64,000 nucleotides of DNA. Origin: Escherichia coli. GTDB lineage: Bacteria; Pseudomonadota; Gammaproteobacteria; Enterobacterales; Enterobacteriaceae. This document shows, piece after piece, positions 1 to 64,000 of this stretch (within the stretch, counting starts at the first letter, position 1; every line of letters starts with the position of its first letter). The stretch is from the NCBI RefSeq assembly GCF_044324785.1, contig NZ_CP172127.1; one strand, 5' to 3'. The notes below the pieces were generated by a model. That model did no database searches. It was given only the letters and a program-made list of their open reading frames with translations, and had not been told where the DNA came from. A program made the translations under genes and the position numbers.

Positions 1-168
1 CCAATTGATGAGCAAAAGACAATAACGAATTACTTGAGTGCAGCAACGATAAACATTGATTTACTGATTCAAGAGACTGATAAATCGATTGATCTTCTAA
101 AAGAACACCGCACATCGCTGATCAACGCGGCTGTCACAGGAAAAATAGACGTCAGGGAGGCGGTGTAA
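1..168 (+). CDS. hsdS: Type I R-M specificity subunit HsdS, C-terminal fragment (5' end outside window)
   Basis: Frame open from position 1 to TAA at 166-168; translation ends ...EHRTSLINAAVTGKIDVREAV, the conserved C-terminal helix of HsdS; stop overlaps the hsdR ATG (TAATG). Confidence 0.7.
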   Translation, partial: PIDEQKTITNYLSAATINIDLLIQETDKSIDLLKEHRTSLINAAVTGKIDVREAV

Positions 169-3100
169 TGGCTGCACATCATGAAGTGCATTTTGAACAA
201 TATATTACCGAGCAGTTGGTGAACAATGGCTGGAAAGAAGGCCATTCCTGCCACTATGACCAGCAACGCGCCCTTTACCCGCAAGATGTCATGGATTGGG
301 TAAAGGCCACCCAGCCAGATGCCTGGCACAAACTGAATAAACTGCATGGTGTGAATGCCGAGCAGGTGCTGTTGGAGCGTTTGGAAAAAGCCCTCTCTTC
401 CCACAAAGCTGGCAGTAAAACAGGTGGCACCATTAATGTGCTGCGTAAAGGCTTTACCATTGCAGGTTGCGGCACGATTGCCATGGGCCAACGCAAACCC
501 GAAGATGCGCGCAATGAAGAGCGTATAGCCCGTTATGAGCACAACATTTTGCGCGTGGTGCGCCAACTGAAATATTGCCCGACTCGCGAGTGGGAAATTG
601 ACTTGGTGTTCTTTATCAACGGTCTACCCGTTGCCACCGCCGAGCTAAAAACCGATTTTACCCAGTCGCTAGAATCGGCGATTGCGCAGTACAAAGAGGA
701 TCGTCTGCCCGTTGACCCAAAAACCAAGCGTAAAGAGCCGCTGTTAACCTTTAAACGCGGTGCAGTGGTACATTTTGCCATGTCTGATACAGAAATCGCC
801 ATGGCGACCAAACTGGCGGGAGAAAATACCTATTTTCTGCCCTTCAATAAAGGCCATGATGGTTCTACCTCTGATTTGCCCGTACACATCAACTTGCCGG
901 GTGAAGATGGAGAGTATCCGGTCAGCTATTTTTGGCAAGAAATTGCCCAAAAAGATAATTGGCTACGCATTTTCTACAGCTTTGTGTATGTCGAAACCAA
1001 AGAGGTTGCCGATAGCAATGGCAAGGTTGAGCGTAAGGAAACACAGATTTTTCCGCGTTATCATCAGTTAGCCGCAGTCAACAAGATGATTGATGATGCC
1101 CGCCAGAACGGCGCAGGCATGCAGTATCTTTGTGAGCACAGCGCCGGTTCGGGAAAAACCTCTACCATAGCCTGGACGGCCCATGATTTGATTCGTTTAC
1201 GCAGCACCGATGGTAAAGCGGTCTTTAAATCAGTGATCATTGTGACCGACCGCACCGTGCTGGATTCGCAGTTGCAAGATGCGGTGCAACAGCTGGATCA
1301 TCAATATGGGGTGATTAAGGTGATTGATCGCGAAAAGAGCAGCGAGTCGAAATCAAAACAGCTGACTGAAGCGCTATTGACTGGCACGCCGATCATTGTA
1401 GTGACGATTCAAACCTTCCCATATGCGTTAGAAGCGATTCTGACCAATCAATCTTTGGCACAAAGTAACTTTGCGGTGATCATCGATGAAGCACACACCT
1501 CGCAAACAGGCTCTACAGCCAAAGGGTTACGCGCAGCGCTTACTCTAAACCTTAGCCCTCAAGAGTTGGAGCAAATGAGCATTGAGGACATTCTTACTAA
1601 GGTGCAAGAAGCGCGCGCCATGCCCAAGAACGTTTCGCACTTTGCTTTTACGGCAACACCCAAGCACAGCACCAAGATGTTGTTTGGCCGCCCGAAAGAC
1701 CCTAACCAACCAGTGTCAGATGACAATCTTCCTGAATCGTTCCACCTCTACACCCAACGTCAGGCCATTGATGAGGGTTTTATTCTTGATGTGCTGGAGA
1801 ATTACACCCACTACGATACAGCCTACAAAATTGGTGAGAACAATCTGGATGAGAAGCGCGTAGACAGCAAACAAGCTCGCCGCGCGTTGGCGCGCTGGAT
1901 GTCACTGCACCCAACCACGGTCAGCCAAAAAGTCGAATTTATTATTAAGCACTTCAAGGCCAATATCGCTCACCTACTGGAAGGTGAAGCCAAAGCCATG
2001 GTGGTCACATCGGGCAGGCCACAGGCGGTGAAATACAAGCTTGCTTTTGATAAATACATTAAAAAGCATGGTATTGAAGGTATCCAAGCCTTGGTTGCCT
2101 TCTCGGGCAAAGTCCCCGGCAAAGATTTGGGTGATGAAGACAGCCAAGACCCGCTAGAAATTGATTTCGATAAAGAGTACACCGAGTACAACTTAAACCC
2201 AGACACGCACGGGGCTGACCTGCGCCATGAGTTTGAGAAAACCGAATATCGCGTCATGTTAGTCGCCAACAAGTTCCAAACGGGCTTTAATCAACCAAAA
2301 CTGGTTGCCATGTATTTGGATAAGAAAATATCCGATGTAGAAGCGGTGCAAACGCTGTCTCGCCTAAACCGCACCTATCCAGGCAAAGACACAACCTTCG
2401 TGATTGATTTTGTTAACGATCCACAAACCATTCTCAATGCGTTCAAAAAGTACGACAAAGGCGCGCAGCTTAATGAAGTGCAAGATGTGAACGTCATCTA
2501 TGACATCAAAGATATTTTGGATGAACAGAACATATACAACCATCAAGATTTAGAGTTGTTTAAGCAAGCGCGTGGTAAATCGATTCTCGGCCAATCACCT
2601 GACAAAAAGTCACACGCGCACAAGAAACTGCTAGCTGCCACACAACGCCCTACCGATGTGTTCAACGTTAAGCTCAAAGAGCTGGTTGATGCTGCAAACC
2701 ATTGGGATCAGCAATACAACAAAGCGCACCTTGCGGGTGATGAAAAAGCGGCGAACTACGCAGAATCTCAGCGCAGTGATTTCACCAAGCAGCGCGAAGC
2801 ACTAATGCGTTTTAAGTCAGATTTAGCTCGATTTGTGAAGCACTATAGCTATATGGCGCAATTGATTGAGTTTGGTGATCCTGAACTGGAAAACTTTGCC
2901 GCGTTTGCTCATTTGCTATCACGTCGATTGAAAGGGGTAACACCAGAAAACATCGATCTCAGTGCACTGGTACTAGAAAAATTCAAAATCAAATACGACA
3001 AAGAGCCGCTTCCAGAAGCGTTTAATCAGGTACTTGAACCTATCCGCCCCAACTATAACGACCCTGCGGATCGTGAACAGGCATTTCTTGCCGATATCAT

Positions 3101-3404
3101 TCGCCGCCTAAACGAACTGTTTGGCGATGTCGGCGACGAACCCGGTCGCCGAAACTTTGCCAACGGTACTATTACGCGTGTCACCCAAAATCCAATTGTG
3201 GTTGAGCAGATAGAAAAGCACGACAAGTCGATTGCCCTCAAAGGCGACTTGCCGCAAGCGGTGAAGCAAGCCGTTGTGCAGGCTCTGCTGAAAGAAGGTG
3301 ATATAGCCCGAACGCTACTCAAAGACCCACAAGTTATGGCAAGTTATGTTGAGTTGATTTTTGACATGATGAAGCAAGGTGCAGAACAGGCGGCGGTGAA
3401 ATAA
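168..3404 (+). CDS. hsdR: Type I restriction enzyme R subunit HsdR (1078 aa)
   Basis: Long ORF with SF2 helicase motifs (EHSAGSGKTSTIAW Walker A, IIDEAH DEAH box) and N-terminal nuclease region typical of HsdR; immediately follows hsdS. Confidence 0.9.
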   Translation: MAAHHEVHFEQYITEQLVNNGWKEGHSCHYDQQRALYPQDVMDWVKATQPDAWHKLNKLHGVNAEQVLLERLEKALSSHKAGSKTGGTINVLRKGFTIAGCGTIAMGQRKPEDARNEERIARYEHNILRVVRQLKYCPTREWEIDLVFFINGLPVATAELKTDFTQSLESAIAQYKEDRLPVDPKTKRKEPLLTFKRGAVVHFAMSDTEIAMATKLAGENTYFLPFNKGHDGSTSDLPVHINLPGEDGEYPVSYFWQEIAQKDNWLRIFYSFVYVETKEVADSNGKVERKETQIFPRYHQLAAVNKMIDDARQNGAGMQYLCEHSAGSGKTSTIAWTAHDLIRLRSTDGKAVFKSVIIVTDRTVLDSQLQDAVQQLDHQYGVIKVIDREKSSESKSKQLTEALLTGTPIIVVTIQTFPYALEAILTNQSLAQSNFAVIIDEAHTSQTGSTAKGLRAALTLNLSPQELEQMSIEDILTKVQEARAMPKNVSHFAFTATPKHSTKMLFGRPKDPNQPVSDDNLPESFHLYTQRQAIDEGFILDVLENYTHYDTAYKIGENNLDEKRVDSKQARRALARWMSLHPTTVSQKVEFIIKHFKANIAHLLEGEAKAMVVTSGRPQAVKYKLAFDKYIKKHGIEGIQALVAFSGKVPGKDLGDEDSQDPLEIDFDKEYTEYNLNPDTHGADLRHEFEKTEYRVMLVANKFQTGFNQPKLVAMYLDKKISDVEAVQTLSRLNRTYPGKDTTFVIDFVNDPQTILNAFKKYDKGAQLNEVQDVNVIYDIKDILDEQNIYNHQDLELFKQARGKSILGQSPDKKSHAHKKLLAATQRPTDVFNVKLKELVDAANHWDQQYNKAHLAGDEKAANYAESQRSDFTKQREALMRFKSDLARFVKHYSYMAQLIEFGDPELENFAAFAHLLSRRLKGVTPENIDLSALVLEKFKIKYDKEPLPEAFNQVLEPIRPNYNDPADREQAFLADIIRRLNELFGDVGDEPGRRNFANGTITRVTQNPIVVEQIEKHDKSIALKGDLPQAVKQAVVQALLKEGDIARTLLKDPQVMASYVELIFDMMKQGAEQAAVK

Positions 3405-3958
3405 TGAATACTGCGTTTCGGGTTTTACTTACGTTCAATGCAACATCACTACTAGTGATTATCTTTGCGGTACAAAAAGGGTACTCACTCGGATATTTCT
3501 TTGGTGGTTTCGCTTGCTTCGATTGGATAGCAGCACTTCCGAACGCAGTATCATATTTACTCTATTTTCTTATCCCTGTTTTATCGACTGGATTGAGTAT
3601 TTGGCTGAGTAAGTATTTGGGTAAAGACGATTTTAAGGCGGGTGAAGTAGCGAGTATTGAGCATGCCAATAACAGCTTCCTACCAAGTTATTTGGGTTAC
3701 TTTTTCGTGGCGTTGAGCATTGGTAACTGGGAGACATTGTGGTTTGTTTATGGCGTTTTGTTTGTTTTTACTCTCTTATCGCAAGCACTCTACTTTAACC
3801 CATTGTTTTTACTGTTTGGTTATGAGTTTTATAACATTACAACCAAAAACGGAACGGCCATTTTCCTTATTAGCCGAGAGCGCTACAAGAAGCCAGATGA
3901 CATCGAAATATCATTGGCTTATCGAATCAATAATTACACATTTATCGAGCGAGGATAA
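3404..3958 (+). CDS. Multi-pass membrane protein (184 aa), first gene of candidate two-gene defence module (KwaA-like architecture, unverified)
   Basis: ATG overlaps the hsdR stop; 4-5 hydrophobic helices (LLVIIFAVQ, FACFDWIAALPNAVSYLLYFLIPVLSTGLSIWL, YFFVALSIGNWETLWFVYGVLFVFTLL, LFLLFGYEF); visibly AT-richer than hsdR. Confidence 0.6.
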   Translation: MNTAFRVLLTFNATSLLVIIFAVQKGYSLGYFFGGFACFDWIAALPNAVSYLLYFLIPVLSTGLSIWLSKYLGKDDFKAGEVASIEHANNSFLPSYLGYFFVALSIGNWETLWFVYGVLFVFTLLSQALYFNPLFLLFGYEFYNITTKNGTAIFLISRERYKKPDDIEISLAYRINNYTFIERG

Positions 3959-4800
3959 TGATGGACCATGTACTGGCACATATAAAAACTAGAGCAAAAA
4001 AACGCATTTTCAAATTGGTTTCTGATCAATCTCTTTTTGATACCGTCACAATCGACTTAAATGCCTGTATTCCATACAATCCAGACCATAACCTTGACGA
4101 AGACTCATGGTTTAAAATTGAAGACTTTAGTCAAAAAGAGTTTTGTATTGAACTGCTAAAAAAAGACTATGATTCAAAAGACTACGATGACTTAACCAAA
4201 GATAACTTCGCCAAGATCGCCTACTTATTTGCAATTCAAGGTAATGATTTTTACTTTCAAAAAATCACTCCAAGCCTATTCGTAAAACGCAAAACGCTTG
4301 TTTTTGGTGAAGCCGCAGAAATTGAGAAGAGCCAAACACGTTTAGTAATAAACGCCTTACCTGATGCAGTGTACTTCAAAGTGGCCGATACCTTGATATT
4401 CAAAAATCTGGCAACGATCTCGAGCATTTTTAAAGGTATCGATGAGTTGTACAAGGAAGCAACAAAAGAAGAAGTTGAGCAGTTTTTAGATGCACAGTTT
4501 ATAGAGTTGGGTAATGACTACAACGTAGATAGCGTCTCAAAACCTAATAGAAAACGTATTGGCCTTGCTATGGCAACACTTGATGCGATGTCTGCTGACG
4601 ATAAAGCTAACATGCTTGATTATATCGACGGTTACTGCGGTGAACAGAAGCTGAAATTCGATAAAGAAAATCAGAAGTTTGAAATATCTAATGACGATGA
4701 GTTGAAGTTACTGCTTTATGGCATTGAACAACGCTTCTATACGACCCCGTTTGGCAAAGAAAAAAGGCTCGCTAACTCTGTAACCGCTATGGATAAATAA
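3958..4800 (+). CDS. Soluble protein of unknown function (280 aa), second gene of candidate defence module (KwaB/DUF4868-like by architecture only)
   Basis: Start overlaps the upstream stop (TAATGATG); acidic, K/D/E-rich, no hydrophobic segments, no motif I recognise; AT-rich. Confidence 0.55.
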   Translation: MMDHVLAHIKTRAKKRIFKLVSDQSLFDTVTIDLNACIPYNPDHNLDEDSWFKIEDFSQKEFCIELLKKDYDSKDYDDLTKDNFAKIAYLFAIQGNDFYFQKITPSLFVKRKTLVFGEAAEIEKSQTRLVINALPDAVYFKVADTLIFKNLATISSIFKGIDELYKEATKEEVEQFLDAQFIELGNDYNVDSVSKPNRKRIGLAMATLDAMSADDKANMLDYIDGYCGEQKLKFDKENQKFEISNDDELKLLLYGIEQRFYTTPFGKEKRLANSVTAMDK

Positions 4801-4820
4801 TAGCCCATTATCAGTAACAT

Positions 4821-5870
4821 ATGAAGGTTGATTCAATGGCCGATAACATCCCACAAGCTCCTCAAGGTGAGTTTGTTCTTTTCACCAGTGCTGATGGTCA
4901 AACCCGCGTTGAGTGTCGTTTTGAGTCTGACACCTTGTGGCTTTCTCAGGCTGCAATGGCAGAGCTTTATCAAGTTAGCTCTCAAGCAATCACCCAACAC
5001 GTAAAAGCTGTCTATTCTGAAGAAGAGCTTGAGCAAATTTCAACTTGTAAGGATTACTTACAAGTTCAACTGGAAGGTGGCAGAGAAGTAAAGCGAAGCA
5101 TTCGTCACTACAGTCTTCCGGTTATTCTTGCAGTAGGATACCGAGTTCGCTCAACACGTGGCACCCAGTTCCGCCAATGGGCAACCAGAATGTTGCAAGA
5201 ATACCTAATCAAAGGATTCGTCATGGATGACGAGCGCCTGAAAAATCCGCCCATTGGCCATTCTGCTGTGCCAGATTACTTTGATGAAATGCTGGAACGC
5301 ATTCGTGATATCCGAGCTAGTGAGCGTCGCGTTTATCTGCGAGTCAAAGAAATCTTTACCATGGCTGCTGATTACGAGCCATCTAACCAAGAGACCAACC
5401 GCTTCTTCCAAACCATTCAGAATAAGCTGCATTATGCTTGTACGCATATGACGGCTGCTGAGCTTATCGCCAGCCGTGTGGATGCCAGTAAGCCGGATAT
5501 GGGCTTAACCAGCTATAAAGGCGATGAAGTGCGCAAGACAGACGTTACTGTTGCCAAGAACTATTTGCGTGAAGACGAAATCAAAGAGCTTAATCGCATC
5601 GTCAATATGTGGCTCGACTTTGCTGAAGACCAAGCACTGCGTCGCAAGCAGGTATTTTTACAGGACTGGGCCGATAAGCTTGACCAGTTCTTGAGTTTTA
5701 ACGATAGAGATGTATTAAACGGTGCAGGAAAAATCTCCAAGAAAGACGCTGATGACAAAGCGAAATTGGAGTTTGACCGCTTTGCCCAGCAGCGCCGTCG
5801 TTTAAAAGAAGCCGAAGGCGCACGGGCCAATATCGCAGCCCTCAAGGCCATACTAAAAAAAGATAAATAG
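4821..5870 (+). CDS. RhuM-family protein (alternative start at ATG 4836)
   Basis: N-terminal segment LFTSADGQTRVECRFESDTLWLSQAAMAELYQVSSQAITQHVKAVY matches the RhuM family N-terminal region as I recall it; 20 bp downstream of the preceding gene, same strand. Confidence 0.55.
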   Translation: MKVDSMADNIPQAPQGEFVLFTSADGQTRVECRFESDTLWLSQAAMAELYQVSSQAITQHVKAVYSEEELEQISTCKDYLQVQLEGGREVKRSIRHYSLPVILAVGYRVRSTRGTQFRQWATRMLQEYLIKGFVMDDERLKNPPIGHSAVPDYFDEMLERIRDIRASERRVYLRVKEIFTMAADYEPSNQETNRFFQTIQNKLHYACTHMTAAELIASRVDASKPDMGLTSYKGDEVRKTDVTVAKNYLREDEIKELNRIVNMWLDFAEDQALRRKQVFLQDWADKLDQFLSFNDRDVLNGAGKISKKDADDKAKLEFDRFAQQRRRLKEAEGARANIAALKAILKKDK

Positions 5871-5927
5871 CCGATATAGTACAGCCCTGATCTCTAATGA
5901 GTTGAGGGCTGTGTTGTAAGATCATAA

Positions 5928-6604
5928 CTATAAAGGATTATCCATCTTAAAATCGTCGATATCGCCTGTCATTTTGAATAGATTGGTGTCATTCCAACGG
6001 CACAGTTGTCTAACCCGCATTAGATTTGAGTTGGCTCTGCGGATTATTGAGAAAGCATCTTCAACAGCAGTAATCACCGATTTTTCCCAATCTTGTGCTC
6101 GGGTAAAGGTGCTTTGTGAATAGCGATAATTGCCCTCACGGGGGAGGTAATGGCTGATCACCTGGTATTTGTCAGAATTCTTTTTAGGTTTAAACTCGTT
6201 GTAAACCCAGAAAATTTCGAGTTTTTTGTTTCTTTGCCTTACACGACAACCAAAATGACCTGGGTAGCCTTCAGAGTTTTTACCTCTATGTGCAACGTTG
6301 TTCAGCCAGAACAAGTCTGCAATTTTTTGTGCTATGTAGAAGTAGCGGAGCTGTTCTATTTCGGTTGATTTATGGGTGTAGTGTAGATATTGCTCTGATA
6401 TGGTTAAGGAAAAAGCATTGCGTCGTCTTGATTAACATTTGTGCTATTGACAATAAAGGTTTCCCAAATATTAATTTGTGTTTCTAGTCCTTTAAATGAT
6501 TTTGAGAAGGCTTCTATGTACTCAGATTGCGGTTGATTTCCCCCATTTAGTGCTGCACCAAATGTAGCTATCTGTTGTTCTAAAAATGAATGATTTTTGG
6601 TCAT
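5928..6604 (-). pseudogene. Hypothetical AT-rich gene, apparently frameshifted (66-aa frame 6404-6604 continuing in +1 frame to 5928)
   Basis: Good SD (AGAGGA) before ATG at 6604; second frame opens just before the first frame's stop and runs ~155 codons with no ATG (ORF track used TTG at 6314); abutted by the IS3-family TIR. Confidence 0.35.
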
Positions 6605-6630
6605 TACATAATCCTCTGTGTGGTTGATAC

Positions 6631-6664
6631 TGCGTATTTTCATGAAAGGAGATCACTCAATAAC
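6631..6664. repeat. IS3-family left terminal inverted repeat (34 bp)
   Basis: Exact reverse-complement match to 8296-8329; begins TG. Confidence 0.8.
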
Positions 6665-6712
6665 CCCCCTGTGTCAGCATAGTTGTCGCCTCAATTTTTT
6701 AAGGAGATAACA

Positions 6713-7225
6713 ATGCCAGGACAACCAATACCAAATGAGCTCAAAGAAAAAGGACTGATATGGCTTTTGCCACCATACTGTTGGTCACACCGTCAGATAG
6801 CCCGGAAGCTGAAGATCAGTGCCTCAGTTGTATCAAAATGGAGATGTGAGTTAGTGGAGCAAGGACTTTTACCTGAAAATGAAAAGATTACCTCCGTTGA
6901 TGTTGAAGACTGGACACCGGAGCGTCGATTCTCAGTTGTTCTTGAGACGGCTACGCTGTCAGAAATGGAACTTGCTGATTATTGCCGACGCATGGGATTG
7001 TTTGTTGAACAGGTTAAAGAATGGCGGGCTATCTCAATTCAGGCGCATGAAAAGAAATTGACGGAAAATATCCGAACAGACAGGGCATTGCGTGACGCAA
7101 AAAATAAGTTACGAGAACTGGAGAAAGAGCTTAAGCGCAAAGATAAAGCTCTGGCGGAAGCAGCTGCCCTGCTTATATTAAGGGAAAAGTTCAATGCCCT
7201 CTGGGACAACAGCGAGGAAGACTGA
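6713..7225 (+). CDS. IS3-family transposase OrfA (HTH plus leucine-zipper region)
   Basis: SD AAGGAG 6 nt before ATG 6713; C-terminal heptad-like LRELEKELKRKDKALAEAAALLILREKF. Confidence 0.6.
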   Translation: MPGQPIPNELKEKGLIWLLPPYCWSHRQIARKLKISASVVSKWRCELVEQGLLPENEKITSVDVEDWTPERRFSVVLETATLSEMELADYCRRMGLFVEQVKEWRAISIQAHEKKLTENIRTDRALRDAKNKLRELEKELKRKDKALAEAAALLILREKFNALWDNSEED

Positions 7226-8252
7226 CCCCTCTCCTGGAGCGGCATAAAATTATTTCTCTTGTCCGTGAGGCCGTCGCCAACGGCGCCCGGAAAGGTCAGG
7301 CTTGTAGGTGTATCGGTATTTCTATTCGGACACTTCAGCGCTGGACTAATGGCAACATCATCACCACGGACCGAAGATCCGATACTGTAAACAGCTCTCC
7401 CCGAAATAAGCTGTCAGAAGCGGAAAGATTGCGAATACTGGAGTTGTGCAACTCTCCAGAGTTTGCATCCTTGCCTCCAAATGTGATCGTACCAACTCTG
7501 GCAGACAGAGGTATTTATATTGCTTCTGAATCAAGTTTTTATCGTGTACTGAAATCAGCCAAGCAGTTGAAGAAACGATCCCGTGAATGCCAGTATAAAC
7601 TGGCCTGATGTACTCAGGGCCGTTGCACCGAATCAAGTCTGGAGTTGGGACATCAGCTATTTGCCGTCCTGGGTCAGAGGCCAGCATTTTTACCTCTATA
7701 TGATCGTCGATATTTACAGTCGCAAAATTATTGCTGCTGAGGTATTTGCCAGCGAATCTGGAAAACATGCAGCAGAACTACTCCAGCGTGCAGTATGGAA
7801 TGAAAAATGTTCATCCAACAATCTGGTACTCCATTCTGATAACGGTGGTCCCATGCGCAGTGACACGTTGTTGGCGAAAATGTATGCGCTTGGTGTGCTA
7901 AGTTCTTATTCCCGGCCAAGAGTCAGTAATGATAATCCTTACTCAGAATCTTTGTTCCGGACTCTCAAATATTGTCCCTGGTGGCCTGAGAACGGTTTTC
8001 GCACTATTGATGATGCCAGAGTATGGGTAAACCAGTTTTGTAAACTGGTACAACTTTGAACATAAGCACAGCGGGATCAAATACGTCACGCCAGCCGAGC
8101 GTCATCAAGGTAATGATATGAAAATACTGGCGGCCAGAAAAGCAGTATACCAGCTGGCACGCGAACAGCATCCTGAACGTTGGGGAAAGCATCTACGTAA
8201 CTGGGACTACATATCAGAAGTCTACCTGAATCCAGAAAAAGAGGCTGCATAA
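7222..8252 (+). pseudogene. IS3-family transposase OrfB (DDE integrase core), interrupted by extra frameshifts/stops
   Basis: Integrase-core sequence split over three frames (...CQYKLA stop; VWSWDISYLP...SDNGGPMRSDT...KYCPWWP; HSGIKYVTPAERH... ending 8252). Confidence 0.55.
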
Positions 8253-8295
8253 CGTAATTTTATTACAAAAGGCGACAACTACCTTGAAAAACGCC

Positions 8296-8329
8296 GTTAT
8301 TGAGTGATCTCCTTTCATGAAAATACGCA
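8296..8329. repeat. IS3-family right terminal inverted repeat (34 bp)
   Basis: Exact reverse complement of 6631-6664. Confidence 0.8.
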
Positions 8330-8866
8330 CCATGACCATACCCTCTGCAACCTGACCATCGTAGTCACGCAGCGTCAGTGAACCTCCGAACAACTGTTTT
8401 ACCCGGTACATCGCTGTTTCCGCTATCGAACGACGGTTATAATCTGTTGTCCATTTACACCGGGCATTACTTCCGGTCAGCCGCTGATTAGCCACTGCAC
8501 GGTTACGGTCTTCGTATTCACCGGGCTAGTAACCCGCACCTTTTCGGGAAGGGGTAAGCGCGCTGATTTTCTTACGCCTCAGTTCATCGTGACAGAGTCG
8601 GGGGTCGTAAGCCCCGTCTACCGCTGCAGCCATGATTTTTCTGTGAGTCTGTTGGAGAAGCCCCGGGAAGGCTTCTGAGTCCGTGACGTTGTTCAGCGAC
8701 AGGTCTGCACAGACAATTTCATGTGTGTTGCCATCAACAGACAGATGCGACGCCCCTCTTTGCCGTGCTTTTTGGCTTTCCTTTCGCCTTCCCCAAAGAC
8801 TTTTAGCCCGTTGGAATCAATCACGAGGTGTATGATTTCACCCCGGGTGGGGATTTATGTATAAGA
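8330..8866 (-). pseudogene. IS903-like (IS5-family) transposase remnant, C-terminal half only
   Basis: Minus-strand translation gives ...HLVIDSNGLKVFGEGE...THEIVCADLSLNNVTDSEAFPGLLQQTHRKI...RSIAETAMYRVKQLFGGSLTLRDYDGQVAEGM, recognisable as IS903-type transposase; in-frame stops present; cut by the IS3 TIR and lacking the N-terminal half and IS ends. Confidence 0.6.
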
Positions 8867-9032
8867 AACAGCGTATTCGTGAGGGGTGAGCCATGAATAA
8901 AATCCCTTTTGAAGTATTAATCCACTCTGAAAATGCATTAATCTGCGCAAAGGAAATGGACGCGTTATTAATTAAGTTAATTGATATTCCGGAAAGTGGC
9001 GATAAAACATATTCGATGACGGACAGGCGACA

Positions 9033-9305
9033 ATGTGGTTATCTGTGCTGGCGTTTGGCAGACAGGCCGAAGCACTGGCCAGACACCAGAAAGGCGAACT
9101 GGTAAGCGTGGCAGGTAACATGCAGGTCAGCCAGTGGACAGGGCAGAACGGGAAAACGCGGCAGGGACGGCAGGTTATCGCAGACAGCGTAATCAATACT
9201 CAAACGGTGCGGCCAGGAGGAAGCAGACGCGAAACCACAGGTACACAGGGTAATCAGCCACCAACGGGAGGCGACGCCACTTACGGAGATGATATACCCT
9301 TATGA
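9033..9305 (+). pseudogene. ssb: Single-stranded DNA-binding protein (plasmid/ICE-type SSB) remnant lacking its N-terminal part
   Basis: ...VLAFGRQAEALARHQKGELVSVAGNMQVSQWT...GDATYGDDIPL resembles the SSB OB-fold C-terminal half and acidic DDIPF-type tail; upstream frame is closed. Confidence 0.55.
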
Positions 9306-9322
9306 ATTAAGCGGGGCGCAAC

Positions 9323-9643
9323 ATGAACAACAGCACACTGAAGAGCCGGACAATAAGCGACGCGACAGCGGAAGAACTCGAGAGCAGGGGACTGTGGCGA
9401 CGTGCTGCCAGAAGGTGGCAGGATGTGATGATTACTCTTGAGAAAGACAGTCACAGACAGCTTGCAGTAATGAGAGCAAGGGAATGTATCAGGAAGGCAA
9501 AACGCCCGATACCTGAAAGCCGTATTGATATTCATACAGTCAGAAAGGCCGCAGACAGGACAATACAAAAAATGGGGCTACCGTCGCTTACTGATGAAAT
9601 ATGGCGCGATTACCCTGATAGCGTTAACGATGACGGTTATTAA
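9323..9643 (+). CDS. Hypothetical protein (106 aa)
   Basis: ORF directly after the SSB remnant; no recognisable motif. Confidence 0.25.
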   Translation: MNNSTLKSRTISDATAEELESRGLWRRAARRWQDVMITLEKDSHRQLAVMRARECIRKAKRPIPESRIDIHTVRKAADRTIQKMGLPSLTDEIWRDYPDSVNDDGY

Positions 9644-9926
9644 CTGGCGGGGGAAACACGATACCAGCGGGCGTGACTCGGGAGAATATATACCGCTGGT
9701 GGAACATTACCGGCCCTGATGGCTGGTGGCGTGCGTTACGACCTGAAAGACCATCCATGCGGGAAGGTGACACAGGAGCACCTGGCGAACGCGGGGAAGC
9801 GACTGGATGAGATTAAGAAAAAACAGCAGGAGCGCAGAAAAAGTAACCGTCTCATTAAAACGTCTTTCGCCTCCCTTTCCTGTTTCCTATGCTAATGTCC
9901 ATTTTCGCAGTAAAAGGACATTTACG

Positions 9927-10440
9927 ATGAATGCACGAAAGGCGGTACTGGCAGATAATCCGGAATTGATCCTGCGTTTGCTACAACTGAAATTTGACGA
10001 GACACTGTCGTACCCGCGCATTTCTGCACAGACCGGTGTCAGCAAAACCGCTATTTTTTCTCTGGTGAGGCGATTTCATCAGGTATTCACTGACGGGCAT
10101 CTTTCTGGTGAATATTCCTGCGTGCAACTGACCGGGCTCTTTTCCCGGGGCGATAATATTCAGCCCCGACAGTGACTCAGCCTGTAAAAACAGAGAAAAC
10201 CCGTCGGAACCGATTTTCACCAGAGTAAAAATGGAGACTTGTTCAGCAAACTCTTTTACCCGGAGCCTGTGTGGCCCAGATTGCACGAGAGTCTGGCATC
10301 AATGATAATGTTATTTTCAAATGGCTCAGACTCTGGCAAAACGAAGGGCGTGTTTCGCGGCGTCTTCCGGTAACAACCACTTCTGACGCAGGCGTTGAAT
10401 TATTACCTATGGAGATAACGCCGGATGAGCAGAAAGATCC
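9927..10440 (+). pseudogene. IS-type transposase N-terminal HTH remnant (two HTH segments in different frames; family uncertain, possibly IS630-like)
   Basis: MNARKAVLADNPELILRLLQLKFDETLSYPRISAQTGVSKTAIFSLVRRF (SD AAAGGA upstream) and, in another frame, MAQIARESGINDNVIFKWLRLWQNEGRVSRR; truncated where the ugpB remnant begins. Confidence 0.3.
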
Positions 10441-10980
10441 GATGATTCCCCTACCGCCAGCTTTTCGCCTGCGCCGGTATACGTTTCTTTATCTTTGCCC
10501 TGCATCACCCACAGGCTGGCTCCGCCGATAATGGCGTTTTGTGGTGCATCTTTCGCGTCAGCGTCGTAAGGCATCATGCCTACGCCGTAGTTGAATTTGG
10601 CGTACTCGCGAATGTTGGCAAGAGAACCGGAAGAGGCGGTGGTCATCGCGCAATCACCTCTATAGAACTTCTCGGTGGATTCATCCTTACGCCCGACGTA
10701 GATGAAGTCGCCCTTCTTGTTCATCTCCTCGAGCATGACGATGTGTTTCACCTGCTCCGGCTTGTTGAACTCCAGCACCGCGTCCGTGGCGTCAAAACCG
10801 TTGTTTTTGCTGGCAAACGGCAGACCGTTCCTGGCGCTAAAGTTTTCCAGTTGTATCCACCTCTTTGCCCATTTCCCCTTCCATAGAGTTCCAAAACGGA
10901 ATGGTCGTCACTGCCTGTGCATTGCCCATTAACGCCAGTCCGAGCACCAGTGATGAAGCTGTATAATGTAACGGTTTCAT
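10407..10980 (-). pseudogene. ugpB: sn-glycerol-3-phosphate-binding protein UgpB remnant (internal deletion, frameshift, truncated C-terminus)
   Basis: Minus-strand ATG at 10980 gives [42 protein letters not shown] (UgpB signal peptide/N-terminus), then after a frameshift jumps to ...[42 protein letters not shown]...[18 protein letters not shown] and terminates. Confidence 0.7.
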
Positions 10981-11735
10981 CGTTTATCTCTCTTGCTTGT
11001 TGTACCTGATGTGCAAATTCACTCGTTTTATGCTCGCGGGATTACATATCATGCCCGAATTGCAGAAAAATAACTTTTTATTACATGTGTAAGACAGTAA
11101 AACCTCAGAAAGATGACAGTGTGGTGCCGGCGCGGGTGAGGAAAAATGGAAGATGGGGAATGTATAAGCGGGAAAATAGGAGGGCCTGTGGATTGTAGAT
11201 AATGTGCTCATCGTTTTCATGCCGGATGAGACATAAACACTTTTATCTGAGCATTTCTATGTATTCGGACAGTTGTTCTTGGCATCCAATGGTGCAGGTT
11301 CTGTAGTGTGTGGTGGTAGCAATAGCCTCAGCTTCATTACAATATTTATTATCTCAAACATTCAAATGTCCTTGGCCCACTTTGATAGTCACTTTGTCGT
11401 GGTTATTATGTCTTTCCTTTTCCTAAAGCCCCATTATCTGTGCTGCAGCTTTCCCTCCATCAACGAACCAACAACCAGCAATGCCTGTCCCCCATAACAG
11501 CCCGGAAAATGGCACATTCTCAGATGATTTATCCCGCGAGCTATCCCGCCTACAGCTAATCGACCTGTTTAATACATCTTGACAGTCTGCTGGCAAGGTT
11601 ACCCTTCCCAATATTGTCCGTTTTTAACATATCTAATACGAGCCCCCATCAAATATGCTTCGTGTTCACTGTAAGTGACTAAAAGTGCTGTCTGCCCTGC
11701 CTCATGCAAAATATCACGAACTTCACGGCTCAGTC

Positions 11736-12237
11736 CTACCCTTGTTTTTTATCCAAGCTGGAAAATGGTTCATCTAGCAACAGGATATCTGGATTTGGAA
11801 CCAGTGACCTTGCAAGGGCAATACGTTGCTGCTGACCTCCTGAAAGTTCATGAGGATAGCTGTCTGAATAGTGGAATAAATCCACCATTTTCAACAGTTC
11901 TGTAACTCTGGTTCGCTGTACATCTCTCGGCAGTCTTCTCAGACCAAAGCCACGTTTTGTGAAACTGTAAGGTGGGGAAAGAGCGCATATTCCTGAAAGA
12001 CTATACCGACATGACATTTCTCCGGCGGAAAATGCATATCTGCGCTGGCCACACAATGCTGTGATACAAAAATTTCCCCTTGTTCAGGCGCTCAAAACCA
12101 GCTACAGCACGTAGTACTGTTGTTTTTCCACAACCTGATGTACCAAGCAGACATGCCAGTTCACCTTTACAGACTGACATACCCCCCGCCCCGCAATACA
12201 GGATATGGGCTATTGGGATAAACAACATGGACATCAT
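11736..12237 (-). pseudogene. ABC transporter ATP-binding protein remnant (frameshifted)
   Basis: Walker A LLGTSGCGKTT and signature/Walker [16 protein letters not shown]...[12 protein letters not shown] lie in two different frames. Confidence 0.55.
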
Positions 12238-12267
12238 TAATACATAAAGCTGTTTCTTCAGACATAA

Positions 12268-12868
12268 TCAATCCTCTGATTTCAGTCTTTCAGCTGGAAC
12301 AAACAAAATAACCGGAAATGTCCCTGCAAGAACAATCATTAAAGCAGAGATGGCCCCTTCTTCAAAAGTTCCACGGGCTGCTTCAGCATAAAGAAGTGTT
12401 ACTGGCAGTTCTTTCATCGCATCAGTGAAAACCAGCAGGGCACTGCTCACCAGAGCAACACAGGAAAGTGAACCCGAACAAAAGTTCCTGTACCATTTTC
12501 TCCCAGCAGACGTGAGGCTTGTTCCAGTGACTCTGGTATACGTCCCAGCCGGACATCAAGTGCGCCGATGGCTATTGCCTGAAATCGCATCGTACAGCAA
12601 ATCACCAACAGGACACCGACAGACATTAAAGGTAACCCCCTGTAATCCAGTAGTTCCGCCAGCCAGCGGTCATTTAGGGAGTCAGAAAACCAATCGCCAG
12701 AATCGTGCCTGGAAAGGCATAACCCAGCGACGCCACTCTCATCACACCGCGCCTGAACAGTGGCATAGCGTTGAGGAATTCCGGGCATTCCAGACTACGA
12801 GCAGACTGACAAAAATTACGACAAAGCGTTGAAGGAAGCCAGCGCGCGGACTGACAGGACTTTACCAT
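12268..12868 (-). pseudogene. ABC transporter permease remnant (split over three frames)
   Basis: Hydrophobic permease-like fragments incl. ...AMKELPVTLLY... and ...ALDVRLGRIPESLEQASRLLG... in successive frames. Confidence 0.45.
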
Positions 12869-12918
12869 AAAAACACAGGCTAACCGCGCCTGCGTTTTTA
12901 ATGACGGATGAAACAGAA

Positions 12919-14451
12919 TCAGGTGCCGATTATGCCGCCGTCGGCTTTTACGATAACGACAGTTGAGGAGCGCGGACGACCAGCCTTATCGCCGTCAGGC
13001 CAGCTTGATACTGCCGTCGGATGCTGCGGATCGCTAAGCCCTTCGCTTGGCTCGCCAGGGTGCTGGATGTTAATAAACAGCGTCCGGTTATCCGGAGTGA
13101 ACGCGATGCCGGTGATTTCGCAGCCGCGCGGGCCGGTCAGGAAGCGGCGGAACTCATTGGTACCGGGGATCGTCGCCACCATCTGGTTGTTGCCCATGCC
13201 TTTGTAATCTTTAATATTTATGGTTGATGACGACACGTCGGTCTGGATCCATAGCACGCCGCGGTGATCAAAGCTCAGGCCATCGGCGCTGCCGAATTCC
13301 GCACCCTTCATGCTGCCTTTGGTTTCCAGTTTGTCTGTATCGGTGCGACCGCCCATCACAAGAATATCCCAGGCAAACTGCAGCGCGGTCGGGTCACCGT
13401 TATGCTCCAACCAGTGAATGATGTGGCCGTAAACGTTTTTGGCGCGCGGGTTGGCCGCATCCACTGGCGCTTTTCCTTCCTTACCGCGATCGCTGTTGTT
13501 GGTGAGCGTGCAGTAAACGCTGCCGGCGTGATATGGATCGACCGCAATCCACTCCGGGCGGTCCATTTTAGTGGCCCCCACGGCGTCTGCCGCCAGACGG
13601 GTTTTAATCAACAGGTCGCCCTGGTTTTCAAACCCTTTACTGGCGTCGAGCCCATTTTGTCCGAACACCAGCGGTAGCCACTCGCCTTTGCCGTCGTCGT
13701 TAAATTTCGCCACGTACAGAGTGCCTTTTTCCAGCAGGTGCATGTTGGCTTTGCGATCCTGCGGGTTGAATTTTCCTTCCGAGACAAATTTATATATGTA
13801 TTCGAATTTCTGGTCATCGCCCATATAGACCACAACGCGGTTATCCGGGGCAATTGTCACCGCTGCGCCTTCGTGTTTGATGCGACCAAGCGCGGTGTGC
13901 TTGCGCGGCACTGAATGCGGATCGTATGGATCGATTTCCACCACCCAGCCGAAGCGGTTCGGCTCGTTCGGCGTGGCGTCGACGCTGAACCTTTTATCCA
14001 CTTCGTTCCAGCGGTAAGAGTCGTCGCTCCCGCTGATACCGTAACGTTTTTCCAGCGGGTTCATCTCTGCTTTTTTTACGAAAATATCGGACCAGTTCTC
14101 TTCACACGTCAGATAGGTGCCCCACGGCGTAAATCCGTTGGCACAGTTCTGCATGGTGCCGAGAATGATTTCGCCTTTCGGATCGTCAACTGTTTGCATC
14201 AGTGGGTTATGCAGCGCCGGACCGGTGATTTTCATCGGCGTGTTAACGGTGATGCGGCGTGCGAACGATGACGGGCGCACCACTTCCCAGCCCAGGGGCA
14301 CTTTTTTTACTTCAATGACCGACACGCCCATCGCGTTCTGGCCTTTAAGAGCTTTATCGGCGCTCCAGTTGGCATCGCCATCTTTAAACAGTAGACCGTT
14401 ATCGATGTATTCATGGTTTATGGCAAGCAGGCCGTGATCGGAGCTGTTCCC
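12919..14451 (-). pseudogene. phoX: PhoX-family (DUF839-like) secreted phosphatase gene, 3' part, separated from its 5' part by the prophage
   Basis: Reading frame continues exactly from the fragment at 52793-53245 across the target-site duplication (...SLPQGGN | SSDHGLLAINHEY...); the first 16 codons of ORF 12919-14499 are phage-end derived. Confidence 0.65.
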
Positions 14452-14500
14452 TGATGCGCCGCGCGATAAATGCACTCTATCTTGTGCGATAAATGGCATC
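14452..14500. repeat. Prophage left terminus with two putative transposase-binding motifs
   Basis: GATAAATG at 14465-14472 and 14488-14495; mirrored at identical offsets at the right end. Confidence 0.6.
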
Positions 14501-14529
14501 CACGCGGCGTTTCATTATTTGAAAAAGAA

Positions 14530-15102
14530 TTACATTTCAGGTTGCGTTATGACAGTCCCAACAGGGTGGTAGCGGTAGATCGTTGACAGTCCAATATCAT
14601 AGATAATTGCCAGCCGCTTTCTGTCATACCCTTTCTGGAGCAATCTTGCGATCTGCTCATGCTGCTCCTTCGTCAGTTTCGGGCGACGTCCTCCAACTCT
14701 TCCTTGTGCTCGCGCAGCAGCCAGTCCTGCCAGCGTGCGCTCAACTATCAGTTCACGCTCCATTTCTGCCAGTGCACCCATCATATGAAAAAAGAACCTT
14801 CCCATCGGAGTGCTGGTATCGATTGAATCCGTCAGACTGCGAAAATTGACACCTTTTGCGCGTAGCTCTTCTGTGAGAGCAATGAGGTGTTTCATTCTTC
14901 TACCCAACCGATCCAGCTTCCAGACCACCAATGTATCCCCTCTTTTAAGGCACTTTAAAGCGCGTTTCAGGCCTGGTCGTTCCGACTTGGTTCCGCTCAT
15001 TTTGTCCTCAAAAATCTGTTCACATCCTGCGCACATTAATGCATTGCGTTGCAAATCTGTGTTTTGGTCATTTGTTGACACACGTATGTAGCCAATCAGC
15101 AT
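14530..15102 (-). CDS. pin: Site-specific DNA invertase, Hin/Gin/Pin serine recombinase family
   Basis: MLIGYIRVSTNDQNTDLQRNAL...GDTLVVWKLDRLGR...MGALAEMERELIVERT is the invertase catalytic domain plus C-terminal HTH; adjacent to tail-fibre cassettes. Confidence 0.9.
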   Translation of the reverse strand: MLIGYIRVSTNDQNTDLQRNALMCAGCEQIFEDKMSGTKSERPGLKRALKCLKRGDTLVVWKLDRLGRRMKHLIALTEELRAKGVNFRSLTDSIDTSTPMGRFFFHMMGALAEMERELIVERTLAGLAAARAQGRVGGRRPKLTKEQHEQIARLLQKGYDRKRLAIIYDIGLSTIYRYHPVGTVITQPEM

Positions 15103-15147
15103 TAAAAATACTCCCTTTTGAGTGGTTAAAGTACTGAGATAATGTGG

Positions 15148-15173
15148 GGAGGATTTGAGAGATAAACGTTGGT
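15148..15173. other. Putative invertase crossover site A (gix/pix-like), core AAACG-TT-GGTTT
   Basis: Core AAACGTTGGTTT at 15155-15166 at the start of the conserved ~200-bp fibre box; identical inverted core at 16779-16790. Confidence 0.45.
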
Positions 15174-15686
15174 TTAGGAGAAGGCTCGGCGCTACCCGTT
15201 GGTGTGCCTGTTCCGTGGCCCACCGCCACACCGCCAGCAGGCTGGTTAAAGTGCGACGGGCGCGCCTTTACAAAAGAACAATATCCTGTTCTGGCCAGAG
15301 TCTACCCGACCCTCCGTCTTCCCGATTTACGCGGTGAGTTTATCCGTGGATGGGACGACGGGCGCAAAGTTGATACAGGACGTAAGTTGCTGTCCGCACA
15401 AGGGGCAACGCTGTTAAGAACAGCAATGCTGGATTATTATAACCAGGACACTACGGGAACCTCGGGGATAGTCGGCATGGGATTCAACAATGAAGATTCC
15501 ATTACAGACCTTCGTGAGGGCAGCTTTAAAATGCCGGACGGGACAACATTCAGCGATCCTGTCGTGGCAATGTCAGACAATGGTATGCAGGCTACTATTC
15601 TGACCTCTATCAGAAGCGGGTATGCGAAGGGTATCACTGTCAGACCCCGTAGCATTGCACTTAATTACATTGTGAGGGCAGTTTAA
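15150..15686 (+). CDS. Tail-fibre C-terminal cassette 3 (start-less alternative variable domain)
   Basis: Frame opens after TGA at 15147-15149 with no ATG; encodes the conserved box GEGSALPVGVPVPWPTATPPAGWL...RGEFIRGWDDGRK then a unique C-terminus ending NYIVRAV. Confidence 0.7.
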
Positions 15687-16300
15687 TGAGTAACACTGCA
15701 GTTCTGGATGAAAACGGTATCGCCACTGTAGCGGGCGAGATCACTGTATATCACTATGACGAGGAAACCCGGGAATACACCTCATCCTCTGTGGAGTATC
15801 TCGCCCTTGGGGTGGGTACTCCGGCACATTCGTGCGCCGATGCACCGCCGGAGGCAATTTCGGGTTACGTGGTTTGCCGGACTGCCACGCTGAACGGGTG
15901 GGAGCATGTGCCTGATCACCGCGGCGAGACGGTATACAGCACGGAGAACGGTAACCCCGTTCTGATTACCCAACCGGGTGATTACCCGGCGGACACCACC
16001 ACAAAACAGCCGGCCACGCCATGGGATACCTGGAACGGTGAGGCGTGGGTAACCGATACTGAACGGCAGCGAGCCGCAGAACTGGAGGTTGCCAGACAGC
16101 AACGCCAGCAACGGGTGAAACAGGCGATGGCGTCCGTCGATCTTATCAACCTCAAACTGCGTGCTGGTCGCAGTCTGACACCAGAAGAAACGGCAAAACT
16201 GAACGCCGTGCTGGATTATATCGACGAGCTGAACGCACTGGATATCAGCACGGCACCTGAAATCAGCTGGCCGGAAGCGCCACTGGCACTTGCCAGCTGA
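15686..16300 (+). CDS. Tail fibre assembly protein (Tfa/U-like)
   Basis: ATG overlaps cassette-3 stop (TAATG); 204 aa, in the position and orientation of a Tfa chaperone for cassette 3. Confidence 0.65.
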   Translation: MSNTAVLDENGIATVAGEITVYHYDEETREYTSSSVEYLALGVGTPAHSCADAPPEAISGYVVCRTATLNGWEHVPDHRGETVYSTENGNPVLITQPGDYPADTTTKQPATPWDTWNGEAWVTDTERQRAAELEVARQQRQQRVKQAMASVDLINLKLRAGRSLTPEETAKLNAVLDYIDELNALDISTAPEISWPEAPLALAS

Positions 16301-16306
16301 ACGGTA

Positions 16307-16780
16307 TCACGCCGCCCTCACGATATAGTTAAACGCGATATTGCGGGGGCGGGTTATGTTAAAGAATGCTCCGTTTAATTCGGCTTTTGCGCGACTGTTT
16401 GTTCCACCCAGAATTGCGTACCACAAATAATCGCTACGGTAATTCCCCGCAAACACCTTATCGCCGCCATAGTCAATATTATTTCCGTTACTCATGTACG
16501 AGATATCCAGCGAAGAATCGTTATCGTCATGACCGCCGACCAGTGTACCTTTCTGCCATGAAAGCAACTTACGCCCCTCGTCAATCTTGCGCCCGTCGTC
16601 CCATCCACGGATAAACTCACCGCGTAAATCGGGAAGACGGAGGGTCGGGTAGACTCTGGCCAGAACAGGATATTGTTCTTTGGTGAACGTAGCTCCGTTG
16701 CACTGTAACCAGCCTGCTGGCGGTGTGGCGGTGGGCCACGGAACAGGCACACCAACAGGCAATGCAGAGCCTTCCCCCAA
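16307..16780 (-). CDS. Tail-fibre C-terminal cassette 2 (unfused alternative variable domain, TTG-initiated frame)
   Basis: Begins with the same conserved box as cassettes 1 and 3 but has a different distal sequence; lies directly after the main fibre stop in +1 frame. Confidence 0.55.
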   Translation of the reverse strand: MGEGSALPVGVPVPWPTATPPAGWLQCNGATFTKEQYPVLARVYPTLRLPDLRGEFIRGWDDGRKIDEGRKLLSWQKGTLVGGHDDNDSSLDISYMSNGNNIDYGGDKVFAGNYRSDYLWYAILGGTNSRAKAELNGAFFNITRPRNIAFNYIVRAA

Positions 16781-16798
16781 ACCAACGTTTTTATGCGG
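16773..16798. other. Putative invertase crossover site B (inverted relative to site A)
   Basis: + strand AAACCAACGTTT at 16779-16790 is the reverse complement of the site A core. Confidence 0.45.
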
Positions 16799-18719
16799 CC
16801 CTTACGATGTAATTAAACGCAACATTGCGGGGGCGCATTGATATCCATGCCCCGGTAAAATTATCCTCCGCTGTCCTTTGAATACCCGTTATAGAGTTAT
16901 CTGCTGATGCAGGAACATAATCGCTATTATTTCCTGCTTTAGGATTAGCTGGGTTTCCAACGGTTATAACAGAATCAGCAGTAGCAAAAGCGATACCTAC
17001 TTTGACATTAGTATTCAGATCGTAACCGTAATAATCCTGCAAAGCTGTACGAATAAATGTTGCAGCCTGACCACTTAGCAATGAACGCCCCGTATCAACT
17101 TTGCGCCCGTCGTCCCATCCACGGATAAACTCACCGCGCAAATCGGGAAGACGGAGGGTCGGGTAGACTCTGGCCAGAACAGGATATTGTTCTTTTGTAA
17201 AGGCGCGCCCGTCACACTTTAACCAGCCTGCTGGCGGTGTGGCGGTGGGCCATGGAACAGGCACACCAACAGGCAGTGCAGAGCCTTCCCCCAAACCAAG
17301 GTAATTGAGGACATCTTTTATACTGCCCTTAGCGATAATAGCGCGACCAATAGCTGTAAGGGTTGCCAGCGCTGCGCGGTCTGCTCCGGTAAAATAAGGC
17401 AACCGATCTGCTGCAGTGGCAAGTCCTGCCAGAGCAGTGAGCGTGGCATCTGCCGGTTGTTTTCCGTTTGCCAGATCGTATGCAGCCTTGACCGCTTTCG
17501 GTGTGGCGGCCAGTATTTCAGACGTGCTGTTGATGGCACTGCTCAATTGTATGGTGCCTTTTGCCGTCAGCGAGGCAGCAGGCACTCCCGTTATCTGACT
17601 CCACGGGTGAGTGTGGCTGACGGGCGCCTTGCCGGCTGCAAGGTCGTATGCAGCCTTGACCGCCTTCGGCGTGGCAGCCTCAGTTTCTGATTGACTGTCC
17701 GTGGCGCTGCTCAGTTGTACGGTGCCTTTTGCCGTCAGCGAGGCAGCAGGCACTCCCGTTATCTGACTCCACGGGTGAGTGTGGCTGACGGGGGCCTTGC
17801 CGGCAGCCAGGTCATATGCAGCCTTGACGGCCTTTGGTGTGGCGGCCAGCGTTTCAGAGGTGCTGTTGGTGGCACTGCTCAGTTGTACGATCCCTTTACG
17901 GGTCGTTGTTGCATCCTGGGCTGTGTATTTTCCCCGGGCCAGATCATACGCGATTTTCACAGCCTTCGGCGTGGCAGCCTCAGTTTCTGATTGACTGTCC
18001 GTGGCGCTGCTCAGTTGTACGGTGCCTTTTGCCGTCAGCGAGGCAGCAGGCACTCCCGTTATCTGACTCCACGGGTGAGTGTGGCTGACGGGGGCCTTGC
18101 CGGCAGCTAGGTCATATGCAGCCTTGACGGCCTTTGGTGTGGCGGCCAGCGTTTCAGAGGTGCTGTTGGTGGCACTGCTCAGTTGTACGATCCCTTTACG
18201 GGTCGTTGTTGCATCCTGGGCTGTGTATTTTCCCCGGGCCAGATCATACGCGATTTTCACAGCCTTCGGCGTGGCAGCCTCAGTTTCTGATTGACTGTCC
18301 GTGGCACTGCTCAGCTGTACGGTGCCTTTTGCCGTCAGCGAGGCAGCAGGCACTCCCGTTATCTGACTCCACGGGTGAGTGTGACTGACGGGTGCCTTGC
18401 CGGCTGCAAGGTCGTATGCAGCCTTGACGGCTTTTGGTGTGGCGGCCAGCGTTTCAGAGGTGCTGTTGGTGGCACTGCTCAGTTGGGTGAACCCCTTAGC
18501 TGTCAGTGTCGCGTCCGGGTGGTTACGGGAACGTACGTGTTCAGCCAGTGACTGTGCGGCTTCCTCCGTTTTTTTCTTCAGCCATTTCGTCCTGTTTGCC
18601 AGTTGCCGGGGGGCTCGATTTGATATCCCGTCAGCACCACCCAGAACCGGATCTGATGTCTCCAGTTGATAGATTTTTTCTTCCCACTTTTCTGTTTCAT
18701 TCAGGTTTCCCATAATCAA
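16791..18719 (-). CDS. Tail fibre protein (642 aa) with internal repeats and C-terminal cassette 1
   Basis: Repeated QLSSAT..SET.AATPKAVK.AYDLA.GK fibre repeat motif; C-terminal region carries the conserved box and ends NYIVRAA. Confidence 0.85.
   Translation of the reverse strand: MIMGNLNETEKWEEKIYQLETSDPVLGGADGISNRAPRQLANRTKWLKKKTEEAAQSLAEHVRSRNHPDATLTAKGFTQLSSATNSTSETLAATPKAVKAAYDLAAGKAPVSHTHPWSQITGVPAASLTAKGTVQLSSATDSQSETEAATPKAVKIAYDLARGKYTAQDATTTRKGIVQLSSATNSTSETLAATPKAVKAAYDLAAGKAPVSHTHPWSQITGVPAASLTAKGTVQLSSATDSQSETEAATPKAVKIAYDLARGKYTAQDATTTRKGIVQLSSATNSTSETLAATPKAVKAAYDLAAGKAPVSHTHPWSQITGVPAASLTAKGTVQLSSATDSQSETEAATPKAVKAAYDLAAGKAPVSHTHPWSQITGVPAASLTAKGTIQLSSAINSTSEILAATPKAVKAAYDLANGKQPADATLTALAGLATAADRLPYFTGADRAALATLTAIGRAIIAKGSIKDVLNYLGLGEGSALPVGVPVPWPTATPPAGWLKCDGRAFTKEQYPVLARVYPTLRLPDLRGEFIRGWDDGRKVDTGRSLLSGQAATFIRTALQDYYGYDLNTNVKVGIAFATADSVITVGNPANPKAGNNSDYVPASADNSITGIQRTAEDNFTGAWISMRPRNVAFNYIVRAA
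17286..17311. other. Putative crossover site C inside the main fibre gene (one half-site degenerate)
   Basis: Reverse complement reads TCAATTACC-TT-GGTTTGGGGGAA; right half conserved, left half diverged. Confidence 0.3.
17290..18510. repeat. Tandem ~300-bp coding repeats within the tail-fibre gene
   Basis: Shadow ORFs 17779-17994 and 18079-18294 are identical (300-bp period); 17834-18088 and 18134-18388 near-identical; protein shows about seven copies of a 45-55-aa motif. Confidence 0.75.
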
Positions 18720-19306
18720 CTGCTCCCGTGGTTATAACTGCCATCATGGATGGCGGTATTGTTATAGCGAATGGCCACAGACTGATACTCCAGGCTGGCC
18801 AGATGGCAGCGGGCCGGTGCAAATGCAGCGAGCGTCTGACGCAGCATCGCGGCCTGATCGTTAGTAATGGGCTGTTTCAGAATAACGCGATAAACCGCCC
18901 AGGCGGCTGCATCTCCATGAACAAACAGTCCGTTATAGCTGCGATTGCCGTCGTAACTGAGACGACCTGTGCCTTCAATCAGATCCACTTCACCAAAGCC
19001 AAAACGGCGGATAACTTCCCGGATTGACCACGGCGTCCCTTTATACCGGTGTAGTTCGATGGCTGCTTTTATAAGCATGCGGCGAACATCGTCCGATTCC
19101 GCCAGCTCCCAGCCATCGCCAGACAGTGAGAACTGCTCGCCCAGCCATGGCAGCGCAGAACTGTCGACGATATCGACGAGAAAGACCATCAGTACGCTCA
19201 GGTCGATGTTATCCAGCCGCCCTGCCAGTCTTCCCAGCGTCCTGAGACTGATATCACCCTCAAGCGGTGGCGGGAGTTGTAATGGCTCAGTCATCAGACA
19301 CTCCAC
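18716..19306 (-). CDS. Baseplate/tail protein, P2 gpI-like
   Basis: Position between baseplate J and tail fibre; size and context. Confidence 0.65.
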   Translation of the reverse strand: MECLMTEPLQLPPPLEGDISLRTLGRLAGRLDNIDLSVLMVFLVDIVDSSALPWLGEQFSLSGDGWELAESDDVRRMLIKAAIELHRYKGTPWSIREVIRRFGFGEVDLIEGTGRLSYDGNRSYNGLFVHGDAAAWAVYRVILKQPITNDQAAMLRQTLAAFAPARCHLASLEYQSVAIRYNNTAIHDGSYNHGSS

Positions 19307-20390
19307 TCATGTTAAGTGTGATCGCCGTACAGTTTGCCCATTCGTTTTCTGCCACCACCCTCAGTGCCGGTGTCACCAGTTCAACCTGGTACACCCCGGA
19401 AACGGACAATGCACTGATAATCTGGCTGGGGACAATATCACGCCCCAGCGTGGCGGCACGTGATGCCACCCAGTTCTGTATGGCGCTGTTAGCGGCATCT
19501 TTTACAGACCTGGCATCCTGATCACGATAGATCGTAATCCTGGCTTCAATGGTGTAATCCACCTTCACTGGTGTTTTAGCCCGCACTGTATCAGTGAGTG
19601 GCCTGACTTTCTCATCAGAGCAGAAACTCTCTACCAGCGTGAGAACACCGCCGTCCGGCAGACCGGTACTGAGCAGCGGATACAGATCTACGGTCCCGGG
19701 AACCGGGGAAAGCACAGCAACATCGACAATGTTGGGATGGGCCTGCATGGCATGAAAGCGGTATGCGCCACGGCTTCCGGCATTGGTGAATGACTCCGGG
19801 GCCAGCCTGATACGCTCCCGGAGCCTGTCATCGTCTTCCTGTTCTGAACCGCCGGAACTGGCCGTCAGATTGCTCACCAGCAGGTCGACGTTATCAATCT
19901 CATCGAGTAACTGACTGACCTGCGCAGGTTGCCAGCCGTTACCAGCGGTACCGGGTTCGGTACAGGTGGACGTGACATTGACCAGCAGCAATCCGGCCTT
20001 CAGTACCACATCTGTATCGGTGGCAAAAATAACGCTGTCGGAAGCGCTGACGCGGGTGCCTGCCGGGATCAGCACATCAATGGTCAGTGCCTCATCCACA
20101 GAGAACTGAAGTGTGGTGGTGGCAGGCTGCGCGGCAAGGCGGTATACACCAACCAGTTCTCCGAGGTAATCAATCATCGGCTCTCGTGAAAAGGCGACCA
20201 GATTCTGCTTTGCTGCCTCCTGTACCGCAACCCTGACCAGCATTTCGCGATAGGCCCACAGATCAATCAGCAGACGTTCTGCCTGTGCCGGGTACAGCGT
20301 TTTGCCGGTATCCGCTTCATACTTCGCAATCATTTCTGCCGTGATTTTGTCGGCATCGCGTTCAATAAAATCGGGTTCTGTCAGCGCCAT
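19287..20390 (-). CDS. Baseplate protein J-like
   Basis: 367 aa, conserved order W-J-I-fibre. Confidence 0.8.
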   Translation of the reverse strand: MALTEPDFIERDADKITAEMIAKYEADTGKTLYPAQAERLLIDLWAYREMLVRVAVQEAAKQNLVAFSREPMIDYLGELVGVYRLAAQPATTTLQFSVDEALTIDVLIPAGTRVSASDSVIFATDTDVVLKAGLLLVNVTSTCTEPGTAGNGWQPAQVSQLLDEIDNVDLLVSNLTASSGGSEQEDDDRLRERIRLAPESFTNAGSRGAYRFHAMQAHPNIVDVAVLSPVPGTVDLYPLLSTGLPDGGVLTLVESFCSDEKVRPLTDTVRAKTPVKVDYTIEARITIYRDQDARSVKDAANSAIQNWVASRAATLGRDIVPSQIISALSVSGVYQVELVTPALRVVAENEWANCTAITLNMSGVSDD

Positions 20391-20728
20391 AGCAACTCCT
20401 GAGTCCGGGTCTGTCCGTCTGAGCCTTTCCAGCTCACCCGGAGCGTAAGATGTTCGCCGTCGACGGCGGGTTTAACTGACATAAGCTGGCAGCGGGGCTC
20501 CCAGCGTCGGATGGCATCGACGGATTCGCGCACCACATGCGGAATGGCCCGGTCTACAGGCCAGTCGATATAAAGATGCAGATTGCTGCCGAACTCCGGG
20601 CGATGCGGGTCGCTGCCGCGGGGAGTCCGCAGGATAATTTGAATCGCCTGCCGGATATCATCCAGCCCCCGGACAATTTCGCCGGGAGCCTGCAGGGTCG
20701 GTTGCCAGAATACTGAGGTTGTTTTCAT
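20381..20728 (-). CDS. Baseplate protein W-like (gp25/lysozyme-like fold family)
   Basis: 115 aa; context between spike V and J. Confidence 0.75.
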   Translation of the reverse strand: MKTTSVFWQPTLQAPGEIVRGLDDIRQAIQIILRTPRGSDPHRPEFGSNLHLYIDWPVDRAIPHVVRESVDAIRRWEPRCQLMSVKPAVDGEHLTLRVSWKGSDGQTRTQELLWR

Positions 20729-20782
20729 GGGGGCAGTATTGCCCCCGTGCGGGAACGCTGATATTAAAGGCGTTTAAAAAGC

Positions 20783-21379
20783 TCAGTGGGAGTGGTGGCT
20801 GGAGTTTTCGCCATCAGACAACATACTGCCCGTGGCATGGGCATTCCCTTTAATCTCGATATTGCCATGGATGGTCGCGGTAACACCTTCACCACCAGAA
20901 CCCGCCATGCCTCCTTCGTAAATCAGCTTACCCCTGACACGCAGATCTCCGGTAAGTTCGGTTTCCGGTGCGTCAATCGTGGCTTTCTGTGTTTTCAATA
21001 CCACATCAGCACCACACTCAATGACAATATGCTCAATGCCGCCCCGGATGATCAGAGTGTGCGTCTTCCGGTTGTAGCTGTACTCTGCACCATCAGCAAA
21101 CCGGGTTCCCCGGATATTTTTGTCACTGAACGGTGGTTTATCGACGTCTGAATACACCGCGCCCAGAATAACACCATCCTCGCCGTTGGCATCGAGCAGC
21201 ACCTCAACCTGCTCCCCCACGTCAGGGAGCCAGTAATCTTTGTTATCCTGGGTATTGCGCTGCAGCACGTTAAGCCAGTTTGTGCGCAGGTTATCGCATT
21301 CAGGCAGACGAACGCGGGCCTGAACCCTGTCGGCATCAACGGCACTGACCGTACCGACCTGACGAGTGACACCAGTCAT
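20783..21379 (-). CDS. Baseplate spike/assembly protein V-like
   Basis: 198 aa, glycine-rich C-terminus with HxH motifs (SSHHSH) typical of spike tips. Confidence 0.75.
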   Translation of the reverse strand: MTGVTRQVGTVSAVDADRVQARVRLPECDNLRTNWLNVLQRNTQDNKDYWLPDVGEQVEVLLDANGEDGVILGAVYSDVDKPPFSDKNIRGTRFADGAEYSYNRKTHTLIIRGGIEHIVIECGADVVLKTQKATIDAPETELTGDLRVRGKLIYEGGMAGSGGEGVTATIHGNIEIKGNAHATGSMLSDGENSSHHSH

Positions 21380-22548
21380 TTTTTCTTCTCTCTTATTACT
21401 GTGGACGTGCTGCCGTCCGGTTTATAGATGGTCAGCATCCGGGTTTTGCCGATTTTTTTACCTTTCTTCGCCTTGCCCTGTGTGATCGGCCCCCGTGCCA
21501 CTTCCAGCTCTGTGGTGTAGCCGCTGTTACGGTCAAACGCATGGCGGGCAGTGGTTATGAGCCATGGCCCGGATAACTGCCCAAAACCCACCAGTTCAAT
21601 TTTGTTGCCTGCTGTCAGTTGAGGTGTTCCCGTCAGCGTCAGGGAGCCGTTCTGCTGGTATTCGTTATGTCTGGCCAGTGCTGAATCCGCTTTAATCCGG
21701 GCACTGTCCGGGTCGCTGACGCGGCTGTTAACTTTAAGTGAGTCAGCGCTGGTAACCTTACCACCTTTGAGCTTTTTGTCGCTTTCACGGGTACCACCAT
21801 CAGCTTCGTAGACGATCAGTTTTTTACTGCTGCTTTTCTGGTGTTTTACCTTTGCAGATTTATAGACCCGGTTGATGGTGTCACGCAGGGAAAAGCGGGC
21901 CACATCCTGCGGTTTTAACTGCCTGACCGGCTCCTGACTGCGCAGTGTGGCCAGATGAGAAAAAATCAGCTGGTCACTGACCACTTTCACTGCATAACCA
22001 TACTCGCTGGCCAGCCGGCGCAGAAAACCCACGTCGGTTTCAGCATACTGGGTCACCCGGTCGATTCTGATGGACTCAATGCTGCCCACCAGTTTCAGCC
22101 GGTGCTTTCTGGCAATCCGCCCCGCAACAGCTGCCAGCGTGGTGTTCTCAAAACCACGACTGGTTTTAGTCCGCAGGGCACTGTTAACCGAGGTGGCCAC
22201 CCCACGGATAGAAACAACGGAAGCGGGCGAACTCACTTCGATCTCGTCTATAGAGAACGTACCGCAGGACAGCAGCTTCTCGTCCTGATAGCCCATTTTC
22301 AGCGTCAGCGTGTCACCCTTGCCCGGATACCACTTATCCAGCCAGCGGCCATCGGTGTCGTCCAGCTCCACCTCAATGGTATCGGACTCATTTTTGATGT
22401 TATCGCTCCAGGTCACACGGGTGACATAAGGCGCGATATCAGAGGTGATGTTTTTCTGCAGATACCACAGAGTGAACACCGGTGTCAGCACATCGCTGAC
22501 GCCGGTTAACGCTGATGTGACTTGCGCAGTGCTGTTTATCTCAGCCAT
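21376..22548 (-). CDS. Baseplate hub protein (P2 gpD / Mu gp44-like)
   Basis: 390 aa, position after tail protein X. Confidence 0.7.
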   Translation of the reverse strand: MAEINSTAQVTSALTGVSDVLTPVFTLWYLQKNITSDIAPYVTRVTWSDNIKNESDTIEVELDDTDGRWLDKWYPGKGDTLTLKMGYQDEKLLSCGTFSIDEIEVSSPASVVSIRGVATSVNSALRTKTSRGFENTTLAAVAGRIARKHRLKLVGSIESIRIDRVTQYAETDVGFLRRLASEYGYAVKVVSDQLIFSHLATLRSQEPVRQLKPQDVARFSLRDTINRVYKSAKVKHQKSSSKKLIVYEADGGTRESDKKLKGGKVTSADSLKVNSRVSDPDSARIKADSALARHNEYQQNGSLTLTGTPQLTAGNKIELVGFGQLSGPWLITTARHAFDRNSGYTTELEVARGPITQGKAKKGKKIGKTRMLTIYKPDGSTSTVIREKKK

Positions 22549-22751
22549 GGGGCAATATCCTCTTCTGTACGGGCTTCTTCAGCCTCAATCACCGGGATCA
22601 GTAACAACAGCCCGGAGGGCAGCACCGGCGTGATGGCCACGTGCGGATTGGCGGCAATAATCCGGGGATAGCCCAGCGGGTCACCGTAGTACTGCCATGC
22701 CAGCGAATCCCAGCGCTCTCCGTCACGGGTAACATGTTCAAGAAACATCAC
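22536..22751 (-). CDS. Tail protein X-like (small LysM-like)
   Basis: 71 aa with WDSLAWQYYGDP...IAANPHV...GLLLLIP pattern. Confidence 0.7.
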   Translation of the reverse strand: MMFLEHVTRDGERWDSLAWQYYGDPLGYPRIIAANPHVAITPVLPSGLLLLIPVIEAEEARTEEDIAPWLR

Positions 22752-23632
22752 ACACTCCTCGTCAGTATTCTGGCGGCCATTGCACTTAATCCCGGAGACA
22801 TGCGGTTGAATGCTGTTCCGACGGCGTTAAGCTGCCCGGAAACGGTATCCAGAGCACCTGCAATATTTCTTTTGTCCACACCACTCAGCGCAGACTGTGC
22901 CTGCTGTACATACGTGGCTGCTTCGCTGGCTGTTCTGGCCAGACTGATGGCATCGGGCATGGATTCAGAGAGTGCGTTAAACGCCGGAACACTTTTCCCC
23001 AGAGCCCCGGAGATATTACCCAGTCCGCTCATCAGCCCCGGCACACGGGTCAGTGCGACAACGGGGTTATCCTTCATTTTCTGTGTCACCCGAACGGCGC
23101 TGATAGTGGTCTGGAGTACAGACTGCGCCTGTTTCGCATAGTTGACGCCGTTGCGGATGAACTGCGCCACCCCGGAAGGTGAAGGAATGGCACCGGAGAC
23201 CGCCCCGACACCCGGGAGCTTCGTGCGTATTGCCGGTGGTTGCAGAGGATTTTTCGGGTCACCGGTGTATTCCCGGAGAGACACGGTGGCACTGACAGCC
23301 AGCACGTTGCCGGTACTGTCAGTCTGCTCGCTGGTTGCAGTCACATCGGTAATCACGAACCAGCCGCGATAGTCACCGTTGCCGAAGACCAGCGCCAGTG
23401 CCTGATGGGCTTTCATGGCTGTTCGCAGTCTCGCCAGCTCCACATCGGGTACACAATAATGCTGATGGAAAACCAGAGTTATCTGGATTTCGTCCAGCCT
23501 GTCGCCGACGAACTGCAGGCCAGGCTTACCCCCGATGCGGGCATGCTCCGCATAATCGACGCCGAACGTGGCCTCGAAGCCGTCCCAGTAGGTAATCAGC
23601 TCAAACTCAATATCACCCAGTACGGCAAACAT
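22748..23632 (-). CDS. Tail protein (P2 gpU / Mu DNA-circularisation protein N-like)
   Basis: 294 aa between tape measure and X; assignment by position. Confidence 0.5.
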   Translation of the reverse strand: MFAVLGDIEFELITYWDGFEATFGVDYAEHARIGGKPGLQFVGDRLDEIQITLVFHQHYCVPDVELARLRTAMKAHQALALVFGNGDYRGWFVITDVTATSEQTDSTGNVLAVSATVSLREYTGDPKNPLQPPAIRTKLPGVGAVSGAIPSPSGVAQFIRNGVNYAKQAQSVLQTTISAVRVTQKMKDNPVVALTRVPGLMSGLGNISGALGKSVPAFNALSESMPDAISLARTASEAATYVQQAQSALSGVDKRNIAGALDTVSGQLNAVGTAFNRMSPGLSAMAARILTRSV

Positions 23633-26600
23633 CAGCGGTACTCCTTACGTTGTTTCTGAGCCAGCAGACGCTCCAGCATTTTTTCCAGCTCATGCAGACT
23701 CATATTCAGGGCACCAGTCAGTCCTGCAGGCGCTGTGGTTTCCCTGCCATTGAGGAAAAACTGAGGATTAAAGCTGACCTGGATACCACCAGACGTTCCA
23801 CCGCCGGTTGCAGCTGCACCACGGCCTGAATATCCGGCAGCCAGGATTTCAGGCGAGGGGATACGGGGAACATCCGGTGTCATCTCATTTGCCAGACGTT
23901 GCCCTGGTAAAATCGATGCCCGGGTGGAGAGCGGAATAACGGGCATGGAAGACAAACTATTGATTACGGCTCCGATCGCATTTTTAGCAGACGACATAAA
24001 CCCATTGATATCGGGCAACGGCATACTGAAGCGAACACCTGAAGTGTTATCCCGTATTTCTGGCCCCTGAATGCTCACGGGCATTCTGGGGAGCAGTTCA
24101 CTGGCCATTCGCTGCCCGGCCAGAGCTGCAAGCGGAGTGGTCCGCTGCAGGCCAATGGCGGCCCCCTGCGCGATATTGTCACCAAAGCCCATAAACACGC
24201 GGCTCGGCGAATGAATGCCCAGCTTTTCGCTGAACCAGCCACTGATGCTGTCACCCATTCCGGTTACACTGGATTTGAGCGACTCCCATTTGTTTTTGAT
24301 ACCGTTAATCAGACCGTCGACAAGATGGCCACCGAAGTCGGTGAACTTTGCCGGCAGATCAACACCAAGATATTTCAGCGCAGCTGCAAAGGCTTTATAG
24401 AGCAGACCTGCCGGCGACCAGTTAATCAGCAGCTTACCAGTTCCCGCGATACCGCCGTTAAAGGCTTCCTGAATGTCAGCCCAGCACTGTTTAAACCAGC
24501 TACTGATGCTGTCACCCATTCCGGTTACACTGGATTTGAGCGACCCCCATTTGTTTTTGATACCGTTAATCAGACCGTCGATAAGATGGCCACCGAAGTC
24601 GGTGAACTTTGCCGGCAGAGCAACGCCGAAATATTTCAGCGCAGCCGCAAAGGCTTTATAGAGCAGGCCTGCCGGCGACCAGTTAATCAGCAACTTACCA
24701 ATTCCCACAATGCCGCCGTTAAAGGCTTCCTGAATGTCAGCCCAGCGCTGTTTAAACCAGCTACTGATGCTGTCACCCATTCCGGTTACACTGGATTTGA
24801 GCGACCCCCATTTGCTTTTGATACCGTTAATCAGACCGTCGATAAGATGGCCACCGAAGTCGGTGAACTTTGCCGGCAGAGCAACGCCGAAATATTTCAG
24901 CGCAGCCGCAAAGGCTTTATAGAGCAGGCCTGCCGGCGACCAGTTAATCAGCAACTTACCAATTCCCACAATGCCGCCGTTAAAGGCTTCCTGAATGTCA
25001 GCCCAGCGCTGTTTAAACCAACCACTGACAGCCCCCCAGTTGCGGTAGATAAGGTAAGCTGCTGTCGCGACAGCGGTGATAACGAGACCGATGGGATTCA
25101 TCATCAGCGCTCGCCCAATCCAGAGAACGGCACGTGCAGCGCTCATAAAACCGCGAACGAGGCTGCCCGCCAGAACTTTGCTGAGTTTCAGTCCTCCGCT
25201 GGTCAGTCGGCTGAATCCAGTGACAAGCCAGCGTAATTTGCCACCTTCTCCGAGTGCGGTAGTCAGTCGATGCCAGTTGGTCCGGAGTAAAACAGTAGTT
25301 TTCCAGACGTTCACAAAGGGGGAAATAAGGAGATTCAGCCCCAGTTTGAGACCAATAGTCGCTATCTTAATCGCAAGGAGCGCACTGATGAGCTTAAAAG
25401 CCCCACTGACAAATTGCGGGTGAGTCGCTACCCAGTGTTTTGTCCCCTGAATGAGTGGGAGCAGTTCCTGAGTCAGAGAAATAAAAGATGGAGCTAATTG
25501 ATCGCCCAGCGTAATTGCCAGATCGCGACTGCTGACCATAAGTGTTTTAGTGGCTTCAAGGGGAGATTTCAGCCGCTGATCATAAGCACTGGCAAGCAAA
25601 TCGTTATCCGCAGCCCTGAGAGCACCGGCACGGATCTCTCGATATCTGTCCATGTTGGCCAGCATCGGGCGGATAAATGCCATGACCTGCATATCCGCGA
25701 ACATATCGCCCAGACCAAAGTTTTTCGCCAGAGCCTGAAGTGCCTCATCTCTTGCCGTATCATTCTTTATTTTCATGGCTGATTTGAAGCCGGCCAGCGC
25801 TTCGGGGCTTTTGGCATTGAGGTAACGTTCTATAACACTCAACATCCCTTCAATCGGAGAGATCCCCGCAGCTTTATAACTCGCAATAGATCCCTGCAAA
25901 TCAATACCCAGATCAGCAAACTGTTTCTGAGTATCGCGGGCAAAAATTTTGGTAAGAAAGTTTTTAAAATTATTGGCTGCTTCGTCGGTGGAACCTGCAC
26001 CGATTTTTGCTATCTGGAGACTGGCCCCGATTTCAGCAACAGCCTCTTTTCCACTGGCAAGACCCGCCATCATTGGGGCCAGGGACTGCATCCACTTGAC
26101 CTGATCCGGGATTTCAAATGACCCCTGGTCACCGGCATAAGCCATAATATTCTGAACGGCACCAAAATCTCTGGCCGCACCTTTCAGGGAGTTTTGCCAG
26201 ACTGCGGCCACTTTTGCCCAGTCCTGAGCAGACGTGCGTGTTGCCGTTGCCGCGCGGGCAATATCCGGCATCAGAAAACCGATATCTGACACATTATCAA
26301 TATTGTCGCTGATGAGTGAACCCACCGCCTCCTGCAGCTCATCCTGATACTGATTGTATTTAAGCGCCCAGCCTTTTATCTGTCCGGCAAGTGCATCCCG
26401 CGTTTTATTGTCATATTTTGCGGTGATCGACATATCAATCATTTTGTCCTGAAAAGACATGGACTGCTGAACGGCAGGGGAAACCGTATGATAAACAGTC
26501 TGTGCCATGCCATACGCTTCAATCCCCTGACCATACAGCGCCATGCGGTTAGCTTTCAGCGCATCACTGGTAGCGGATGCCGCTGACAGACGGCGCTGCT

Positions 26601-26844
26601 GGCGCTCAATTTGCTCCATGGTGCGGCTTACCCGCAGCAGCTCGCTGTTGAGATGCTGCATCCGGGAAGAACCCAGTTGACCATAACGTTCTGTTGCACG
26701 GGTTAAAGCGTTCTGACGTTCCTGCAGGCGGCGTGAGGTATCGCTCAGGGAATCAAGCGCACGGCGGGTACCGCTCATTGCAGAACGGAATGTGCTGCCA
26801 ATCATCCCGCCGATAACAACGCCGACTGAAAACTGTCCCGACAT
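23632..26844 (-). CDS. Tail tape measure protein (1070 aa) with internal triplicated 87-aa repeat
   Basis: Long, Ala/Gly-rich, coiled-coil-like N-terminus; sits after the tail chaperones. Confidence 0.85.
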   Translation of the reverse strand: MSGQFSVGVVIGGMIGSTFRSAMSGTRRALDSLSDTSRRLQERQNALTRATERYGQLGSSRMQHLNSELLRVSRTMEQIERQQRRLSAASATSDALKANRMALYGQGIEAYGMAQTVYHTVSPAVQQSMSFQDKMIDMSITAKYDNKTRDALAGQIKGWALKYNQYQDELQEAVGSLISDNIDNVSDIGFLMPDIARAATATRTSAQDWAKVAAVWQNSLKGAARDFGAVQNIMAYAGDQGSFEIPDQVKWMQSLAPMMAGLASGKEAVAEIGASLQIAKIGAGSTDEAANNFKNFLTKIFARDTQKQFADLGIDLQGSIASYKAAGISPIEGMLSVIERYLNAKSPEALAGFKSAMKIKNDTARDEALQALAKNFGLGDMFADMQVMAFIRPMLANMDRYREIRAGALRAADNDLLASAYDQRLKSPLEATKTLMVSSRDLAITLGDQLAPSFISLTQELLPLIQGTKHWVATHPQFVSGAFKLISALLAIKIATIGLKLGLNLLISPFVNVWKTTVLLRTNWHRLTTALGEGGKLRWLVTGFSRLTSGGLKLSKVLAGSLVRGFMSAARAVLWIGRALMMNPIGLVITAVATAAYLIYRNWGAVSGWFKQRWADIQEAFNGGIVGIGKLLINWSPAGLLYKAFAAALKYFGVALPAKFTDFGGHLIDGLINGIKSKWGSLKSSVTGMGDSISSWFKQRWADIQEAFNGGIVGIGKLLINWSPAGLLYKAFAAALKYFGVALPAKFTDFGGHLIDGLINGIKNKWGSLKSSVTGMGDSISSWFKQCWADIQEAFNGGIAGTGKLLINWSPAGLLYKAFAAALKYLGVDLPAKFTDFGGHLVDGLINGIKNKWESLKSSVTGMGDSISGWFSEKLGIHSPSRVFMGFGDNIAQGAAIGLQRTTPLAALAGQRMASELLPRMPVSIQGPEIRDNTSGVRFSMPLPDINGFMSSAKNAIGAVINSLSSMPVIPLSTRASILPGQRLANEMTPDVPRIPSPEILAAGYSGRGAAATGGGTSGGIQVSFNPQFFLNGRETTAPAGLTGALNMSLHELEKMLERLLAQKQRKEYR
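24200..25020. repeat. Three tandem ~261-bp coding repeats inside the tape-measure gene
   Basis: Shadow ORFs at 24215, 24473 and 24734 are near-identical; protein repeats ISSWFKQRWADIQEAFNGGIVGIGKLLINWSPAGLLYKAFAAALKYFGVALPAKFTDFGGHLIDGLINGIK.KW.SLKSSVTGMGDS three times. Confidence 0.8.
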
Positions 26845-26919
26845 AGTGGTTAACCTCCGGGGAAGGTGAAAAGACGTGAGGGGATAACGCAGAACAGCCG
26901 CTACTGGCGGCTGTCTGTA

Positions 26920-27177
26920 CTATGATTTGTCGCCGTACTCGCTTTTGATTTGCTCTTCAGCCTGCTCCAGCCACATCTCCAGATCGTCAGTATCGAGGGC
27001 ATCAATCTCCCCCGGCTGAAACCGGAACCATCTCGCCAGCAGCCCCTGCGCCTGCGTCAGCGCCCTGGTTGCTCTCACCCATCCCCGTGATGAGCTGAAA
27101 TCGTTTCTGTAACTGCAGGTAATCAGCCAGATCCATATTGTCGAGATCTTCCGGGAGAAGACCAGTACTGCGGGCAA
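26920..27177 (-). other. Overlapping +1-frame extension of the tail chaperone (putative programmed-frameshift product)
   Basis: Second frame overlaps the last ~58 codons of the chaperone and continues 27 codons past its stop (...GEIDALDTDDLEMWLEQAEEQIKSEYGDKS). Confidence 0.4.
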
Positions 27178-27337
27178 TCAGCGGTTCGTCCCAGTCTGCC
27201 GGGTTTTTGCTGATTTTGCGCACCTGCTTCAGGTCTTTTACCGTCAGGCGTTTCAGTTCAACCAGCTCAATTCTGGTGCCTGCAGCAGTGGTGAAGGGAT
27301 AAGACAATTTAAAAGTATCGGATGGGGTCTGTGACAT
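27002..27337 (-). CDS. Tail assembly chaperone (upstream frame)
   Basis: 111 aa immediately upstream of tape measure. Confidence 0.6.
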   Translation of the reverse strand: MSQTPSDTFKLSYPFTTAAGTRIELVELKRLTVKDLKQVRKISKNPADWDEPLIARSTGLLPEDLDNMDLADYLQLQKRFQLITGMGESNQGADAGAGAAGEMVPVSAGGD

Positions 27338-27434
27338 GATTGTGCTCCTGTGTAAGTTCAGGGCAGTATGTCGGGAGAAGCGCGTGACGGATATTAAAGG
27401 AGATTAAGAAGAAGGGGCCGGAGCCCCTGTGATG

Positions 27435-27716
27435 TCAGCAAGTGCGAAACCCCTTGCAGTTACGCAGGAAAGCGATGAGAAGCGTCTTTCCCTCAGATTT
27501 GCCGATGCCGGAGAACCAGTGGTCGGGAGGCTCCCATGCTTCAATCAAATCCGCCAGTTTGCGGGCCTTTGAACGTGTGCAGTCAATCGGGTCATTGGTT
27601 TTACGGGTATTAAAAAGGGTTTCCACCCCCGGAATATCAAGGAGGGTAAACCACGTACCATTTGACATGCCCAGTGCCGCACATCGTCCTCCTTTATCCG
27701 TCAGTTCAACACTCAC
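27435..27716 (-). CDS. Hypothetical phage protein (93 aa)
   Basis: ORF between tail tube and chaperone. Confidence 0.4.
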   Translation of the reverse strand: MSVELTDKGGRCAALGMSNGTWFTLLDIPGVETLFNTRKTNDPIDCTRSKARKLADLIEAWEPPDHWFSGIGKSEGKTLLIAFLRNCKGFRTC

Positions 27717-27718
27717 CG

Positions 27719-28240
27719 TCAGCCCCCGATATTGATACGGTAGTCAGTCAGTTGATCAACACCGCCGACCCGGAAGATGTTGGCCAGATAGTCCAGTTGC
27801 AGCAGCTCTTCACCATCCAGTACCTGTCTGATATACGTGCAGGTGAAGCTACTGGAGAACTCGGCGTTCTCGTGCTGTTTGAACGTCCCCAGCGGGTTCT
27901 TCTTGAACATAATCGTCAGGAAGGTGACCAGCGGGATTTCGTCAATCAGCCCCTGCGAGCTGTAGCGCTGGACGCTGGAACGACACTGCAGTGCCAGCGA
28001 CCTGTACGGGTTCGCGGCAGACAGCATCGCATCGCGGTAAAAGCTGTTCCATTTGATTTCGCCTTCCAGCTTGTCAAAACCAGCCGGGAGTTCCACCTTA
28101 CCCACCATCCCCAGCGCCTTGTGTTCCTGCATAATCATGGAGACATCGGGGAGTTTGACTTCCTCAGCCCGTCCCAGCAGGTTAGTACCATCCAGATAGA
28201 TGTTGGCATTCGTGATGCGGTTTATCTCAATCTTTGACAT
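27719..28240 (-). CDS. Tail tube protein
   Basis: 173 aa directly downstream of sheath. Confidence 0.8.
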   Translation of the reverse strand: MSKIEINRITNANIYLDGTNLLGRAEEVKLPDVSMIMQEHKALGMVGKVELPAGFDKLEGEIKWNSFYRDAMLSAANPYRSLALQCRSSVQRYSSQGLIDEIPLVTFLTIMFKKNPLGTFKQHENAEFSSSFTCTYIRQVLDGEELLQLDYLANIFRVGGVDQLTDYRINIGG

Positions 28241-29667
28241 CAGTTGCCCCCTTTCAGGGTTAACAGGTATTCCGAGGTGATCTCAGTCTCAAACGTCAGT
28301 CGCTCCAGCGGCGGTGGTGGCGTATATTTGTAGCTCAGCAACAGGTGCCCGGCGGCCAGCTCCGTCTCCGGATTGCGGGCCGGATCAAACCAGCAACGGA
28401 AGCCCAGTACCGCACCATCACCAGTCATTTTGCGACCGTAGGCGTTGACCGACTCCGTCAGTGCATCAATCAGCGCCTGAGTAATCGGCATGTCGATGTA
28501 CTGCTGGCTGAAATAACGAATGGACTCGTTGATCACATCACCGGTGCGGCGAACGTTCTCAAAGTTACGCATATGGGTGACCGTTGGCCATGCTGCCGTC
28601 CGGTTACCCCACAGACGAAGGCCGCTGCCGTAACTGCTGAATACCGTGGTGATCCCCTGTTCGTTAAGCAGGTTCACCTCACTCTGCGGGTCATCAATCA
28701 TCGCGGACAGCTGGCGCTCCACGCCGGTGATCCCCAGAATCTCCTGATTGGAGGATGACCACCAGTAGCCCTTGTCCAGATCGACTCTGGCACGCAGACC
28801 TGCTGCACGCTGGCTGAGCGGCTCCAGACGCTCTGTGTTTGTCACCGGGTCATATACCTTCACATGCGGATAGCACAGACGGACGCGGTCGGAGCTGGTA
28901 TTGAAGTTGATGGTGCCTTCCGGGCCACGACCTGCCAGAGCCTGTGCAAAGGTGGTACCGACAGGCGCATCAATGTAGGTTACCGCGCCCAGCTTCTCTG
29001 CCATGGCGATAAGCTCAACTGCGACACTCTTCTGGGTGCAGAACACCGGCGCAATCAGAATTTTGGCGAAATAGCCGTACAGGTTGAAGCTGTCGTTAAG
29101 CAGCTTCATGCCGGTTCGGTTTCCGGCGCTGTTCACCCCGCCGATGATGTCCGCCGCAGTCACCTTCGACGGGTCCGCGTACTCATAGCTCACCTTCACG
29201 CTGCCACCGGCCTCAATAGCCTTGCCCAGGTTCGTGAGCACACCCGCCTGCGCATCAACACGGTAGTCCGTGTTCGCCGTGTGGGTGGTGCTGCCTTCAC
29301 TGTTTTTCACCACCACATTAGCGACAACCGGATGCGCCAGTCTGGCCTGCCCTGTCGATTTGTCAAAGGTAACCACCTCATCCTCGATCGCCGTTTTATG
29401 TTTCGCCGGGTCGAGGACGTTAATGACCAGAACGGTGCCTGCACCATGGTCATAAATCGCATCCAGCGCCTGCGGAATGGTAAAGCCGGTGAACTGGCTG
29501 CCAAATGCCGCTGCGTCTTTCTCAGACAGGCACTGTACCAGCGTATTGACATCCCCCATCGGGGCGGTACCAATCAGGCCAATAACGGCAGATTTCACCG
29601 TTTTAACCGGGCGGGCACCGTTTTCCACCTCAATGGTTTCGGGACCATGCAGATAGTTAGCTGCCAT
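28240..29667 (-). CDS. Contractile tail sheath protein
   Basis: 475 aa, first tail gene after head-completion genes. Confidence 0.85.
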   Translation of the reverse strand: MAANYLHGPETIEVENGARPVKTVKSAVIGLIGTAPMGDVNTLVQCLSEKDAAAFGSQFTGFTIPQALDAIYDHGAGTVLVINVLDPAKHKTAIEDEVVTFDKSTGQARLAHPVVANVVVKNSEGSTTHTANTDYRVDAQAGVLTNLGKAIEAGGSVKVSYEYADPSKVTAADIIGGVNSAGNRTGMKLLNDSFNLYGYFAKILIAPVFCTQKSVAVELIAMAEKLGAVTYIDAPVGTTFAQALAGRGPEGTINFNTSSDRVRLCYPHVKVYDPVTNTERLEPLSQRAAGLRARVDLDKGYWWSSSNQEILGITGVERQLSAMIDDPQSEVNLLNEQGITTVFSSYGSGLRLWGNRTAAWPTVTHMRNFENVRRTGDVINESIRYFSQQYIDMPITQALIDALTESVNAYGRKMTGDGAVLGFRCWFDPARNPETELAAGHLLLSYKYTPPPPLERLTFETEITSEYLLTLKGGN

Positions 29668-29911
29668 GGGTGTCCTCCGTTTTCACTTCGCTGTCACTGC
29701 TGCTTCTGCGCTTTGGTGACTGCACAGCCGGTGTGCCGGCGGGTTTAGTCTCTTCAGGTACCGGCGTCAGATGTTTCAGCGCCACCAGTACCTTCACGTA
29801 GTCATGCTCCTCCGGCAGGGAAACCGTCTTCCCCGGCCAGAGCAGGATTTCGGTTCCGTCCGACAGCGTGACGCCGCTGGCCGGGCCGGAATAGCGGTAT
29901 TCTTTCATCAC
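29657..29911 (-). CDS. Small phage structural/completion protein
   Basis: 84 aa, overlapping start/stop with neighbours. Confidence 0.45.
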   Translation of the reverse strand: MMKEYRYSGPASGVTLSDGTEILLWPGKTVSLPEEHDYVKVLVALKHLTPVPEETKPAGTPAVQSPKRRSSSDSEVKTEDTHGS

Positions 29912-30372
29912 TCGCTTTCCTCATAGTTCACTTCGGTTAACAGCGGGCCGGACGGTAAATCGCTGTCTTCGATAAAGACGCTTTCAGTCGCGAAGTCGAG
30001 GGCGTACTGCCACAGCCCCCTGACTTCACCGATAAACACCTCGCGGGTCAGCCAGATACGGCGGCGGCAGCCGGGCGGGGTGTGGCCACCGAGAATGCGG
30101 CGGACAGCATCCAGGACATTAATCGCCCCTTTTTTACCGTTGAGCTGGCGGAAGACCACCGTGACGCAGAGCTGGATAGTCTGAGACTGGATCACCGCAC
30201 CGGTATCATCCGGCCTGTCAAAGCGCGAACCGGCATAGCTCAACAGCAACGCGCCAACCGGATGGTTCAGGCGATATTCAGCCGGTTTCTCCGGGAAGTA
30301 CTCCACCTGCAGTTGCGGCAGCTTCTCGCGTAACCGGGCCAGTACCGCATCAAGGACGGGCAGAACGTTCAT
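29908..30372 (-). CDS. Phage head-tail joining protein (Mu gp37-like position)
   Basis: 154 aa; coupled stop/start with neighbours. Confidence 0.5.
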   Translation of the reverse strand: MNVLPVLDAVLARLREKLPQLQVEYFPEKPAEYRLNHPVGALLLSYAGSRFDRPDDTGAVIQSQTIQLCVTVVFRQLNGKKGAINVLDAVRRILGGHTPPGCRRRIWLTREVFIGEVRGLWQYALDFATESVFIEDSDLPSGPLLTEVNYEESE

Positions 30373-30815
30373 CAGTATTTCTCCAGTAAACCGTCACGAC
30401 CGCCGAAAGTAGCCGGGCGACTGCGTACACGAAACTCGCCAGGCTCAGGCACATCTTTCTGAGTGGACGGCAGCCCCAGCGTGAGCCTGTTATCACGTAA
30501 CTCCCTGAGTTGCCGCAGCGCTTCTTTGTGGTCATCCTTCACCGTATCCGGGAGGTCACCTTCCGGGCGGCGGGCGTAGAGCCGGTAACGGACCAGCGTG
30601 ATGGCAATGTCCCGCAGAACAGTCGGTATCTCTGCCAGTGGCAGGATATAGCGTCCGCGCAGATGGGCATCAATCAGCTCGTCGGCATAGCGGATACAGC
30701 TGTCCACCACACGGGTATTCACTGTTGCAGGTGAGTCGAAGTCCATCTCTTCACTGGTGAGCTCGATAAGCGTCCGCTCCGGCACCTGCGCAAGCAAATC
30801 CTCCAGGGTGCAGTA
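30372..30815 (-). CDS. Phage head completion protein (Mu gp36-like position)
   Basis: Probable start MYCTLEDLL at 30815. Confidence 0.5.
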   Translation of the reverse strand, partial: YCTLEDLLAQVPERTLIELTSEEMDFDSPATVNTRVVDSCIRYADELIDAHLRGRYILPLAEIPTVLRDIAITLVRYRLYARRPEGDLPDTVKDDHKEALRQLRELRDNRLTLGLPSTQKDVPEPGEFRVRSRPATFGGRDGLLEKY

Positions 30816-30819
30816 CATG

Positions 30820-31158
30820 TCACACCCCGCGCAGGATACGAATGACGTCGCCTTCACCCCCGGCTTCATCAAGTGCAATACCACAGGATTTACCGTCGCC
30901 GGACTGCGGCACGGCTCTGGCCTGAGCATCTGACTGAACAGCCACACCACGGCTGACAGCGGCCCCGGCCTCGACAGCAATAATGCCCAGAACGCTCACC
31001 GGCGTGCTGTCGCCGGTAACAGCATCCACTTCGGCAACCCCGAGCGCTGCGGCACCGGCTTTACAGGGGGTATTATTTGCCCCGACAAAACGCTGCTGTG
31101 CCAGTGCTGCCCCTGCCGTTACGGTTGTGATCAGAATGACCTGCTGAGTGGTTCCCAT
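30820..31158 (-). CDS. Small Gly/Ala/Val-rich capsid-associated protein
   Basis: 112 aa low-complexity protein directly after the major head gene. Confidence 0.45.
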   Translation of the reverse strand: MGTTQQVILITTVTAGAALAQQRFVGANNTPCKAGAAALGVAEVDAVTGDSTPVSVLGIIAVEAGAAVSRGVAVQSDAQARAVPQSGDGKSCGIALDEAGGEGDVIRILRGV

Positions 31159-31167
31159 AACGCCTCC

Positions 31168-32121
31168 TTATTTACTGATACCGGTAATGAGATACCCGGC
31201 ATCGCCACCAACCACGGCGACTTTGTAGATATCGGTATAACGGCAGTACTTCACCTTGCCACCGGCTCCGTCGTATTTGTCGGCAACAGGCATCCCCTTA
31301 CGACGCAGGGTGTAGCCGAAGGACGGCTCGTTCTCGTCCGCGCTGTCCGCCCCCGGCTGCGGTTTGCCGACATAGTGCAGCATCAGATTGTCTCCCCAGA
31401 TATCCGCCGGCACGCTGTTCTTATCCATTGCCGCTTTCATGGACGGCAGGGAGACTGGGGCACCGATGACGATCTCTTCGATCTGAAAGAGGTCCTGCAG
31501 GATTTCTGTGGTGATGCGCTTGCGTTCGTTGGCTCCGATGGCGGCCTGAATCGCCGGGTGGAACTTCAGCAGCGCCATCACGCCGGCCCCCATGGTCATC
31601 AGGTTAGGACGCAGCCCCGTGGCCGTACGGACCGCTTCCATACCGGCTTCAATCACCCCGATGGGGTCCCCCTTACCACCGGCCCAGCGATCACTGGCTG
31701 TCAGTTTTTTGACGTGCCCGGTACGGTAGACCTTTTCATCCTGAGCCAGACGGGCAGCGATAAGTTCACGGCGCAGGTTCACGCCATTCGTGGCGCGACG
31801 GATGGCCTTGCTCTCTTCGTTAAACATGGACTCCGCCTGCTCGCGATAGTCCACCGGCGCAGCCAGATCGTGTTCACCCAGCACCAGGTCCAGCGTGCCT
31901 GTTTTTTCACGGACCAGAACATTGCTGTCCGCCCCGACGGCACGCTCGGTGTCATATTCCACAAAGGCGGTTTTCCCGAAGGTCGGTACACGCACGCCTT
32001 CCTTGTCCGTCAGCACGACGGGGAAAATACGTTCGCCGATGAATGCGGCATTTTTATAGCCACGGGCGATACTGGTCAGTACCGGATCAACGACACGTTT
32101 ACCTTTTAAGTAATCAGACAT
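31168..32121 (-). CDS. Major head (capsid) subunit, Mu T-like
   Basis: 317 aa between protease/scaffold and head-completion genes. Confidence 0.8.
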   Translation of the reverse strand: MSDYLKGKRVVDPVLTSIARGYKNAAFIGERIFPVVLTDKEGVRVPTFGKTAFVEYDTERAVGADSNVLVREKTGTLDLVLGEHDLAAPVDYREQAESMFNEESKAIRRATNGVNLRRELIAARLAQDEKVYRTGHVKKLTASDRWAGGKGDPIGVIEAGMEAVRTATGLRPNLMTMGAGVMALLKFHPAIQAAIGANERKRITTEILQDLFQIEEIVIGAPVSLPSMKAAMDKNSVPADIWGDNLMLHYVGKPQPGADSADENEPSFGYTLRRKGMPVADKYDGAGGKVKYCRYTDIYKVAVVGGDAGYLITGISK

Positions 32122-32135
32122 GCTCTCTCCTTAAA

Positions 32136-33251
32136 TTACAGGCAGCGTGCGACAGCAGCCTCATAGCTGATGCCTTCTTTTTTGGACAGGGCCACTGCTT
32201 TCTGATGCAGGGCCAGACGCTCAGGATCGGCTTCCGCAAACTCTGCCACATCCACCTTCACCGTGTCGCCGACACGCTCTTTTGTGGCCTGTTCGGCGAA
32301 ATTCATCACCGGCTCCCCGTCGGAGAGCAATGAACGAAAGGCGGTGGCCAGCGGTGTGCGGCTTTCCCCCTCAGCAAACTCCACCGGCTTGTCGCCACCG
32401 GCGACGGCATCCAGCAGGGCAACCACCACGGAGGAGGCGCGGGGAGCCAGACGGCCCTCTGCGACCAGTTTTTCTGCAAAGGCCACATTGTCCTTATGCA
32501 GTTGCTCCTGTCTGACCTGTGCATCACGCGCATCGCGATCAGCAGCCTGCTGCTTCAGGCGGCGGTTCTCCTCCTGAAGGGCTTCAATCTCTTCTTTTGT
32601 CATCGATGATTCCTCGTTACTTGCGGAAGACGGCCCCGGGCCTGTCTCACTGAATTGTGCACCTGCTGCATCCTGCGACAGTGTGTCGCGGTACGCCTCT
32701 TCGCGCAGACTGTTGAGCTGCCATTCCGGCAGGACTTTTTCTGCCTCGTCCAGACTGAAGCGGGCGATCAGAAAATCGCGCAGCTTTCCCCACAGGGAGG
32801 CATTCGTGATGGCCTGCCAGTCGGCGAACTCCACCACACCTTCTTCCTGCTCACTGAAGGACACCTGTTTCAGCCCCTTGACGGAAGGTGGCTGTGCCCC
32901 GAGAAAGCCCACATGGCGAAGGTAGAGCACGCCGGGCTTCGGATTGGACGGTGAATCCGGGAGGTAGAAAGAGGCGGACACTTTTTTGAATCGTCCGTCG
33001 GTGACCATCTCAGCAAACTGCGGGTCCAGCTGGGCAGGCTCTGCCATCAGATCGACGCCGCTGAGCGACAGGGCTTTCACCCAGCCCCACGCCGGGTCTT
33101 CCGTTCTGGGATGACCAATCACGAGTGGTGCTTCATGGACGGACGGGTCATAGGCTTTCACGCAGGCGGCAAGATCGTCTGGCGTGAACGGCAGTTTTTT
33201 GCCGTGCATATCGGTATGAGTACCGGCTTTAAAAATGTGAATGGCTGACAT
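32136..33251 (-). CDS. Head maturation protease/scaffold, Mu I-like
   Basis: 371 aa, coiled-coil stretch LQEENRRLKQQAADRDARDAQVRQEQ; immediately upstream of major head. Confidence 0.75.
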   Translation of the reverse strand: MSAIHIFKAGTHTDMHGKKLPFTPDDLAACVKAYDPSVHEAPLVIGHPRTEDPAWGWVKALSLSGVDLMAEPAQLDPQFAEMVTDGRFKKVSASFYLPDSPSNPKPGVLYLRHVGFLGAQPPSVKGLKQVSFSEQEEGVVEFADWQAITNASLWGKLRDFLIARFSLDEAEKVLPEWQLNSLREEAYRDTLSQDAAGAQFSETGPGPSSASNEESSMTKEEIEALQEENRRLKQQAADRDARDAQVRQEQLHKDNVAFAEKLVAEGRLAPRASSVVVALLDAVAGGDKPVEFAEGESRTPLATAFRSLLSDGEPVMNFAEQATKERVGDTVKVDVAEFAEADPERLALHQKAVALSKKEGISYEAAVARCL

Positions 33252-33465
33252 TTTGCTGTCCCGCGTTATGTTGTCGGAGACAGTTTGTGAGAAATGCAGG
33301 CCCGGCGATTTTAATCTGCTTTAGAAAACATCAGGGGAGAAGGACAGGGAAAGCAATGCGGTGAACCGGAGGCGGTTATAAAACAGAGGCTGTAAAGCCT
33401 TTATAAAGGTAATACAGCCCCTCATTCGCTGGCAATGATAAATCACCCGCCTGAAGAGAGAAAAC

Positions 33466-33924
33466 TCAGCGACGGGCCGCTGATTCAAGATGGCGGACAA
33501 TGGTATCGAGGATGGGGATTACCACTTCAGGCTGTAGTTCTCCATCCCCCGTCACCGGCAGGAACGGGCGGGCCGGAAGTTCAACAGACTCATTACGCCC
33601 CGTTTTACCCCCGAACTGGTGAATGGCACCGTAAACAACGTTGGTCCCCACAACAGCCTGCCGGTCGTCATGGTCGGTTGATACTGACCCCATCAGACGC
33701 CCGGTATCCTGCAGTGTCTGCCCGTCACGTTCTTCCGCTGCCAGCGAGGGCATCCACCCCGGACGCCCCTCATCAAGAAAGTTAAACTGTGTTTCCGCCA
33801 GCAGGGTTCCGGCGATTTTGCGCATCGCGGGCTCCAGGTCTGTGGCAGCAAGATCCAGCGCACGGAGGCTCCGGCGCAGGGACTTATCGTTAATGGTGAT
33901 ACTGACCAGGTTATCGGAAGCCAT
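33466..33924 (-). CDS. Virion morphogenesis protein, Mu G-like
   Basis: 152 aa after F-like gene. Confidence 0.65.
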   Translation of the reverse strand: MASDNLVSITINDKSLRRSLRALDLAATDLEPAMRKIAGTLLAETQFNFLDEGRPGWMPSLAAEERDGQTLQDTGRLMGSVSTDHDDRQAVVGTNVVYGAIHQFGGKTGRNESVELPARPFLPVTGDGELQPEVVIPILDTIVRHLESAARR

Positions 33925-33926
33925 TG

Positions 33927-34775
33927 TTATCCTCTCAGTTCCTGTTGTGCCAGTGGCTGAAGCGTACCCTGATAGCGGGCCAGGTCGGGACGGTATGCTG
34001 CCCCCGGTGCATAAGACCAGCCGACGTCGGTGGTCACCTTCGTGGTGCCGGTATTAAAGGTGGCCACGTTCCGCATTTCGCCGGTTTTCTCTGAGACCAG
34101 TTTCAGTTCCTGGCCCATGGCAGAGCCGGAGCTGATAACCTTCAGGCCACGGGCACGGACATCCGCCGCACTCAGGGCAATCACACTACAGCGGCAGCGC
34201 CAGCCGTTCGGCGGGTAAAATGCCTGCCAGAACGGGTCATCCCAGCGCAGCACCAGACCATGCAGCGCCAGATGGCTCCTGCGGGTATGGCTGTCGTTGA
34301 TGCCGGTATACATCCAGTACGGCCTGTCGTCGACGTTTTCCATCTGCTCCGCCCAACGACCGGCGCTGTAGAGTACGGACATATTGGTGCGAAAGATGGT
34401 GTCGAGCCGCCACGGGCTGCCCTGCTGAATGGTGACCGGCTCACCCGTTACCGGGTCAGTCGTGTCACGTGGTCCCCACCATCCCTTACGCTTCAGCACC
34501 GGCTCCAGCTCCTGCCGGAACCAGCGATCGGTTTTTCCTTCATCGACAGCCTGCTGCAGTGCCCCGCGAATATCTTCCAGAATATCCAGGCGGGTCACTT
34601 TAGCGACGGTAAAGGCGCGGGCATGGGCTTCCTGCCACATTTCTTCCCAGTCCCAGGTAATCTGATACCCTTTGGACTTCAGGTAACTGACTGCCCGCTT
34701 CGGGGGAAGCGTCATGCAGTACGCCAGTTCAGCCGTTGTCACGCTCATGCAGACGCCCCCAGATATTTGCCACAA
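33927..34775 (-). CDS. Head morphogenesis protein, Mu F-like (start may be internal ATG near 34748)
   Basis: 282 aa following portal. Confidence 0.75.
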   Translation of the reverse strand: MWQISGGVCMSVTTAELAYCMTLPPKRAVSYLKSKGYQITWDWEEMWQEAHARAFTVAKVTRLDILEDIRGALQQAVDEGKTDRWFRQELEPVLKRKGWWGPRDTTDPVTGEPVTIQQGSPWRLDTIFRTNMSVLYSAGRWAEQMENVDDRPYWMYTGINDSHTRRSHLALHGLVLRWDDPFWQAFYPPNGWRCRCSVIALSAADVRARGLKVISSGSAMGQELKLVSEKTGEMRNVATFNTGTTKVTTDVGWSYAPGAAYRPDLARYQGTLQPLAQQELRG

Positions 34776-36225
34776 AGAGAATGCGGGCCAGCCGTTCCTG
34801 CAGATCGTCCGTGTTCATCTGAGGGTAGAGCTCCGCCAGTTCGCCCAGCAGCTCAGACGGGTTAACCCCGTTTTCGACCCGCTTAAACAGAGGTGCCAGG
34901 ACGGGTTCCAGCGTGCCATTTAACACACCTCCGTTCATCAGAATGTCCAGCGCGTCGTCAAGCTGCTGCTGAGCCTGAATATCGGCATCAATCGCCTCGG
35001 CAAATGACAGCGGCAGCATGTTATTCTGGCGTTCCGACGGTGGTGTCTCGTCAATATCGCCGTCCTGCAGCTGGTACTCACGCTTAAAGTATTGCGGGGT
35101 CAGACGCAGACCCGCCCGGGTGAGTTTTTCGTCGCGGGTGGCGCGGGTGTCATCAATGGTCTCCTGTTCCCACATGGCCCAGACCGGACACGGCACATCG
35201 CCGAAGTTCAGGGTGACCACCGTTCTGATAACCTGATTCACTGCTGCCTGAATGATGTCCGCATCCGCATCGCGGATATCAGCCGTTACCTCCAGCCCGG
35301 CCTGTGCAGAGGCCTTGTTACTGTTCGCTTCCGTGGTCTGATTCTGACCAAGTAATGCAATGGAGATCTCACTGCGTGACAGTGTGATCAGCTCGCGGAA
35401 TACCTCGCTGCTGTCCGCCTTACCATCCGCGGCTTTGAGTTCGATGCTGCTGTCATCGGGGATGGCGGCCACCGCGTCCTCCACCATCTGCTCCATGGAG
35501 TCCAGCAGTTTTTCAATCTCTGCATCATTTGCACCCCTCGGGTGCTTACCGATCACCCACGGGGAGCCAAACTTTTCGGCAAAGCGGAGCCAGAATTTCA
35601 TCCCGCCTTTCTTGAAGGCGACCGGCCAGAAGCACATGGACAGGTCCGGGAAACCGTAAGGATTGTCATACGAGGCATCCTGTGCCGGCACCACGAATTT
35701 TGACGGTGACAGCAGCTCACCCTCCACACCCGCATCACGCGCCCGGAAGCGCAGGCAGTTGTCCGTATCAAACTGAAACCACTCAGGCGGTTTGCCGACA
35801 ATATCCGTCACTGCCCACGCCCTGACCGAACGGCCCCACATGATTTCACAGGGCTGATACCCGTAGAGCACGGCATCACTCATCTCACCGATGATGCGGG
35901 ACAGATCCAGATCGTCGAGCATGTCGCGGATGAAACGGAAGACCCGGGCAGAAGCGTGACCGCGCTCCAGTCCACGCTCCAGTGATTTGAGCGCTGCTTT
36001 ACGTCTGCGGATACAGCCCCCGACCAGCGGGTCGGTGCGCAGTTCGCGGTAGATACGGATATCCCGTCCCTGAGCCTTGAGAATGGGATCAGGATTGGGC
36101 AGATACATGCCCAGTCCGTAAAAGTCGATCGCGCGGCTGCGGGAGGCAATCTGCGCGGTCAGTGATTTCTGAGGCTCAGAAAAAGCAACAAATTCATCGG
36201 GTGAAACCCAGATACCCCTCGCCAT
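34729..36225 (-). CDS. Portal protein (Mu gp29-like)
   Basis: 498 aa directly after large terminase. Confidence 0.8.
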   Translation of the reverse strand: MARGIWVSPDEFVAFSEPQKSLTAQIASRSRAIDFYGLGMYLPNPDPILKAQGRDIRIYRELRTDPLVGGCIRRRKAALKSLERGLERGHASARVFRFIRDMLDDLDLSRIIGEMSDAVLYGYQPCEIMWGRSVRAWAVTDIVGKPPEWFQFDTDNCLRFRARDAGVEGELLSPSKFVVPAQDASYDNPYGFPDLSMCFWPVAFKKGGMKFWLRFAEKFGSPWVIGKHPRGANDAEIEKLLDSMEQMVEDAVAAIPDDSSIELKAADGKADSSEVFRELITLSRSEISIALLGQNQTTEANSNKASAQAGLEVTADIRDADADIIQAAVNQVIRTVVTLNFGDVPCPVWAMWEQETIDDTRATRDEKLTRAGLRLTPQYFKREYQLQDGDIDETPPSERQNNMLPLSFAEAIDADIQAQQQLDDALDILMNGGVLNGTLEPVLAPLFKRVENGVNPSELLGELAELYPQMNTDDLQERLARILFVANIWGRLHERDNG

Positions 36226-37748
36226 CAGAATCCCTCCAGCATACGGGCCGCCTGACGACGACGGCGTGAGCTTGCCTTCACCGGCCCTTTGTTAATTTCA
36301 CGGCTGGCGAAATACGCCAGCGCCAGTGCGATGGCTGAATCCCCGTGACGTTTACCACCATCAGCCTTTGCTTTTGAGCGTTGCTCCGGCACGCGGGGGA
36401 CACCGTTCACCACCTGAACGGCCCGCAGGTCATCCAGTGTGTCTTCATCCTTTGGTAAGTCCACCAGGTTACCGTCTTCCAGTGCAGCTTTGACCGGAGG
36501 CATATGCTCCCGGTACCAGCCTTCGGTTGGCATCACCTGCTGAACCCGGCCGGAGCCGTAGCGCTGCATGGCGTATTCAGCCAGATAGGCACCATTACCA
36601 CGGGCATCAAACGCTGCACCCAGCAGACCGGGCAGGCCATCCATCAGATACCAGGTGATTTGCTCCTGCTGCCTGAACGGCACGTTACGCAACTCCAGTA
36701 CGAATGGCACGCGTCGTATCAGGTTCTTCTCCTGCAACAACGGGTAGTCCACCGACAAATCCCCGCTACGGCCAAAGTCACGCCCCAGAAAAGAGCGGGC
36801 ACCAGCGGGGAGCGCCTCCAGTAATGGTTTCAGATGCTCATCAAGCCAGTCCTGCGTCTCGCGGAAGCGAACCTCATCAGACAGCAGTTCATAACCTTCC
36901 TTGCAGGTCAGACGCAATACCGGCGTATCAGCGGACATGCGGGACTCTATCAGGGCTCGGGACAGCCAGGCACCGCCACCGTTGGCCGGAATACAGTCAA
37001 GCTCTTCGGATGCACCGGCACCGTAGAATTTGTACACCGACGCCATCCAGGCCTGCTCGGATGCCTCCGACCATTCCTTCCCGGTGCGCAGACAAACGCG
37101 CCGGAACAGCCCCTCAGATACGGCTTCCCGGAAAGTGATGCGATGTACGCTGCCTCCCTGACGTCCGGCACGGATATCCCCGATAAGCGTATTGAACGGA
37201 TTGTCGTCACCGTCATGGGTGGAGATAACGCGTACCTTTCCCCCCCAGATAAGCATCGCCAGCGCCGCTTTCAGCAGTTCGTCCAGTTGCTCATGGAACG
37301 CCGCTTCGTCGATAACAATAATACCCTGACGGCCACGCAGGTTAGACGGGCGGCTGGAGAGCGCAACAATACGAAAGCCGGAGTCAGGAAATTTGATGGT
37401 GTAAGTCCTGATGTGTTTGTCGTCGTCGTCCTCTTCCCAGAATCCTTCTTCAATTTCACTGGCCGCATAGTTGAATGCCCGTGCCCACATCGCACACGCC
37501 TGAATGTATTCGACGGTCATGTCCTGGTTATAAGCGATGTAATACACATTCATCCCGCCTGCTGGCGCAGAAGAGGCGGCGGTCAGTACGTTATCGGATG
37601 CCTCAGCCCATGTAATACCGGTACGACGGCTCTTTTCTATCACCTTAAGCGGAGAGGCATCTGCCACCCAGCGCTGCTGGTAGGGCAACAGAACGGGAGG
37701 GGCCTTATAACTCGCGGTGTCAGGAATGTGCGGCGGCAGCTCCGTCAT
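36225..37748 (-). CDS. Terminase large subunit
   Basis: 507 aa with ATPase-like motifs (GIIVIDEAAF) and C-terminal nuclease region. Confidence 0.8.
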   Translation of the reverse strand: MTELPPHIPDTASYKAPPVLLPYQQRWVADASPLKVIEKSRRTGITWAEASDNVLTAASSAPAGGMNVYYIAYNQDMTVEYIQACAMWARAFNYAASEIEEGFWEEDDDDKHIRTYTIKFPDSGFRIVALSSRPSNLRGRQGIIVIDEAAFHEQLDELLKAALAMLIWGGKVRVISTHDGDDNPFNTLIGDIRAGRQGGSVHRITFREAVSEGLFRRVCLRTGKEWSEASEQAWMASVYKFYGAGASEELDCIPANGGGAWLSRALIESRMSADTPVLRLTCKEGYELLSDEVRFRETQDWLDEHLKPLLEALPAGARSFLGRDFGRSGDLSVDYPLLQEKNLIRRVPFVLELRNVPFRQQEQITWYLMDGLPGLLGAAFDARGNGAYLAEYAMQRYGSGRVQQVMPTEGWYREHMPPVKAALEDGNLVDLPKDEDTLDDLRAVQVVNGVPRVPEQRSKAKADGGKRHGDSAIALALAYFASREINKGPVKASSRRRRQAARMLEGF

Positions 37749-38293
37749 GATACCACCCCCAGAATTTCCCGGCGCAGTGCCTGTACGGCTTCCGCAGAGA
37801 GCCCGCCCTTACGGGCAATTTTCTCGGCGGCAGCGGCAGCACGTTCAACCCTCTCTCTGACTTCTGCCTGATAGCGCTTGAGGTTGACCGAGGCGCGGGT
37901 CAGTGTGGCGATATTTTTTGAAGCCGTTGCCAGCAGTTTTGCCCGGGCGAAGGGATCGTCGTTTTCCCGCGACTCCTGCAGGCGCATCAGGATATCCGTC
38001 ATTTCGGTCTGGACGAGGGTTATCAGCCCGGCTGAACGGTCATCAGGATCGTCTCCGGCCTCCCGGGCAAGCAGACGCGCTGCCTCGGTTGCCGCCCGCA
38101 CCCGGGCCAGTTGCTGCTCCATTTTGTAGCCAAACCGCTGCAGGGAAGAGCGGGTGATGCTGTACCCCTTTTCCTTCAACAGACTTTCAAGCTCTGCATA
38201 GCCGGTGAAATTATTCTCCGTCAGTGCCCGCTCAAGCCAGCGACGGACCTCCTTCGGCAGAGAATCAATGCTGCTGCGACGTCCCATAATCAC
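37745..38293 (-). CDS. Putative terminase small subunit / DNA-binding packaging protein
   Basis: 182 aa, basic N-terminus, coupled to large terminase. Confidence 0.55.
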   Translation of the reverse strand: MIMGRRSSIDSLPKEVRRWLERALTENNFTGYAELESLLKEKGYSITRSSLQRFGYKMEQQLARVRAATEAARLLAREAGDDPDDRSAGLITLVQTEMTDILMRLQESRENDDPFARAKLLATASKNIATLTRASVNLKRYQAEVRERVERAAAAAEKIARKGGLSAEAVQALRREILGVVS

Positions 38294-38601
38294 TCACTCC
38301 AGTATTTTTCCGGGCGGGCAATACCGGGGCCGCATTCCACGGTGTATTCCACAATATCCACACCAAGGCGACTCAGATCGGCAAACCAGTCACCGGAAGG
38401 CCTCTTCTCCAGTTCCACCATCTTGCGATCTGCCAGGTAATCAAGCTCACGGCGCAGCTCCAGTTGCGTGGTGTCCGGGTAGATGGCGCGGGACACTTCC
38501 AGCAGCAGCGTCTCGCTGGCGGTATAAGGGCGGGTTTTGTTCAGGGCAACCAGCAGACTCCAGCGCAGGGATTCGCGGCGTACCCGGGTAATATCGACCA
38601 T
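38290..38601 (-). CDS. Hypothetical phage protein (103 aa)
   Basis: Coupled ORF between lysis and packaging genes. Confidence 0.45.
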   Translation of the reverse strand: MVDITRVRRESLRWSLLVALNKTRPYTASETLLLEVSRAIYPDTTQLELRRELDYLADRKMVELEKRPSGDWFADLSRLGVDIVEYTVECGPGIARPEKYWSE

Positions 38602-38927
38602 TATTGACCTCCGGTATTGCGGTACTGCTGTACCACTTCCAGTTTGTTGTAGAGCGCGTCCAGTTTGGCCTCGATGACTGTCTGGCCACGGATATAATCC
38701 TCGCGACGGACATAATTCAGCGGTAAATCCGCTTTAAATCGCATAAATTCTTTTTCCAGTTCGCCCCAGTTGGAGGCGGACTGTTGCAGGGCCTGCTCAA
38801 GGGAGGCGAATCGTGCCGCCTGGCGTTCTTCTGTTTTACTGAACAACCATTTGGCGAGCCCTCCCACAAACCCCATGAAGGTGAGCAAAAAACTCACCAC
38901 CGTCCAGAATTCAACCTGCAGTGTCAT
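38601..38927 (-). CDS. Small phage membrane protein (108 aa, one N-terminal TM helix)
   Basis: FWTVVSFLLTFMGFVGGLAKWLF hydrophobic segment. Confidence 0.45.
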   Translation of the reverse strand: MTLQVEFWTVVSFLLTFMGFVGGLAKWLFSKTEERQAARFASLEQALQQSASNWGELEKEFMRFKADLPLNYVRREDYIRGQTVIEAKLDALYNKLEVVQQYRNTGGQ

Positions 38928-39535
38928 TTCTGTAATCCTTCCCGTTCATCCAGTAGCGCGTTTATCTGGTTTCGCCAGCGACGACATTGCCCTGCGTTGT
39001 CGATGATGTTGGCAAGGACGTCAAGCTGGGAGACACCCGAATTGCGTAACCGGGCGTCAGCGGTTTCAGGTTGCCCGGTCGCTGCGCCAGTGCCGGTGCC
39101 AGCGGCGGCAACTGAGTCTGAATGACCGGTGTCGACGGATGCGTTGTCGTATCCGAGTGCGGCGTTGTACTGGCGCACGAAACCGCGAGTAAACACGCAC
39201 TCAATGGGATGGCTCTTACCTTTTTCATCAATCCAGCGCTGTGTGACATCGTTAATTTGCCCCTGTAGTTGTTTGTTCTGGTCCTCCAGTTGAGCAATCT
39301 GCTCAAGATAACCAGCTTCAGCCCGTTGCCCGGCGGCTACCTGCTCCTGATAACGCTCAGACCATGCGCGCAACGCCGCCACCTCACGCCGGGCCTGTTC
39401 TGCCCGGTATCCGTCAAAATCCGCCTGCAGGCGGCTGAGCGCCGCCTGACCGTCAGCGGAGGCCCGGTCGTGGCCTGTGCTGTATCCCAGCCACCAGATC
39501 GCCAGCAGGAAGGTGTTCAGGAGAATGGCCAGCAT
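38924..39535 (-). CDS. i-spanin (Rz-like)
   Basis: Start MLAILLNTFLLAIWWLGY (N-terminal TM) then coiled-coil-rich periplasmic domain; follows the endolysin. Confidence 0.6.
   Translation of the reverse strand: MLAILLNTFLLAIWWLGYSTGHDRASADGQAALSRLQADFDGYRAEQARREVAALRAWSERYQEQVAAGQRAEAGYLEQIAQLEDQNKQLQGQINDVTQRWIDEKGKSHPIECVFTRGFVRQYNAALGYDNASVDTGHSDSVAAAGTGTGAATGQPETADARLRNSGVSQLDVLANIIDNAGQCRRWRNQINALLDEREGLQK
38962..39228 (-). CDS. o-spanin (Rz1-like lipoprotein) embedded in +1 frame within the i-spanin gene
   Basis: MKKVRAIPLSACLLAVSCAS... signal peptide with lipobox-like LAVSC, Pro/Thr-rich body. Confidence 0.55.
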   Translation of the reverse strand: MKKVRAIPLSACLLAVSCASTTPHSDTTTHPSTPVIQTQLPPLAPALAQRPGNLKPLTPGYAIRVSPSLTSLPTSSTTQGNVVAGETR

Positions 39536-39563
39536 AATGACCCGCCACGGCAGCGACCGTAAC

Positions 39564-40301
39564 TTACGTACCCACACAGCTTGCCCCTCCCCATGAGAGA
39601 TAACGCGGGGCCAGCGTGAACAGGATGCGCTGGGGATAATGACGGTTCTCCCGCCAGCTGGCAGTGCTGCGTCCGGCATTCACCGTGGCGACATGACCAA
39701 ACCAGCGGGTGCTGTCCAGCCCTTTTTGTGATGCAAGCCGCCTGTCCCGCTGTACCCAGCCCAGACCACCGTTATAGCCCGACAGTGTCATGGCCATACG
39801 CTCGCAGTCACTGGCGGCGCTGACGCGCTGCCACAGCCAGCGGTCATAGCTGACCAGCGCCCGGATGGCCCATGCCGGATTAAATGGCTCACGGCTGTTA
39901 AGCCCCGGCATCAACTGACTTATCCAGTCGGCGGTGGCGGGCATGAACTGCGCCAGTCCCTGAGCGCCAACCGGCGAGATCGCATCAGGTCGCCAGCCGC
40001 TTTCCTGATGCAGTTGCGCAGCGAAATCAGCCACCGGCGCAGACAGTCCCCATTCAAGCCGGGCATTACGGATCACATCATCGCGATACTGCAGCGCTGC
40101 CTGCGGAGGCTGCGCTGCGCGGGCCTGACTGAAGAAGCCGCCACACCAGAGCAACATTGCGACAAAGAATACCCGTGCCATATGAACCAGAAAGGTCCCG
40201 GCGCGGACTGACAGGCGTTCGGTTCTGATGAAGACCCTAAAGGCTTCGAAAGCCAGTTTCAGGGACATGCATACAATCCAGGTGATCTGCGGCCAGTTCA
40301 T
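39564..40301 (-). CDS. Endolysin, lytic transglycosylase (SLT-domain) type, possibly signal-anchored
   Basis: SLT-like motif ...QLHQESGWRPDAISPVGAQGLAQFMPATADW...; hydrophobic N-terminal segment. Confidence 0.75.
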   Translation of the reverse strand: MNWPQITWIVCMSLKLAFEAFRVFIRTERLSVRAGTFLVHMARVFFVAMLLWCGGFFSQARAAQPPQAALQYRDDVIRNARLEWGLSAPVADFAAQLHQESGWRPDAISPVGAQGLAQFMPATADWISQLMPGLNSREPFNPAWAIRALVSYDRWLWQRVSAASDCERMAMTLSGYNGGLGWVQRDRRLASQKGLDSTRWFGHVATVNAGRSTASWRENRHYPQRILFTLAPRYLSWGGASCVGT

Positions 40302-40303
40302 GA

Positions 40304-40654
40304 TTAAAGCCCCATCGCAACAGCCAGACAGACCGCTGCAACAATCAGTGCACGGCGGATTAACGCAGCAGAAAACACCAGGTGAAGGCCGGTCTGTACC
40401 GGGAAACGCCCATCAGCCATCAGCCTGTCGTCATGTTTCAGGTACTGACCGGGACGGGCTTTGGGGAAGAGCGAACGGTCAAGCCAGTAACCCAGCACTG
40501 CTGCCAGCGTGATGAGTGCCAGCTTGTAGATCACAACAGGCAACTGCTGTGGCGAGACCAGAGCGATGGTGCCCAGCAACAGCACTGAGGTCAGCAGCCA
40601 GCCGCTGAGGCGAGGTTTTTTAACAGGGGGAATGAATTTTTTCAGGTTTTTCAT
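40304..40654 (-). CDS. Putative holin (small membrane protein, 2-3 TM helices)
   Basis: SD AGGAGA before ATG 40654; first gene of the late leftward operon, immediately upstream of the endolysin. Confidence 0.5.
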   Translation of the reverse strand: MKNLKKFIPPVKKPRLSGWLLTSVLLLGTIALVSPQQLPVVIYKLALITLAAVLGYWLDRSLFPKARPGQYLKHDDRLMADGRFPVQTGLHLVFSAALIRRALIVAAVCLAVAMGL

Positions 40655-40784
40655 GTGTGTCTCCTTGTCTGGTGGAGACAGCATCACAAATACAGGGCGC
40701 GAAGGATTTTAAAGCGCGTTAAGAGAGCCGGGGATACGGGATGTGCAGGATAAACGATGAATTATTCACAGAGGAGAATACGAT

Positions 40785-41528
40785 ATGACGCAGACACTGA
40801 ATCCGGTCATCACTGTCACCGTGTCCGGTCCTGTGGGCAGCGGTAAAAGTTACATATTGGCGCGGATAGAGGAAGTGGTGAAACAGGAATTCGGGGGCAG
40901 CGTCATTGTCGATGCTGCAGACGTAGATGATGAGCGGCGTATGAGTGGCGATGATCTGACGACCTGGCAGAAGCCACGGGGTGGCACAGTGATCAGGCTG
41001 GAGGAATACACGGGACAGGGCCTGTTGTCATACGGCGAGGAGCGTATCTGTCGGACGAATGAGCTGCTGGATGTTATATGCCCCACGGGCCGGCAACCCT
41101 GGATACTGCCCGATGCACTGCATGCCACCATTGCGGCACTGATGACAGTTTACGATCAGGAGCTGCTCATGAAGGAGCTACGTAAACTCACCGGTCAGCC
41201 AACAGAATGTTTTTCTGCCCCGAAGTACGGGAAACAGGAACACATCCCGGTGAACACGCTCCCCGTTAACCAGCCTCCCCGGTTCTTCGACGAATACATT
41301 CTGACACCGGAAAATAAAGCTGAGCACGAAGAGATCAAAGCGGCGTTGTTCCGGGAAATCAGGAAGATTGCTGAAATGCAACTGGGGGGCGGGCTGGACA
41401 GAGTGATGGCGAGAGGAGAATGGGAGTCGCTGTTTGAAAGAGTTTCCCCGGAATTACTTCCCCTCGCACTGGCTATCGGGATTATGCAGACAGCGGATAA
41501 ACCTCACTTACGTTCATTAAACACGTAA
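40785..41528 (+). CDS. P-loop NTPase-like protein of unknown function (247 aa)
   Basis: Walker A GPVGSGKS at residues 15-22, rest without recognisable motif; SD GAGGAG 8 nt upstream. Confidence 0.5.
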   Translation: MTQTLNPVITVTVSGPVGSGKSYILARIEEVVKQEFGGSVIVDAADVDDERRMSGDDLTTWQKPRGGTVIRLEEYTGQGLLSYGEERICRTNELLDVICPTGRQPWILPDALHATIAALMTVYDQELLMKELRKLTGQPTECFSAPKYGKQEHIPVNTLPVNQPPRFFDEYILTPENKAEHEEIKAALFREIRKIAEMQLGGGLDRVMARGEWESLFERVSPELLPLALAIGIMQTADKPHLRSLNT

Positions 41529-41908
41529 CGCATAATCCGGGATACGCATTCAGCGATGACTGCATTTTCACCGGTTTTTACTGCATCCAGAAGTGACTCT
41601 TTAAATGGTGCGGGCCGGGGCTGCAGAAGGGTCGGCGTGGCATTGAGCAGACGGAGCGTTTTTTCCGTGAGGACGACATCAGCCGCTCCCACAGCCAGCA
41701 ACTGAGAGTAACGAATATAGCTGTTATCCCGAAGCCATATCAGCGTATCAATAAAATACCGGCACTTTTTCTGGTCGTGATCAACCTGGTCCGGGATATC
41801 GAAAAAACCAGAATAAATCAAAACCTGAGGTGCCGGATGCGTGTTCAGTAATCGGCAGAATATTTTGCCGGTGAGTGCATAAAAATCATCATTTAAGGAG
41901 TGCATCAT
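41504..41908 (-). CDS. Hypothetical protein (134 aa)
   Basis: ORF whose ATG (41906-41908) overlaps the divergent ATG of the next gene (41907). Confidence 0.4.
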   Translation of the reverse strand: MMHSLNDDFYALTGKIFCRLLNTHPAPQVLIYSGFFDIPDQVDHDQKKCRYFIDTLIWLRDNSYIRYSQLLAVGAADVVLTEKTLRLLNATPTLLQPRPAPFKESLLDAVKTGENAVIAECVSRIMRYVFNERK

Positions 41909-42122
41909 GAATCCCCGATTAACGTTAACAGAACATCAGCGCCGTGCTGAAGCAGTGAACAATGTTCTGGAAGATATTATCCGGTTACATCGCGGAGAAC
42001 TGAGTGTCTGTCGTGCCGCTTTTCATTTTCAGGGAATACAAAAGCAGTTTGATACTTCTGTTTTTGCAGAAGGTATTACTTATGCCCTGGACCGGATAAG
42101 GTCAGAAAATCGCCCCGGATAA
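41907..42122 (+). CDS. Hypothetical small protein (71 aa)
   Basis: SD AAGGAG 6 nt upstream of ATG. Confidence 0.4.
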   Translation: MNPRLTLTEHQRRAEAVNNVLEDIIRLHRGELSVCRAAFHFQGIQKQFDTSVFAEGITYALDRIRSENRPG

Positions 42123-42313
42123 TCCCTAAACCACATTAACAGAAATCCCACTATCCCTGCCGCATCATGAAAGAACGACCAGCCCGGTGCTTCGGACCCA
42201 CCGGGCTGGCCATCGTCCCACAGAAGTGGCTGTGAGCCGACCGAGGTTCAGTCAGTCTCGCGAGACCAGACTAGCCTGCCATATTTTTAATAATTGTAAA
42301 AGGCTTACAGATT

Positions 42314-43078
42314 ATGAAAATGAAGACATTACCCATCGTTCCATGGATTGGTGGCAAACGTCGCCTGGCAAAACACATCCTGCCGCTGTTTCCGGCGCAT
42401 GAATGTTATGTGGAGCCGTTTTGTGGGGCAGCAGCGCTCTATTTTCTTAAGACACCCGGCAAGATCGAAGTCATCAATGATATCAACGGTGAACTGGTGA
42501 ATCTGTACCGGGTGGTAAAGCATCACCTGGAAGAATTTGTCCGCCAGTTCAAATGGGCGCTGGTCAGCCGTCAGATCTACAAATGGCTGCAGATCACCCC
42601 GGAAGAAACACTGACGGATATCCAGCGTGCGGCACGGTTCTACTACCTTCAGAAGCAGGCGTTTGGCGGCAAGGTGGCAGAGCACAGCTTCGGTACCTCC
42701 ACCACATCCCCGCCACGCTTCAACCTGCTGCGTATTGAAGAAGAACTGTCAGCAGCACACCTGCGGCTTTCCAGAACAGTCATAGAACACATGGACTGGC
42801 AACAGTGCATTGAGCGTTATGATCGTCCGCACACACTGTTCTACTGCGACCCACCGTACCTGGGTACGGAAGGCTATGGTGTGGATTTTCCTGAAGGGAA
42901 CTACTCGCGGCTGGCAGAGCTGGCCCGGTGCATCAGAGGAAAAATGATAATTTCGGTGAACGATATCCCACAGATGCGCGAGGTGTTCACTGGACTGAAC
43001 ATACAGACAGTGAACATCAACTACAGTCTGGCGGGGAAATCTACGCCGCGCCGTGAACTGGTAATCTGCAACTTCTGA
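42314..43078 (+). CDS. DNA N6-adenine methyltransferase (Dam-like)
   Basis: N-terminal WIGGKRRLAKHILPLFP and catalytic DPPY motif (YCDPPYLG). Confidence 0.85.
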   Translation: MKMKTLPIVPWIGGKRRLAKHILPLFPAHECYVEPFCGAAALYFLKTPGKIEVINDINGELVNLYRVVKHHLEEFVRQFKWALVSRQIYKWLQITPEETLTDIQRAARFYYLQKQAFGGKVAEHSFGTSTTSPPRFNLLRIEEELSAAHLRLSRTVIEHMDWQQCIERYDRPHTLFYCDPPYLGTEGYGVDFPEGNYSRLAELARCIRGKMIISVNDIPQMREVFTGLNIQTVNINYSLAGKSTPRRELVICNF

Positions 43079-43085
43079 AACAAAA

Positions 43086-43108
43086 CCGGAAAGCACAATG
43101 CTTTCCGG
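43086..43108. terminator. Bidirectional hairpin between dam-like gene and repressor gene
   Basis: Perfect 9-bp stem CCGGAAAGC/GCTTTCCGG with 5-nt loop; T-rich run on the minus-strand side. Confidence 0.45.
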
Positions 43109-43194
43109 TAAACCAAACAACTTCCACTATGTCACTGGCGATGTTTTCTGAAAGCATCCAGATCAACCACCTGTCCTTTGTGTCCAGGTCAAAA

Positions 43195-43533
43195 TCAGCC
43201 TGCGAGTTTGCTTGGTTTGGGTTGAATGAAGACTTTGCCGACCTCAAGAATTGCCCTCCGTTGTTCGGGGCTCATTTCGTCGAATGCATCCATTAACTCT
43301 TTCTTTTCTTGTGACACATAAGGTGCAACAACAGGCTGACTCCGCACCCCAGTAACTACATACAAAATATCTACACCGATTTCTGATAGTGCAGATAACT
43401 GCACTGCAGTAGGAGAAGTGCGATCTTTTTCCCAATCAATGAAAGTTCTCTTTGCCACACCTATAGCATCAGCCAACCCTTGCTGTGTAAGAGATAGACG
43501 CTCTCTTTCTTCTTTAATACGTAACCCGATCAT
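43195..43533 (-). CDS. Phage repressor, HTH XRE/cI-type
   Basis: MIGLRIKEERERLSLTQQGLADAIGVAKRTFIDWEKDRTSP is a canonical XRE HTH; divergent from the early operon. Confidence 0.7.
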   Translation of the reverse strand: MIGLRIKEERERLSLTQQGLADAIGVAKRTFIDWEKDRTSPTAVQLSALSEIGVDILYVVTGVRSQPVVAPYVSQEKKELMDAFDEMSPEQRRAILEVGKVFIQPKPSKLAG

Positions 43534-43557
43534 GTGAGTTTTTCTGCACTCTTTAAG

Positions 43558-43586
43558 TTGACTGGTGAGGTAATCTGCACCATAAT
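43558..43586 (+). promoter_or_regulatory. Putative sigma70 early promoter with overlapping repressor operators
   Basis: -35 TTGACT (43558-43563), 17-bp spacer, -10 CATAAT (43581-43586); direct repeat TCTGCAC at 43543-43549 and 43574-43580. Confidence 0.4.
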
Positions 43587-43633
43587 CTATCACACATAAG
43601 GCAAACATCATTGCATCAACAAAGGAGACAACG

Positions 43634-43822
43634 ATGACTGCAGAACAAGTCAAAGCTCTCTTCCGCCAGCGCGGGATCACTTTCACCCGCTGGGCAGAAG
43701 AAAACGGCTACAACCGCAATGAGGTATACCGCGTTCTCAATGGGCAGACCAAAGCCCGTTACGGTAAATCCCATGAAATCGCCGTGAAGTTGGGGCTGAA
43801 ATCAACAGCTCAGGCAGCCTGA
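43634..43822 (+). CDS. Small DNA-binding protein (Ner-like position)
   Basis: 62 aa basic protein, first gene of the rightward early operon, divergent from repressor. Confidence 0.4.
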   Translation: MTAEQVKALFRQRGITFTRWAEENGYNRNEVYRVLNGQTKARYGKSHEIAVKLGLKSTAQAA

Positions 43823-43868
43823 AGATTTTGAGTCTTTGTAAAAGGTTATCACATATCGCAAAAGAGGT

Positions 43869-44183
43869 ATGCAGATGAGTAAGACGAATGTTTCAAGCTC
43901 CGGCAGTCGCATCCTCCGGGTACTCAAAGCGCTGCGCGGTCATGCCCTGAACGGTATTTCCAACGGTGAACTGGCGGCAGCACTGCACGAGTCACCGGCA
44001 AACATCAACCGGGCACTCAACACCCTCATTGAAGAAGGGTTGGCCCTGAAACTGGAAAACGGGCGTTTCGCGCCGGGCATCCAGTTACTGCAGATCGCTA
44101 TGGCCCACAGTAACGAGATGGCACGTGCACAGGATCGCATTAACGAAATCAACCAACGTGTCATTTCAGGTAGTCGTTTGTAA
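43869..44183 (+). CDS. Putative winged-helix DNA-binding regulator (104 aa)
   Basis: ILRVLKALRGHALNGISNGELAAALHESPANINRALNTLIEEGL resembles a wHTH. Confidence 0.4.
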   Translation: MQMSKTNVSSSGSRILRVLKALRGHALNGISNGELAAALHESPANINRALNTLIEEGLALKLENGRFAPGIQLLQIAMAHSNEMARAQDRINEINQRVISGSRL

Positions 44184-44193
44184 GGAGTAATAA

Positions 44194-45105
44194 ATGGGAC
44201 GCACCAAATCACCGATTAACACTGAACTGAACGCCGAGGTACCGCTGTCGGATGATCTCAATGTCAGTCTGAACGCCATGACACAGCATCGTATGGAGAT
44301 CATGCAGCAGTTTGGCGATGGTCAGCCCTATGAGCGTGATCGCATAGTTCATGAGGCTCGGTTTTATATGGCACAGAGCGCTGAGGCCATGCTGGAAGCA
44401 GGTAAACGACTTATTATTCTCAAAGAAAATGAACCTCACGGGGACTTTGTTGGAATTGTAGAAGAACAACTTGGTCTGCATGTGCGCGCAGCACAACGAA
44501 TGATGAAAGCATCTTTGAAATACCTTTCACCAAAACTAGAGCCAAAAGCGACAACGTTGTCGCTTTTAGGTAAGGCAAAATTATTTGAACTTGTTGCTGA
44601 AGATGACGACGACCTTGCTGAACTGGCCGACGGTGGCACAGTTGCCGGACTGACGCTTGACGATGTTGATCGCATGTCAGTACGTGAATTGCGTCAGGCC
44701 CTGCGCGAAGCGCGCGAAACCAACGCAGCACAACAGCGCGTACTCGCCGACAAAAATGAAAAAATAGACTCACTCTCCACCAGACTGGAGAAGAAATCCC
44801 GTATTCAGCCACCTGAGCCTGATGAAGAGGTGAAGAAACTGCGGGCAGAAGTGACCGCGTTAGCGGTTGAGGCGGAATCTGCCATCGCCGTTCGACTGTC
44901 CAGCGCTTTTGAGACGCTGTGCGCATATTGTGCTGAAAACATGATTGATACCCCCAGAGACTTCATGGCAGGCCTGGTCTGTCAACTGGAAAGCACAGCG
45001 CGTAGCCTGCGCTCCACATTTGACCTGCCGGACGAGCCAACAGGCAATGCAGCGCCTTCATGGCTGACTGAGCCGACGCCACAGATTAACGGGCTGGAGG
45101 CATAA
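44194..45105 (+). CDS. Hypothetical early protein (303 aa), possibly DUF3102-like
   Basis: Acidic, coiled-coil-rich; located just upstream of transposase A. Confidence 0.4.
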   Translation: MGRTKSPINTELNAEVPLSDDLNVSLNAMTQHRMEIMQQFGDGQPYERDRIVHEARFYMAQSAEAMLEAGKRLIILKENEPHGDFVGIVEEQLGLHVRAAQRMMKASLKYLSPKLEPKATTLSLLGKAKLFELVAEDDDDLAELADGGTVAGLTLDDVDRMSVRELRQALREARETNAAQQRVLADKNEKIDSLSTRLEKKSRIQPPEPDEEVKKLRAEVTALAVEAESAIAVRLSSAFETLCAYCAENMIDTPRDFMAGLVCQLESTARSLRSTFDLPDEPTGNAAPSWLTEPTPQINGLEA

Positions 45106-45108
45106 CCA

Positions 45109-46878
45109 ATGAATGCTGCCCTGACTGAACGACTGGTTTATGTCGCCCGCGCGGCACGTGACGCGGGGCATGGTAAACGCGGCGCAGTATACGACGCTGC
45201 CTGTGCTGAACTTGGCATGTCCCGCGCCACTCTGCTGCGCAGGCTGAAGGAGGTATCTGTGACTGATAAACGCAAAAAACGCGCCGATGCCGGGCGCAGC
45301 GCCCTGACCCGCGACGAAGCCGCGCTGATATCTGCCACACTGCGTGAGGCCACCCGCAAGAACGGTAAGCGTCTCTATTCCATCGCGGATGCAGTGGAAA
45401 CCCTGCGGGCTAACGGCTTTATATCCGCAGGCAGAACAGATGAAACCACCGGTGAGTTTTTCCCGTTGTCCGAAGATGCCATCAGCCGAGCCCTGCGTAA
45501 CTATGGCCTGCACCCGGAACAACTGGATGCCCCTGCGCCGCATACCGAAGTGGCCAGTCTGCATCCCAATCATGTCTGGCAGATTGACGCCTCACTCTGC
45601 ACGCTTTACTACCTGAGCAATGGACATAAAGGGCTGCAGGTGATGGACAGCGCGAAGTTCTACAAGAACAAGCCCGCTAACCTTGCCCGTATCGCCAGTG
45701 ACCGCGTGTGGAGTTACGAGATTACCGACCATGCCAGCGGCTGGATTTACGTTGAGTATGTGACGGGCGCGGAATCAGGTGAGAACCTGTGTTCTGTGCT
45801 TATCAACGCCATGCAGGAGCGTGGCGGCGCAGACGTGCTGCACGGTGTGCCGAAAATACTCTATCTCGACCCCGGCTCGGCAAACACCGCGGGTATGACG
45901 AAAAACATGTGCCGCTCACTGGGCATCGACCTGATAGCGCACAAGCCGCATAACGCCCGCGCCACCGGACAGGTGGAAAAGGCGCGGGACATTATCGAAC
46001 GCAAGCTGGAGCCGGGTCTGAAGTTCCGGCCGGTTCACAGTCTGGAAGAACTCAACGCGCTGGCCGCGAAATGGCGCAGCCACTTTAACGCCACGGCTGT
46101 TCACAGCCGCCACGGTAAAACCCGCACGGATATCTGGCTGAAGATTACTGCTGAGCAGCTGAAAAAAGCGCCTTCCGTTGAGGTATGTCGTGAACTGGCT
46201 GTGGCGGCACCAGAACTCCGCAAAGTCACGCCAAAACTTCGTGTCTCGTTCCGGGGCACTGAATTTGACGTATCAACGGTACCGGGCGTACTGGTTGGTG
46301 AAAAACTGATGATTACCCGTAACCCGTGGCGCAGCGATGTGGCACAGGTGGTTCTGACCGGTGAGGACGGCCACGAGACGTTCTTCCTGGTCGAAGAGGT
46401 CAGAAAGAACGAGTTTGGCTTTGCTGAAGGCGCGGCGGTATTTGGCGAAAGTTACAAAGCCCTGCCGGAAACCCCGGCGCAGATGGCGGCAAAAGAAACC
46501 GAAGCGCTGGTCACCGGTACAGACAACGCCGCAGATGCAGCTGCCGCACGCAAGGCGAAGGCGCTGCCGTTCGGCGGGCGGCTTGACCCGTATAAACATA
46601 TCGACGACACCACACTTCCGGCCTATATGCCGAAGCGTGGTCAGGCCTCTGACGTACGCGGGCCGCGCACTGAACAACGTCCCATGACTTATGTGGAGGC
46701 CGCGAAAGCCCTGCGCGATAAGTTCAGCGCCAACGGCTTTACCTGGACGCTGGAACATTACCGCCAGTTAACGGCACAGTATCCGGACGGCGTACCGGAA
46801 GCCGCACTGGATGAAGTCATGGCCACGCTGACCACGCCGGCCCGCAGCAGCGTTATCAGTATTGTTAACGGCAACTGA
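45109..46878 (+). CDS. Mu-type DDE transposase (A protein)
   Basis: 589 aa with integrase-core region (HVWQIDASL...) followed by the B-like ATPase gene. Confidence 0.8.
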   Translation: MNAALTERLVYVARAARDAGHGKRGAVYDAACAELGMSRATLLRRLKEVSVTDKRKKRADAGRSALTRDEAALISATLREATRKNGKRLYSIADAVETLRANGFISAGRTDETTGEFFPLSEDAISRALRNYGLHPEQLDAPAPHTEVASLHPNHVWQIDASLCTLYYLSNGHKGLQVMDSAKFYKNKPANLARIASDRVWSYEITDHASGWIYVEYVTGAESGENLCSVLINAMQERGGADVLHGVPKILYLDPGSANTAGMTKNMCRSLGIDLIAHKPHNARATGQVEKARDIIERKLEPGLKFRPVHSLEELNALAAKWRSHFNATAVHSRHGKTRTDIWLKITAEQLKKAPSVEVCRELAVAAPELRKVTPKLRVSFRGTEFDVSTVPGVLVGEKLMITRNPWRSDVAQVVLTGEDGHETFFLVEEVRKNEFGFAEGAAVFGESYKALPETPAQMAAKETEALVTGTDNAADAAAARKAKALPFGGRLDPYKHIDDTTLPAYMPKRGQASDVRGPRTEQRPMTYVEAAKALRDKFSANGFTWTLEHYRQLTAQYPDGVPEAALDEVMATLTTPARSSVISIVNGN

Positions 46879-46888
46879 GGAGGGAAAC

Positions 46889-48055
46889 ATGCTGGTACTG
46901 AAGCAGCAACTGAAAGAAGCCCGTATTCCACAGGCGGTGGTGGCGAGAGCTGTCGATGTTTCTGAGGCCACGCTGGCCCAGATTGTGAATCATAACGCGT
47001 GGCCCCGCACCAGCCCCGGAGAAGTGCGCCGGCGTCTTGCGTCCTGGCTGGAAAGTCAGGGGATTGATACAACGAAGAGTTTTGATGCTGTACAGGGCGC
47101 GGCCACGCCCCGTACAGCGGGTACCACAGATAAAACGAGCCTCAGTGAGGAAGAGAATATGTTACTCAAAAAACAGGTGTTATTTCCAGCAACCAAAAAA
47201 GCGTTTGGTCTTTTCCGTGACCCGTTCGCCGACGAAGCCATGCAGGGTTCTGATGATGTGTTCACCACCCCGGATATTCGCTACGTGCGTGAGGCGTTGT
47301 ACCAGACAGCCCGTCATGGTGGGTTTATGGCCGTCATCGGTGAGTCCGGTGCGGGTAAATCCACGCTGCGCCGCGACCTGACTGAACGTATCAACCGCGA
47401 GAATGCGCCGGTAATTGTTATCGAGCCATACATCATCGCTATGGAAGACAACGATGTGAAAGGGAAAACCCTGAAGGCAGCAGCGATTGCCGAAGCCATT
47501 ATCAGTACCATCGCACCACTGGAAAGCATCAGACGCAGTCAGGACGCCCGCTTTCGCCAGTTGCATCGCGTCCTGAAAGACAGCAGCCAGGCGGGGTTCA
47601 GCCACGTTCTGGTGATTGAGGAGGCCCACAGTCTGCCCATTCCGACACTGAAACACCTCAAACGCTTTTTTGAGCTGGAGTCCGGTTTCAAAAAACTGCT
47701 GTCCATCGTGCTGATTGGCCAGCCGGAACTGGCGACAAAACTGTCTGAACGCAATATGGAAGTCCGTGAAGTCGTTCAGCGCTGTGAGGTGGTCGAACTT
47801 CTGCCTCTGGACAATAACCTTGAAGAGTTTCTGACGTTCAAACTGCAACGGGCCGGTAAACAACTGACGGACATTATGGACGCCAGCGCAGTGGATGCCA
47901 TACGTGCCCGCCTGAGCAATCCGGGAAGTCATCGTAAAAATATGGTCAGCCTGCTGTATCCGCTGGCCGTCAGTAACCTGGTAATAGCCGCCATGAATCT
48001 GGCCGCTGAAATCGGGGTTCCACAGGTCAACGCTGACGTTGTCAAAGGGGTTTAA
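46889..48055 (+). CDS. Transposition ATPase (MuB-like AAA+ target DNA activator)
   Basis: Walker A VIGESGAGKST, Walker B-like HVLVIEEAH; SD GGAGGG before ATG. Confidence 0.8.
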   Translation: MLVLKQQLKEARIPQAVVARAVDVSEATLAQIVNHNAWPRTSPGEVRRRLASWLESQGIDTTKSFDAVQGAATPRTAGTTDKTSLSEEENMLLKKQVLFPATKKAFGLFRDPFADEAMQGSDDVFTTPDIRYVREALYQTARHGGFMAVIGESGAGKSTLRRDLTERINRENAPVIVIEPYIIAMEDNDVKGKTLKAAAIAEAIISTIAPLESIRRSQDARFRQLHRVLKDSSQAGFSHVLVIEEAHSLPIPTLKHLKRFFELESGFKKLLSIVLIGQPELATKLSERNMEVREVVQRCEVVELLPLDNNLEEFLTFKLQRAGKQLTDIMDASAVDAIRARLSNPGSHRKNMVSLLYPLAVSNLVIAAMNLAAEIGVPQVNADVVKGV

Positions 48056-48057
48056 TA

Positions 48058-48327
48058 ATGAAATCCACCACAGGTATCAACCAGCAAATCAGCAAAGTGC
48101 AGTCAGCCATTATGGCGCTTAAGGCGACGAACACGGATGTACAAAGCATCACCATCAGGGGTAACAAACCTGTCATCCGCGTTTCCCGGAGTGCGCATTG
48201 CATGCGCATGCTTGAGCAGGGAAAGGCCTGTTATCTGTATACCGGTCATGACCACAGGGGACATTTCCGTCAGGGCGTTTTCGAACTGCACGGCTGTCGC
48301 GTCGTGTGGCCGGAATCTTTGTGGTAA
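48058..48327 (+). CDS. Hypothetical early protein (89 aa)
   Basis: Coupled to B stop. Confidence 0.4.
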   Translation: MKSTTGINQQISKVQSAIMALKATNTDVQSITIRGNKPVIRVSRSAHCMRMLEQGKACYLYTGHDHRGHFRQGVFELHGCRVVWPESLW

Positions 48328-48354
48328 TCAGCACAACAGGAGGAGTCATAAAAT

Positions 48355-48885
48355 ATGGCAAAAAGTACAAAAGGGGCAAAACGTATCAAAGCCGCAGCAG
48401 CACTCTGGGTGCCGGGGACACGCGAAGAGGTCATTGAGGGAATCAGACTGCTTGGTGACGCGCAACGTGAACTGGTCAGGGCTGAAACAGAAATGAATGA
48501 CACCATTGGCGACATCACCGCACGTTATGCCCCGCTCACCGAGAGCCTGAAAAAACGCATGGCCGAACTGCAGTCCGGTATTCAGACATGGTGTGAGGCA
48601 CACCGTGATGAACTGACCGGCAACGGGAAGGTGAAGTTCGCTAACCTCACCACCGGCGAGGTGCAGTGGCGAAACCGTCCGCCGTCAGTCAGTATCCGTG
48701 GGGCGGATAATGTTATTGAATTACTGAGACGTCTGGGGCTTGAGCGCTTTATCCGTGTAAAGGAGGAAATAAATAAAGACGCCATCCTGAATGAAAAGGA
48801 CGCCGTGAAAAATATTCCCGGTATTACCATAAAAAGTGATATTGAGGATTTTTCAATAATTCCTTTTGAGCAGAATGTGCAGTAA
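48355..48885 (+). CDS. gam: Host-nuclease inhibitor Gam
   Basis: 176 aa closely matching Mu Gam along its length (AKRIKAAAALWVP...IGDAQRE...ETEMND...WCEAHRDELT...IRVKEEINKDAIL...DFSIIPFEQ). Confidence 0.85.
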   Translation: MAKSTKGAKRIKAAAALWVPGTREEVIEGIRLLGDAQRELVRAETEMNDTIGDITARYAPLTESLKKRMAELQSGIQTWCEAHRDELTGNGKVKFANLTTGEVQWRNRPPSVSIRGADNVIELLRRLGLERFIRVKEEINKDAILNEKDAVKNIPGITIKSDIEDFSIIPFEQNVQ

Positions 48886-48981
48886 AAACAGCATATAAGC
48901 TATTTAAAACAGCCTTTTCTTTTTTATTCCGGCATCAGCGCCGTGGGCTTCTGCACGCCGGAAACAGAGGAGAATTAAATC

Positions 48982-49176
48982 ATGATATTTAAATGTATTC
49001 AGTGCGAGAGGGATATAACAGCCCTGCGTTTTCACAGCGCCATCGCCGTGATGTCCGGTAAGTACCACGTACCTGCAGTACGCGTCACCCTGGTCTGTCC
49101 GTACTGCAGTCAGCATTTTTCGGCAGACGTGCCCGTCATGGAATTCTCCCGCCCTGACAGGGAGGACTCGCAATGA
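48982..49176 (+). CDS. Small zinc-ribbon protein (64 aa)
   Basis: Two CxxC pairs (CIQC ... CPYC). Confidence 0.4.
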   Translation: MIFKCIQCERDITALRFHSAIAVMSGKYHVPAVRVTLVCPYCSQHFSADVPVMEFSRPDREDSQ

Positions 49177-49445
49177 TTACCCCACAGGAAGCACGACAGC
49201 GCACCCGAACCCTTGTTGAACACTATGTCAACGAGTGTGAATGCCGCGACCTCACCGATGTGAAGCACGTCCTGACGGCGCTAATCAGCATGACCGCTCA
49301 GGCCATTGTGGCGACCAACGGAAAGGCGGCTGCCCTGCAGGTACTGGTGAACACACTCACCCACACGGCAGAGCACGATGTGCCGTACCGGATGGAAACC
49401 ACTGCAGAAGGCGGCCTGAACATCACCGTCGACCGGAAACACTGA
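49173..49445 (+). CDS. Hypothetical early protein (90 aa)
   Basis: Coupled ORF. Confidence 0.4.
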   Translation: MITPQEARQRTRTLVEHYVNECECRDLTDVKHVLTALISMTAQAIVATNGKAAALQVLVNTLTHTAEHDVPYRMETTAEGGLNITVDRKH

Positions 49446-49454
49446 GGGCGCGGC

Positions 49455-49760
49455 ATGACACGGAACACCGAACTCACCCGCACCGCCCTCTACCGTCTGG
49501 CCCTGCAGCGTTTCGGGCCGGACGCACAGGCCCTGAAACTGACAGAAGAGGCCGCTGAACTGGCGGCCAGTGCCGCCCGCAACCTGAACGGACAGGGCAG
49601 CGAAAGTGACCTCGCGGCAGAGCTGGCAGACGTGGAAATCATGACAGAGCAGCTGCGCCTTCAGGGAATGGACCGGCTGATTGACTTCCACAAACAGAAA
49701 AAACTGGAACGCCTTGCCGCACGGCTGGGCGTCATGTACACCGGAGATACTGAACAATGA
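49455..49760 (+). CDS. Small MazG-like nucleotide pyrophosphohydrolase-type protein (tentative)
   Basis: 101 aa helical protein with EEAAELAA...AELADVEIM pattern reminiscent of MazG-type NTP-PPase. Confidence 0.4.
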   Translation: MTRNTELTRTALYRLALQRFGPDAQALKLTEEAAELAASAARNLNGQGSESDLAAELADVEIMTEQLRLQGMDRLIDFHKQKKLERLAARLGVMYTGDTEQ

Positions 49761-50440
49761 CAGACCAGGATAAACACATTGAGAAACTGAAAAAGTTGCT
49801 GGCGCTGGCCGCATCCGGCAACCCTCACGAGGCCGCTCTGGCACTGCGCCGTGCCCGTAAACTGATGGATGTTCACGGCATCACACATTCCGACATCGCC
49901 ATGAGTGATATTGATGAAACCATCAGTCACTACTGGCCGACAGGCAGCCTCCGTCCACCGCGCTACATGCTGGGCCTGATGAACATCATCCGCGAGGCAT
50001 TTGGTGTTAACTCCATCATTCACCCCGGCACATATCCGGGTGTGGGGTTCTACGGCAACCGGGAACGGGCTGCACTGGCTGCGTACACCTGGGAAGTGCT
50101 GGCCCGCCAGCTGAAAAAGGCGCGTCAGCAATATATCAGCGCACAGAACAAAAGAATAAAAACTGCCACCCGTACCAGCCGTGGTGACCAGTTTGCTGAA
50201 GGCTGGGTGCTGGCCGTTATCAGTGAAATACAGTCCTTCGCCCTGACCGATGACGAACGTGAACTGATGCAGCAGTGGCTGGAACATAAATACCCGCAGA
50301 CGCAAACCACCAGGGCGCGTAAACCGGGAAGAAGCCGCAATGGCGACGCCTCGCGCTATGCGGGGTTTCTTGAAGGGCAGAACGTCAGACTGCACCGCCC
50401 GGTCAGTGGGCAGGAACAACAGAAACTGGAGGCCAGATGA
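49757..50440 (+). CDS. Hypothetical early protein (227 aa), DUF2786-like N-terminus
   Basis: N-terminal IEKLKKLLALAASGNPHEAALALRRARKLM pattern. Confidence 0.45.
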   Translation: MTDQDKHIEKLKKLLALAASGNPHEAALALRRARKLMDVHGITHSDIAMSDIDETISHYWPTGSLRPPRYMLGLMNIIREAFGVNSIIHPGTYPGVGFYGNRERAALAAYTWEVLARQLKKARQQYISAQNKRIKTATRTSRGDQFAEGWVLAVISEIQSFALTDDERELMQQWLEHKYPQTQTTRARKPGRSRNGDASRYAGFLEGQNVRLHRPVSGQEQQKLEAR

Positions 50441-50667
50441 TTACGCTATCAGGTAAAAGCCGGAAATTAAAAGCCTGCCGAATATCTGCCAGATACCTTT
50501 TTGCCCGCGCCTTTTTTAAGAACGTCAGGCCGGGGATCACAATTGGTGTTATTGCCGGACGCGAACAGGTTGAAAAATACATGTCAGGTGCATGGTGGAA
50601 TAACGACCCTGTCATTGCTGCCCGTAATATTCATATCAGTTGGGGGGATATTCAGAATGACGGCTGA
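50437..50667 (+). CDS. Hypothetical small protein (76 aa)
   Basis: Coupled ORF. Confidence 0.3.
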   Translation: MITLSGKSRKLKACRISARYLFARAFFKNVRPGITIGVIAGREQVEKYMSGAWWNNDPVIAARNIHISWGDIQNDG

Positions 50668-50872
50668 ATCTGTTGTATGTGCCCTGTTCTGGTATTGTTT
50701 TGTCGGTTGGTGTACTGCTGAACTGCACCGCCGTTCAGGGTTTTATTCACGTTACAGTGGTGCTGGCTACTGGATTAGCTGGTCGGTGATGTTCCTGTGC
50801 TGGCCTGTGGCGCTTCCTTTATATGTCGATTATATCGGTGGCGCAGGTAAAAGGAGCAACGATGATGACTAA
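50664..50872 (+). CDS. Small membrane protein (2 TM)
   Basis: VVCALFWYCFVGWC and WSVMFLCWPVALPLYV hydrophobic segments. Confidence 0.35.
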
Positions 50873-51314
50873 ACAACGTCTTATCCAGCTCATTCATATT
50901 GCCCGTAATGAACTGGGTATGGATGAAGACACCTACCGCCAGATGTTACAGGGGCTGACCGGTAAAGCCTCAACCAAAGGAATGGATACCACACAACTAA
51001 ACTGCGTGCTGGAATCCATGAAAAGGAAAGGCTTTCGCGTTAAGCCTGCCGGAAAAGCCAGCTCCGGTTTACCGCTGGATAACCATCCGCAGTCCAGGAA
51101 AATCCGTGCGCTATGGCTTGAAATGGCTGCTGCCGGCATTGTTCGTGACCGTTCAGAAAATGCATTAGCGCGGTGGATCAAGCGGGAAACGGGCATCAGC
51201 GCCCTGCGCTGGCTCAGTACTGAACAGGCAAGCAGTGTTATTGAGAAACTGAAGAAGTGGCAGCGCAGAGCTGCGGGAGTCAAACATGAGCGACCTGAAT
51301 CAGTTTCGAAGTAA
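50862..51314 (+). CDS. gemA: GemA-like regulatory protein (Mu gp16 family)
   Basis: SD AGGAG before ATG; position immediately before Mor; size ~150 aa. Confidence 0.6.
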   Translation: MMTKQRLIQLIHIARNELGMDEDTYRQMLQGLTGKASTKGMDTTQLNCVLESMKRKGFRVKPAGKASSGLPLDNHPQSRKIRALWLEMAAAGIVRDRSENALARWIKRETGISALRWLSTEQASSVIEKLKKWQRRAAGVKHERPESVSK

Positions 51315-51684
51315 AGGGCCGGAACTCCTGGTGGAGCTGGCACAGCATACCTCTGAGACCGTTCGCGAGATTATTGATATTGAGCCCGCAATTGCCGACC
51401 AGATTGGTCAGGCCGTCGCGAACCGAATGATGCAGGTCTGGGGCGGGCAAAACGTTTATTTCCCGATGGGCATGGTATGGAAGGTCAGTCAGCGCGACCG
51501 GGAAATCTTCAGGGAGTTTAACGGACGCAACCACCACGAACTGGCCCGCAAGTTTGGTGTTTCGCTTCAGTGGGTCTACAGCGTGGTTAAGCGGGTCAGA
51601 AAAGAAGAACTGGATCGGATGCAGGGCAGGTTGTTTGATGAAGATCTGCCAGAGGAGACGAAAGACGTTAACAAATCCAGATAA
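51286..51684 (+). CDS. mor: Mor-like middle-operon transcriptional activator
   Basis: C-terminal ...VYFPMG...REIFREFNGRNHHELARKFGVSLQWVYSVVKR matches the Mor/C family HTH. Confidence 0.7.
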   Translation: MSDLNQFRSKGPELLVELAQHTSETVREIIDIEPAIADQIGQAVANRMMQVWGGQNVYFPMGMVWKVSQRDREIFREFNGRNHHELARKFGVSLQWVYSVVKRVRKEELDRMQGRLFDEDLPEETKDVNKSR

Positions 51685-51730
51685 TTCCTGCTTGTTAAAG
51701 TCCTTTCAAAAATCTCCTTATTGTATAAAA

Positions 51731-51760
51731 GCACGGTAGACCCCTTACCGTGCTTTTTTT
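51731..51760 (+). terminator. Rho-independent terminator after mor
   Basis: Perfect 8-bp stem GCACGGTA/TACCGTGC, 7-nt loop, followed by TTTTTTT (51754-51760). Confidence 0.65.
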
Positions 51761-51798
51761 ATGCTCTCTCTTTAGTATTCAGGATGCAGGGAGAAAAT

Positions 51799-52431
51799 AT
51801 GTTTGACGTTTCGTTGTTAAATCTGCCATGGGCAACACTGGTGACCCTGACCAGTGGCTATATTGGGTATTTTATTGCGAATGTGGGACTGAAGGATCAC
51901 CACAAGCCCATTGAGGTGACTTTTTCTTCGCTGATTTTTGGCCTGACAGCAATGATGGCTTACCAGGCTGTTATGTGGGCAGGTCTGAATGCCTGGCTGG
52001 CAACACCACCAGCACTTCTGTGTGCCGTTACATGCGGTGCGTGGTGGCGCAGGTACGGTCGCAAATGGATGTACAGATTACTGTGGAATAATGATATTTC
52101 ATGGTCTGACGATACCAGCTCAGCATGGCAGGCAATGTTTGATCAAACAGGCTTCAGCGTTACCGAGGTCAGAGTGATTCTTCGCGATGGTTCCGGTATG
52201 ATGTCACGGCTGCCAGGGAACTTTGAAGAGTGGCCTAACGGTCCGTTTACCCTGGGGAATAAAGGCGATATGGTTCTTTACGTCACGCACAGCAGCCCTT
52301 CAGGCAGTAACGAATGGGAAGAGTATAAAGGCGTGGTTGATAAGTACTGGGGAGCTCTGGCAACCTATATTCCAGCAGATCAGATTGCCAGAGTGGAGAT
52401 CAGGCGCGTTCGTGCAACGAACGATGAATGA
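51799..52431 (+). CDS. Membrane-anchored protein (211 aa), candidate moron / superinfection-exclusion factor
   Basis: Own SD (GGGAGA) after the mor terminator; N-terminal TM helices (WATLVTLTSGYIGYFIANVGL, FSSLIFGLTAMMAYQAVMWAGL) plus soluble C-terminal domain; last gene before the prophage right end. Confidence 0.55.
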   Translation: MFDVSLLNLPWATLVTLTSGYIGYFIANVGLKDHHKPIEVTFSSLIFGLTAMMAYQAVMWAGLNAWLATPPALLCAVTCGAWWRRYGRKWMYRLLWNNDISWSDDTSSAWQAMFDQTGFSVTEVRVILRDGSGMMSRLPGNFEEWPNGPFTLGNKGDMVLYVTHSSPSGSNEWEEYKGVVDKYWGALATYIPADQIARVEIRRVRATNDE

Positions 52432-52744
52432 TGTTTATTTTTTCCCTGGGGCAGGGGCTGCCGGCATAGTGGTTTTATTGGCAGAGGAAGACGATTCTCC
52501 TTTTCTACCGGAATCGCGCTCGAACGTCACGATGTGCTTGCTTTTGGGCTTTTCTGAGTAATCCAGGCTATCATGCTTATTGTTTTGAGTAGTCATTGGA
52601 ATCATCCTTTTTGTTGCGGGTCATGTTTCAGCAAACTCGATTCTAAGTTGCCAGGAAGGATGATTTCAATGCCCGACTTATCTATCGTATAGCGGAAAAG
52701 AATTTCAGTTCTGTTCACCAGAACCCATGTTAACCCACTCCAAT

Positions 52745-52792
52745 TCGTTATTTATCTCACGGATCCCCCTTCATTTATCTCATGTCTGATCA
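52745..52792. repeat. Prophage right terminus with two putative transposase-binding motifs (inverted relative to left end)
   Basis: Reverse complement reads TGATCAGACATGAGATAAATGAAGGGGGATCCGTGAGATAAATAACG; motifs at + 52772-52779 and 52749-52756. Confidence 0.6.
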
Positions 52793-53245
52793 GTTCCCGC
52801 CCTGCGGCAGGCTAAACCACGCCATGCCGTCGTGGTGCATCCCGGCCTGCGCCGCCTGTTCTTCCGTGGTGTTGCTACCGTCGGTTTTAAAAACCGGCAG
52901 ATTTCCGGCAATCCCGGTGGCGTCGCCCCATTTGTAGAAGGGCTTCGCGATGTATCCTTCCGGCACGATAACGGTATCTTCCGTGGAAACCGGCAGGCTG
53001 GTGAAACCGAGCGTCGTCGCTTTGCCGAGGTTACCGCTTGCTTTGGAGACCACTTTCGCCAGCGCGTTTTCCTGTTTCAGCAGAAATGGGAACGCTGCCG
53101 CGGCACCGGCGACCGTGCCTGCCTGTAACAGACGGCGGCGTGACAAATAGACTTCCGCCACCTGCGAAAACGCGCGGTTATCGCTCGGGTTACTGATTTC
53201 TTCACTATGCTCACGTTTGAATAAAGTTTTTAACGGTCTGCCCAT
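52793..53245 (-). pseudogene. phoX: PhoX-family secreted phosphatase gene, 5' part (Tat signal), separated from its 3' part by the prophage
   Basis: Twin-arginine motif SRRRLLQAGTVAGAAAAFPF; frame terminated by TGA supplied by the prophage terminal TGATCA. Confidence 0.65.
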
Positions 53246-53667
53246 TGCGGTTTCCTTTCAAAAAATCGATTTCAAGGGGAATCATTTTTATGCACGTGAG
53301 TCTACGGAAAGATTGTTACGGAAATATAACAATTGTCATAAAAAACCGGCGATAAAATCATCTATGGTCGGGACGCGGTTTCAGGTATGATGTGAGGCTA
53401 GAATTCTGAACGCTCTCTTTTGTTGAGCATATATGGACGTCCCAGATGAGGCAAGTACTGGTTCGATGCGGTTTGCGACCATATATCCGGCGTCGTTAGT
53501 AGGTTCAATGACCTGCGCCATGATGTTATCCGGGCCCTATTTCCTAATCACTACACCGGTATTTGATTACCCAGGTCAACTTCAGACTGTTACAGGGGCG
53601 GTAGCCGTTATCTCATCAGTGAATGTAAACTCAGTTAAAAATATTTTCTATAACTTACTGTTTTTCT

Positions 53668-53877
53668 TTAATTCATCACAACGGCCTTCTGCATATTAAA
53701 ATCAATACTATCGCTCAAAACACGCCAGATGATTCTTGTCAGCTTATTCGCCAGCGCACCAGTGGTTTTCAGGAACCCTCGACGGGCTTCCATCCTTTGC
53801 AGACAAATACTCAGACTGTCAGTGAGCTTTTTCACACAGCGCATTACAGACTGAAATGGCACACTGAATTTGGTCAC
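53668..53877 (-). pseudogene. IS110-family transposase C-terminal remnant
   Basis: ...RRGFLKTTGALANKLTRIIWRVLSD resembles the IS110-family C-terminal helix. Confidence 0.4.
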
Positions 53878-53887
53878 CTGAACAGAG

Positions 53888-54624
<737 letters not shown>

Positions 54625-54630
54625 CTAGCT

Positions 54631-54667
<37 letters not shown>

Positions 54668-55006
54668 TAATTACACTGTGGGTTGACGCCGGAAGAATCA
54701 GAGAACAGATACCGTTCTTACTGTAAAACGTGGCTAATATTAATTGAGCACTGCAGTGTTCAGAGCACAAAGAAGAAAAAAGATGTGTGCGAATGCCTGT
54801 AATGTGTTAAAAGAATGTTCCGCGTTTCCGGTACGCTTTTCGTAACTAACAATGCAGGGTGACGTAACGCTGGTTGTGCCGGAAACGCGTCCCTCCCCCT
54901 ATCTTTCCTGTTTGGATTTGCCCCTATATTTCTGGATTATCCGACAAAACCGGCGTGAAGTATTACTCTCGTCGCCCAGCACCATAAGGATAACGCCCAT
55001 AAAATC

Positions 55007-55372
55007 ATGAAACTTTTCTTCCAGATTGGATACAATCAGGCCGTATCCCGTATTACAGGCTTATCACGTGTGACAGTCAGTCTCTGGGTGTGTTCAGGAA
55101 CATTCCCTGAAATGTCAACCCGGCCTCCAGAGCGAGGACTTCTGGCCCCATGGAGGGAGTGGTTAAAAGAGCAACGAGAAAGTGGTAACTTCGGCGCGTG
55201 GCTGCAAGGATGGCAGCTGATGCTGCGGCTATATGTGAGGCAATCGGCAGTCGCTGGAATAATGGGGGTTGTCGAAAGTCATGTAAATAGACTAAAAATG
55301 CTGAAAGGCCAGATGTATGGTCGAGCCGGATTTGAACTACTCAGACAGAGGGTCATGAGTCCACTGGCATGA
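55007..55372 (+). CDS. AlpA-like HTH regulator (tentative)
   Basis: ...AVSRITGLSRVTVSLWVCSGTFP... resembles the AlpA/Xis-type HTH. Confidence 0.35.
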   Translation: MKLFFQIGYNQAVSRITGLSRVTVSLWVCSGTFPEMSTRPPERGLLAPWREWLKEQRESGNFGAWLQGWQLMLRLYVRQSAVAGIMGVVESHVNRLKMLKGQMYGRAGFELLRQRVMSPLA

Positions 55373-55426
55373 AAATCTCCATCCAGGTTGCGTAAGAGCC
55401 ACTTTTCATCCGTCGTCGATATCTGG

Positions 55427-56621
<1,195 letters not shown>

Positions 56622-56981
56622 TTAACGTTATCCGCTGACGTCGATATTCCCGTGGTGAGAGATAACCTAACGCACTATGCGGATGGTTTTCATTGTAATG
56701 CTCGAACGCCTCTGCAAGGTTATGCAATGCCGTTATTACATTCAGTTTCGGCATGAACGCGATGTAGTCTTCATTCACGTTTTCACGAACCTTTCTGCCA
56801 TTCTATTGCTCTGAGGGCTACTGACTGCCGTCGTGCAGGGCTCCAGATTCAACTCTCTGGCGAATTGCCGTGTTTCATGAGCCGTATAAGCCGAACCGTT
56901 ATCCGTCCGCCACTGGATTGCTCGTTCCGGTCCTTTATCGCCAAAGCGTTTTTCTATCGCTCCTAACATCACATCCTGCAC
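56622..56981 (-). pseudogene. IS2-like (IS3-family) transposase OrfB C-terminal remnant, frameshifted and cut by IS5
   Basis: ...[45 protein letters not shown] and ...[43 protein letters not shown] in two frames; reading continues into the IS5 end. Confidence 0.55.
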
Positions 56982-57403
56982 TGTCGGCTTTATCGTAACC
57001 TCCCGTACTGGTCACGGGCAGACTGTTCATCATGTTAAACCCAGCCGCTGTCAGATCATGCACCGGCCGGATGGCGGGCTGACCTGCCCCGCCGCGCTGC
57101 TGCCCGCCAATCCATTTCTTACCTTCCTTCCCGGTGGCCTGACGTCCGGCCTCGTCCCCTTTCACCGCATCACCGTCACCGCTGTTCACCACCTTCTTGT
57201 ACTCTTCCAGCATCGCTGGCCTGCGTCCATTTGCTGCGATCAGAAAAGTCCATCATCCGTTTTGCCATGTTCTGGCAGTTCAGTTACGCCTTGTCGAAAG
57301 CCACATTCGCCTGCAGCACACCGTTGGTGATCATGTCGTACAGGCCGGGGTTGGCACGCTGTATCACCATCGCCGGCAGACTGGCAGCGGCGCCGGTCGC
57401 CCC

Positions 57404-57745
57404 CTAAATCACATCCCCCATCAGATTTTTAAAGCCGTCGGTCAATCCGTTAAGATGATTACCCACCGTGGTCTTCAGGTCAAAGTTGCCGCACATCAGA
57501 TCGCTGCTCCAGCCCAGGTCCATACCCAGCTTCTGCATGTTGCTGCGCGTGGCCAACTGTGAGATCACCGAGCCGCCACCCAGCGTATAGAACAGTTTGT
57601 CGGATACGGCGCCATCCACGGATTTCCCGTAACCGAACGTGCTGTCATTCAGTTTCGGCAGGGAAAGAAGATCAGCCATCGCCGGAATACTGCAGTACAG
57701 CATCACACTCAGTGCCACCATACCTGTTTTCATCTTCATCATCAT
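57404..57745 (-). pseudogene. Conjugative-transfer TraH-like protein, N-terminal remnant
   Basis: Signal peptide plus ...DLKTTVGNHLNGLTDGFKNLMGDVI; ORF ends prematurely relative to TraH-size proteins. Confidence 0.35.
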
Positions 57746-57751
57746 GGTTCC

Positions 57752-58726
57752 TTAAAAATTCGTACTGCCAAGGAATCGCTGCCCGCGCTTTTCGAAGCAG
57801 CTGTAAGGCTGCCACAGTGCAAAGGCTGCATTACCGTTCTCCGCCGCCTGGTGTTCACCATCCGGGAAAACGGCACAGGAACGCGACACTGACGGCGTCA
57901 GTCGCTGCCATTTGTGATTGCGGGTGCCGGTGTTTTCCTCCACCGCCTCCGGGGGCCAGTAGCCGTCACGTTTCACGCCCTTAACCTCCCTGTAGACATG
58001 CGACTCCCCCATCCGCGTGATAATGTCGGCCACCCGCTGAGCCCCCACCGCCGCGGCCCGGTCATCATCGCTCTGCATCACAAAACCACTCCGGTGATAA
58101 ACGCTCCCCCACATGTTTTTATCGGCCTAGCTGCCAATCTCGCGTTTGCCGGGAACCTGTGCCTCTGGATACAGGGATTCAGGTAATCCCGTTCGCTAGA
58201 CGATGCTGTCCAGGGTACTGAGGAAATAGGCCATGGCCGGTGTCACCGGTGAATCACAGCTGAATCCGGGTACCATCCCGCCGATAAGCTGTGTGGCCGG
58301 ATGACCCAGCGCATCTGCATATTTGAAACGAATTGCTGAACGGCGCTTCCCCTGTATTTTCATATCCGCCGGATTTCCCCCGCCGGCACTCAGCCCGGAC
58401 AGGCCGTCAGTGATGGCATTCTCCGGGCCACCTGCGGTCCGGCTGACCAGCGACATCTCTTTCCAGGGATTACCACCCGGTGCCGTATAGGTGGAAATAA
58501 CCACTTCCGGGATGAAATGTGTCACCTTCACGGAAATTCTGACCGTACAGCCAGACGCGCTGCAGTAAAGCCAGTAACAAATCCCGCTGACACGCCAGCT
58601 GATATAGTCCGGTGCCGCAGTACTGGCGATAATGCTGGCGGTGTTCAGTGATACAGACGCCAGGGGCAGTGATGCCACACTCAGTAACAGCACGCCGGTA
58701 CGCAGACGACATTTCAGGGACATCAT
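57752..58726 (-). pseudogene. Conjugative-transfer TraU-like protein, split by frameshift
   Basis: Two consecutive ORFs (58196-58726, 57752-58114) with Cys-rich segment GICYWLYCSASGC and TraU-like C-terminal pattern. Confidence 0.35.
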
Positions 58727-58839
58727 GGCTGCACTCCTCCCTCAGCACGGATTTTCCCGGCCATCACCACATCCATGGTGCCGTAAACCACCTCACTGTC
58801 ATCAAACACCACGGCAGGGTATTTCTTCACGCCCAGCGA

Positions 58840-59118
58840 CTAGGCATGTGCCACATCGCGGTAATGACCGGCCAGTTCCGCCTGCATCGTCTGCCATTCG
58901 GGAGACTTCATACGTACCCTGACCACCGATTCAGCCTCACCCGCATCAGCAGGCAACAGGCCCCAAAAGCGGCTCTGAAGCTGCTCAGGCGCATCCAGCA
59001 GAACCACCCTGACACCATCAGGAGGATTAACGGGAAGATGCTGAGAATCGGTATAAATTGTTGTGCCGGCAGACGCTGCCAGCGGCAGGAAAAACAGGGA
59101 ACAGAAAATCCGGTACAT
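58840..59118 (-). CDS. Small exported protein (92 aa), possible transfer-region protein
   Basis: N-terminal signal peptide MYRIFCSLFFLPLAASAG. Confidence 0.3.
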   Translation of the reverse strand: MYRIFCSLFFLPLAASAGTTIYTDSQHLPVNPPDGVRVVLLDAPEQLQSRFWGLLPADAGEAESVVRVRMKSPEWQTMQAELAGHYRDVAHA

Positions 59119-59313
59119 CGTACACCTCAGTCAGATATTATCTGACTGACAGCGTGCGAAGAAAGCGCTCATTTATCAGCAATAAATTAAAAACGGGATT
59201 AAAAAATTACGGTGGGATCCGGGGAAGTGTATCTGCCAAGCATAACAGACAGTCTGTGATTATACCCGGCCTTTCACAAAGCCGGGGAACTGATTCATAC
59301 CAAGTGGTGATTT

Positions 59314-59565
59314 TCAACAATAAGTATAATGAGGTTGTCCCGGCACCGGTGGCAGTGGTTCGAGATAGACGTCATCAACAAAAACACAGGGGAATTTTTC
59401 AACTGCACATCCAGCACGCTCAGACATTACCTTCAGACTGATACCATGTTTCTCAGCATCAATAAAGAGGACATCTGCCCCTGTTTCATCCCGGAGATTT
59501 GTCGCATGATGCATGATCCGGTGTACTGAAGGACATGTTTTGTAACCAAAAACACATATACGCAT
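59314..59565 (-). CDS. Glutaredoxin-like small protein (CPxV variant)
   Basis: MRICVFGYKTCPSVHRIM ... KFPCVFVDD fits the glutaredoxin/NrdH fold pattern with the second active-site Cys replaced. Confidence 0.4.
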   Translation of the reverse strand: MRICVFGYKTCPSVHRIMHHATNLRDETGADVLFIDAEKHGISLKVMSERAGCAVEKFPCVFVDDVYLEPLPPVPGQPHYTYC

Positions 59566-60051
59566 GTTGCACCTCCTGATCACTGGTTGACGCCGATAAT
59601 AAAACAATAATGTGAGCGTAAAAAATGCACCTCATACCACATTTCTGTAAAAGGCTCTGGCTATCACTGCAAAAAGCAAAATCTTAATTCCAGCATCACT
59701 TGTTACTCTCATTCCGTCACTTATATTTACCCACATGGCGATGTATTTAATTACTGCCCATAAGAATAAAAGCCGCTGGCGGATTATTTCTTTATTACCC
59801 GGATGCGGTCACAAGCCCACACATCGTCAACTACCTGCCGGTAATATTAACTGTCAGAAGAACGCATACATCCGGATGTTTACAGAGTCGCGCGCCTGGT
59901 CACAGGTGACAACAGAAGTATGCCATACTAAAGGAGTAAACGGCGGGTCACTGGTGATCAAACACCTGCATCGTGTGTTGCTGCCACTGCCCTCAGGTGA
60001 CAGAGGCAGCATCTTTACGTATTATAATGCGTTATATCGGGTTTGTTGTTA

Positions 60052-62139
60052 TCAGAACTGATAGTTCAGCGACATCCAGTAATTTCTCTCAGGTATCACA
60101 TAACCCGTTGTCGATGCCCCCGTCTGGAAGTAATCACCCGCATAAAGCGTACCACTGCCGGCACGATACAGACTTACGTCACTGTAATCCTTGTTAAGCA
60201 CATTATTCACCGCTGCATTCAGCATCAGTGCATCCGTCACTTTCCACGACATGCCCGCATCCAGTACCGTCCAGGCTTTCAGATATTCACCTTTCTCATC
60301 ATACACTTTCTTCTGTACAGCTGAGAGTGACGAATAATTCTGGGTGAAACGTGGCGTTTTCCCGCGGTAACGGGCACCCAGCCATGATGTCACCTCTTCA
60401 GTAATCTGCCAGTTCAGTTTCGCATTCACCATATGCTCAGGGGTGTAACTCAGTGGTGCACCTTTATTATCCCCATCCCGTTGTTCACTCTGCGTCCAGG
60501 TATAATTCAGAGACAGAGTCACATCCTCTGACAACAGAGGCAGTGTGCCGGCAAATTCCACGCCCTGAGTCCTAGCCTTTCCGCTGTTTGTGTAGCTGCG
60601 GGTATTATCATCAATGGAATAAGATACGATCTTGTTGGAGAATTCTGTCATAAAGCCCGTGATATTGGCGTTCAGACCGGCATGATTATCGTAATACACG
60701 CCCGCTTCATAACTGACACTCTCCTCCGGCTTCAGGTCCGGGTTACCGAGAAGATTCGTACGCCCCTGACCGGACACACCGCTGATCCCCTTATGTAACT
60801 GCCCCATGCTGGGCGCCTTATATCCCGTGGTCACCCCACCTTTCAGCGTCCACGCATCAGTCACATCCCAGACCATATATGCCCGGGGACTGAAGTGTCC
60901 TCCGAACACCTCATAGCGTTCATAGCGGCTACCCGCAGTCAGTGCAAATGCATCCGTGATATACCACTCATCCTCAACAAATGCCGACCAGCTTTTCTGA
61001 CGGAAGGTTTCACCAGTACTGGCGAGAACAACCCCGTCTTTCATGGAGGAGTTCTGATACTCACCACCGACGGTAACCTTGTGTGATTCCCCCAGAGGTG
61101 CAAACAGTAATGAGCTCAGGATAAGATTCGACTCCTTAAGCTCCCTCGGCTGGCCGGCAAGCCCCCATTTATCACGCTGCAGTACGCTACGTACAAGCTG
61201 ACGGCCTTTATTTTCCGTCTCATTCCAGTTCAGAGATGACTTCCAGGCTCCGAAGGTGAATGTATGATCATAGCCTGCTGAAATTTTATTACGCTCATAG
61301 CGCAGGGTGCGATCATAACCGCCCGTCAGACTGCCCAGCTGGCCATCTCGGTTATCATAACGCTGCCGGGCGATATCCATATCAATCCAGAGTACATCCT
61401 TGTCCGTCGCTTTCCAGTCAAGACGACCACCTGCATTATAATTCTGTGATTCCGTGGGATAAGGGATACGCGTAGCTGAGGTGTCGCTCAGTGATGTGAC
61501 CGATGAGCCCTGACGCTGCTGTGTGCTGCCACGTACCTGAAGGCTGAGTGAATCATCCACAAGGGGACCGCTGCTCCAGAAATTAAACTGGCTGCTGTTC
61601 CCCCATTTGTTACTTTCCTGCAGGTTCAGCCCGGCATTAACCGAAGAGCGCCATTTGTCTGCATTCTTTTTGGTGATGATATTCACCACGCCCCCCATGG
61701 CATCAGAGCCGTACAGAGTGGACATGGGGCCCCTGATAATCTCAATACGTTCGATGGCGGCCAGAGGTGGCATAAAACCCGTATTCATGGCAGCATAACC
61801 GTTTGGGGTTACGTCACTGCTCCCGCCCTGACGGACACCATCGATCAGTATCAGCGTATAACTGGCAGGCATTCCGCGGATGCTGATTTCCAGCCCACCT
61901 GTTTTACCCGTACCGCTTTCAACATCCACCCCCTCTACGGATCTCAGTGCCTCCCCCAGATCATGATACTGGCTGGATCGCAAATCCTCCTGGCTGATCA
62001 CTGAAACACTCGCAGCTGCACTGGTTAATTTTTTTTCATAGCCAGACGCCGTGACTACCATCACATCTTCCGCAGCCATACTGCTGACTGAAAACCCGAG
62101 ACAAGGGATGGCTACTGAAGCCAGAGTGGTTACTCGCAT
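60052..62139 (-). CDS. TonB-dependent outer-membrane siderophore receptor, IrgA/Iha-like (695 aa)
   Basis: Signal peptide, plug-domain motifs ([26 protein letters not shown]), C-terminal aromatic residue (..NYQF); Fur box upstream. Confidence 0.8.
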   Translation of the reverse strand: [695 protein letters not shown]

Positions 62140-62188
62140 ATCTTCTCTCCGATTATATTAATCAGAGAGAAGATAAACAAACGCAAGA

Positions 62189-62207
62189 GATAATGAGAAT
62201 GATTTGC
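62189..62207. promoter_or_regulatory. Putative Fur box upstream of the TonB-dependent receptor gene
   Basis: GATAATGAGAATGATTTGC matches the 19-bp Fur consensus GATAATGATAATCATTATC at 15/19 positions, ~50 bp upstream of the start codon. Confidence 0.5.
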
Positions 62208-62451
62208 TTTTGGTTTTTACATAAAAAAGCAAAAAATTACAAAATATTACATAAGGTTCTACTATACCCCGAATTTCAGTTGAGGACGTTCTTTTCTCTA
62301 GGGGAAAGTAACGGATAGCAATCGTTGACGATCCATATCGGATTTTTGCACTATGGGTATTTATCCAATCTTTATCAGTTTCTTGTCCTTGGATATGTTA
62401 ATCATACACTATCGGATATTTCGTACATCAGACAGGTGAATATAATTAATA

Positions 62452-62736
62452 ATGAGGAGTTTTATGGACAATAGAACAATTACTCTGCAGGAATTACTCG
62501 AGTACATGTCAATGCTTCGAGACGACATGAATGCTCTCACGGTTGCATTTTCATATCTGGCTTCATCGCTTCCTAAGGAACAGATGATACAAATACTGGC
62601 ATTCATTCATTTTGAATCAAATAATTCCAGATGGTCTTCAGAACAGCAGAAATCTTTCAAATGGCTAGCATCACTACTGGAGGGCTGTTATACAGTTCAC
62701 ACAAACATTTTTGATATACCATCAAAGAACCACTAG
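62452..62736 (+). CDS. Hypothetical AT-rich orphan ORF (94 aa)
   Basis: ORF in strongly AT-rich DNA with plausible SD (AGGAG) upstream. Confidence 0.3.
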   Translation: MRSFMDNRTITLQELLEYMSMLRDDMNALTVAFSYLASSLPKEQMIQILAFIHFESNNSRWSSEQQKSFKWLASLLEGCYTVHTNIFDIPSKNH

Positions 62737-63059
62737 TACATTATGATACATTCCCTCTGAAATATATTTCTACTTTGAGCGCCTCTGACTTTATGAGGCG
62801 CTTTGTCCAGCAAACCAAACATACTCGCTGGAAACAGAGTAAAGTATTATTATCCCCGATACATCTATATTTTACAACAGCGCATCCATATATTAATTAA
62901 CGATGCAGTTAAGTTCCCCATTCTACCCAATTTACTGTTTTTGTTGTTTGAAAGAAGACTCTCATTAAGTGAGAGCCATCTGTAAGTATCCCGCATAATC
63001 GCTCCATTCATATTTAGAGATCATCCGGAATAATCAATCTGATAACGAAGAAAATCGCT

Positions 63060-63183
63060 ATGCGTAAAGCCCGTATTACTGAGTATTAGATCATCGCTGT
63101 AATTAAATCGGTTGAAACCGGACGAACAATTAAAGATGTTTGTCGGGAAGCCGGTATTTCTGAAGCCACTTACTACATCTATT
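63060..63183 (+). pseudogene. IS3-family OrfA N-terminal remnant with in-frame stop
   Basis: MRKARITEY-stop-IIAVIKSVETGRTIKDVCREAGISEATYYI is the IS3-family OrfA HTH with a premature TAG. Confidence 0.5.
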
Positions 63184-63400
63184 GACTACCTCAGTTTTGC
63201 AAGCACTGATTCTGGTTTTGGATTGTTGCTTACATCTATCCGGCATCAGGAAAACCTGTGCCCAAATAGGGAATCCACACACAATCGCCTCTACAACTGG
63301 ACGACCTCTGAGGCCAGTACAAAAATCAGGTTCCGATTGTGCAGGTGCAACCCGTCACCATTTCTCAGTACGCTGCAACTTTTGCTGAAAGAGATTAACT

Positions 63401-63628
63401 TCACACTGCCTGATATTCTGTATCATTTATCAGCATCGACCAGATTATTCTCGCGTATTTGTTAGCAATCTCCACAGTAGTTTTATTAAATTCGCGACTC
63501 TCCTTTAACTGCTTAACCCACTGATTTAGGTATACATCATTATTATTCGTAGCAACTCTAACGACAGCACGGACGCCATGAATAAAAAGTGTTTGCAGAT
63601 GCTTGTCGCCTTTTTTCGTTATATTCAT
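63401..63628 (-). pseudogene. IS110-family transposase C-terminal remnant
   Basis: KGDKHLQTLFIHGVRAVV...NKTTVEIANKYARIIWSML matches the IS110-family C-terminal domain pattern; in-frame stop 2 codons upstream of the ATG. Confidence 0.45.
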
Positions 63629-64000
63629 GAGAACTTACCTGCAGCAACTCTAGTGCAGGCATGGAAGCAGACCAAGCCATGCAGCACAGTGACGATCATT
63701 CTTAAATTCAGTGCCTTTGCCAATAATAACAGCAACAACGCTCGTGACAATTTCAGGACCAATGCCTTTAGCTTTTGCAATACGCTGACAGCATTCAGAT
63801 TGCCTGGACAGGTCTCTATTTATTTATCAAAAAAGTTTATACTACGACCGAGATCGTTAAAGAGATCATCTAAATAGCTGCGCCTAATACCACTACACTT
63901 TTGCCAGCCCATGTTTGCCTCCGGGGAACGGGCTGATGGTTTCCATAAAATGGCGAATTTTTTTCAACAGTTGCCACATTGAGCGGCACTGATGATTACG

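Follow-up and report, generated by a model that had tools for sequence, protein, structure and literature searches.

Gene organization of the locus

The locus lies at the beginning of a 64,000-nucleotide stretch of Escherichia coli DNA (the window). As originally predicted, four co-directional open reading frames are present on the plus strand: hsdR (positions 168..3404; 1078 amino acids), encoding a type I restriction endonuclease/translocase subunit; a kwaA-like membrane gene (3404..3958; 184 amino acids, with four transmembrane helices predicted by hydropathy and a cytoplasmic beta domain); a kwaB-like soluble gene (3958..4800; 280 amino acids), encoding the predicted DNA-binding effector of Kiwa; and a rhuM-family gene corresponding to the PADLOC candidate PDC-S05 (4836..5870; 344 amino acids from its conserved start). 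The 3΄ end of hsdS (1..168, plus strand), the type I specificity subunit gene, precedes hsdR, as read from the sequence and as annotated in E. coli SMS-3-5 ('restriction endonuclease subunit S'). On the other side, a strong hairpin obtained by RNA folding (5875..5918, no strand assigned) separates rhuM from a convergent, truncated mobI(A/C) gene (5928..6314, minus strand; 128 amino acids in the RefSeq annotation).

The gene chain extends further upstream than the original prediction had seen. In the identical locus of E. coli SMS-3-5, hsdS is preceded in the annotation by hsdM and a RelB/DinJ-like gene, and the order of the whole block, which spans ~10 kb, is relB-like, hsdM, hsdS, hsdR, kwaA, kwaB and rhuM. 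At hsdR/kwaA and kwaA/kwaB, the stop and start codons overlap by 1 nt, as had been proposed, in the form TAATG; the hsdM/hsdS and hsdS/hsdR junctions are likewise TAATG, the hsdS stop codon overlapping the hsdR start. However, the gap of 20 nt assigned to the last junction was incorrect. Although an alternative ATG at 4821 would yield 349 amino acids, we placed the conserved rhuM start at ATG 4836 because of the RefSeq start, the 344-amino-acid Plesiomonas orthologue, the PADLOC profile (which begins at residue 6 of the longer frame) and an AAGG motif 8–9 nt upstream; the kwaB–rhuM gap is therefore 35 nt. This arrangement is not due to chance: at ≥95% identity, the block is carried by 76 of 5426 complete E. 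coli genomes, 75 of which reach ≥99%, and Plesiomonas and Vibrio islands share it at ~89% nucleotide identity.

A type I restriction operon followed by a divergent Kiwa pair

The hsdR product matched the PADLOC REase_I profile (2.6e-30) and TIGR00348 (hsdR; 1e-48, although under the curated cut-off of that model). The Plesiomonas HsdR orthologue shows 96–97% amino acid identity, with HSDR_N, ResIII, SWI2_SNF2 and T1R_D3-like domains, and the dN/dS value is 0.04. By these matches, hsdR encodes a subunit of a type I restriction enzyme, and the restriction-modification (R-M) enzyme would methylate host DNA and cut incoming unmodified DNA.

The next two genes had been described as a membrane gene and a soluble gene, both unknown. 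Both exist, but they are no longer unknown, since PADLOC and structural matches identify them as a divergent Kiwa system (kwaA–kwaB). The KwaA-like protein matched the PADLOC KwaA profile across its full length (9e-16), and its AF2 model (pLDDT 88.5) retrieved only KwaA chains from the PDB using Foldseek (9mrx_A, E 4e-4, TM 0.62; next best E 2.3). An hhalign comparison with canonical KwaA yielded E 5.6e-5, and newer PGAP records name this gene 'KwaA family protein'. For the KwaB-like protein, the PADLOC KwaB match (7e-14) covered residues 33–276 and profile positions 42–289 of 292, and the AF2 model (pLDDT 93.3) again retrieved only KwaB chains (E 1e-6, probability 1.0, TM 0.57–0.63; next best E 0.3). 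The dN/dS value of kwaB is 0.05–0.06. Of 80 species-level loci, 78 have a kwaA-like gene followed by an adjacent kwaB-like gene, and the other two are cut off by contig ends.

At the sequence level, the query pair is weakly tied to characterised Kiwa. Pfam PF16162 (KwaB/DUF4868) did not match the query KwaB and was reached by 6 of 94 family members; the query scored 25 bits against the NCBIfam KwaA equivalog, whose cut-off is 100; searches of PDB sequences with the family HMMs did not retrieve KwaA or KwaB; and an hhalign comparison between the KwaB clade and four canonical KwaB proteins was not significant. The characterised systems (E. coli ECOR8/ECOR12 and O55:H7; PDB 9mrg, 9mrr, 9mrx, 9mtn and 9nyu; PMC11785009) resemble the query pair in being kwaA-then-kwaB units with overlapping or abutting genes. 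In both, KwaA has four transmembrane helices and a cytoplasmic beta domain, with a 'YxNP...G(Y/F)xxY' region in TM4, and KwaB is a soluble, two-domain protein. However, the query proteins are only 11–18% identical to the solved ones, and KwaB of the query lineage is shorter (about 278 versus 315–326 amino acids). Moreover, the canonical Kiwa pairs sampled stand alone behind an upstream region of their own, as in P4-like satellite hotspots, whereas most of the query lineage is joined to type I R-M operons at their 3΄ ends.

Because the sequence links are weak, the Kiwa mechanism is transferred to the query pair across a large distance (TM ~0.5–0.6). If the query pair works like the solved E. 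coli Kiwa, its KwaA would form an inner-membrane tetramer that senses phage attachment or conjugation and then releases or positions KwaB, which would bind the entering DNA and thereby block replication and late transcription.

Docking of the Kiwa lineage behind restriction operons

We examined the upstream neighbours of kwaAB in the 64 species-level loci whose upstream sequence was long enough. The pair lay directly behind a co-directional hsdS or hsdR gene in 41 loci (64%), with a gap of ≤10 nt in 32 loci, and was nested between hsdS and hsdR in four; in 19, there was no co-directional hsd gene within reach. The docked and embedded arrangements are scattered over the whole KwaB tree, and canonical Kiwa stands alone in all four lineages of a small sample. 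The query Kiwa lineage is thus located directly behind restriction operons unusually often.

This pattern raises the possibility, which we consider unlikely, that the KwaA/KwaB-like pair serves type I restriction as a dedicated second layer and is not a free-standing Kiwa system. Such a layer might tether incoming DNA at the membrane and thus allow the slow translocating enzyme to cut it, fire upon a restriction block, as PrrC does with EcoprrI, or soak up DNA-mimic anti-restriction proteins. The docking frequency, the short junctions in half of the loci, the four embedded pairs and the spread of the pattern through the KwaB tree but not the four canonical lineages are consistent with this idea. 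However, near-identical KwaAB pairs (85–87% amino acid identity) occur behind Hsd enzymes that are just 22% identical; other pairs follow non-type-I neighbours (a C5 methyltransferase with DUF2357/PDDEXK, a PLD-helicase, a type III enzyme, Lamassu, PDC-S06 or DarTG); and some stand alone behind a divergent gene. Exchangeable and absent hsd partners therefore argue against a specific protein partnership. In EcoprrI and similar systems, a non-R-M immune gene is co-expressed with the hsd genes within one operon, and PrrC is physically kept inactive by its cognate EcoprrI. The query block likewise has a non-R-M immune gene alongside hsd genes, but here the R-M partner is freely exchanged, which argues against a PrrC-like guard relationship. 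In favour of a second layer, the DNA mimic Gam binds the KwaB of characterised Kiwa, and inhibitor sharing with RecBCD is documented; however, the cited text reports Kiwa inhibition by Gam only and no such result for Ocr.

With its interchangeable restriction partners, kwaAB is more likely to be a modular plug-in. The pair would lack a promoter of its own and be expressed from whichever defence operon lies upstream, and it would not act as the partner of one particular Hsd enzyme. The original prediction had regarded the occurrence of the same genes without R-M context as evidence against a composite locus. The 19 loci partly correspond to such cases, but they indicate that kwaAB is an autonomous module, and they do not overturn the composite reading.

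Transcription of the block

The four consecutive TAATG overlaps, with no terminator in between, suggest that the block is co-transcribed and translationally coupled. Terminator-like sites in the block are no commoner than in shuffled sequence, and the tight junctions are conserved across many taxa. In Aliiglaciecola, the kwaAB–rhuM module is homologous from 5 nt upstream of the kwaA start onwards; therefore, no promoter moves with this module.

Alternatively, the genes may simply be packed side by side with their own promoters, the short junctions reflecting genome compaction and not co-expression. We regard this as quite unlikely, although kwaA is preceded in some relatives by a gap of 100–700 nt or by a divergent gene, and the pair can thus be expressed alone; there are also weak sigma-70-like matches within hsdR and kwaB, and rhuM follows the 35-nt gap with its own Shine-Dalgarno sequence. 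However, four successive 1-nt overlaps leave no room for intergenic promoters, and promoter-like sites do not exceed the shuffled expectation (10 versus 11.4, by a consensus scan that leaves room for promoters inside hsdR). In addition, no conserved upstream DNA accompanies the kwaAB module, and a strong hairpin is present only downstream of rhuM. This hairpin (dG –23.7 kcal/mol, z –4.5) folded better than all of 200 shuffled sequences and carries a T-run on its minus-strand side. It probably stops transcription from both directions and is the first element of this kind past the block.

The use of a single promoter for a type I R-M system and a second system embedded in it has a precedent in the RRDM island of EPEC, which comprises RptR (79 amino acids, TAGCTA sites), a type I R-M system with embedded DarTG2 and an M48 peptidase (PMC12255303). 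The query block resembles RRDM in joining an unrelated defence system to a type I R-M operon, here in what is probably one transcription unit, and both begin with a small regulator-like gene, have IS flanks and were acquired horizontally; moreover, its sister islands have DarTG right after kwaAB. They differ in that the passengers here are Kiwa and RhuM and follow hsdR, whereas the second system of RRDM lies between hsdS and hsdR, and in that the first gene here encodes a 165-amino-acid RelB/DinJ-like protein and not the shorter RptR.

The RhuM-family gene

The rhuM product matched Pfam PF13310 (1.4e-113) and PDC-S05 (8e-167), and its dN/dS value is 0.03. A PDC-S05 homologue reduced the plating of T7 and T5 about 1000-fold (preprint 10.1101/2024.09.26.614923). 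We therefore consider that this gene is probably a third, single-gene immune system of the block. The name RhuM derives from a Salmonella SPI-3 mutant, for which PMC1626090 and PMC7449626 summarise reduced epithelial invasion and Caenorhabditis elegans killing, and this first description would favour a role in virulence or host interaction, with the gene carried as island cargo. Such a role is very unlikely here: beyond the PDC-S05 assignment and the protection conferred by its homologue, rhuM stands in one string with two defence systems, the same slot in sister islands holds DarTG, DRT UG5-nitrilase, Hachiman or Avs-like genes, and the family is also found in marine, non-pathogenic bacteria.

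Origin and maintenance of the block

From the relB-like gene to mobI, nucleotide identity to the trmE islands of Plesiomonas and to loci of Vibrio is 88–90%; divergence is confined to the target-recognition regions of hsdS, and the homology stops at about window position 6432. By this comparison, relB-like–hsdMSR–kwaAB–rhuM–mobI was acquired as a single unit, which contradicts the earlier proposal that cargo had been inserted downstream of a resident hsdR. An intact MobI of 197 amino acids adjoins rhuM in the Plesiomonas islands, and the truncated E. coli copy marks the block as derived from an IncC-mobilizable genomic island.

Passages of PMC7449626 describe the MGIVchHai6 family as IncC-mobilized islands at trmE or yicC and include trmE islands in which type I R-M cargo is accompanied by rhuM beside a convergent mobI; these passages do not mention the two genes between hsdR and rhuM. 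The block is probably a remnant of a trmE-type island of this family. Intact Plesiomonas trmE relatives, whose DNA is ~89% identical to it, also carry DUF927 primase and integrase genes, whereas int, xis, full-length mobI and presumably oriT are missing from the E. coli copy, which sits in the leuX island between IS elements (IS1 and IS3/IS5 fragments).

Compared with the Plesiomonas and Vibrio orthologues, all four genes have dN/dS values of 0.03–0.10 and are under purifying selection. It is thus extremely unlikely that the block is an inert, decaying remnant without current function, as its IS flanks, truncated mobI, lost int, xis and oriT context and presence in just 1.4% of complete E. coli genomes might suggest, since seven open reading frames are intact in all 76 genomes and the dN/dS values indicate constraint, although mostly that of family history, compatible with recent non-coding inactivation.

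A probable composite immunity operon

The view of this region as a composite immunity locus was borne out by the type I hsdR, the divergent Kiwa pair and the RhuM protein matching PF13310/PDC-S05. The block is probably the distal part of one horizontally acquired ~10-kb defence operon that stacks three immune systems, with Kiwa as a promoter-less plug-in. The locus is thus a composite immunity operon of known kinds in an ordinary defence island, and each of its parts would be expected to act against phages in this host.

Organization of the block and its junctions

According to the ORF list, four genes lie in series on the plus strand: ORF 1 (hsdR, positions 168–3404, 1078 aa), ORF 2 (kwaA-like, 3404–3958, 184 aa), ORF 3 (kwaB-like, 3958–4800, 280 aa) and ORF 4 (rhuM), the long form of which extends from 4821 to 5870 (349 aa). 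This bears out the co-directional four-gene arrangement of the original prediction, as well as two of the three junctions that it gave as 1, 1 and 20 bp: the hsdR/ORF 2 and ORF 2/ORF 3 junctions are 1-nt stop/start overlaps (TAATG). However, the third gap is 35 nt rather than 20 nt, because four observations fit a conserved rhuM start at ATG 4836, namely the RefSeq start, the length of the Plesiomonas orthologue (344 aa), the PADLOC profile PDC-S05, which begins at residue 6 of the long ORF, and an AAGG motif 8–9 nt upstream of this codon.

Positions 1–168 encode the HsdS C-terminus, and the hsdS stop codon overlaps the hsdR start codon, again as TAATG; the hsdM/hsdS junction has the same form in genomes that match the window exactly here. 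The GC content falls from ~0.48 in hsdR to 0.35–0.39 across ORF 2 and ORF 3. Consensus scans of positions 1–7000 found 10 promoter-like and 7 terminator-like matches, compared with 11.4 and 7.7, respectively, expected from shuffled sequence; applied to the block and to the DNA preceding hsdM, these scans located no operon promoter, the counts not exceeding those from shuffled sequence. The first strong hairpin (5875–5918; ΔG –23.7 kcal/mol, z = –4.5) lies between the rhuM stop codon and the convergent mobI gene, carries a T-run on the minus-strand side only, and looks like a shared or bidirectional rhuM/mobI terminator. Overlapping junctions without an excess of promoter-like or terminator-like sites are consistent with a single transcript, and co-transcription with translational coupling along hsdM–hsdS–hsdR–kwaA–kwaB would be the natural inference from this arrangement.

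Upstream of the window, a RelB/DinJ-like gene of 165–168 aa (16339–16836 in L001, the E. coli SMS-3-5 locus; 2361–2867 in L016, another collected locus) is conserved at the head of the unit in E. coli, Plesiomonas and Vibrio, and may act as the operon regulator. RptR, the repressor of type I restriction-modification (R-M) islands, was considered for this position and set apart by length and annotation (79 aa, compared with 165 aa for the RelB/DinJ-like protein).

The two small genes are a divergent Kiwa system

PADLOC profiles matched the 184-aa protein to KwaA (9e-16, full length) and the 280-aa protein to KwaB (7e-14, nearly full length). The two genes are adjacent and co-directional, kwaA preceding kwaB with a 1-nt overlap in the window, and kwaA–kwaB junctions in species-level loci mostly range from –4 to +6 nt. 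Newer PGAP records already name the 184-aa product 'KwaA family protein'. The NCBIfam KwaA equivalog model NF041622 gave 25.4 bits and did not reach its cut-off of 100; ORF 2 therefore belongs to a divergent lineage and is no equivalog of the KwaA characterised in E. coli. Pfam scans of ORF 2 and ORF 3 returned nothing significant for either; PF28043 (KwaA) is recorded on close relatives as a 'weak' match, and PF16162 (DUF4868/KwaB), which had no match on the 280-aa query at E ≤ 10, was reached at E ≤ 0.001 by 6 of 94 KwaB-like family members, a thin link. Searches of PDB sequences with phmmer and the family HMMs did not find the solved KwaA and KwaB, although both were among the sequences searched.

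Because these sequence links to Kiwa were weak, identity was tested by fold. We compared an AlphaFold2 model of the KwaB-like protein (94-sequence alignment, mean pLDDT 93.3) with the PDB using Foldseek, and the best six matches were KwaB chains (E 1e-6 to 9e-6, probability 1.0), with TM values of 0.56–0.63 over 314–325 columns at 10–13% identity; the next match had an E value of 0.3. ORF 3 is accordingly modelled with the KwaB fold, an N-terminal Rossmann-like domain and a C-terminal DUF4868 domain (PDB 9mtn/9nyu). The KwaA-like model (pLDDT 88.5) has six strands in its C-terminal region in addition to four long helices, and matched KwaA chains only (E 4e-4 to 3e-3, TM 0.46–0.62), the next match having an E value of 2.3, and ORF 2 is predicted to be of the KwaA type, with four transmembrane helices and a cytoplasmic β domain (the fold of 9mrg/9mrx chain A). 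In its hydropathy profile, three of these helices give clear peaks and the remaining one, at ~92–108, falls under the threshold. In profile–profile comparisons, the KwaA lineage aligned with canonical KwaA over TM3, TM4 and the β domain (E 5.6e-5); the hhalign comparison for the KwaB lineage, which relied on a shallow template alignment of four canonical KwaB proteins, gave no significant match (E 0.23). Since the PDB sequence searches found nothing, the link to Kiwa was reached through fold comparison only, and the 184-aa and 280-aa pair is a divergent Kiwa system.

The KwaB-like protein is often misnamed 'ATP F0F1 synthase synthase' in NCBI and UniRef records. None of the profile searches that we ran supports this name, which is a propagated misannotation.

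Restriction-modification and RhuM components

Type I R-M enzymes modify host DNA and cut unmodified DNA. The hsdR product matched the PADLOC profile REase_I (2.6e-30) and TIGR00348 (1e-48, under the curated cut-off of 284 bits), and its translation contains D...ELK, GSGKT and DEAH motifs; HSDR_N, ResIII and T1R_D3-like domains were found in the Plesiomonas HsdR orthologue (96–97% amino acid identity). The protein thus combines an N-terminal PD-(D/E)xK nuclease with SF2 helicase/translocase motifs, the features of a type I enzyme. Cognate hsdM (659 aa) and hsdS (428 aa) genes are intact directly upstream, as read from genomes identical over the window, which itself holds only the 3΄ end of hsdS. 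We also observed that the hsdS target-recognition regions (L001, 18885–19376 and 19560–20083) are without DNA similarity to the Plesiomonas and Vibrio copies, to which the rest of the 10-kb unit is ~89% identical. Divergence limited to these regions is the pattern expected of type I specificity-domain swapping.

The rhuM product matched PF13310 (Virulence_RhuM) at residues 74–327 (1.4e-113) and the PADLOC candidate PDC-S05 over its full length (8.4e-167). A PDC-S05 homologue from a cold-seep genome reduced the efficiency of plating of T7 and T5 by ~1000-fold (10.1101/2024.09.26.614923). No solved structure was sequence-related to this gene, and the literature searched on COG3943, and on RhuM in combination with hsd genes, yielded background only.

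The block derives from a mobilizable island

The window is E. coli DNA, and its first 6.4 kb was present in 76 of 5426 complete E. coli genomes, in 75 of them at ≥99% identity. In strain SMS-3-5, the copy is located in the leuX tRNA island in the order IS1, RelB/DinJ-like gene, hsdM, hsdS, hsdR, the two small genes and rhuM, followed by a convergent truncated mobI(A/C) and IS3 fragments. Close relatives of the KwaB-like protein (82–96% identity) were found in Plesiomonas, Aeromonas, Shewanella, Vibrio, Alteromonas and Proteus. In Plesiomonas, the gene order is identical within an intact island that adjoins trmE and carries an integrase, a DUF927 primase and a full 197-aa MobI, and blastn gave 88–90% nucleotide identity from the relB-like gene to mid-mobI, the hsdS target-recognition regions alone being diverged.

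IncC-mobilizable islands of the MGIVchHai6 family reportedly carry type I R-M genes, and a rhuM gene beside mobI (PMC7449626). The window block matches this family in its type I R-M cargo and in the position of rhuM beside mobI. The family is further marked by an oriT adjacent to mobI, by int/xis and by integration at the 3΄ end of trmE (or yicC), features that the intact Plesiomonas relatives share. In contrast, the E. coli copy has a truncated mobI (5928–6432, minus strand; 128 aa, compared with 197 aa in intact relatives), lacks int/xis, and lies in the leuX island between IS elements. MGIVchHai6-family islands are the source of the block; with its truncated mobI, missing int/xis and leuX setting, what E. 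coli carries is a piece of one of these islands, acquired as one unit, rather than a member of the family. The alternative that kwaAB and rhuM were inserted as cargo downstream of hsdR in a resident E. coli hsd locus is rejected on the blastn comparison, in which the entire unit is shared with other genera.

Because homology to the Plesiomonas and Vibrio islands ends at ~6432, inside mobI, the oriT that normally lies just upstream of this gene was probably lost, and the E. coli fragment is probably no longer mobilizable. With dN/dS values of 0.03–0.10, all four genes are under purifying selection.

Beyond mobI, we observed at 6683–8270 a frameshifted IS3-family transposase (orfA 6683–7225, orfB fragments ~7583–8059) and, after it, IS5 fragments; these IS3/IS5 remnants and the IS1 upstream, outside the window, bracket the defence operon. 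Matching genomes annotate three small plus-strand genes at ~9030–9900 as encoding a single-stranded DNA-binding protein, a PerC-family regulator and a member of the ProQ/FinO family; they resemble what is left of a plasmid or ICE leading region. Neither the Rfam nor the tRNA scan gave a hit anywhere in the window.

Recurrent docking behind restriction operons

We collected KwaB-like relatives at 44–96% identity from one genome per species (13-sequence alignment), which gave 80 loci. The KwaA-like gene directly preceded the KwaB-like gene in 78 of these, the other two being cut by contig ends. Upstream sequence reached at least 3 kb in 64 loci. Here, the pair was located immediately 3΄ of a co-directional hsdS (27) or hsdR (14) in 41 (64%), with a gap of ≤10 nt in 32 of the 41. 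A co-directional hsd gene was present ≤7 kb upstream in 44 of the 64 and was not within reach in 19. The pair lay between hsdS and hsdR in four loci, and the R-M-S, M-S-R and embedded arrangements were spread across all of the KwaB tree, from Bacteroidota and Firmicutes through to Gammaproteobacteria. When the upstream neighbour was not an hsd gene, it was usually another defence gene: a C5 methyltransferase with a DUF2357/PDDEXK enzyme, a PLD-helicase with DUF3427, a type III enzyme, Lamassu, PDC-S06 or DarTG. The co-directional slot 3΄ of kwaB was filled by RhuM, DarTG, DRT UG5-nitrilase, Hachiman, a mad3-like ATPase or an Avs2-like protein. No mention of an association between kwaAB and hsd genes was found in the Kiwa paper (PMC11785009) or in the other literature searched.

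In Aliiglaciecola, kwaA–kwaB–rhuM lies behind a different restriction system and homology to E. coli starts 5 nt before kwaA; therefore, no promoter travels with the module. The kwaAB pair resembles a plug-in that has no promoter of its own and is transcribed along with the defence operon preceding it. A specific Hsd–Kiwa partnership is unlikely, because KwaAB pairs 85–87% identical occur behind HsdR proteins that are merely 22% identical, some neighbours are not type I systems, and 19 of 64 loci have no co-directional hsd gene within reach. A further set of loci (L003–L015, L045 and L070) was observed in yicC-integrated islands of Vibrio and Shewanella and in many marine metagenome contigs. 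There, KwaAB (83–88% identity) is followed within 3–12 nt by DarT–DarG in place of RhuM, and KwaAB is the constant element of the hotspot while the upstream nuclease system varies.

Canonical Kiwa has the same fold and gene pair; however, the window lineage is much diverged from it, with a shorter KwaB and another genomic setting. In a small control of four canonical lineages, two were found in P4-like satellites, one beside CBASS and one in a Moritella island; all four had their own upstream region of 200–740 nt, and none was behind a co-directional hsd gene. A second, canonical Kiwa, consisting of kwaA and a kwaB that is split by an ISVsa5 insertion, was observed in SMS-3-5 (L001, 31093–34026), ~7–10 kb downstream of the block in the same island, a region in which the window's strain differs. 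Therefore, one SMS-3-5 island holds two very different Kiwa lineages.

Implications for layered immunity

PrrC/EcoprrI, the classic example of a type I operon with an immune gene other than those of R-M inside it, offers a comparison case. The window block can also be likened to the EPEC RRDM island, a type I R-M system with an embedded DarTG2 under a single repressed promoter (PMC12255303). In the Kiwa characterised in E. coli, inner-membrane KwaA tetramers with bound KwaB dimers respond when the membrane is disturbed by an attaching phage or by conjugation; the DNA that enters is then bound by KwaB, and replication and late transcription are blocked. The lambda DNA mimic Gam inhibits Kiwa, and five Kiwa systems were tested in the study concerned (PMC11785009). 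By fold similarity, KwaAB in the window might act in the same way. The best-supported reading is that type I restriction, Kiwa and RhuM would be three independent layers expressed together; the proposal of a composite immunity locus is supported and made sharper, its two unassigned genes being Kiwa and the unit an island fragment.

A second reading, that this Kiwa lineage has specialised as an add-on to restriction operons (type I above all), promoter-less and coupled to them in translation, and that the pairing is functional, seems rather improbable to us. Under such synergy, membrane-anchored KwaAB would capture or stall DNA at entry, giving time to a slow translocating enzyme, and KwaB and the restriction enzyme might share out DNA-mimic anti-restriction proteins, each guarding the other. 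The lineage would then be a restriction-docked Kiwa subtype whose operon has synergy built in.

The block consists of known kinds of system, and PADLOC-type tools would label all three; the restriction-docked Kiwa lineage is a side observation. For annotation, a Kiwa reading is now available for two genes that are 'hypothetical protein' or wrongly named in hundreds of Gammaproteobacterial genomes, including the 76 complete E. coli genomes, and that escape both Pfam and the NCBIfam equivalog. The biological point is modest: in roughly two thirds of the species-level loci, a Kiwa lineage directly follows a type I operon or lies within it, with junctions that would be translationally coupled. Should this reflect no more than packing, the block is a further ordinary defence island. 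A functional pairing would offer a simple system for the cooperation of a membrane-triggered DNA binder with a DNA-cutting enzyme, and would also show how mobilizable islands package layered immunity.

Follow-up and report, generated by a model that had tools for sequence, protein, structure and literature searches.

Two adjacent genes, orfA and orfB, within a 64,000-nucleotide stretch of Escherichia coli DNA (the whole stretch analysed is called the window) very probably make up a Kiwa anti-phage system from a divergent clade, situated at the 3' end of a Type I restriction-modification (R-M) operon on a tRNA-Leu-associated E. coli island. We assign the Kiwa identity because both adjacent proteins independently matched the two components of one system. 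The gene pair was conserved, its products had HMM- and fold-level homology to KwaA and KwaB, and it was found in defence-island contexts. The original prediction, made from the letters alone, had guessed at Kiwa (KwaA/KwaB) in a defence island, and the guess was borne out by PADLOC HMM matches, by comparison with solved structures and by the defence-gene neighbourhoods in many genomes. Its description of the pair as an "uncharacterised" or "undescribed" defence system has to be given up: the pair already belongs to a described and mechanistically studied family, of which it is a new, divergent member. The features of the locus are as follows.

168 to 3404, plus strand: hsdR, the Type I R-M restriction subunit, an ORF of 1078 aa (PADLOC REase_I, E 2.6e-30).
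3402 to 3406, plus strand: hsdR-orfA junction TAATG, read from the sequence, where the hsdR stop and the kwaA-like start share one base.
3404 to 3958, plus strand: orfA, the kwaA-like gene, an ORF of 184 aa for an inner-membrane protein.
3956 to 3960, plus strand: orfA-orfB junction TAATG, read from the sequence, where the kwaA-like stop and the kwaB-like start share one base.
3958 to 4800, plus strand: orfB, the kwaB-like gene, an ORF of 280 aa for a soluble two-domain protein.
4821 to 5870, plus strand: rhuM family gene, PADLOC candidate PDC-S05 (E 8e-167), an ORF of 349 aa lying 20 bp 3' of orfB.

The stop/start overlaps at 3404 and 3958 had been called beforehand at exactly these coordinates, and TAATG was read at both junctions. 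The kwaA-like gene precedes the kwaB-like gene, the two being adjacent, co-oriented and overlapping by one base, in likeness to the kwaA-then-kwaB two-gene operon of the Kiwa systems of E. coli ECOR8/ECOR12 and O55:H7 RM12579. Both are real conserved genes, because the orfB family holds 534 cluster representatives and an orfA homologue was located immediately upstream of the orfB homologue, in the same order, in 44/44 related loci where both could be read. The two proteins have the accessions WP_001090220.1 and WP_000968685.1. The spacing of intact pairs in most loci ran from a 4-base overlap to a 5-base gap (apparent larger overlaps were an artefact of taking the longest possible ORF); gaps of 181 and 317 bases were seen in the two loci where orfB was interrupted, L042 and L043.

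The ORF upstream of the pair scored 166 bits with the NCBIfam hsdR model TIGR00348, under the 284-bit cutoff; in E. coli SMS-3-5 RefSeq names this gene "type I restriction endonuclease subunit R", and there it comes after subunits M and S. The window starts at the end of hsdS, so that hsdM and hsdS are upstream of the window start. This hsdR is the genomic host operon of the pair and not a part of Kiwa. Between 2900 and 6400 no promoter-like or terminator-like site exceeded shuffled expectation, and because of this, together with the one-base stop/start overlaps, the sequence suggests that orfA-orfB may be expressed from the hsd operon and co-transcribed with hsdMSR. The rhuM gene (RefSeq "virulence RhuM family protein") was also directly 3' of the pair in Vibrio (L010/L011), Aliiglaciecola (L013) and Alteromonas (L004); it is a neighbour travelling with the pair in several genomes and not a Kiwa component.

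The orfA product is hydrophobic; its Kyte-Doolittle profile peaks at residues 3-25, 41-69 and 111-138. The AlphaFold model, built from a 30-sequence alignment (mean pLDDT 84.9), showed helices at 2-25, 47-71, 93-105 and 109-125 and six strands, of which two lay in the TM2-TM3 loop and four at the C-terminus. As modelled, orfA is a protein of four TM helices whose TM2-TM3 loop and C-terminus together build a six-stranded beta domain in the cytoplasm, and this is the KwaA architecture (four TM plus six strands from ICL1 and the C-terminus). The earlier reading of a membrane protein stands, while its count of 4-5 TM helices becomes four by the model. Against PADLOC-DB, orfA matched nine KwaA models, the best with E 9.3e-16 aligning residues 2-182 with positions 3-170 of 173. 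The NCBIfam KwaA equivalog NF041622 gave 25.4 bits vs a cutoff of 100; the Pfam-A library scan of orfA produced no match, PF28043 (KwaA) included; and a BLASTP comparison with the canonical SMS-3-5 KwaA likewise gave nothing. Pfam PF28043 is on record for 85%-identical orfA orthologues in V. cholerae and Alteromonas.

The orfB product has no hydrophobic segment (maximum KD19 1.22) and is, as had been stated, soluble, its N-terminal domain being beta-rich and its C-terminal domain helical. Three KwaB models of PADLOC-DB matched it near full length (E 7.1e-14, 1.2e-8 and 2.1e-6), the best alignment placing residues 33-276 on model positions 42-289 of 292. The NCBIfam scan of orfB yielded no match, the Pfam-A scan no PF16162 (KwaB, formerly DUF4868) even at E<=10, and among the 120 closest orfB relatives no Pfam domain was on record. 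A Pfam DUF4868 search of the 280-aa protein had been proposed as a check on Kiwa; its outcome was a false negative which, taken alone, would have led to the wrong rejection of Kiwa. When 61 diverse family members were scanned singly, four reached PF16162 at E<=0.001 and seven at E<=0.1, and these PF16162-positive members give a transitive sequence link of the orfB family to KwaB. The canonical KwaB proteins of at least 195 aa that were compared all carry PF16162 (the three entries lacking it were two short fragments and a chimera), and hhalign comparison of the orfB family with one canonical KwaB clade, all members of which have PF16162, was not significant (E 0.22).

The orfB AlphaFold model (61-sequence alignment) had a mean pLDDT of 90.3. 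Structure prediction with Foldseek, another of the checks proposed for the 280-aa protein, was clearly positive: the top six PDB matches were all KwaB chains (9mtn, 9mrx and 9nyu; E 8e-7 to 9e-6, probability 1.00), and the seventh match was at E 0.14. The predicted orfB fold has the N-terminal alpha/beta domain and the C-terminal helical DUF4868 domain of KwaB. The solved Kiwa proteins (9mrg, 9mrx, 9mtn, 9nyu, 9o0i; Zhang, Todeschini et al., PMC11785009) were the single outstanding structural match of both predicted folds. PDB sequence searches (phmmer/hmmsearch, with single proteins and family profiles) matched no Kiwa entry; these entries are detectable in that library, where canonical KwaA and a canonical KwaB fragment matched them easily. 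It is the comparison of predicted with solved structures that settles the Kiwa identity, and the plain sequence-level link is weak.

We considered whether the pair could be an undescribed membrane-anchored defence system, resembling Kiwa in layout only, and regard this as very improbable. It would account for orfB being missed by Pfam DUF4868/KwaB and by NCBIfam, for the nonsignificant profile-profile comparison with the canonical KwaB clade, and for the RefSeq label "hypothetical"; however, both proteins matched several PADLOC Kiwa models near full length, some family members reached Pfam KwaB, the solved Kiwa proteins were the sole outstanding match of both folds, and a chance match of both partners to the two partners of one system is very unlikely.

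As a divergent Kiwa, the pair resembles the studied systems in its KwaA-like protein (KwaA having about 185-200 aa, four TM helices and the six-stranded cytoplasmic beta domain), in its soluble two-domain KwaB, and in its location in variable defence islands with horizontal spread. It differs in that neither pairwise nor profile comparison detects any sequence similarity of orfA and orfB to the solved Kiwa proteins, in that the KwaB-like proteins of the clade are 277-280 aa whereas studied KwaB is 315-327 aa, and in that the clade, unlike canonical Kiwa, is missed by Pfam PF16162 and by the NCBIfam KwaA equivalog. The global TM-score against solved Kiwa was only about 0.4, and therefore the two differ in how their domains are arranged or in parts of the C-terminal domain. 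The PADLOC models PDLC00216/PDLC00221 (KwaA) and PDLC00222/PDLC00234 (KwaB) matched near full length with E 1e-14 to 1e-16; the scores of the Kiwa sub-models on the pair were modest (50-56 bits), and therefore the clade was not among the sequence sets behind those models. PADLOC-type tools probably already have models near enough for both genes to be labelled.

If the pair works as its studied E. coli homologue does (PMC11785009), KwaA would tetramerise in the inner membrane and tether KwaB dimers there. KwaA would sense the membrane being disturbed where a phage attaches or injects its DNA, or by conjugation; sequence-nonspecific binding of KwaB to the incoming DNA would follow, and DNA-bound KwaB would stall replication, whereby late gene expression (transcription) would be blocked. 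For the present pair we infer the oligomeric state, the trigger, the DNA binding and the phage protection from that homology. Studied KwaB has conserved DNA-contact residues R142, R167, K187, R233, N134 and D169 (PMC11785009). Within the orfB family N197-R198 is nearly invariant, inside a K-x-N-R-K-R motif of the helical domain, and so is R259; judged by conservation, N197-R198 and the K-x-N-R-K-R motif are a candidate DNA-contact patch.

The segment of the window from 3000 to 6000 was 100% identical in 76 of 5426 complete E. coli genomes, with no plasmid-borne copy among those 76 matches, and a further 33 E. coli genomes had variants at 60-80% DNA identity. The pair was thereby present in 109/5426 complete E. 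coli genomes (about 2%), always in variable islands. A search of phage genomes gave no match, and the plasmid search gave 20 distant matches only. In E. coli SMS-3-5 the same region was found on an island beside tRNA-Leu and an integrase, in the order hsdM, hsdS, hsdR, two "hypothetical proteins", a RhuM family protein, mobI(A/C) and IS remnants. The SMS-3-5 island also has a canonical, IS-disrupted Kiwa, which we sought within the window; it is not there, and the match between window and island ends at about 8296.

A housekeeping or other non-defence role, for example as a transporter subunit or the "ATP F0F1 synthase synthase" of some database records, is extremely improbable. Only a legacy NCBI product name speaks for it; neither protein nor any of the 61 relatives matched an ATP-synthase or transporter family (a match of this kind had been named beforehand as grounds for rejecting the defence assignment), and the confinement to variable islands in those 109 E. 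coli genomes, with defence and mobile-element neighbours, stands against it.

The pair was AT-richer than hsdR, as had been predicted: GC was 0.479 for hsdR, 0.389 for orfA, 0.371 for orfB, 0.466 for rhuM and 0.522 for the whole window. From this composition it had been argued that the pair is a horizontally acquired insert. The idea of acquisition is supported by the finding of the cassette behind different genes in different genomes; the argument from AT-richness is weaker than it seems, because the pair was AT-richer than its flanks, by 4 to 23 GC points, in 15 of 15 other hosts checked. Low GC is a trait of the cassette wherever it is found, and in itself no proof of recent insertion beside this hsdR. 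The block 85-5869, from hsdR through rhuM, had about 90% DNA identity to Vibrio sp. ES.051, and therefore hsdR-orfA-orfB-rhuM in this case moved as a unit. The kwaA-kwaB-rhuM sub-block (3399-5870) was 78% identical to Aliiglaciecola and Alteromonas loci having a different upstream gene. On these alignments the cassette is clearly mobile and modular, and they are better evidence for horizontal acquisition than base composition is.

The neighbourhoods of related loci were surveyed by scanning one genome per species, which provided 39 loci (Gamma- and Betaproteobacteria, Desulfobacterota and Firmicutes). In keeping with what the original prediction would lead one to expect of a defence system, the homologues had defence and mobile-element neighbours. 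In many loci the pair was preceded by genes of about 544 aa and about 420 aa, which are HsdM and HsdS, and the flanking genes of about 1050 aa are HsdR. With these proteins as queries, Hsd genes were directly adjacent in 27-28 of about 34 evaluable genome loci (about 80%), in a locus sample that is biased to the relatives of the query and in which 14 loci represent one Hsd lineage. The Hsd neighbours belonged to at least six lineages, in the orders M-S-R-A-B (as in the window), R-M-S-A-B and M-S-A-B-R; the R-M-S-A-B loci often continued with a UG5-nitrilase reverse transcriptase. Another E. coli island, at leuX, had a frameshifted copy of the pair behind M-S-R. Other neighbours of the pair were Hachiman, DarTG and PDC-S14.

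Six of the 39 loci had no Hsd gene nearby (L013, L035, L039, L042, L044 and L047). In V. cholerae and Alteromonas the pair followed a DUF2357/PDDEXK_7 nuclease-like gene and preceded DarTG or RhuM, with no adjacent Type I R-M. The aai type VI secretion island of E. coli 042 and 55989 contained a 67%-identical variant, which had a PAPS-reductase/IbrB-like pair after it and again no adjacent R-M. Of the four canonical Kiwa lineages sampled, two were in P4-like satellites and two were between hsdS and hsdR (Steroidobacter and Halarcobacter). A strict tie between this clade and Type I R-M, which we had entertained, was rejected on the R-M-free contexts and on the canonical Kiwa between hsdS and hsdR: the link is not obligatory, and embedding in R-M operons is not peculiar to the clade.

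In the literature the inside of Type I R-M operons, or the hsdS-hsdR gap, is treated as a hotspot where defence modules are embedded (PMC12255303; Payne et al. 10.1101/2024.01.29.577857), although neither source mentions Kiwa specifically. Like PrrC in EcoprrI and DarTG2 between hsdS and hsdR in EPEC (PMC12255303; Payne et al.), the pair is a separate, co-oriented defence module apparently co-transcribed with the hsd operon, and like the embedded DarTG2 it is placed exactly between hsdS and hsdR in many relatives; unlike the modules embedded in that gap, the pair is here 3' of hsdR. For PrrC a functional dependence on the R-M enzyme is known, whereas the pair, which also occurs away from R-M, would require none. 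An almost exclusive location inside Type I R-M operons, as for a PrrC-like element, was not what we found, adjacency being about 80% with clear exceptions.

These contexts bear on whether the pair, while a Kiwa homologue, is functionally coupled to Type I R-M instead of autonomous, as a two-layer system co-translated with the hsd genes; we think this unlikely. KwaB on entering DNA might act as a roadblock triggering HsdR cleavage, and Type I enzymes cleave where translocation is blocked. Alternatively, once the R-M enzyme is inhibited, the pair might step in as a back-up, or as a sink for DNA-mimic anti-restriction proteins, in the manner of PrrC with EcoprrI. The DNA mimic Gam binds canonical KwaB, and a partitioning of the inhibitor with RecBCD has been reported (PMC11785009), which would fit such coupling. 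The one-base overlap with hsdR here, the 1- or 4-base overlaps of the pair with hsdS in many other loci, the adjacency to Hsd genes of several lineages in three orders, and the repetition of the M-S-R-A-B order in another E. coli island also count for it. On the other side, the pair has no adjacent Type I R-M in the two E. coli strains, V. cholerae, Alteromonas and the six loci given above; the Hsd partners come from lineages unrelated to one another, a point against any specific protein-protein partnership; Type I R-M operons house many unrelated defence systems, the hsdS-hsdR gap being regarded as an insertion hotspot; the survey is skewed as described; and canonical Kiwa protects when cloned alone (PMC11785009). 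The autonomous Kiwa assignment is preferred on these grounds; the frequent co-translation with Type I R-M genes makes the clade a natural case for studying cooperation between an embedded module and its host system.

The pair is otherwise an ordinary defence-island cassette, and its main value is in correcting annotation and as a distant comparator for Kiwa structure and function. The clade is a very distant natural comparator, and residues common to it and to canonical Kiwa should mark the essentials for membrane sensing and DNA binding. The orfB family numbered 1334 proteins at 90% clustering and, as already given, 534 representatives at 50% identity (E<=0.001), with 82-95% identity between the members from E. 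coli, Plesiomonas, Aeromonas, Shewanella, Vibrio and Alteromonas. A sizeable Kiwa clade, spread over the Gamma- and Betaproteobacteria, Desulfobacterota and Firmicutes and found in about 2% of complete E. coli genomes, thus escapes Pfam DUF4868 and NCBI KwaB naming; because its KwaB escapes both, Kiwa counts taken from Pfam or NCBI annotation are underestimates. RefSeq calls orfB "hypothetical" or, in several relatives, "ATP F0F1 synthase synthase", which is a misnomer for the family. Recent RefSeq records already name the identical E. coli orfA protein "KwaA family protein", with orfB still "hypothetical".

The name "ATP F0F1 synthase synthase" is carried in many NCBI records by the KwaB-like family, to which the soluble product of window 3958-4800 belongs. 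No ATP-synthase-related family matched the KwaB-like protein of the window or any of 61 relatives, and the name is therefore a propagated annotation artefact. Within this divergent Kiwa clade, the KwaA-like membrane protein was more conserved than its soluble KwaB-like partner (family alignments A2 vs A1), the identities being, for example, 79% vs 65% for related locus L023, and 80% vs 68% for L021. The near-invariant motifs of the KwaA-like protein in A2, IEHANNSFLPSYLGYFFVALS and SQALYFNPLFLLFGYEFYN, were centred on TM3, TM4 and the adjacent loops.

The pair is followed, after 20 bp, by a RhuM family gene, and then directly by a mobI(A/C)-like gene and remnants of an IS3-family element:

4821-5870, + strand, RhuM family gene (PADLOC candidate PDC-S05, E 8e-167)
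5928-6314, - strand, mobI(A/C)-like conjugative-transfer gene (as annotated in SMS-3-5)
6683-8059, + strand, IS3-family transposase remnants, frameshifted (as annotated in SMS-3-5)

Aliiglaciecola (L013) and Alteromonas (L004) also had kwaA-kwaB-rhuM as a three-gene unit, with a DNA identity of about 78% and with different genes upstream of it; in the two Mangrovibacter loci (L045 and L046), rhuM adjoined only a KwaB fragment.

The match between the window and the island of E. coli SMS-3-5 (L001) ended at about 8296. In the SMS-3-5 island, the divergent pair was followed about 7 kb further downstream by a canonical Kiwa copy, which was missing from the window; a further gene of the island likewise lay outside the window:

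L001 23094-26027, annotated canonical kwaA, and KwaB split by an ISVsa5 insertion
L001 8340-8837, RelB/DinJ-type antitoxin-like gene, upstream of hsdM

With both the divergent pair and the canonical kwaA/split KwaB, a single island of SMS-3-5 thus carries two Kiwa systems that differ greatly. The antitoxin-like gene stands immediately before hsdM. Repression of R-M-centred defence islands has been demonstrated for small regulators in that position (RptR, PMC12255303).

In loci with the order hsdR, hsdM, hsdS, kwaA-like, kwaB-like, a reverse transcriptase gene was found directly downstream of the pair (L023, and also L014, L015, L021, L028 and L032), so that these loci form a three-system cluster:

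L023 8847-12062, reverse transcriptase-nitrilase fusion, 1072 aa (PADLOC RT_UG5-nitrilase, DRT class, E 0)

A variant pair was inserted within the aai type VI secretion island of E. coli 042 and 55989:

L050 / L051 8836-12131, region of the variant pair, which is 67% identical

Upstream of this variant lay a gene for a GIY-YIG nuclease and one for a 3'-5' exonuclease, and downstream of it two genes, one PAPS reductase-like and one IbrB-like; the variant pair and its neighbours may represent a small defence cluster breaking into the T6SS locus.

What the first reader, a model, noticed from the sequence alone, without database searches (positions are those of the whole stretch)
5928..6643. AT-rich orphan gene that appears frameshifted and is abutted by an IS terminal repeat
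A 66-aa frame with a good SD (start 6604) is followed by a second frame of ~155 codons that opens before the first frame's stop and lacks any ATG. This is consistent with a single ~220-aa gene broken by a frameshift near 6404-6420. It is convergent with rhuM and could be a decayed component of the same island.
Basis: seen in the sequence. Interest (0 to 1): 0.35.

Follow-up and report, generated by a model that had tools for sequence, protein, structure and literature searches.

The report
Frameshifted mobI relic beside an IS
This is a dead copy of mobI, a gene that lets a genomic island hitch a ride on IncC resistance plasmids; it is broken by a one-base deletion and cut off from its promoter and transfer origin by an insertion sequence, so it is an ordinary pseudogene.

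Summary
On the minus strand, a 66-codon frame (ATG 6604, SD 6612-6617, stop 6406-6404) is followed by a second frame that stays open to the stop at 5930-5928. An insertion-sequence terminal repeat begins at 6631.

The gene is not an orphan. Adding one T to the T5 run at 6410-6414 gives a 225-aa protein. It matches Pfam MobI (PF19456, E 9e-30). It aligns end to end (86-92% identity) with intact 223-249-aa MobI proteins of trmE-inserted islands that IncC plasmids mobilise (MGIVchHai6 family). Those homologues have T6 at the site.

All 71 complete E. coli genomes with the full segment carry T5, so this is not a sequencing error.

Homology to the intact islands covers only rhuM and mobI (87-88% nt). 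It stops at 6630, 26 nt upstream of the ATG. The AcaCD-dependent promoter, oriT, and the int, xis, DUF927 and 85 genes are absent from the window.

Rivard et al. 2020 proved the 225-aa start codon. Constructs starting at positions I map to M63 and L98 did not complement a mobI deletion, so the fragments should be inactive.

Verdict: a decayed remnant of a known mobilisable island inside the E. coli leuX island. RefSeq annotates it as two intact genes. Low interest.

The parts
5928..6604 (-). mobI(M)-type pseudogene. It is 677 nt. Restoring one T gives 678 nt encoding 225 aa.
   Evidence: Pfam PF19456, E 9e-30. 86-92% identity over 99-100% of its length to intact 223-249-aa MobI proteins. Repair checked.
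6404..6604 (-). Frame A: the N-terminal 65 native codons, one out-of-frame codon, then a premature TAA. RefSeq calls it a 66-aa 'hypothetical protein'.
5928..6409 (-). Frame B: codons 66-225 including the conserved MobI domain. RefSeq annotates it as mobI, 157 aa from an ATA at 6401 in one record and 128 aa from the TTG at 6314 in another.
   Evidence: tblastn HSP 6413-5931.
6410..6414 (-). T5 homopolymer (A5 on the + strand). This is the site of the 1-nt deletion; intact relatives have T6.
   Evidence: DNA alignment, run located. All 71 E. coli genomes show 99.3% identity to a T6-repaired 142-nt probe.
6605..6630 (-). The last 26 nt of the native mobI leader, including the SD AGAGGA at 6612-6617. 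Everything further upstream in intact islands (AcaCD box at about -88 to -72, oriT) is missing.
6631..6664 (+). Left 34-bp terminal inverted repeat of the IS that abuts mobI.
6631..8329 (+). Degenerate IS3-like insertion sequence (HTH_Tnp_1 ORF and a broken rve ORF). There is no target-site duplication (ACT on one side, CCA on the other).
4821..5870 (+). rhuM, intact and convergent with mobI. It is the conserved partner of mobI in MGIVchHai6-type islands.
   Evidence: Pfam PF13310, E 1e-113. 87% aa identity to the V. cholerae island RhuM. Synteny.
5881..5912 (.). Inverted repeat ACAGCCCT...AGGGCTGT between the two convergent stop codons. It may be a shared terminator (inferred).
   Evidence: Read from the sequence. 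The flanking stretch is conserved in L002. Not tested further.

Best explanation
The locus is a pseudogene of mobI(M). This gene encodes the oriT-recognition (relaxosome accessory) protein of MGIVchHai6-family genomic islands, which IncA/IncC conjugative plasmids mobilise.

In an intact island the plasmid activator AcaCD switches on mobI. MobI then binds the island's oriT just upstream of its own gene. It recruits the plasmid's TraI relaxase and the other transfer proteins, so the excised island is transferred.

In this E. coli leuX island only the cargo-side arm of such an element survives: mobI, rhuM and perhaps the adjacent defence genes. Two lesions inactivate mobI.

1. A 1-nt deletion in a T6 run (now T5, 6410-6414) shifts the frame after codon 65 and ends translation at codon 66.
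2. An IS-associated rearrangement at 6630/6631 removed everything beyond 26 nt upstream of the ATG. That includes the AcaCD-dependent promoter, oriT and the int-xis-86-85 backbone.

Shown here: the homology, the deletion, the breakpoint, the absence of backbone genes, and fixation of the lesion in E. coli. Taken from the literature: the role of MobI and the inactivity of N-terminally truncated forms. Inferred: this copy makes no functional protein and no longer supports mobilisation.
For: - The repaired protein hits Pfam MobI PF19456 at 103.6 bits against a cutoff of 26.6.
- Intact homologues of 225, 223 and 249 aa cover 99-100% of the repaired protein at 86-92% identity. P0004 and P0005 read DDAMLFSLTISEQY across the junction.
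- The DNA alignment shows T6 in four intact loci and T5 in the window.
- The intact loci have the published architecture: trmE or int, then xis, DUF927, HTH, an intergenic region, mobI, rhuM, then type I R/M cargo. They carry AcaCD boxes, one identical to the published MGIVchHai6 motif.
- Window homology to these loci is 4824/4836-6630 only.
- tblastn finds no int, xis, DUF927 or gene 85 anywhere in the 64-kb window.
- No AcaCD-like box occurs above chance.
- The flanks of the IS differ, so it is not a simple insertion.
- 71 of 71 E. coli complete genomes with the full segment have T5, and 69 share the mobI-IS junction.
- Rivard et al. 2020 (PMC7449626): MobI(M) is 225 aa from ATG118, proven by mutagenesis. 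Constructs starting at +304 and +409 fail to complement. I map these to M63 and L98 of this protein. P84 lies within the 117 bp upstream of the ATG, and oriT lies in the upstream intergenic region.
Against: - RefSeq/PGAP annotates the two pieces as intact CDSs and never as a pseudogene.
- No expression data were examined.
- A rare spontaneous -1 slip on the U5 run would recreate the exact wild-type sequence, so trace amounts of full-length protein cannot be excluded.
- The non-complementing truncations were tested on the MGIVchHai6 gene, not on this allele. I did not retrieve the MGIVchHai6 sequence itself. The codon mapping rests on the paper's coordinates and on an 87%-identical V. cholerae homologue.
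- The relic is retained nearly unchanged in 71 genomes. That could reflect hitch-hiking with useful neighbouring genes or some residual role.
Confidence: 0.93

Rival explanations
1. Two genuinely separate genes, as RefSeq annotates them: a 66-aa protein of unknown function and a shorter, functional MobI of 128-157 aa.
For: PGAP calls both as intact CDSs. The conserved Pfam MobI domain (aa 91-203) lies entirely in the second frame. The plasmid MobI(C) is shorter, at 179 aa.
Against: The second frame has no canonical start before the TTG at L98, which lies inside the Pfam domain. PGAP has to use an ATA in one record and the TTG in another. Every non-E. coli relative of comparable length is one continuous ORF. 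A single T restores it. Constructs starting at positions I map to M63 and L98 were inactive in the MGIVchHai6 gene.
Confidence: 0.03
2. Recoding: a programmed -1 ribosomal frameshift or transcriptional slippage on the T/U5 run produces full-length MobI from the split gene.
For: A -1 slip of tRNA-Phe on C UUU UUC C would give exactly the wild-type ...MLFSLTISE... sequence (read from the sequence). A 0-frame stop follows two codons later.
Against: Intact relatives encode the protein in one frame with T6, so recoding is not ancestral. The site is not a canonical X XXY YYZ heptamer. Five T is below the run length I recall as needed for efficient transcriptional slippage (own knowledge, not checked). 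There is no stable downstream RNA structure (z -0.61). The native promoter is gone.
Confidence: 0.02
3. Sequencing or assembly error in a homopolymer; the real gene is intact.
For: The lesion is a 1-nt change in a homopolymer, which is a typical error site.
Against: 71 independently assembled complete E. coli genomes all show the same T5 allele and none shows T6. They include SMS-3-5, which I recall was Sanger-sequenced (own knowledge, not checked).
Confidence: 0.01

Closest known systems
MobI(M) of MGIVchHai6 and related group A trmE/yicC/dusA islands (Carraro et al. 2016, PMC4958241; Rivard et al. 2020, PMC7449626)
   Same: After repair it has the same length (225 aa). It is 86-92% identical to island MobI proteins from V. 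cholerae and metagenomes. It uses the same start codon and SD context. It has the same convergent rhuM neighbour and a type I R/M cargo arm.
   Different: It is frameshifted at codon 65/66. It has lost the AcaCD promoter P84, oriT, and the int, xis, 86 and 85 genes. It lies in the leuX island rather than at trmE, yicC or dusA.
MobI(C) of IncA/IncC conjugative plasmids (e.g. pVCR94, pMR0211)
   Same: Same Pfam family (PF19456). According to the literature it has the same role as an oriT-specificity factor working with the MOBH1 relaxase TraI.
   Different: Only about 27% identity over aa 92-215. The plasmid protein is 179 aa, with no detectable similarity in the N-terminal part. It is encoded on a plasmid.
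MobI of SXT/R391 integrative conjugative elements (Ceccarelli et al. 2008, as cited in PMC7449626)
   Same: By analogy, an auxiliary mobilisation factor encoded next to oriT.
   Different: No sequence comparison was made here. According to PMC4958241, SXT/R391 elements do not mobilise MGIVchHai6.

Membership tests
MobI protein family (Pfam PF19456) | Sequence match to the family profile above the gathering score | tested here: met
   103.6 bits against a cutoff of 26.6, E 9e-30, aa 91-203 of the repaired protein
MobI(M), group A island-encoded MobI | Collinear full-length homology to the 225-aa protein with the experimentally proven start | tested here: met
   Met only after adding one T: 99-100% coverage at 86-92% identity, with the same ATG and SD
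MobI(M), group A island-encoded MobI | Uninterrupted reading frame | tested here: not met
   T5 instead of T6 at 6410-6414, premature TAA at 6406-6404
MobI(M), group A island-encoded MobI | AcaCD-responsive promoter (P84) within about 117 bp upstream of the start | tested here: not met
   Only 26 nt of native leader remain. The box at -88 to -72 in L002 and L009 is absent. The only AcaCD-like match in the window is at chance level.
MobI(M), group A island-encoded MobI | Cognate oriT in the intergenic region upstream of mobI | tested here: not met
   No similarity to the L002 or L009 intergenic region anywhere in the window
MobI(M), group A island-encoded MobI | Supports IncC-dependent mobilisation | not testable with these tools
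   Needs a mating assay. The published truncations that I map to M63 and L98 are inactive.
MGIVchHai6-like mobilisable genomic island | Backbone int-xis-86(DUF927)-85-ig-mobI | tested here: not met
   tblastn with the L002 Int, Xis, DUF927 and 85 proteins finds nothing in the window
MGIVchHai6-like mobilisable genomic island | Integration at the 3' end of trmE or yicC, or the 5' end of dusA | tested here: not met
   In SMS-3-5 the segment lies about 15 kb downstream of a tRNA-Leu gene that I take to be leuX (it follows idnK-ahr) and a P4-type integrase
MGIVchHai6-like mobilisable genomic island | rhuM adjacent to mobI, with defence or R/M cargo beyond | tested here: met
   rhuM is convergent with mobI, followed by a Kiwa-like pair and hsdR, with hsdS and hsdM further on in SMS-3-5

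The most novel reading that the evidence does not exclude
The relic may not be inert. The 66-aa N-terminal fragment, or a restarted C-terminal fragment, might be kept because it interferes with relaxosome assembly of incoming IncA/IncC plasmids. Over-expressing MobI(M) lowers pVCR94 transfer about 40-fold (Rivard 2020). That would make it a domesticated anti-plasmid factor sitting in a defence-rich island.
Probability: 0.02. Interest if true: 0.5.

Novelty: new member of a known kind. Interest (0 to 1): 0.12.

Why it matters
The consequences are modest.

- Annotation: RefSeq lists a 'hypothetical protein' plus a 'MobI(A/C)' of 128 or 157 aa in about 70 E. coli genomes. These should be one frameshifted pseudogene.
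- Island history: a piece of an IncC-mobilisable, trmE-type island, with its rhuM and adjacent defence genes, ended up fixed in the E. coli leuX island. This is an example of island cargo outliving its mobility functions.
- Plasmid biology: because oriT, the promoter and an intact mobI are all missing, this segment should not be mobilisable by IncC plasmids through this route.

Tried and rejected
- NCBIfam scan of the repaired protein and of the 66-aa fragment: no MobI model hit, only sub-threshold noise.
- Search of the window for an AcaCD-like box (GTGCCCMAAAAGGGCA, up to 3 mismatches): one match at 63258, no better than shuffles.
- tblastn of the island backbone proteins against the window: nothing apart from mobI, rhuM and a distant HsdR.
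- Exact 53-mer scan of species-representative genomes for the conserved mobI block, to find a progenitor island: 0 hits.
- RNA fold downstream of the T5 run, looking for a frameshift stimulator: no structure beyond shuffles.
- Rivard 2020 supplement searched for this E. coli relic: it lists only a trmE island in E. coli NCTC10962, with a 192-aa MobI; SMS-3-5 and leuX gave no hits.
- The 79-aa ORF from ATG 6643 was rejected because that ATG lies inside the IS repeat.
- I started to work out the true structure of the IS (IS3-like interior with an ISEc12-type terminus). I stopped because it does not change the verdict.

Full report
**What is in the sequence**

All coordinates here are on the minus strand. 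An ATG at 6604 is preceded by AGAGGA at 6617-6612. It opens a frame of 66 codons that ends at TAA 6406-6404. A second frame is open from about 6432 to TAG 5930-5928. That frame has no canonical start before a TTG at 6314. The region is 38.5% GC, against 52% for the whole window. A perfect 34-bp inverted repeat lies at 6631-6664 and 8296-8329. It brackets an IS3-like element whose transposase frames are themselves broken. The finding's upper coordinate, 6643, is an ATG inside that repeat, so the 79-aa ORF from it is an artefact.

**What the gene is**

It is not an orphan. Joining the two frames at the T-run gives a 225-aa protein. That protein matches Pfam MobI (PF19456) at 103.6 bits, E 9e-30, over residues 91-203.

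A search of 5.8 billion proteins found intact relatives that cover 99-100% of the joined protein:
- 225 aa (P0001, 92% identity; P0005, 86%)
- 223 aa (P0004, 87%)
- 249 aa (P0002, 91%; P0003 from Vibrio cholerae, 87%, named MobI(A/C))

P0004 and P0005 read DDAMLFSLTISEQY across the junction, which is exactly the conceptual repair. A DNA alignment with four intact loci shows GCTTTTTTCC (T6) where the window has GCTTTTTCC (T5; A5 on the + strand at 6410-6414). Adding one T gives 678 nt encoding 225 aa. tblastn with the V. cholerae protein switches frame at 6410-6413.

**Not a sequencing error**

The segment occurs in 76 of 5,426 complete E. coli genomes, and in 71 of them at full length. A 142-nt probe carrying the repaired T6 matched all 71 at 99.3%, which is one gap. 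None matched at 100%. The full repaired gene gave 99.9% in nearly all full-length carriers, and none matched at 100%.

**Context in intact relatives**

The loci that encode intact proteins share one layout: trmE (in L002) or int, then xis (HTH_17), DUF927, a small HTH gene, an intergenic region of about 460-530 bp, mobI, a convergent rhuM, then defence cargo including type I R/M. This is the int-xis-86-85-ig-mobI structure published for MGIVchHai6 and its group A relatives. IncA/IncC plasmids mobilise those islands (PMC4958241; PMC7449626). The intergenic regions of L002 and L009 contain GCTGGAACTGCCCTTTTTGGGAACTTC. That is the reverse complement of the published AcaCD motif upstream of gene 85. 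They also carry a second box (GGTGCCCAAAAAGGGCA) at about -88 to -72 from the mobI ATG.

**What survives in the window**

Nucleotide homology to L002 and L009 runs from 4836 or 4824 to 6630, at 87-88%. That span is rhuM, mobI and 26 nt of leader. It stops exactly at the IS boundary.

The two flanks of the IS differ (ACT and CCA). The DNA beyond the IS appears, from its translated sequence, to be another transposase fragment, and it shows no similarity to the island's oriT region. So the IS marks a rearrangement or deletion and is not a simple insertion.

No int, xis, DUF927 or gene 85 homologue exists anywhere in the 64-kb window. No AcaCD-like box occurs above chance.

In E. coli SMS-3-5 the segment lies about 15 kb from a tRNA-Leu gene, which I take to be leuX because it follows idnK-ahr, and a P4-type integrase. 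The segment sits among IS debris and defence genes. Sixty-nine genomes share the same mobI-IS junction, so both lesions are old and were inherited together.

**How it worked and why it no longer does**

The following comes from Rivard et al. 2020.
- AcaCD from the helper IncC plasmid activates P84, which lies within the 117 bp upstream of the mobI(M) start.
- MobI(M) is a 225-aa protein. Its ATG was proven by mutagenesis.
- It is needed for mobilisation. Deleting it lowered transfer about 2,700-fold.
- It acts on a 49-bp minimal oriT in the upstream intergenic region.
- The plasmid's TraI, TraD, TraJ and type IV secretion system are also needed.
- Constructs beginning at +304 (ATG) or +409 (TTG) of ORF 84 did not complement.

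Counting from ATG118, those two positions are codons 63 and 98. They correspond to M63 and L98 of this protein. L98 is the TTG that RefSeq uses as the mobI start in strain 219. This mapping is my inference from the paper's coordinates and from an 87%-identical V. cholerae homologue. I did not retrieve the MGIVchHai6 sequence itself.

So even if the second frame were translated, the published data predict an inactive protein. The frameshift, the lost promoter, the lost oriT and the lost excision and integration genes together make this a relic. I put the confidence at 0.93.

**Rivals**

1. Two real genes, as PGAP annotates them. Against this, PGAP needs an ATA start in SMS-3-5 and a TTG inside the Pfam domain in strain 219. 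Relatives have a single ORF. The truncation data also argue against it.
2. Recoding. A -1 slip on the U5 run would give the exact wild-type sequence. However, relatives are in-frame with T6, the site is not a canonical slippery heptamer, and no downstream structure exists (z -0.61).
3. Sequencing error. This is excluded by 71 concordant assemblies.

**Comparison with known families**

The gene is a decayed member of the island-encoded MobI(M) group. It is only about 27% identical, over aa 92-215, to the 179-aa MobI(C) of IncC plasmids. As a protein family member it passes the profile test. As a functional mobI or oriT module, or as an MGIVchHai6-type island, it fails the tests for reading frame, promoter, oriT, backbone and integration site.

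Rivard's Table S1 lists an E. coli trmE island (NCTC10962). A search of the held supplement text for SMS-3-5 and leuX found nothing.

**Verdict**

This is an ordinary pseudogene of a known kind. Its main practical value is to correct the annotation. It is also a small example of defence cargo from a mobilisable island outliving the island's mobility functions.

Noticed in passing
window 3404-3958 (+) and 3958-4800 (+): RefSeq calls these two genes between hsdR and rhuM 'hypothetical'. They match PADLOC KwaA (E 9e-16) and KwaB/DUF4868 (E 7e-14), with no Pfam hit. This looks like an unannotated, divergent Kiwa-like anti-phage pair.
   Followed up: partly
window 6631-6664 and 8296-8329; L008 2502-2535: The 34-bp terminal repeat of the IS3-like element is 100% identical to the left terminus of the IS21-family element ISEc12, although the interiors are unrelated. 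At least part of this IS end matches in 1,853 of 5,426 E. coli genomes, and most of the sampled hits are the 34-bp repeat alone. I have no explanation for why two different IS families share one terminus.
   Followed up: partly
window 6953-6960 and 8296-8329, against L001 and L007: The IS differs between strains. SMS-3-5 and strain 219 have the left repeat but not the right one; their similarity to the window stops at 8296. They also carry about 44 extra bases near window 6960. In strain 219 the IS is further split by IS66 and IS110 elements.
   Followed up: partly
L001 20058-20531 (SMS-3-5) and L007 13549-13935 (strain 219), equal to window 5928-6401 and 5928-6314: RefSeq annotates the same DNA inconsistently: MobI of 157 aa from a non-canonical ATA (WP_226091811.1) in one record, and 128 aa from a TTG (WP_001342709.1) in another. 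Each record also has a separate 66-aa hypothetical protein. Neither record flags a pseudogene.
   Followed up: yes
window 8330-8640 (-): The DNA directly right of the IS encodes fragments that, judged from the translated sequence, look like another transposase (an ORF at 8214-8495 runs into the IS repeat). I did not test this with a family search. It fits the picture of mobI sitting at the edge of a pile of nested IS debris.
   Followed up: no
E. coli genomes, (H154 and four others): Five complete E. coli genomes keep only part of the segment; in the one listed (H154) it is the last 175 nt of mobI (query 504-678). This shows further decay of the relic in some lineages. One other genome has a copy at 60-80% identity, which may belong to a different, real island.
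   Followed up: no
P0011 (Xenorhabdus szentirmaii, 149 aa): A relative that covers the N-terminal part and stops at about residue 142. It also has an internal 12-residue gap. It may be another independently truncated mobI.
   Followed up: no

Follow-up and report, generated by a model that had tools for sequence, protein, structure and literature searches.

A dense cluster of disrupted genes in Escherichia coli as probable inherited decay within a mosaic genomic island

The DNA analysed here (the window) is a stretch of 64,000 nucleotides from Escherichia coli contig NZ_CP172127.1. In the interval between positions 5928 and 14451, 10 of approximately 12 genes are broken, and only a perC-family regulator gene and orfA of an IS3-family element are full length. 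A preliminary description had reported a high density of disrupted genes at this location. Each item on its list was confirmed upon checking and the density proved to be slightly understated: proQ/finO, a gene lacking its first ~110 codons, was absent from that list. The features of the interval, the adjoining prophage and the distal part of phoX are as follows.

5928-6643, minus strand: mobI-like gene, frameshifted (Pfam MobI match and homologues spanning both ORFs)
6631-8329, plus strand: IS3-family element (perfect 34-nt terminal inverted repeats starting with TG)
6683-7225, plus strand: IS3 orfA, intact (comparison with an intact plasmid copy)
7147-8252, plus strand: IS3 orfB, broken (+1 insertions at 7601 and 8034 relative to the intact plasmid copy)
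8330-8851, minus strand: IS903-like (IS5 family) transposase fragment (Pfam DDE_Tnp_1 positions 22-192 of 200, over two frames)
9009-9305, plus strand: ssb remnant (Pfam SSB positions 45-101 of 104 only)
9323-9643, plus strand: perC-family regulator gene (Pfam PerC positions 2-89 of 90, E-value: 6.6e-28)
9719-9895, plus strand: proQ/finO C-terminal fragment (Pfam ProQ positions 65-108 of 109 only)
9927-10531, plus strand: IS66-family tnpA pseudogene (partial NCBIfam IS66_access_TnpA match; PGAP annotation of the identical sequence)
10458-11238, minus strand: ugpB remnant (codons 1-42 and ~195-326 remain)
11599-12265, minus strand: ABC transporter ATPase pseudogene, 227-aa type (Pfam ABC_tran; NCBIfam PhnT2/PotA/FbpC-type matches)
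12268-12822, minus strand: C-terminal third of an Fbp/PhnV-type ABC permease gene (homologues of up to 84% identity)
12919-14451, minus strand: phoX 3' part, 510 codons (comparison with the intact allele in relatives)
14452-52792, no strand assigned: Mu-like transposable prophage, 38,341 bp (ends TGAT...ATCA; splits phoX)
52793-53245, minus strand: phoX 5' part, ~150 codons (target GTTCCC at 52793-52798 and again at 14446-14451)

The mobI-like gene is divided into an N-terminal ORF (6404-6643) and a C-terminal ORF (5928-6314). It belongs to the MobI family based on a match to the Pfam MobI domain (PF19456, positions 4-116 of 116, E-value: 4.6e-30), with an identity to IncA/C MobI of only 27%. 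In tblastn comparisons, the N-terminal part lies in frame -1 (6637-6410) and runs into a stop at 6404-6406, whereas frame -3 holds the C-terminal part (6413-5937), and the shift sits in a run of five T residues at approximately 6408-6416. Homologues of 149-198 aa read unbroken through NQDDAILFALSTSE; two of them (P0215 and P0218) are continuous across both ORFs, which in the window do not form a single uninterrupted full-length frame (about 180-200 aa in homologues).

The IS3 element has HTH, rve and rve_3 domains, and its overlapping orfA and orfB, rve-type DDE transposase and TG...CA repeats are those of the IS3 family. It is 97% identical to an intact plasmid copy (orfA 180 aa, orfB 367 aa), but it is not a functional copy, in which the frames would be intact save for the programmed -1 shift: orfB has the two extra +1 insertions. 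No target-site duplication was found for this element. It forms the border between two island modules: in strain SFE8, another carrier, the shared sequence starts at the right inverted repeat (8296) and continues to the right. In the adjacent IS903-like fragment, positions 8326-8851 match the IS903B transposase gene over codons ~125-304 (86% nucleotide identity with 16 gap columns); the fragment has an internal stop, frameshifts and truncations at both ends and is annotated by PGAP as a pseudogene. The IS66-family tnpA, which matches what had been described as an "IS-like HTH", has a frameshift and an internal stop, and tnpB and tnpC are absent from this element.

Between these transposase fragments lies a short module of ssb, perC and proQ genes. 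The ssb remnant lacks the first ~37 of 141 codons (OB fold), and its alignment with the L007 SSB (141 aa) covers residues 38-141, while the proQ/finO fragment aligns to residues 111-159 of the 166-aa L007 protein. Both match an intact module that adjoins DUF927 primase and Icd-like genes, and the truncated module is of a kind known from P4-like satellite elements. The perC-family gene between them is apparently full length and is the sole intact non-IS gene of the interval.

The right half of the interval contains transporter remnants. Codons ~195-326 of ugpB (10464-10859) have 95.5% nucleotide identity to K-12, and codons 1-42 together with 256 bp of the ugp upstream region (10855-11238) have 84% identity. 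The gene has a 456-bp internal deletion and its 3' end is cut; a 47-aa "hypothetical protein" annotated by PGAP at 10837-10980 is the UgpB N-terminus. The ABC ATPase gene has at least two frameshifts, with tblastn HSPs in three frames (PGAP: "frameshifted"), and the permease gene is 5'-truncated with two frameshifts, also in three frames by tblastn. The nearest intact operons are only 66-69% identical to this remnant at the nucleotide level.

Of the cargo genes in the interval, phoX was the last to stay intact until the Mu-like phage inserted. As the preliminary description had stated, it is knocked out by the prophage, with the cut at 14451/14452. The intact allele of relatives covers positions 2-515 of 515 of Pfam PhoX, whereas in the window no single ORF is full length. 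Nucleotide identity to a Cronobacter-type chromosome is 91.5% (96% for the protein), and this homology stops at 12823, exactly at the permease fragment. The prophage encodes a DDE transposase (rve-domain, 589 aa), a MuB-like AAA_22 ATPase (397 aa) and a Gin-type invertase, and no tyrosine integrase was found among the ORFs tested. These proteins, the TG...CA ends and the short intragenic target duplication are shared with Mu-type transposable prophages and identify the element as Mu-like. Unlike in Mu, its early genes lie on one strand and its late genes on the other, and the apparent duplication is 6 bp (GTTCCC) rather than the canonical 5 bp, although shifting the end by one base would also give 5 bp. 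The closest record is Escherichia phage PhiKM (PQ738613.1), to which the prophage is 98.7% identical at the nucleotide level over 83% of its first 24.5 kb.

Window positions 1-14451 are collinear with strain 702/18 and 100% identical to it outside the IS3 element. In 702/18, the region belongs to an island that begins, next to yqgA, at tRNA-Phe (pheV) with a P4-type integrase, and the interval lies 22 kb further right. The window itself contains neither tRNA-Phe, the integrase nor any core gene; judging from relatives, the island of the source strain is probably also at pheV, while SFE8 has the same block elsewhere. A virulence/fitness cargo gene, iha, is found at 60052-62139, and the block is variably present among strains. 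The GC content ranges from 0.41 to 0.56 across the interval, homology breakpoints occur at 8296, 12823 and 55428, and IS3, IS903-like, IS66 and IS5 elements separate unrelated fragments, as in a mosaic genomic island. PGAP pseudogenes account for 7 of 13 features in the interval of 702/18 and 33 of 54 in the 50 kb of island that follow. Core pseudogenes, which would be frequent under lineage-wide reductive evolution, numbered 0 among ~115 CDS in 127 kb of 702/18 core (27 kb left of pheV and two 50-kb samples). Pseudogenes are thus enriched in the interval over the core background (7/13 versus 0/115, Fisher p=1.8e-8), with the baseline consisting of three non-random samples of a relative rather than of the source genome. 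The core of the source strain is probably as intact as that of its relatives.

Could the disruptions be errors of sequencing or assembly, such as homopolymer miscalls? The mobI shift does sit in a T run and both IS3 orfB lesions are single-base insertions. However, at least 80% of the 5000-15500 region of the window is held at 99.9-100% identity by 13 complete genomes, and the ssb-to-ABC block is found in 49-53 of 5426 complete E. coli genomes; SFE8, which holds the window from 8296 to 64000 in an integrase-bearing island adjoining ynjA with a different left part, has 2 mismatches and 0 gaps over 6156 bp. At least 13 complete genomes, assembled independently and coming from different laboratories, hosts and countries, thus reproduce this sequence with its indels at 99.9-100% identity, and the lesions are real rather than artefactual. 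Two alleles of the IS3 copy exist and each is present in several assemblies, and most of the lesions are of kinds that miscalls cannot produce, namely large truncations, the 456-bp deletion or junctions with IS elements. Error is almost certainly not the explanation, and the cross-assembly agreement argues against the frameshifts resolving on resequencing, the outcome that the preliminary description had named as refuting its observation. Most lesions are older than the present strain, since other strains, and an island of different context, carry them in identical form; their spread among lineages is judged from different hosts, countries and two island contexts rather than from phylogeny.

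Genome-wide reductive evolution with IS expansion, leaving pseudogenes throughout core metabolic genes, is a feature of Shigella and Yersinia pestis. The interval resembles these genomes in its dense local IS elements and its frameshifted and truncated genes, and it had been proposed that the host lineage is under relaxed selection. If selection were relaxed across the entire lineage, the interval would be no more than a dense sample of genome-wide decay. The many IS families in the island (IS1, IS3, IS5, IS21, IS66, IS110, IS256 and IS630) and the acquisition by the source strain of an extra IS5 and a transposable phage would fit this proposal. We consider it very improbable, since decay is limited to acquired DNA and the sampled core of the relative carrying the same island has none. 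Furthermore, identical lesions travel with the block to strains that carry it in another context, and therefore are a property of the block and not of the host; curated E. coli genomes total just 22-95 pseudogenes (PMC2617782). The other earlier suggestion, a recombination hotspot, holds in part. pheV is a documented hotspot of insertion and rearrangement, and patchy modules recur elsewhere in other genomes (Touchon et al. 2009, PMC2617782; PMC11537424). Within the interval, unrelated fragments abut at IS ends, and the missing target duplication of the IS3 element is what recombination between IS copies or an adjacent deletion would leave. A stronger reading is that the locus is intrinsically hyper-recombinogenic and actively generates lesions, as opposed to being a permissive site at which lesions persist. 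This is improbable: recombination does not account for the point frameshifts of mobI, IS3 orfB and the ABC genes, the 99.9-100% conservation of the block among carriers implies slow turnover, and Touchon et al. hold that hotspots rearrange through permissiveness and not recombinogenicity (PMC2617782). The term hotspot therefore applies to this locus only if it means a site permissive for integration.

We favour the explanation, at a probability of roughly 0.86, that the interval is ordinary inherited wreckage within a genomic island that E. coli acquired horizontally and that is located at pheV in close relatives. According to this proposal, the activity of insertion sequences, together with deletions next to them, would have brought unrelated scraps of DNA together step by step. 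These comprise the last part of a mobilisation and restriction module (hsdMSR-rhuM-mobI), an IS903-like copy in which an IS3-family element is seated, a truncated ssb/perC/proQ module of P4-like-satellite type, a piece of IS66 tnpA, an Escherichia-like piece of ugpB along with the region upstream of it, the terminal portion of an Fbp/PhnV-type ABC importer operon and a Cronobacter-like phoX. If the host needs none of the broken genes, which we assume to be dispensable, then frameshifts, truncations and IS hits would go unpurged and be inherited with the block. Both the order of the assembly events and the neutrality of the lesions are presumed. Genome comparison shows erosion continuing in individual lineages: the IS3 lesions vary by strain (they differ between the window and 702/18), an IS5 insertion in the source strain replaces 842 bp and the Mu-like insertion is strain-specific, its junction with phoX being present in 0 of the 5426 complete E. 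coli genomes searched.

Mosaic, IS-riddled decay of pathogenicity islands is a known phenomenon. GI-pheV islands are mosaics in which IS elements separate modules (Nhu et al., PLoS Genet 2024, PMC11537424), and the partial transposases in which SHI-2 and other pathogenicity islands are rich have been described as remnants of stepwise assembly (review PMC7545054). The block of 702/18 resembles GI-pheV in its location downstream of tRNA-Phe and a P4-type integrase, its IS-separated mosaic structure, its iha gene and its modules that recur elsewhere. However, a variant with the raf operon, hsdMSR, rhuM, mobI, phoX and iha is not among the UPEC/ST131 types detailed, and "phoX" is absent from the text of that paper (PMC11537424). 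The interval differs from SHI-2 (PMC7545054), which occupies selC and has aerobactin cargo, in both site and cargo, and decay here also affects the non-IS cargo genes ssb, proQ, ugpB, mobI and those of the ABC importer.

This is a clear and unsurprising case of stepwise IS-mediated assembly followed by continuing lineage-level erosion, and its main value is in annotation hygiene. The earlier advice to distrust gene calls in this region is sound in that PGAP labels five fragments as intact (the mobI halves as two genes, ssb, proQ and the 47-aa UgpB N-terminus), although the cause is true truncation rather than read error; these fragments propagate as RefSeq WP_ proteins. A dense cluster of pseudogenes in one window does not equate to lineage-wide genome decay, and here it marks the interior of an acquired island.

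The only cargo gene of possible interest is phoX, which is intact in ~1.8% of complete E. coli genomes and knocked out in the source strain. Three neighbouring scraps, ugpB, the PhnV/Fbp-type importer and phoX, are all concerned with phosphorus scavenging, which a purely random scrap-heap would not predict. It is conceivable, though unlikely, that ugpB with its upstream region, the PhnV/PhnT- or Fbp-type importer and phoX are what is left of a phosphate-starvation islet that was assembled horizontally, of which the Cronobacter-like PhoX would be the last working part. In that case E. coli would have in PhoX an accessory fitness gene that is uncharacterised, and a Mu-like phage would have inactivated it here.

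The decay seen at window 5928-14451, outside the prophage, belongs to acquired DNA that is dispensable and lies at a permissive insertion site; most of this decay is older than the strain. The interval is a patchwork of fragments of different origins, with a GC content that ranges from 0.41 to 0.56. Translations from stop to stop were searched for Pfam and NCBIfam families and compared with intact homologues. The preliminary description of this interval as dense in broken genes was borne out: 10 of its approximately 12 genes are broken, the exceptions being perC and IS3 orfA, and the longest ORF between 5900 and 12900 is at most 180 aa. The features of the interval and of the adjoining prophage are as follows:

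5928-6643, minus strand: mobI, with a complete Pfam MobI domain, but frameshifted
6631-8329: IS3-family element with perfect 34-nt inverted repeats
8330-8851: IS903-like fragment, approximately codons 125-304 of the IS903B transposase (86% nt identity, gapped)
9009-9305: ssb, without the first 37 of 141 codons
9323-9643: perC, full length
9719-9895: proQ/finO, approximately 110 of 166 codons missing
9927-10531: IS66 tnpA, with a frameshift and an internal stop
10458-11238: ugpB, approximately codons 195-326 joined to codons 1-42 plus 256 bp of the upstream region
11599-12265: ABC transporter ATPase gene, spread over three frames
12268-12822: ABC transporter permease gene, C-terminal third only, likewise in three frames
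12919-14451 and 52793-53245: phoX, split
14452-52792: prophage of 38,341 bp that interrupts phoX, with ends TGAT...ATCA

The gene previously described as an orphan frameshift gene is mobI. Homologues of 149-198 aa (P0215, with 66-73% identity, and P0218) are uninterrupted through ...NQDDAILFALSTSE..., whereas the N-terminal part of the window copy is read in frame -1 up to a stop at 6404-6406 and the remainder in frame -3; the frameshift falls at a T5 run. The annotation pipeline PGAP treats each half as a gene of its own, one for a hypothetical protein of 66 aa and one for a "MobI(A/C)" of 128 aa. An origin of this gene from an IncA/C plasmid was rejected, as it has only 27% identity to the IncA/C MobI. 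The left module (window 168-6643) contains hsdR, two unknown ORFs, rhuM and then the split mobI, and it resembles the cargo/mobilisation end of SXT/IncC-mobilisable genomic islands. If there were an oriT, it should lie at 6315-6630, a region that the IS3 element interrupts at 6631. No target-site duplication was found for this element, which marks a module boundary. Compared with an intact plasmid copy (97% identity), the element has an intact orfA and an orfB with +1 insertions at positions 7601 and 8034. In the ETEC plasmid CP122798.1 (1501-3862), a copy of this same element (97%) directly adjoins an IS903B copy; the window has a similar IS3/IS903-like pair, and the two pairs may share a composite origin. 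The intact version of the ssb/perC/proQ module adjoins genes for a DUF927 primase and an Icd-like protein, a P4-like satellite context.

Two broader explanations for the density of lesions were considered, sequencing error and genome-wide decay of the host lineage. Sequencing error is a weak explanation in that the assemblies agree with one another. The window is 100.0% identical to four genomes over 9452 bp and 99.9% identical to nine more, E. coli strain 702/18 is identical to it outside the IS3 copy, and strain SFE8 differs over 6156 bp by two substitutions and no gap. The indels, which these genomes share, are not the errors of one assembly. The earlier warning that gene calls here should not be trusted is valid, since five of the fragments are intact proteins according to PGAP; truncation is the cause, however, and not read error. 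Decay of the whole host lineage under relaxed selection, as had been suggested, is not supported either, and the core samples of strain 702/18 contradict it. PGAP pseudogenes account for 7 of the 13 features in sequence identical to the interval and for 33 of 54 in the following 50 kb of the 702/18 island, but for none of approximately 115 CDS in three samples of the core of this relative, which served as the baseline (27 kb left of pheV and two 50-kb samples). The enrichment of the interval over these core samples is significant (Fisher's exact p = 1.8e-8). Curated E. coli genomes contain a total of 22-95 pseudogenes each (PMC2617782). The preliminary description was accurate as a description and over-interpreted: the phenomenon is the ordinary and already known decay of a mosaic, IS-riddled island, and the lesions are presumably neutral.

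The window comes from an E. coli chromosome, and many complete genomes of the species are collinear with its bp 1-14451. In 13 genomes, a single location contains at least 80% of window 5000-15500 with 99.9-100% identity. Strain 702/18 is 100% identical over 1-6960 and 8035-14451, with differences inside one IS element only. In this strain the region lies inside an island that starts at a tRNA-Phe gene and adjoins yqgA. The island carries, in order, a P4-type integrase gene, a raffinose operon, IS3, IS1, relB, hsdMSR, rhuM, the interval and a stretch of approximately 45 kb with IS remnants and iha. In the literature this island is called the pheV island (GI-pheV) and is described as mosaic, with insertion sequences between its modules (PMC11537424). 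pheV is a hotspot for insertion and rearrangement, and its modules reappear elsewhere in other genomes (PMC2617782); the earlier suggestion of a recombination hotspot holds only in this established sense. Across the whole window, no tRNA was found with ARAGORN, no RNA family reached the gathering score in an Rfam scan and no core gene was present. As the window has neither a tRNA nor a core gene, the position of the block in the source strain is a predicted one. Between phoX and iha, window 56622-59470 contains remnants of an integrating conjugative element with genes of the TIGR03756 and TIGR03757 families. Both genes have internal stops in the identical sequence of the relatives, so that pseudogenes remain dense beyond the right end of the prophage as well.

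Of 5426 complete genomes, 49-53 contain the decayed block from ssb to the ABC genes. From the right inverted repeat of the IS3 element (8296) to the window end, SFE8 matches with 99.9-100% identity, and it has ISEc12 and other genes in place of hsd-rhuM-mobI-IS3. In SFE8 (NZ_CP051219.1, 10945-41112), block 8296-64000 lies not at pheV but in an island that has an integrase gene and immediately follows ynjA; the annotation shows no tRNA at this junction. Either a second insertion site or a chromosomal rearrangement could account for this location. Since SFE8 holds the decayed block in a different island, the broken genes travel as part of the block.

The knockout of phoX by the prophage was confirmed. 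The prophage is a Mu-like transposable phage: it encodes an rve DDE transposase, an AAA_22 ATPase and a Gin-type invertase, its early genes are on the plus strand and its late genes on the minus strand. Within the first 24.5 kb, 83% of the sequence aligns to Escherichia phage PhiKM with 98.7% identity. The target site seems to have been duplicated over 6 bp (GTTCCC), although a one-base shift in where the prophage end is placed would make this 5 bp. The phoX::prophage junction was found in none of the 5426 complete E. coli genomes searched. In relatives phoX is intact, and this allele (at least 99% nt identity) is present in 94-98 of the 5426 genomes, approximately twice the number that carry the decayed block. 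A 112-bp stretch of phoX has 91-93% matches to plasmid and chromosomal "alkaline phosphatase" genes in approximately 375 records.

Together with approximately 100 bp on each side, phoX has 91.5% nt identity to a Cronobacter-type locus on the chromosome; at the protein level the identity is 96%. This homology stops 96 bp past phoX, at window 12823, exactly at the start of the permease fragment. The ABC remnant was rejected as an ancestral neighbour of phoX because the Cronobacter-type locus has an unrelated, metNIQ-like transporter after phoX; Franconibacter phoX contexts differ too. A search for a close intact relative of the remnant found only short metagenomic fragments and distant operons (binding protein, fused permease and 227-aa ATPase; 66-69% nt identity). 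The ugpB pieces are Escherichia-like by comparison with K-12 (codons ~195-326, 95.5% nt; codons 1-42 plus upstream, 84% nt); they are separated by a 456-bp internal deletion, and the gene has lost its 3' end. Phosphorus scavenging is the theme of three adjacent scraps of different origins at 10458-14451 and 52793-53345: ugpB with its 256 bp upstream, a PhnV/PhnT- or Fbp-type ABC importer and the Cronobacter-like phoX. It is improbable that this trio is the relic of a phosphate-acquisition or phosphate-starvation islet, and the shared theme could be coincidence.

Erosion has continued in the separate lineages. The IS3 lesion at 7601 is common to the window and 702/18; the window lineage has in addition the +1 at 8034, and the 702/18 lineage a 52-bp insertion and a 1-bp deletion in orfA. 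An intact IS5 at window 55428-56621 encodes a 338-aa transposase and has the ends GGAAGGTGCGAA...; at this site 702/18 and SFE8 have 842 bp with an SgcJ/EcaC-family oxidoreductase gene. The IS5 copy is a strain-specific insertion with an adjacent deletion.

Follow-up and report, generated by a model that had tools for sequence, protein, structure and literature searches.

The window analysed here is a stretch of 64,000 nucleotides from an Escherichia coli chromosome (100% match to NZ_CP054388.1), and at positions 6631–8329 it carries an insertion sequence (IS) unit with perfect terminal inverted repeats, a decayed transposase, and no target duplication. The question raised by this locus is how these three properties came together in one element. 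The original prediction described an IS3-family element that sits at a recombination or deletion junction between unrelated DNA segments. The reading that we consider probable is that the unit is a nested chimera, where a dead ~1.63-kb IS3-family IS (6665–8296) lies between two inverted 34-bp repeats from the left end of a different element, ISEc12, and where targeted integration followed by recombination between copies left the present structure as a scar.

Layout of the unit, its genes, and its flanks

The unit and its immediate surroundings contain the following features.

6404–6604, minus strand: flanking hypothetical gene WP_012311738.1, 66 aa; an ORF beginning MKIR is a 13-codon upstream extension of it
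6631–6664, plus strand: left arm, tip outward: repeat L1, the outermost 34 bp at the left end of ISEc12 (IS21 family), with no mismatch to bases 1–34 of the IRL that precedes istA in ISEc12 (L007, L144, L194)
6651–6654: GATC core of the left arm
6665–8296, plus strand: the IS3-family IS proper, 1632 bp, with base 8296 common to the IS and the right arm; 97% identity to intact copies, and the same ends and length in other species without the arms
6665–6690, plus strand: own left inverted repeat of the IS3-type element, CCCCCTGTGTCAGCATAGTTGTCGCC, 26 bp, kept in >120 loci of diverse bacteria, among which the sequence upstream of the C-run is unrelated
8271–8296, minus strand: own right inverted repeat of the IS3-type element, CGGCGTTTTTCAAGGTAGTTGTCGCC, 26 bp
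8296–8329, minus strand: right arm, where the L1 repeat of the ISEc12 left end occurs again in inverted form; in intact relatives this position is taken by the ISEc12 right-end repeat
8330–8851, minus strand: internal fragment of an IS903-like (IS5 family) element, cut by the tip of the right arm

Comparison of the window sequence with itself confirms that 6631–6664 and 8296–8329 form a perfect inverted repeat (34/34 nt, 100% complementary). The 34-mer occurs twice in the whole window, both times at these positions, and 100 shuffles give an expectation of none. The flanks read ...GGTTGATAC followed directly by TGCG of the left arm, and CGCA of the right arm followed directly by CCATGACC..., and there is no direct repeat of 3, 4, or 5 bp between them. 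The predicted absence of a 3–4-bp duplication is thus correct as an observation, but the size to be expected outside these arms is 5 bp, as for ISEc12, and that duplication is absent too, with GATAC outside the left arm and CCATG outside the right one. The IS903-like remnant proposed for the right flank is indeed an internal fragment of such an element, 84–87% identical to IS903B-type copies, and the GC content of the left flank is 39–49%. Annotation from L001 places the unit in an island, with a type I restriction-modification system (hsdM/S/R), RhuM, and MobI(A/C) on the left (1–6400), and with ssb, perC, a ProQ/FinO gene, and a cluster of intact and broken IS66-family copies on the right (8850–20000).

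Between the arms there is no istA or istB, only an orfA and orfB of IS3 type.

6713–7225, plus strand: orfA, intact, 170 aa, with an N-terminal HTH like the N-terminus of ISEc12 IstA and then a second, IS3-type HTH
7147–7608, plus strand: orfB segment 1, in the −1 frame relative to orfA, cut short by an extra T at 7601
7571–8059, plus strand: orfB segment 2 (DDE/rve core), ended by an extra A at 8034
8031–8252, plus strand: orfB segment 3 (C-terminal part)

When the unit is aligned with its intact 1695-bp relatives (97.1% identity), orfB is seen to have two extra single-base insertions, the T at 7601 and the A at 8034, and because of them orfB is broken into three open frames. The predicted decay of the transposase therefore comes down to these two +1 frameshifts, which are additional to the normal −1 programmed frameshift annotated by PGAP in the intact copies L004 and L006; there, frameshifting into orfB, in the −1 frame and overlapping the end of orfA, is itself predicted from that annotation. 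Family models support the assignment to the IS3 family, and their scores come from an intact relative to which the frameshifted window copy is 97% identical. OrfB reaches 187.6 bits against NF033516 (NCBIfam, cut-off 160), 63.3 bits against Pfam PF00665 (rve), and 45.3 bits against PF13683 (rve_3). The second, IS3-type HTH of OrfA, at about residues 67–140, is conserved across the group, like the IS ends. The window copy is an inactive fossil with no evident function.

An outward ATG in each repeat (ATGAAAATACGCA) was also part of the original prediction, which drew attention to the hybrid MKIR ORFs that result. The motif is present in both arms because both arms have the same sequence, and the ORFs are a trivial by-product of it, with no support for expression. 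On the left, the ATG adds 13 in-frame codons to the 66-aa gene at 6404–6604 without a Shine-Dalgarno sequence of its own, whereas the 66-aa gene has AGAGGA. On the right, it opens an ORF of 12 codons. No promoter-like site was found in either arm.

Two elements, two sets of ends

The owner of the arms can be identified from a complete ISEc12 (L194; 2584 bp, 5-bp duplication CCATC), which begins with an IRL of type A and has an IRR of type B, so that it ends in B'. The terminal segments of the intact 1695-bp relatives are of these same two types, TGCGTATTTTCATGAAAGGAGATCACTCAATAAC for A and TGCGTATTACCGTGAAGGAGATCGGTGAGTAAC for B, which differ at 8 positions and by one indel. The window arm is identical to bases 1–34 of the ISEc12 IRL, both arms of the window unit consist of these bases, and an IRR-type arm is absent from it. 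Type A is the first of several GATC-containing repeat units in the ISEc12 left end. In a tandem pair of ISEc12 copies (L007), the sequence reads istB...B'-AC-A...istA, with the right and left tips abutting across the 2-bp spacer AC (L007 334–337), the form known for IS21 as the reactive junction.

We conclude that the 34-bp repeats belong to the left end of ISEc12 and not to the IS3-type element, for which they had been taken as its own ends; its real ends are at 6665–6690 and 8271–8296. Since the repeats are two copies of the same foreign left-end sequence, their perfection is not a sign of youth. An annotator would wrongly enter the unit as an IS3 element bounded by inverted repeats of 34 bp, although these outer repeats are those of ISEc12 and the real ends are reached only 34 bp inward.

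The IS3-type element is a distinct element with its own 26-bp ends. When one genome per species was scanned for the 22-nt core of the left end, more than 120 loci were found, including loci in Pseudoalteromonas, Marinomonas, Shewanella, Vibrio, and Geobacter, and the core is also present in Planctomycetota, Myxococcota, and Aminicenantes MAGs. Outside E. coli the element is 1.62–1.66 kb long, the sequence beyond the C-run is unrelated between copies and is not palindromic, there are no ISEc12-like arms, and no IS21 genes were found next to these relatives. Two of the foreign copies have 4-bp duplications (L026, ATAG; L122, CGCT), and such a duplication is absent in four other complete foreign copies, in the chimeras where an IS lies between two arms, and in the window. 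Compared with the E. coli proteins, foreign OrfB is 46–60% identical and foreign OrfA 25–50%.

The 26-bp ends (6665–6690 and 8271–8296 in the window; L017–L136) are nearly letter-for-letter constant over distant phyla despite this protein divergence, which is unusually strong conservation for IS ends, and they are strictly conserved even in relatives at 75% identity. They read CCCCCTGTG... and ...AAAAACGCCG and lack the IS3-typical 5′-TG...CA-3′; a TG occurs at positions 6–7 of the left end, and at the left end only. Names given by PGAP or by the source annotation are "IS3 family transposase" or "hypothetical," with nothing closer. The intact 1695-bp relatives were rejected as the reference IS, because their arms are swapped in L006, replaced in L005 and L014, and absent in other species.

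The E. coli lineage and IS21-type repeats

We inspected 14 distinct copies from genomes, plasmids, and the window, where L014/L015 are one locus in two plasmids and were counted once. An IS21-type repeat unit lies against both ends of the IS in 13 of the 14, in several arrangements: A...B' (L002, L004); B...A' (L006, plus L012 and L013, which are relatives at 75% identity); X...Y' (L005, L145); X2...Y2' (L014/L015); X...A' (L143); and A...A' (the window, L001, L003). The 14th copy, L144, comes from plasmid pI66 and is a simple insertion, with the IS placed within an intact ISEc12 IRL at the boundary of L1 and L2, where the sequence reads ...GATCACTCAATAA, the IS, and ATAACTTCCATCGAG...istA with a 4-bp duplication, ATAA; it is the one clean single-site insertion recovered with both junctions.

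The 47 E. coli-type metagenome loci have 28 distinct outer flanks, and at 45 of the 47 the left end of the IS adjoins an IS21-type unit (second repeats L2 included). The exact register, in which the junction falls 9 nt past the GATC of the repeat, is found in 32 of the 47, compared with 0 of 117 loci in other species. The association holds over arm types A, B, X, Y, X2, and Y2 and over the second repeats L2/R2. At three loci, sequence at one IS end is not of IS21 type (L147 on the right, L182 and L185 on the left). In L185, one of the two left-end exceptions, the IS abuts ...CCCGGGGCGGTTCA, which resembles the tip of an IS629/IS1203-type end. IS cores are identical across arm orientations (L004 and L006) and near-identical across arm types (L002 and L005), and the relatives at 75% identity sit in the same arms, all of which points to movement of the IS in recent times. 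From these data we infer that the E. coli lineage of the IS probably integrates site-specifically at the inner edge of IS21-type repeat units.

Outside the arms, chimeras such as L004 and L006 have 5-bp duplications of ISEc12 type, among them GTACG and CCTGG, with 6–7-bp matches elsewhere. The 5-bp duplications could date back to the original insertion of ISEc12, or IstA/IstB could have generated them when the units were mobilised later. Because the arm/IS junctions vary by ±1 base within C and G runs, more than one reading of the boundaries and duplications is possible. One chromosomal site (duplication CCAGG) contains the IS in either orientation, or a 62-bp IS-less pair of arms, depending on the strain, and the 62-bp form is present in 534 genomes. 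The two orientations at this site (CCAGG/CCTGG) lie between the same two arms, in L006 2001–3695 and L191 on the one hand and in L179, L188, and L189 on the other, with junctions that differ by one G.

Further variants were seen. Units that keep two repeat units in one arm (L168, L173, L186) fit replacement of an IS21-type interior. In seven metagenome contigs (L149, L158, L159, L165, L167, L172, L178), a truncated IS copy lies against the L2 of an ISEc12-like left end that has a different tip (TGGCGAGCTTCATGG...), and the C-run of the IS is mutated to CCCTC.

A possible basis for targeting is found in OrfA. Its residues 1–52 (MPGQPIPSELKEKGLIWLLPPYCWSHRQIARKLKISASVVSKW...) align from Met1 with residues 1–51 of ISEc12 IstA (MPTVPISMRKLKEILRLKYGVGLSHRQIGRSLAISPSVVSRY...) at 42% identity and 31 bits (pairwise E 1e-5), a score reached by 0 of 20,000 shuffles. 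In a database-wide search with OrfA 1–61, only the element's own family was recovered and the similarity to IstA was not significant. The similarity is common to the 75%-identical E. coli relative and to one symbiont relative outside E. coli, L118, where no obvious IS21 context was seen; for more distant relatives, the scores against IstA do not rise above background. Pfam gives L122, the one distant relative tested there, a canonical HTH_Tnp_1 N-terminus; it does not place this model at the N-terminal end of the main E. coli OrfA, and for the 75% relative the N-terminal match to it is weak, below the cut-off. We regard the IstA-like N-terminus as a lead to a possible targeting mechanism and not as a result.

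Palindromic mini-elements made of IS21-type terminal repeats alone are common in E. coli, with lengths of 62, 65, 68, and 72 bp (L008 301–368; L009 301–362; L137/L138 151–215; L139 151–222). The A/B type occurs at one site in the 534 genomes noted above and the X/Y type in about 1600 genomes, and they may have arisen from IS21 elements by deletion or may be what the IS3-type element left behind when it was lost. The 65-bp X/Y mini-element is exactly the filled form minus the IS. The 62-bp A/B mini-element at the L006 site lacks 3–5 bp of arm B and for this reason is not the direct precursor of the filled form there. No IS-less mini-element was found at the L004 site, where uninterrupted cbtA and unrelated ISEc12 copies were found instead, and no parent IS21-type element was found for the X/Y arms; lone X or Y halves adjoin IS66 copies or defence genes. 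A model in which the IS simply inserted at the centre of an existing palindromic mini-element was rejected, except as a sub-variant, since the A/B junctions give no direct duplication in any parse; the X/Y case fits only parses of 0–3 bp because of the C and G runs.

The route that we propose for the intact chimeras would begin with site-specific integration of the IS at an IS21-type repeat with a 4-bp duplication, for which the ~50 IstA-like residues of OrfA are a possible basis. One copy would occupy the A-side site (duplication ATAA) and a second copy, in the same orientation, the B-side site (duplication TTAC), and the predicted tandem intermediate would read A-IS-ATAACGTTAC-IS-B'. Homologous recombination between the two same-orientation copies at both ends of one IS21-type element or mini-element would then delete the stretch between them, and the product would be an IS between two arms without a duplication around the IS. 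This route would work alike from a full ISEc12 or from a mini-element. An ATAA/TTAC double insertion followed by recombination gives exactly the observed junctions, ...CTCAATAA, the IS, and TTACTCACC....

In a wider form of this proposal, to which we give somewhat less than an even chance, an IS3 lineage acquired an IstA-like DNA-binding module, homes to the repeats of IS21 ends, occupies both ends, recombines, and replaces the interiors, which would yield the chimeras, the hybrid-arm scars including that of the window, and perhaps the 62–72-bp mini-elements. If the targeting is real, one IS family parasitises the ends of another, with a borrowed IstA-like HTH as a simple candidate basis, and this would cost IS21 elements their interiors, create chimeric non-autonomous units, and leave scars where recombination has joined unrelated DNA, both in islands and in virulence plasmids, for example the K88 and pO113-type plasmids. 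Literature searches by name, sequence, and concept found no description of an IS3-family lineage that targets IS21-type terminal repeats, or of such chimeras.

Origin of the window copy

The window copy differs from all other loci among the copies inspected in having two left-type arms and no duplication, and from this combination it is inferred to be a recombination product. In the proposed third step, recombination of the same type as above would have taken place between IS copies at the left ends of two different, inversely oriented ISEc12-type elements. Such an event, occurring once, would explain the perfect repeat, the missing duplication, and the joining of the hsdMSR-rhuM-mobI island segment to the IS903-like fragment, and a recombination or deletion junction, as originally predicted, is the most likely setting of the element. 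The X...A' copies L143 and L166 share their left flank with the X/Y copy L005, and they show that recombination between such ISs reshuffles arms and flanks. After the recombination, the window copy would have decayed through the two orfB frameshifts. Insertions and deletions beyond these, and a truncation, are seen in other strains.

In all 71 E. coli genomes that share the left junction, arm A follows the left flank, and the full unit lies beside the IS903-like fragment in 12 genomes. A copy with intact orfB and a proper duplication at this exact site would have spoken against the predicted junction, but all versions inspected among the 71 genomes are decayed or truncated and none has a duplication. 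Other strains have a 52-bp insertion in orfA or a truncation at about 7520, and another version has different indels, with a G deleted at 7054 and without the A insertion at 8034. The 52-bp insertion, at window position 6955 (L003, L016), is CTGTCTGTCACGAACGGTGCAATAGTGGATCACTTTTCATCCGTCGTTGACA. An empty A-A' palindrome as the target of the IS was rejected, as no such IS-less palindrome was found in 5426 E. coli genomes. Neither the two precursor copies nor the reciprocal product (B...B') was found. No mosaic breakpoint is visible in the core of the window copy, and a mosaic core was dropped as evidence of recombination.

The main rival to recombination is conversion of an arm, where an ordinary A-IS-B' chimera had its right arm converted to left-arm sequence, perhaps when mismatch repair acted on a snap-back hairpin formed by the two arms, and lost its duplication separately by an adjacent deletion. 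We consider this unlikely. Conversion agrees with the fact that all nine arm-type differences switched as one block that ends exactly at the arm/IS boundary, and truncated IS copies abound in the surrounding island, which makes extra deletions plausible. However, it needs two independent events where recombination needs one, the X...A' hybrid-arm copies exist and cannot arise by conversion, and there is no other A...A' or B...B' copy among about 60 loci. A further alternative addresses the association itself, in that a few chance landings of the IS in IS21-derived mini-elements may have produced units that IstA/IstB then spread in trans. The ISEc12-like duplications outside the arms and the many distinct outer flanks are in keeping with such hitch-hiking, and mobilisation by IstA/IstB in trans may still add to the spread. 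Yet the same register recurs in at least eight independent junction classes (A, B, X, Y, X2, Y2, two L2 kinds, and one full-ISEc12 insertion), and cores that are nearly the same occur across arm types and in either orientation, at one site even in both. We consider hitch-hiking as the source of the association even less likely than conversion.

The remaining two alternatives concern the nature of the unit. If the 1695-bp unit were one autonomous chimeric IS, with an IS3-type transposase that uses the IS21-type arms as its ends through the IstA-like N-terminus of OrfA, the window would be a two-left-end variant of it, and that N-terminus as well as the duplications outside the arms would find a ready explanation. 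This is very improbable, because the inner IS3-type ends are strictly kept even at 75% identity, near-identical cores exchange arms, an IS with an arm on one side only has its own 4-bp duplication (L144), and the window copy has no duplication. The account that started from an ordinary IS3-family element with a perfect 34-bp inverted repeat of its own does have in its favour that the arms begin with TG and end with CA, as IS3 ends usually do, but it is refuted by the identity of the 34-mer with the ISEc12 left end, by relatives in other species that lack the 34-mer, and by the two different arms of the intact E. coli copies.

The kinds of element and behaviour involved are already known: this applies to IS3 elements and ISEc12, to the nesting of ISs, and to homing, whether the IS homes to a repeat or to the end of another element. 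IS3-family elements transpose by copy-out/paste-in and produce OrfA and OrfAB by −1 frameshifting. The element studied here resembles them in its orfA/orfB in 0/−1 arrangement, its rve DDE core, its NF033516 score above the cut-off, the PGAP-annotated programmed frameshift of intact copies, and the 4-bp duplications of simple insertions. It departs from them in ends that read CCCCC...CGCCG in place of the family's TG...CA, in an OrfA with two HTH regions, and in the tie of its E. coli lineage to IS21-type repeats; its length of about 1.63 kb is long for the family. With ISEc12 and the IS21 family, the window unit shares the outermost left-end repeat as its 34-bp arms, and related chimeras share the 5-bp duplications outside the arms, but the window unit has no istA/istB, two left-type arms, and no duplication.

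Like MITEs and mobile insertion cassettes, the units have cognate IS21-type ends without IS21 genes, and 62–72-bp IS-less versions are common in E. coli; unlike them, the cargo is a complete foreign IS, and mobilisation in trans is putative, suggested by the many sites with outer 5-bp duplications. Among ISs that home to specific sequences, IS1397 and ISKpn1 (IS3 family) insert in REP palindromes, and IS4321 and IS5075 (IS1111 group) insert in the inverted repeats of the Tn21 family. As with these, the insertion position here is fixed within a short repeated sequence and either orientation is used, but the target is the transposase-binding repeat of IS21-family ends, and PGAP does not name the window element IS1397-like. 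The behaviour that the window copy exposes is a moderately interesting variant of targeted transposition.
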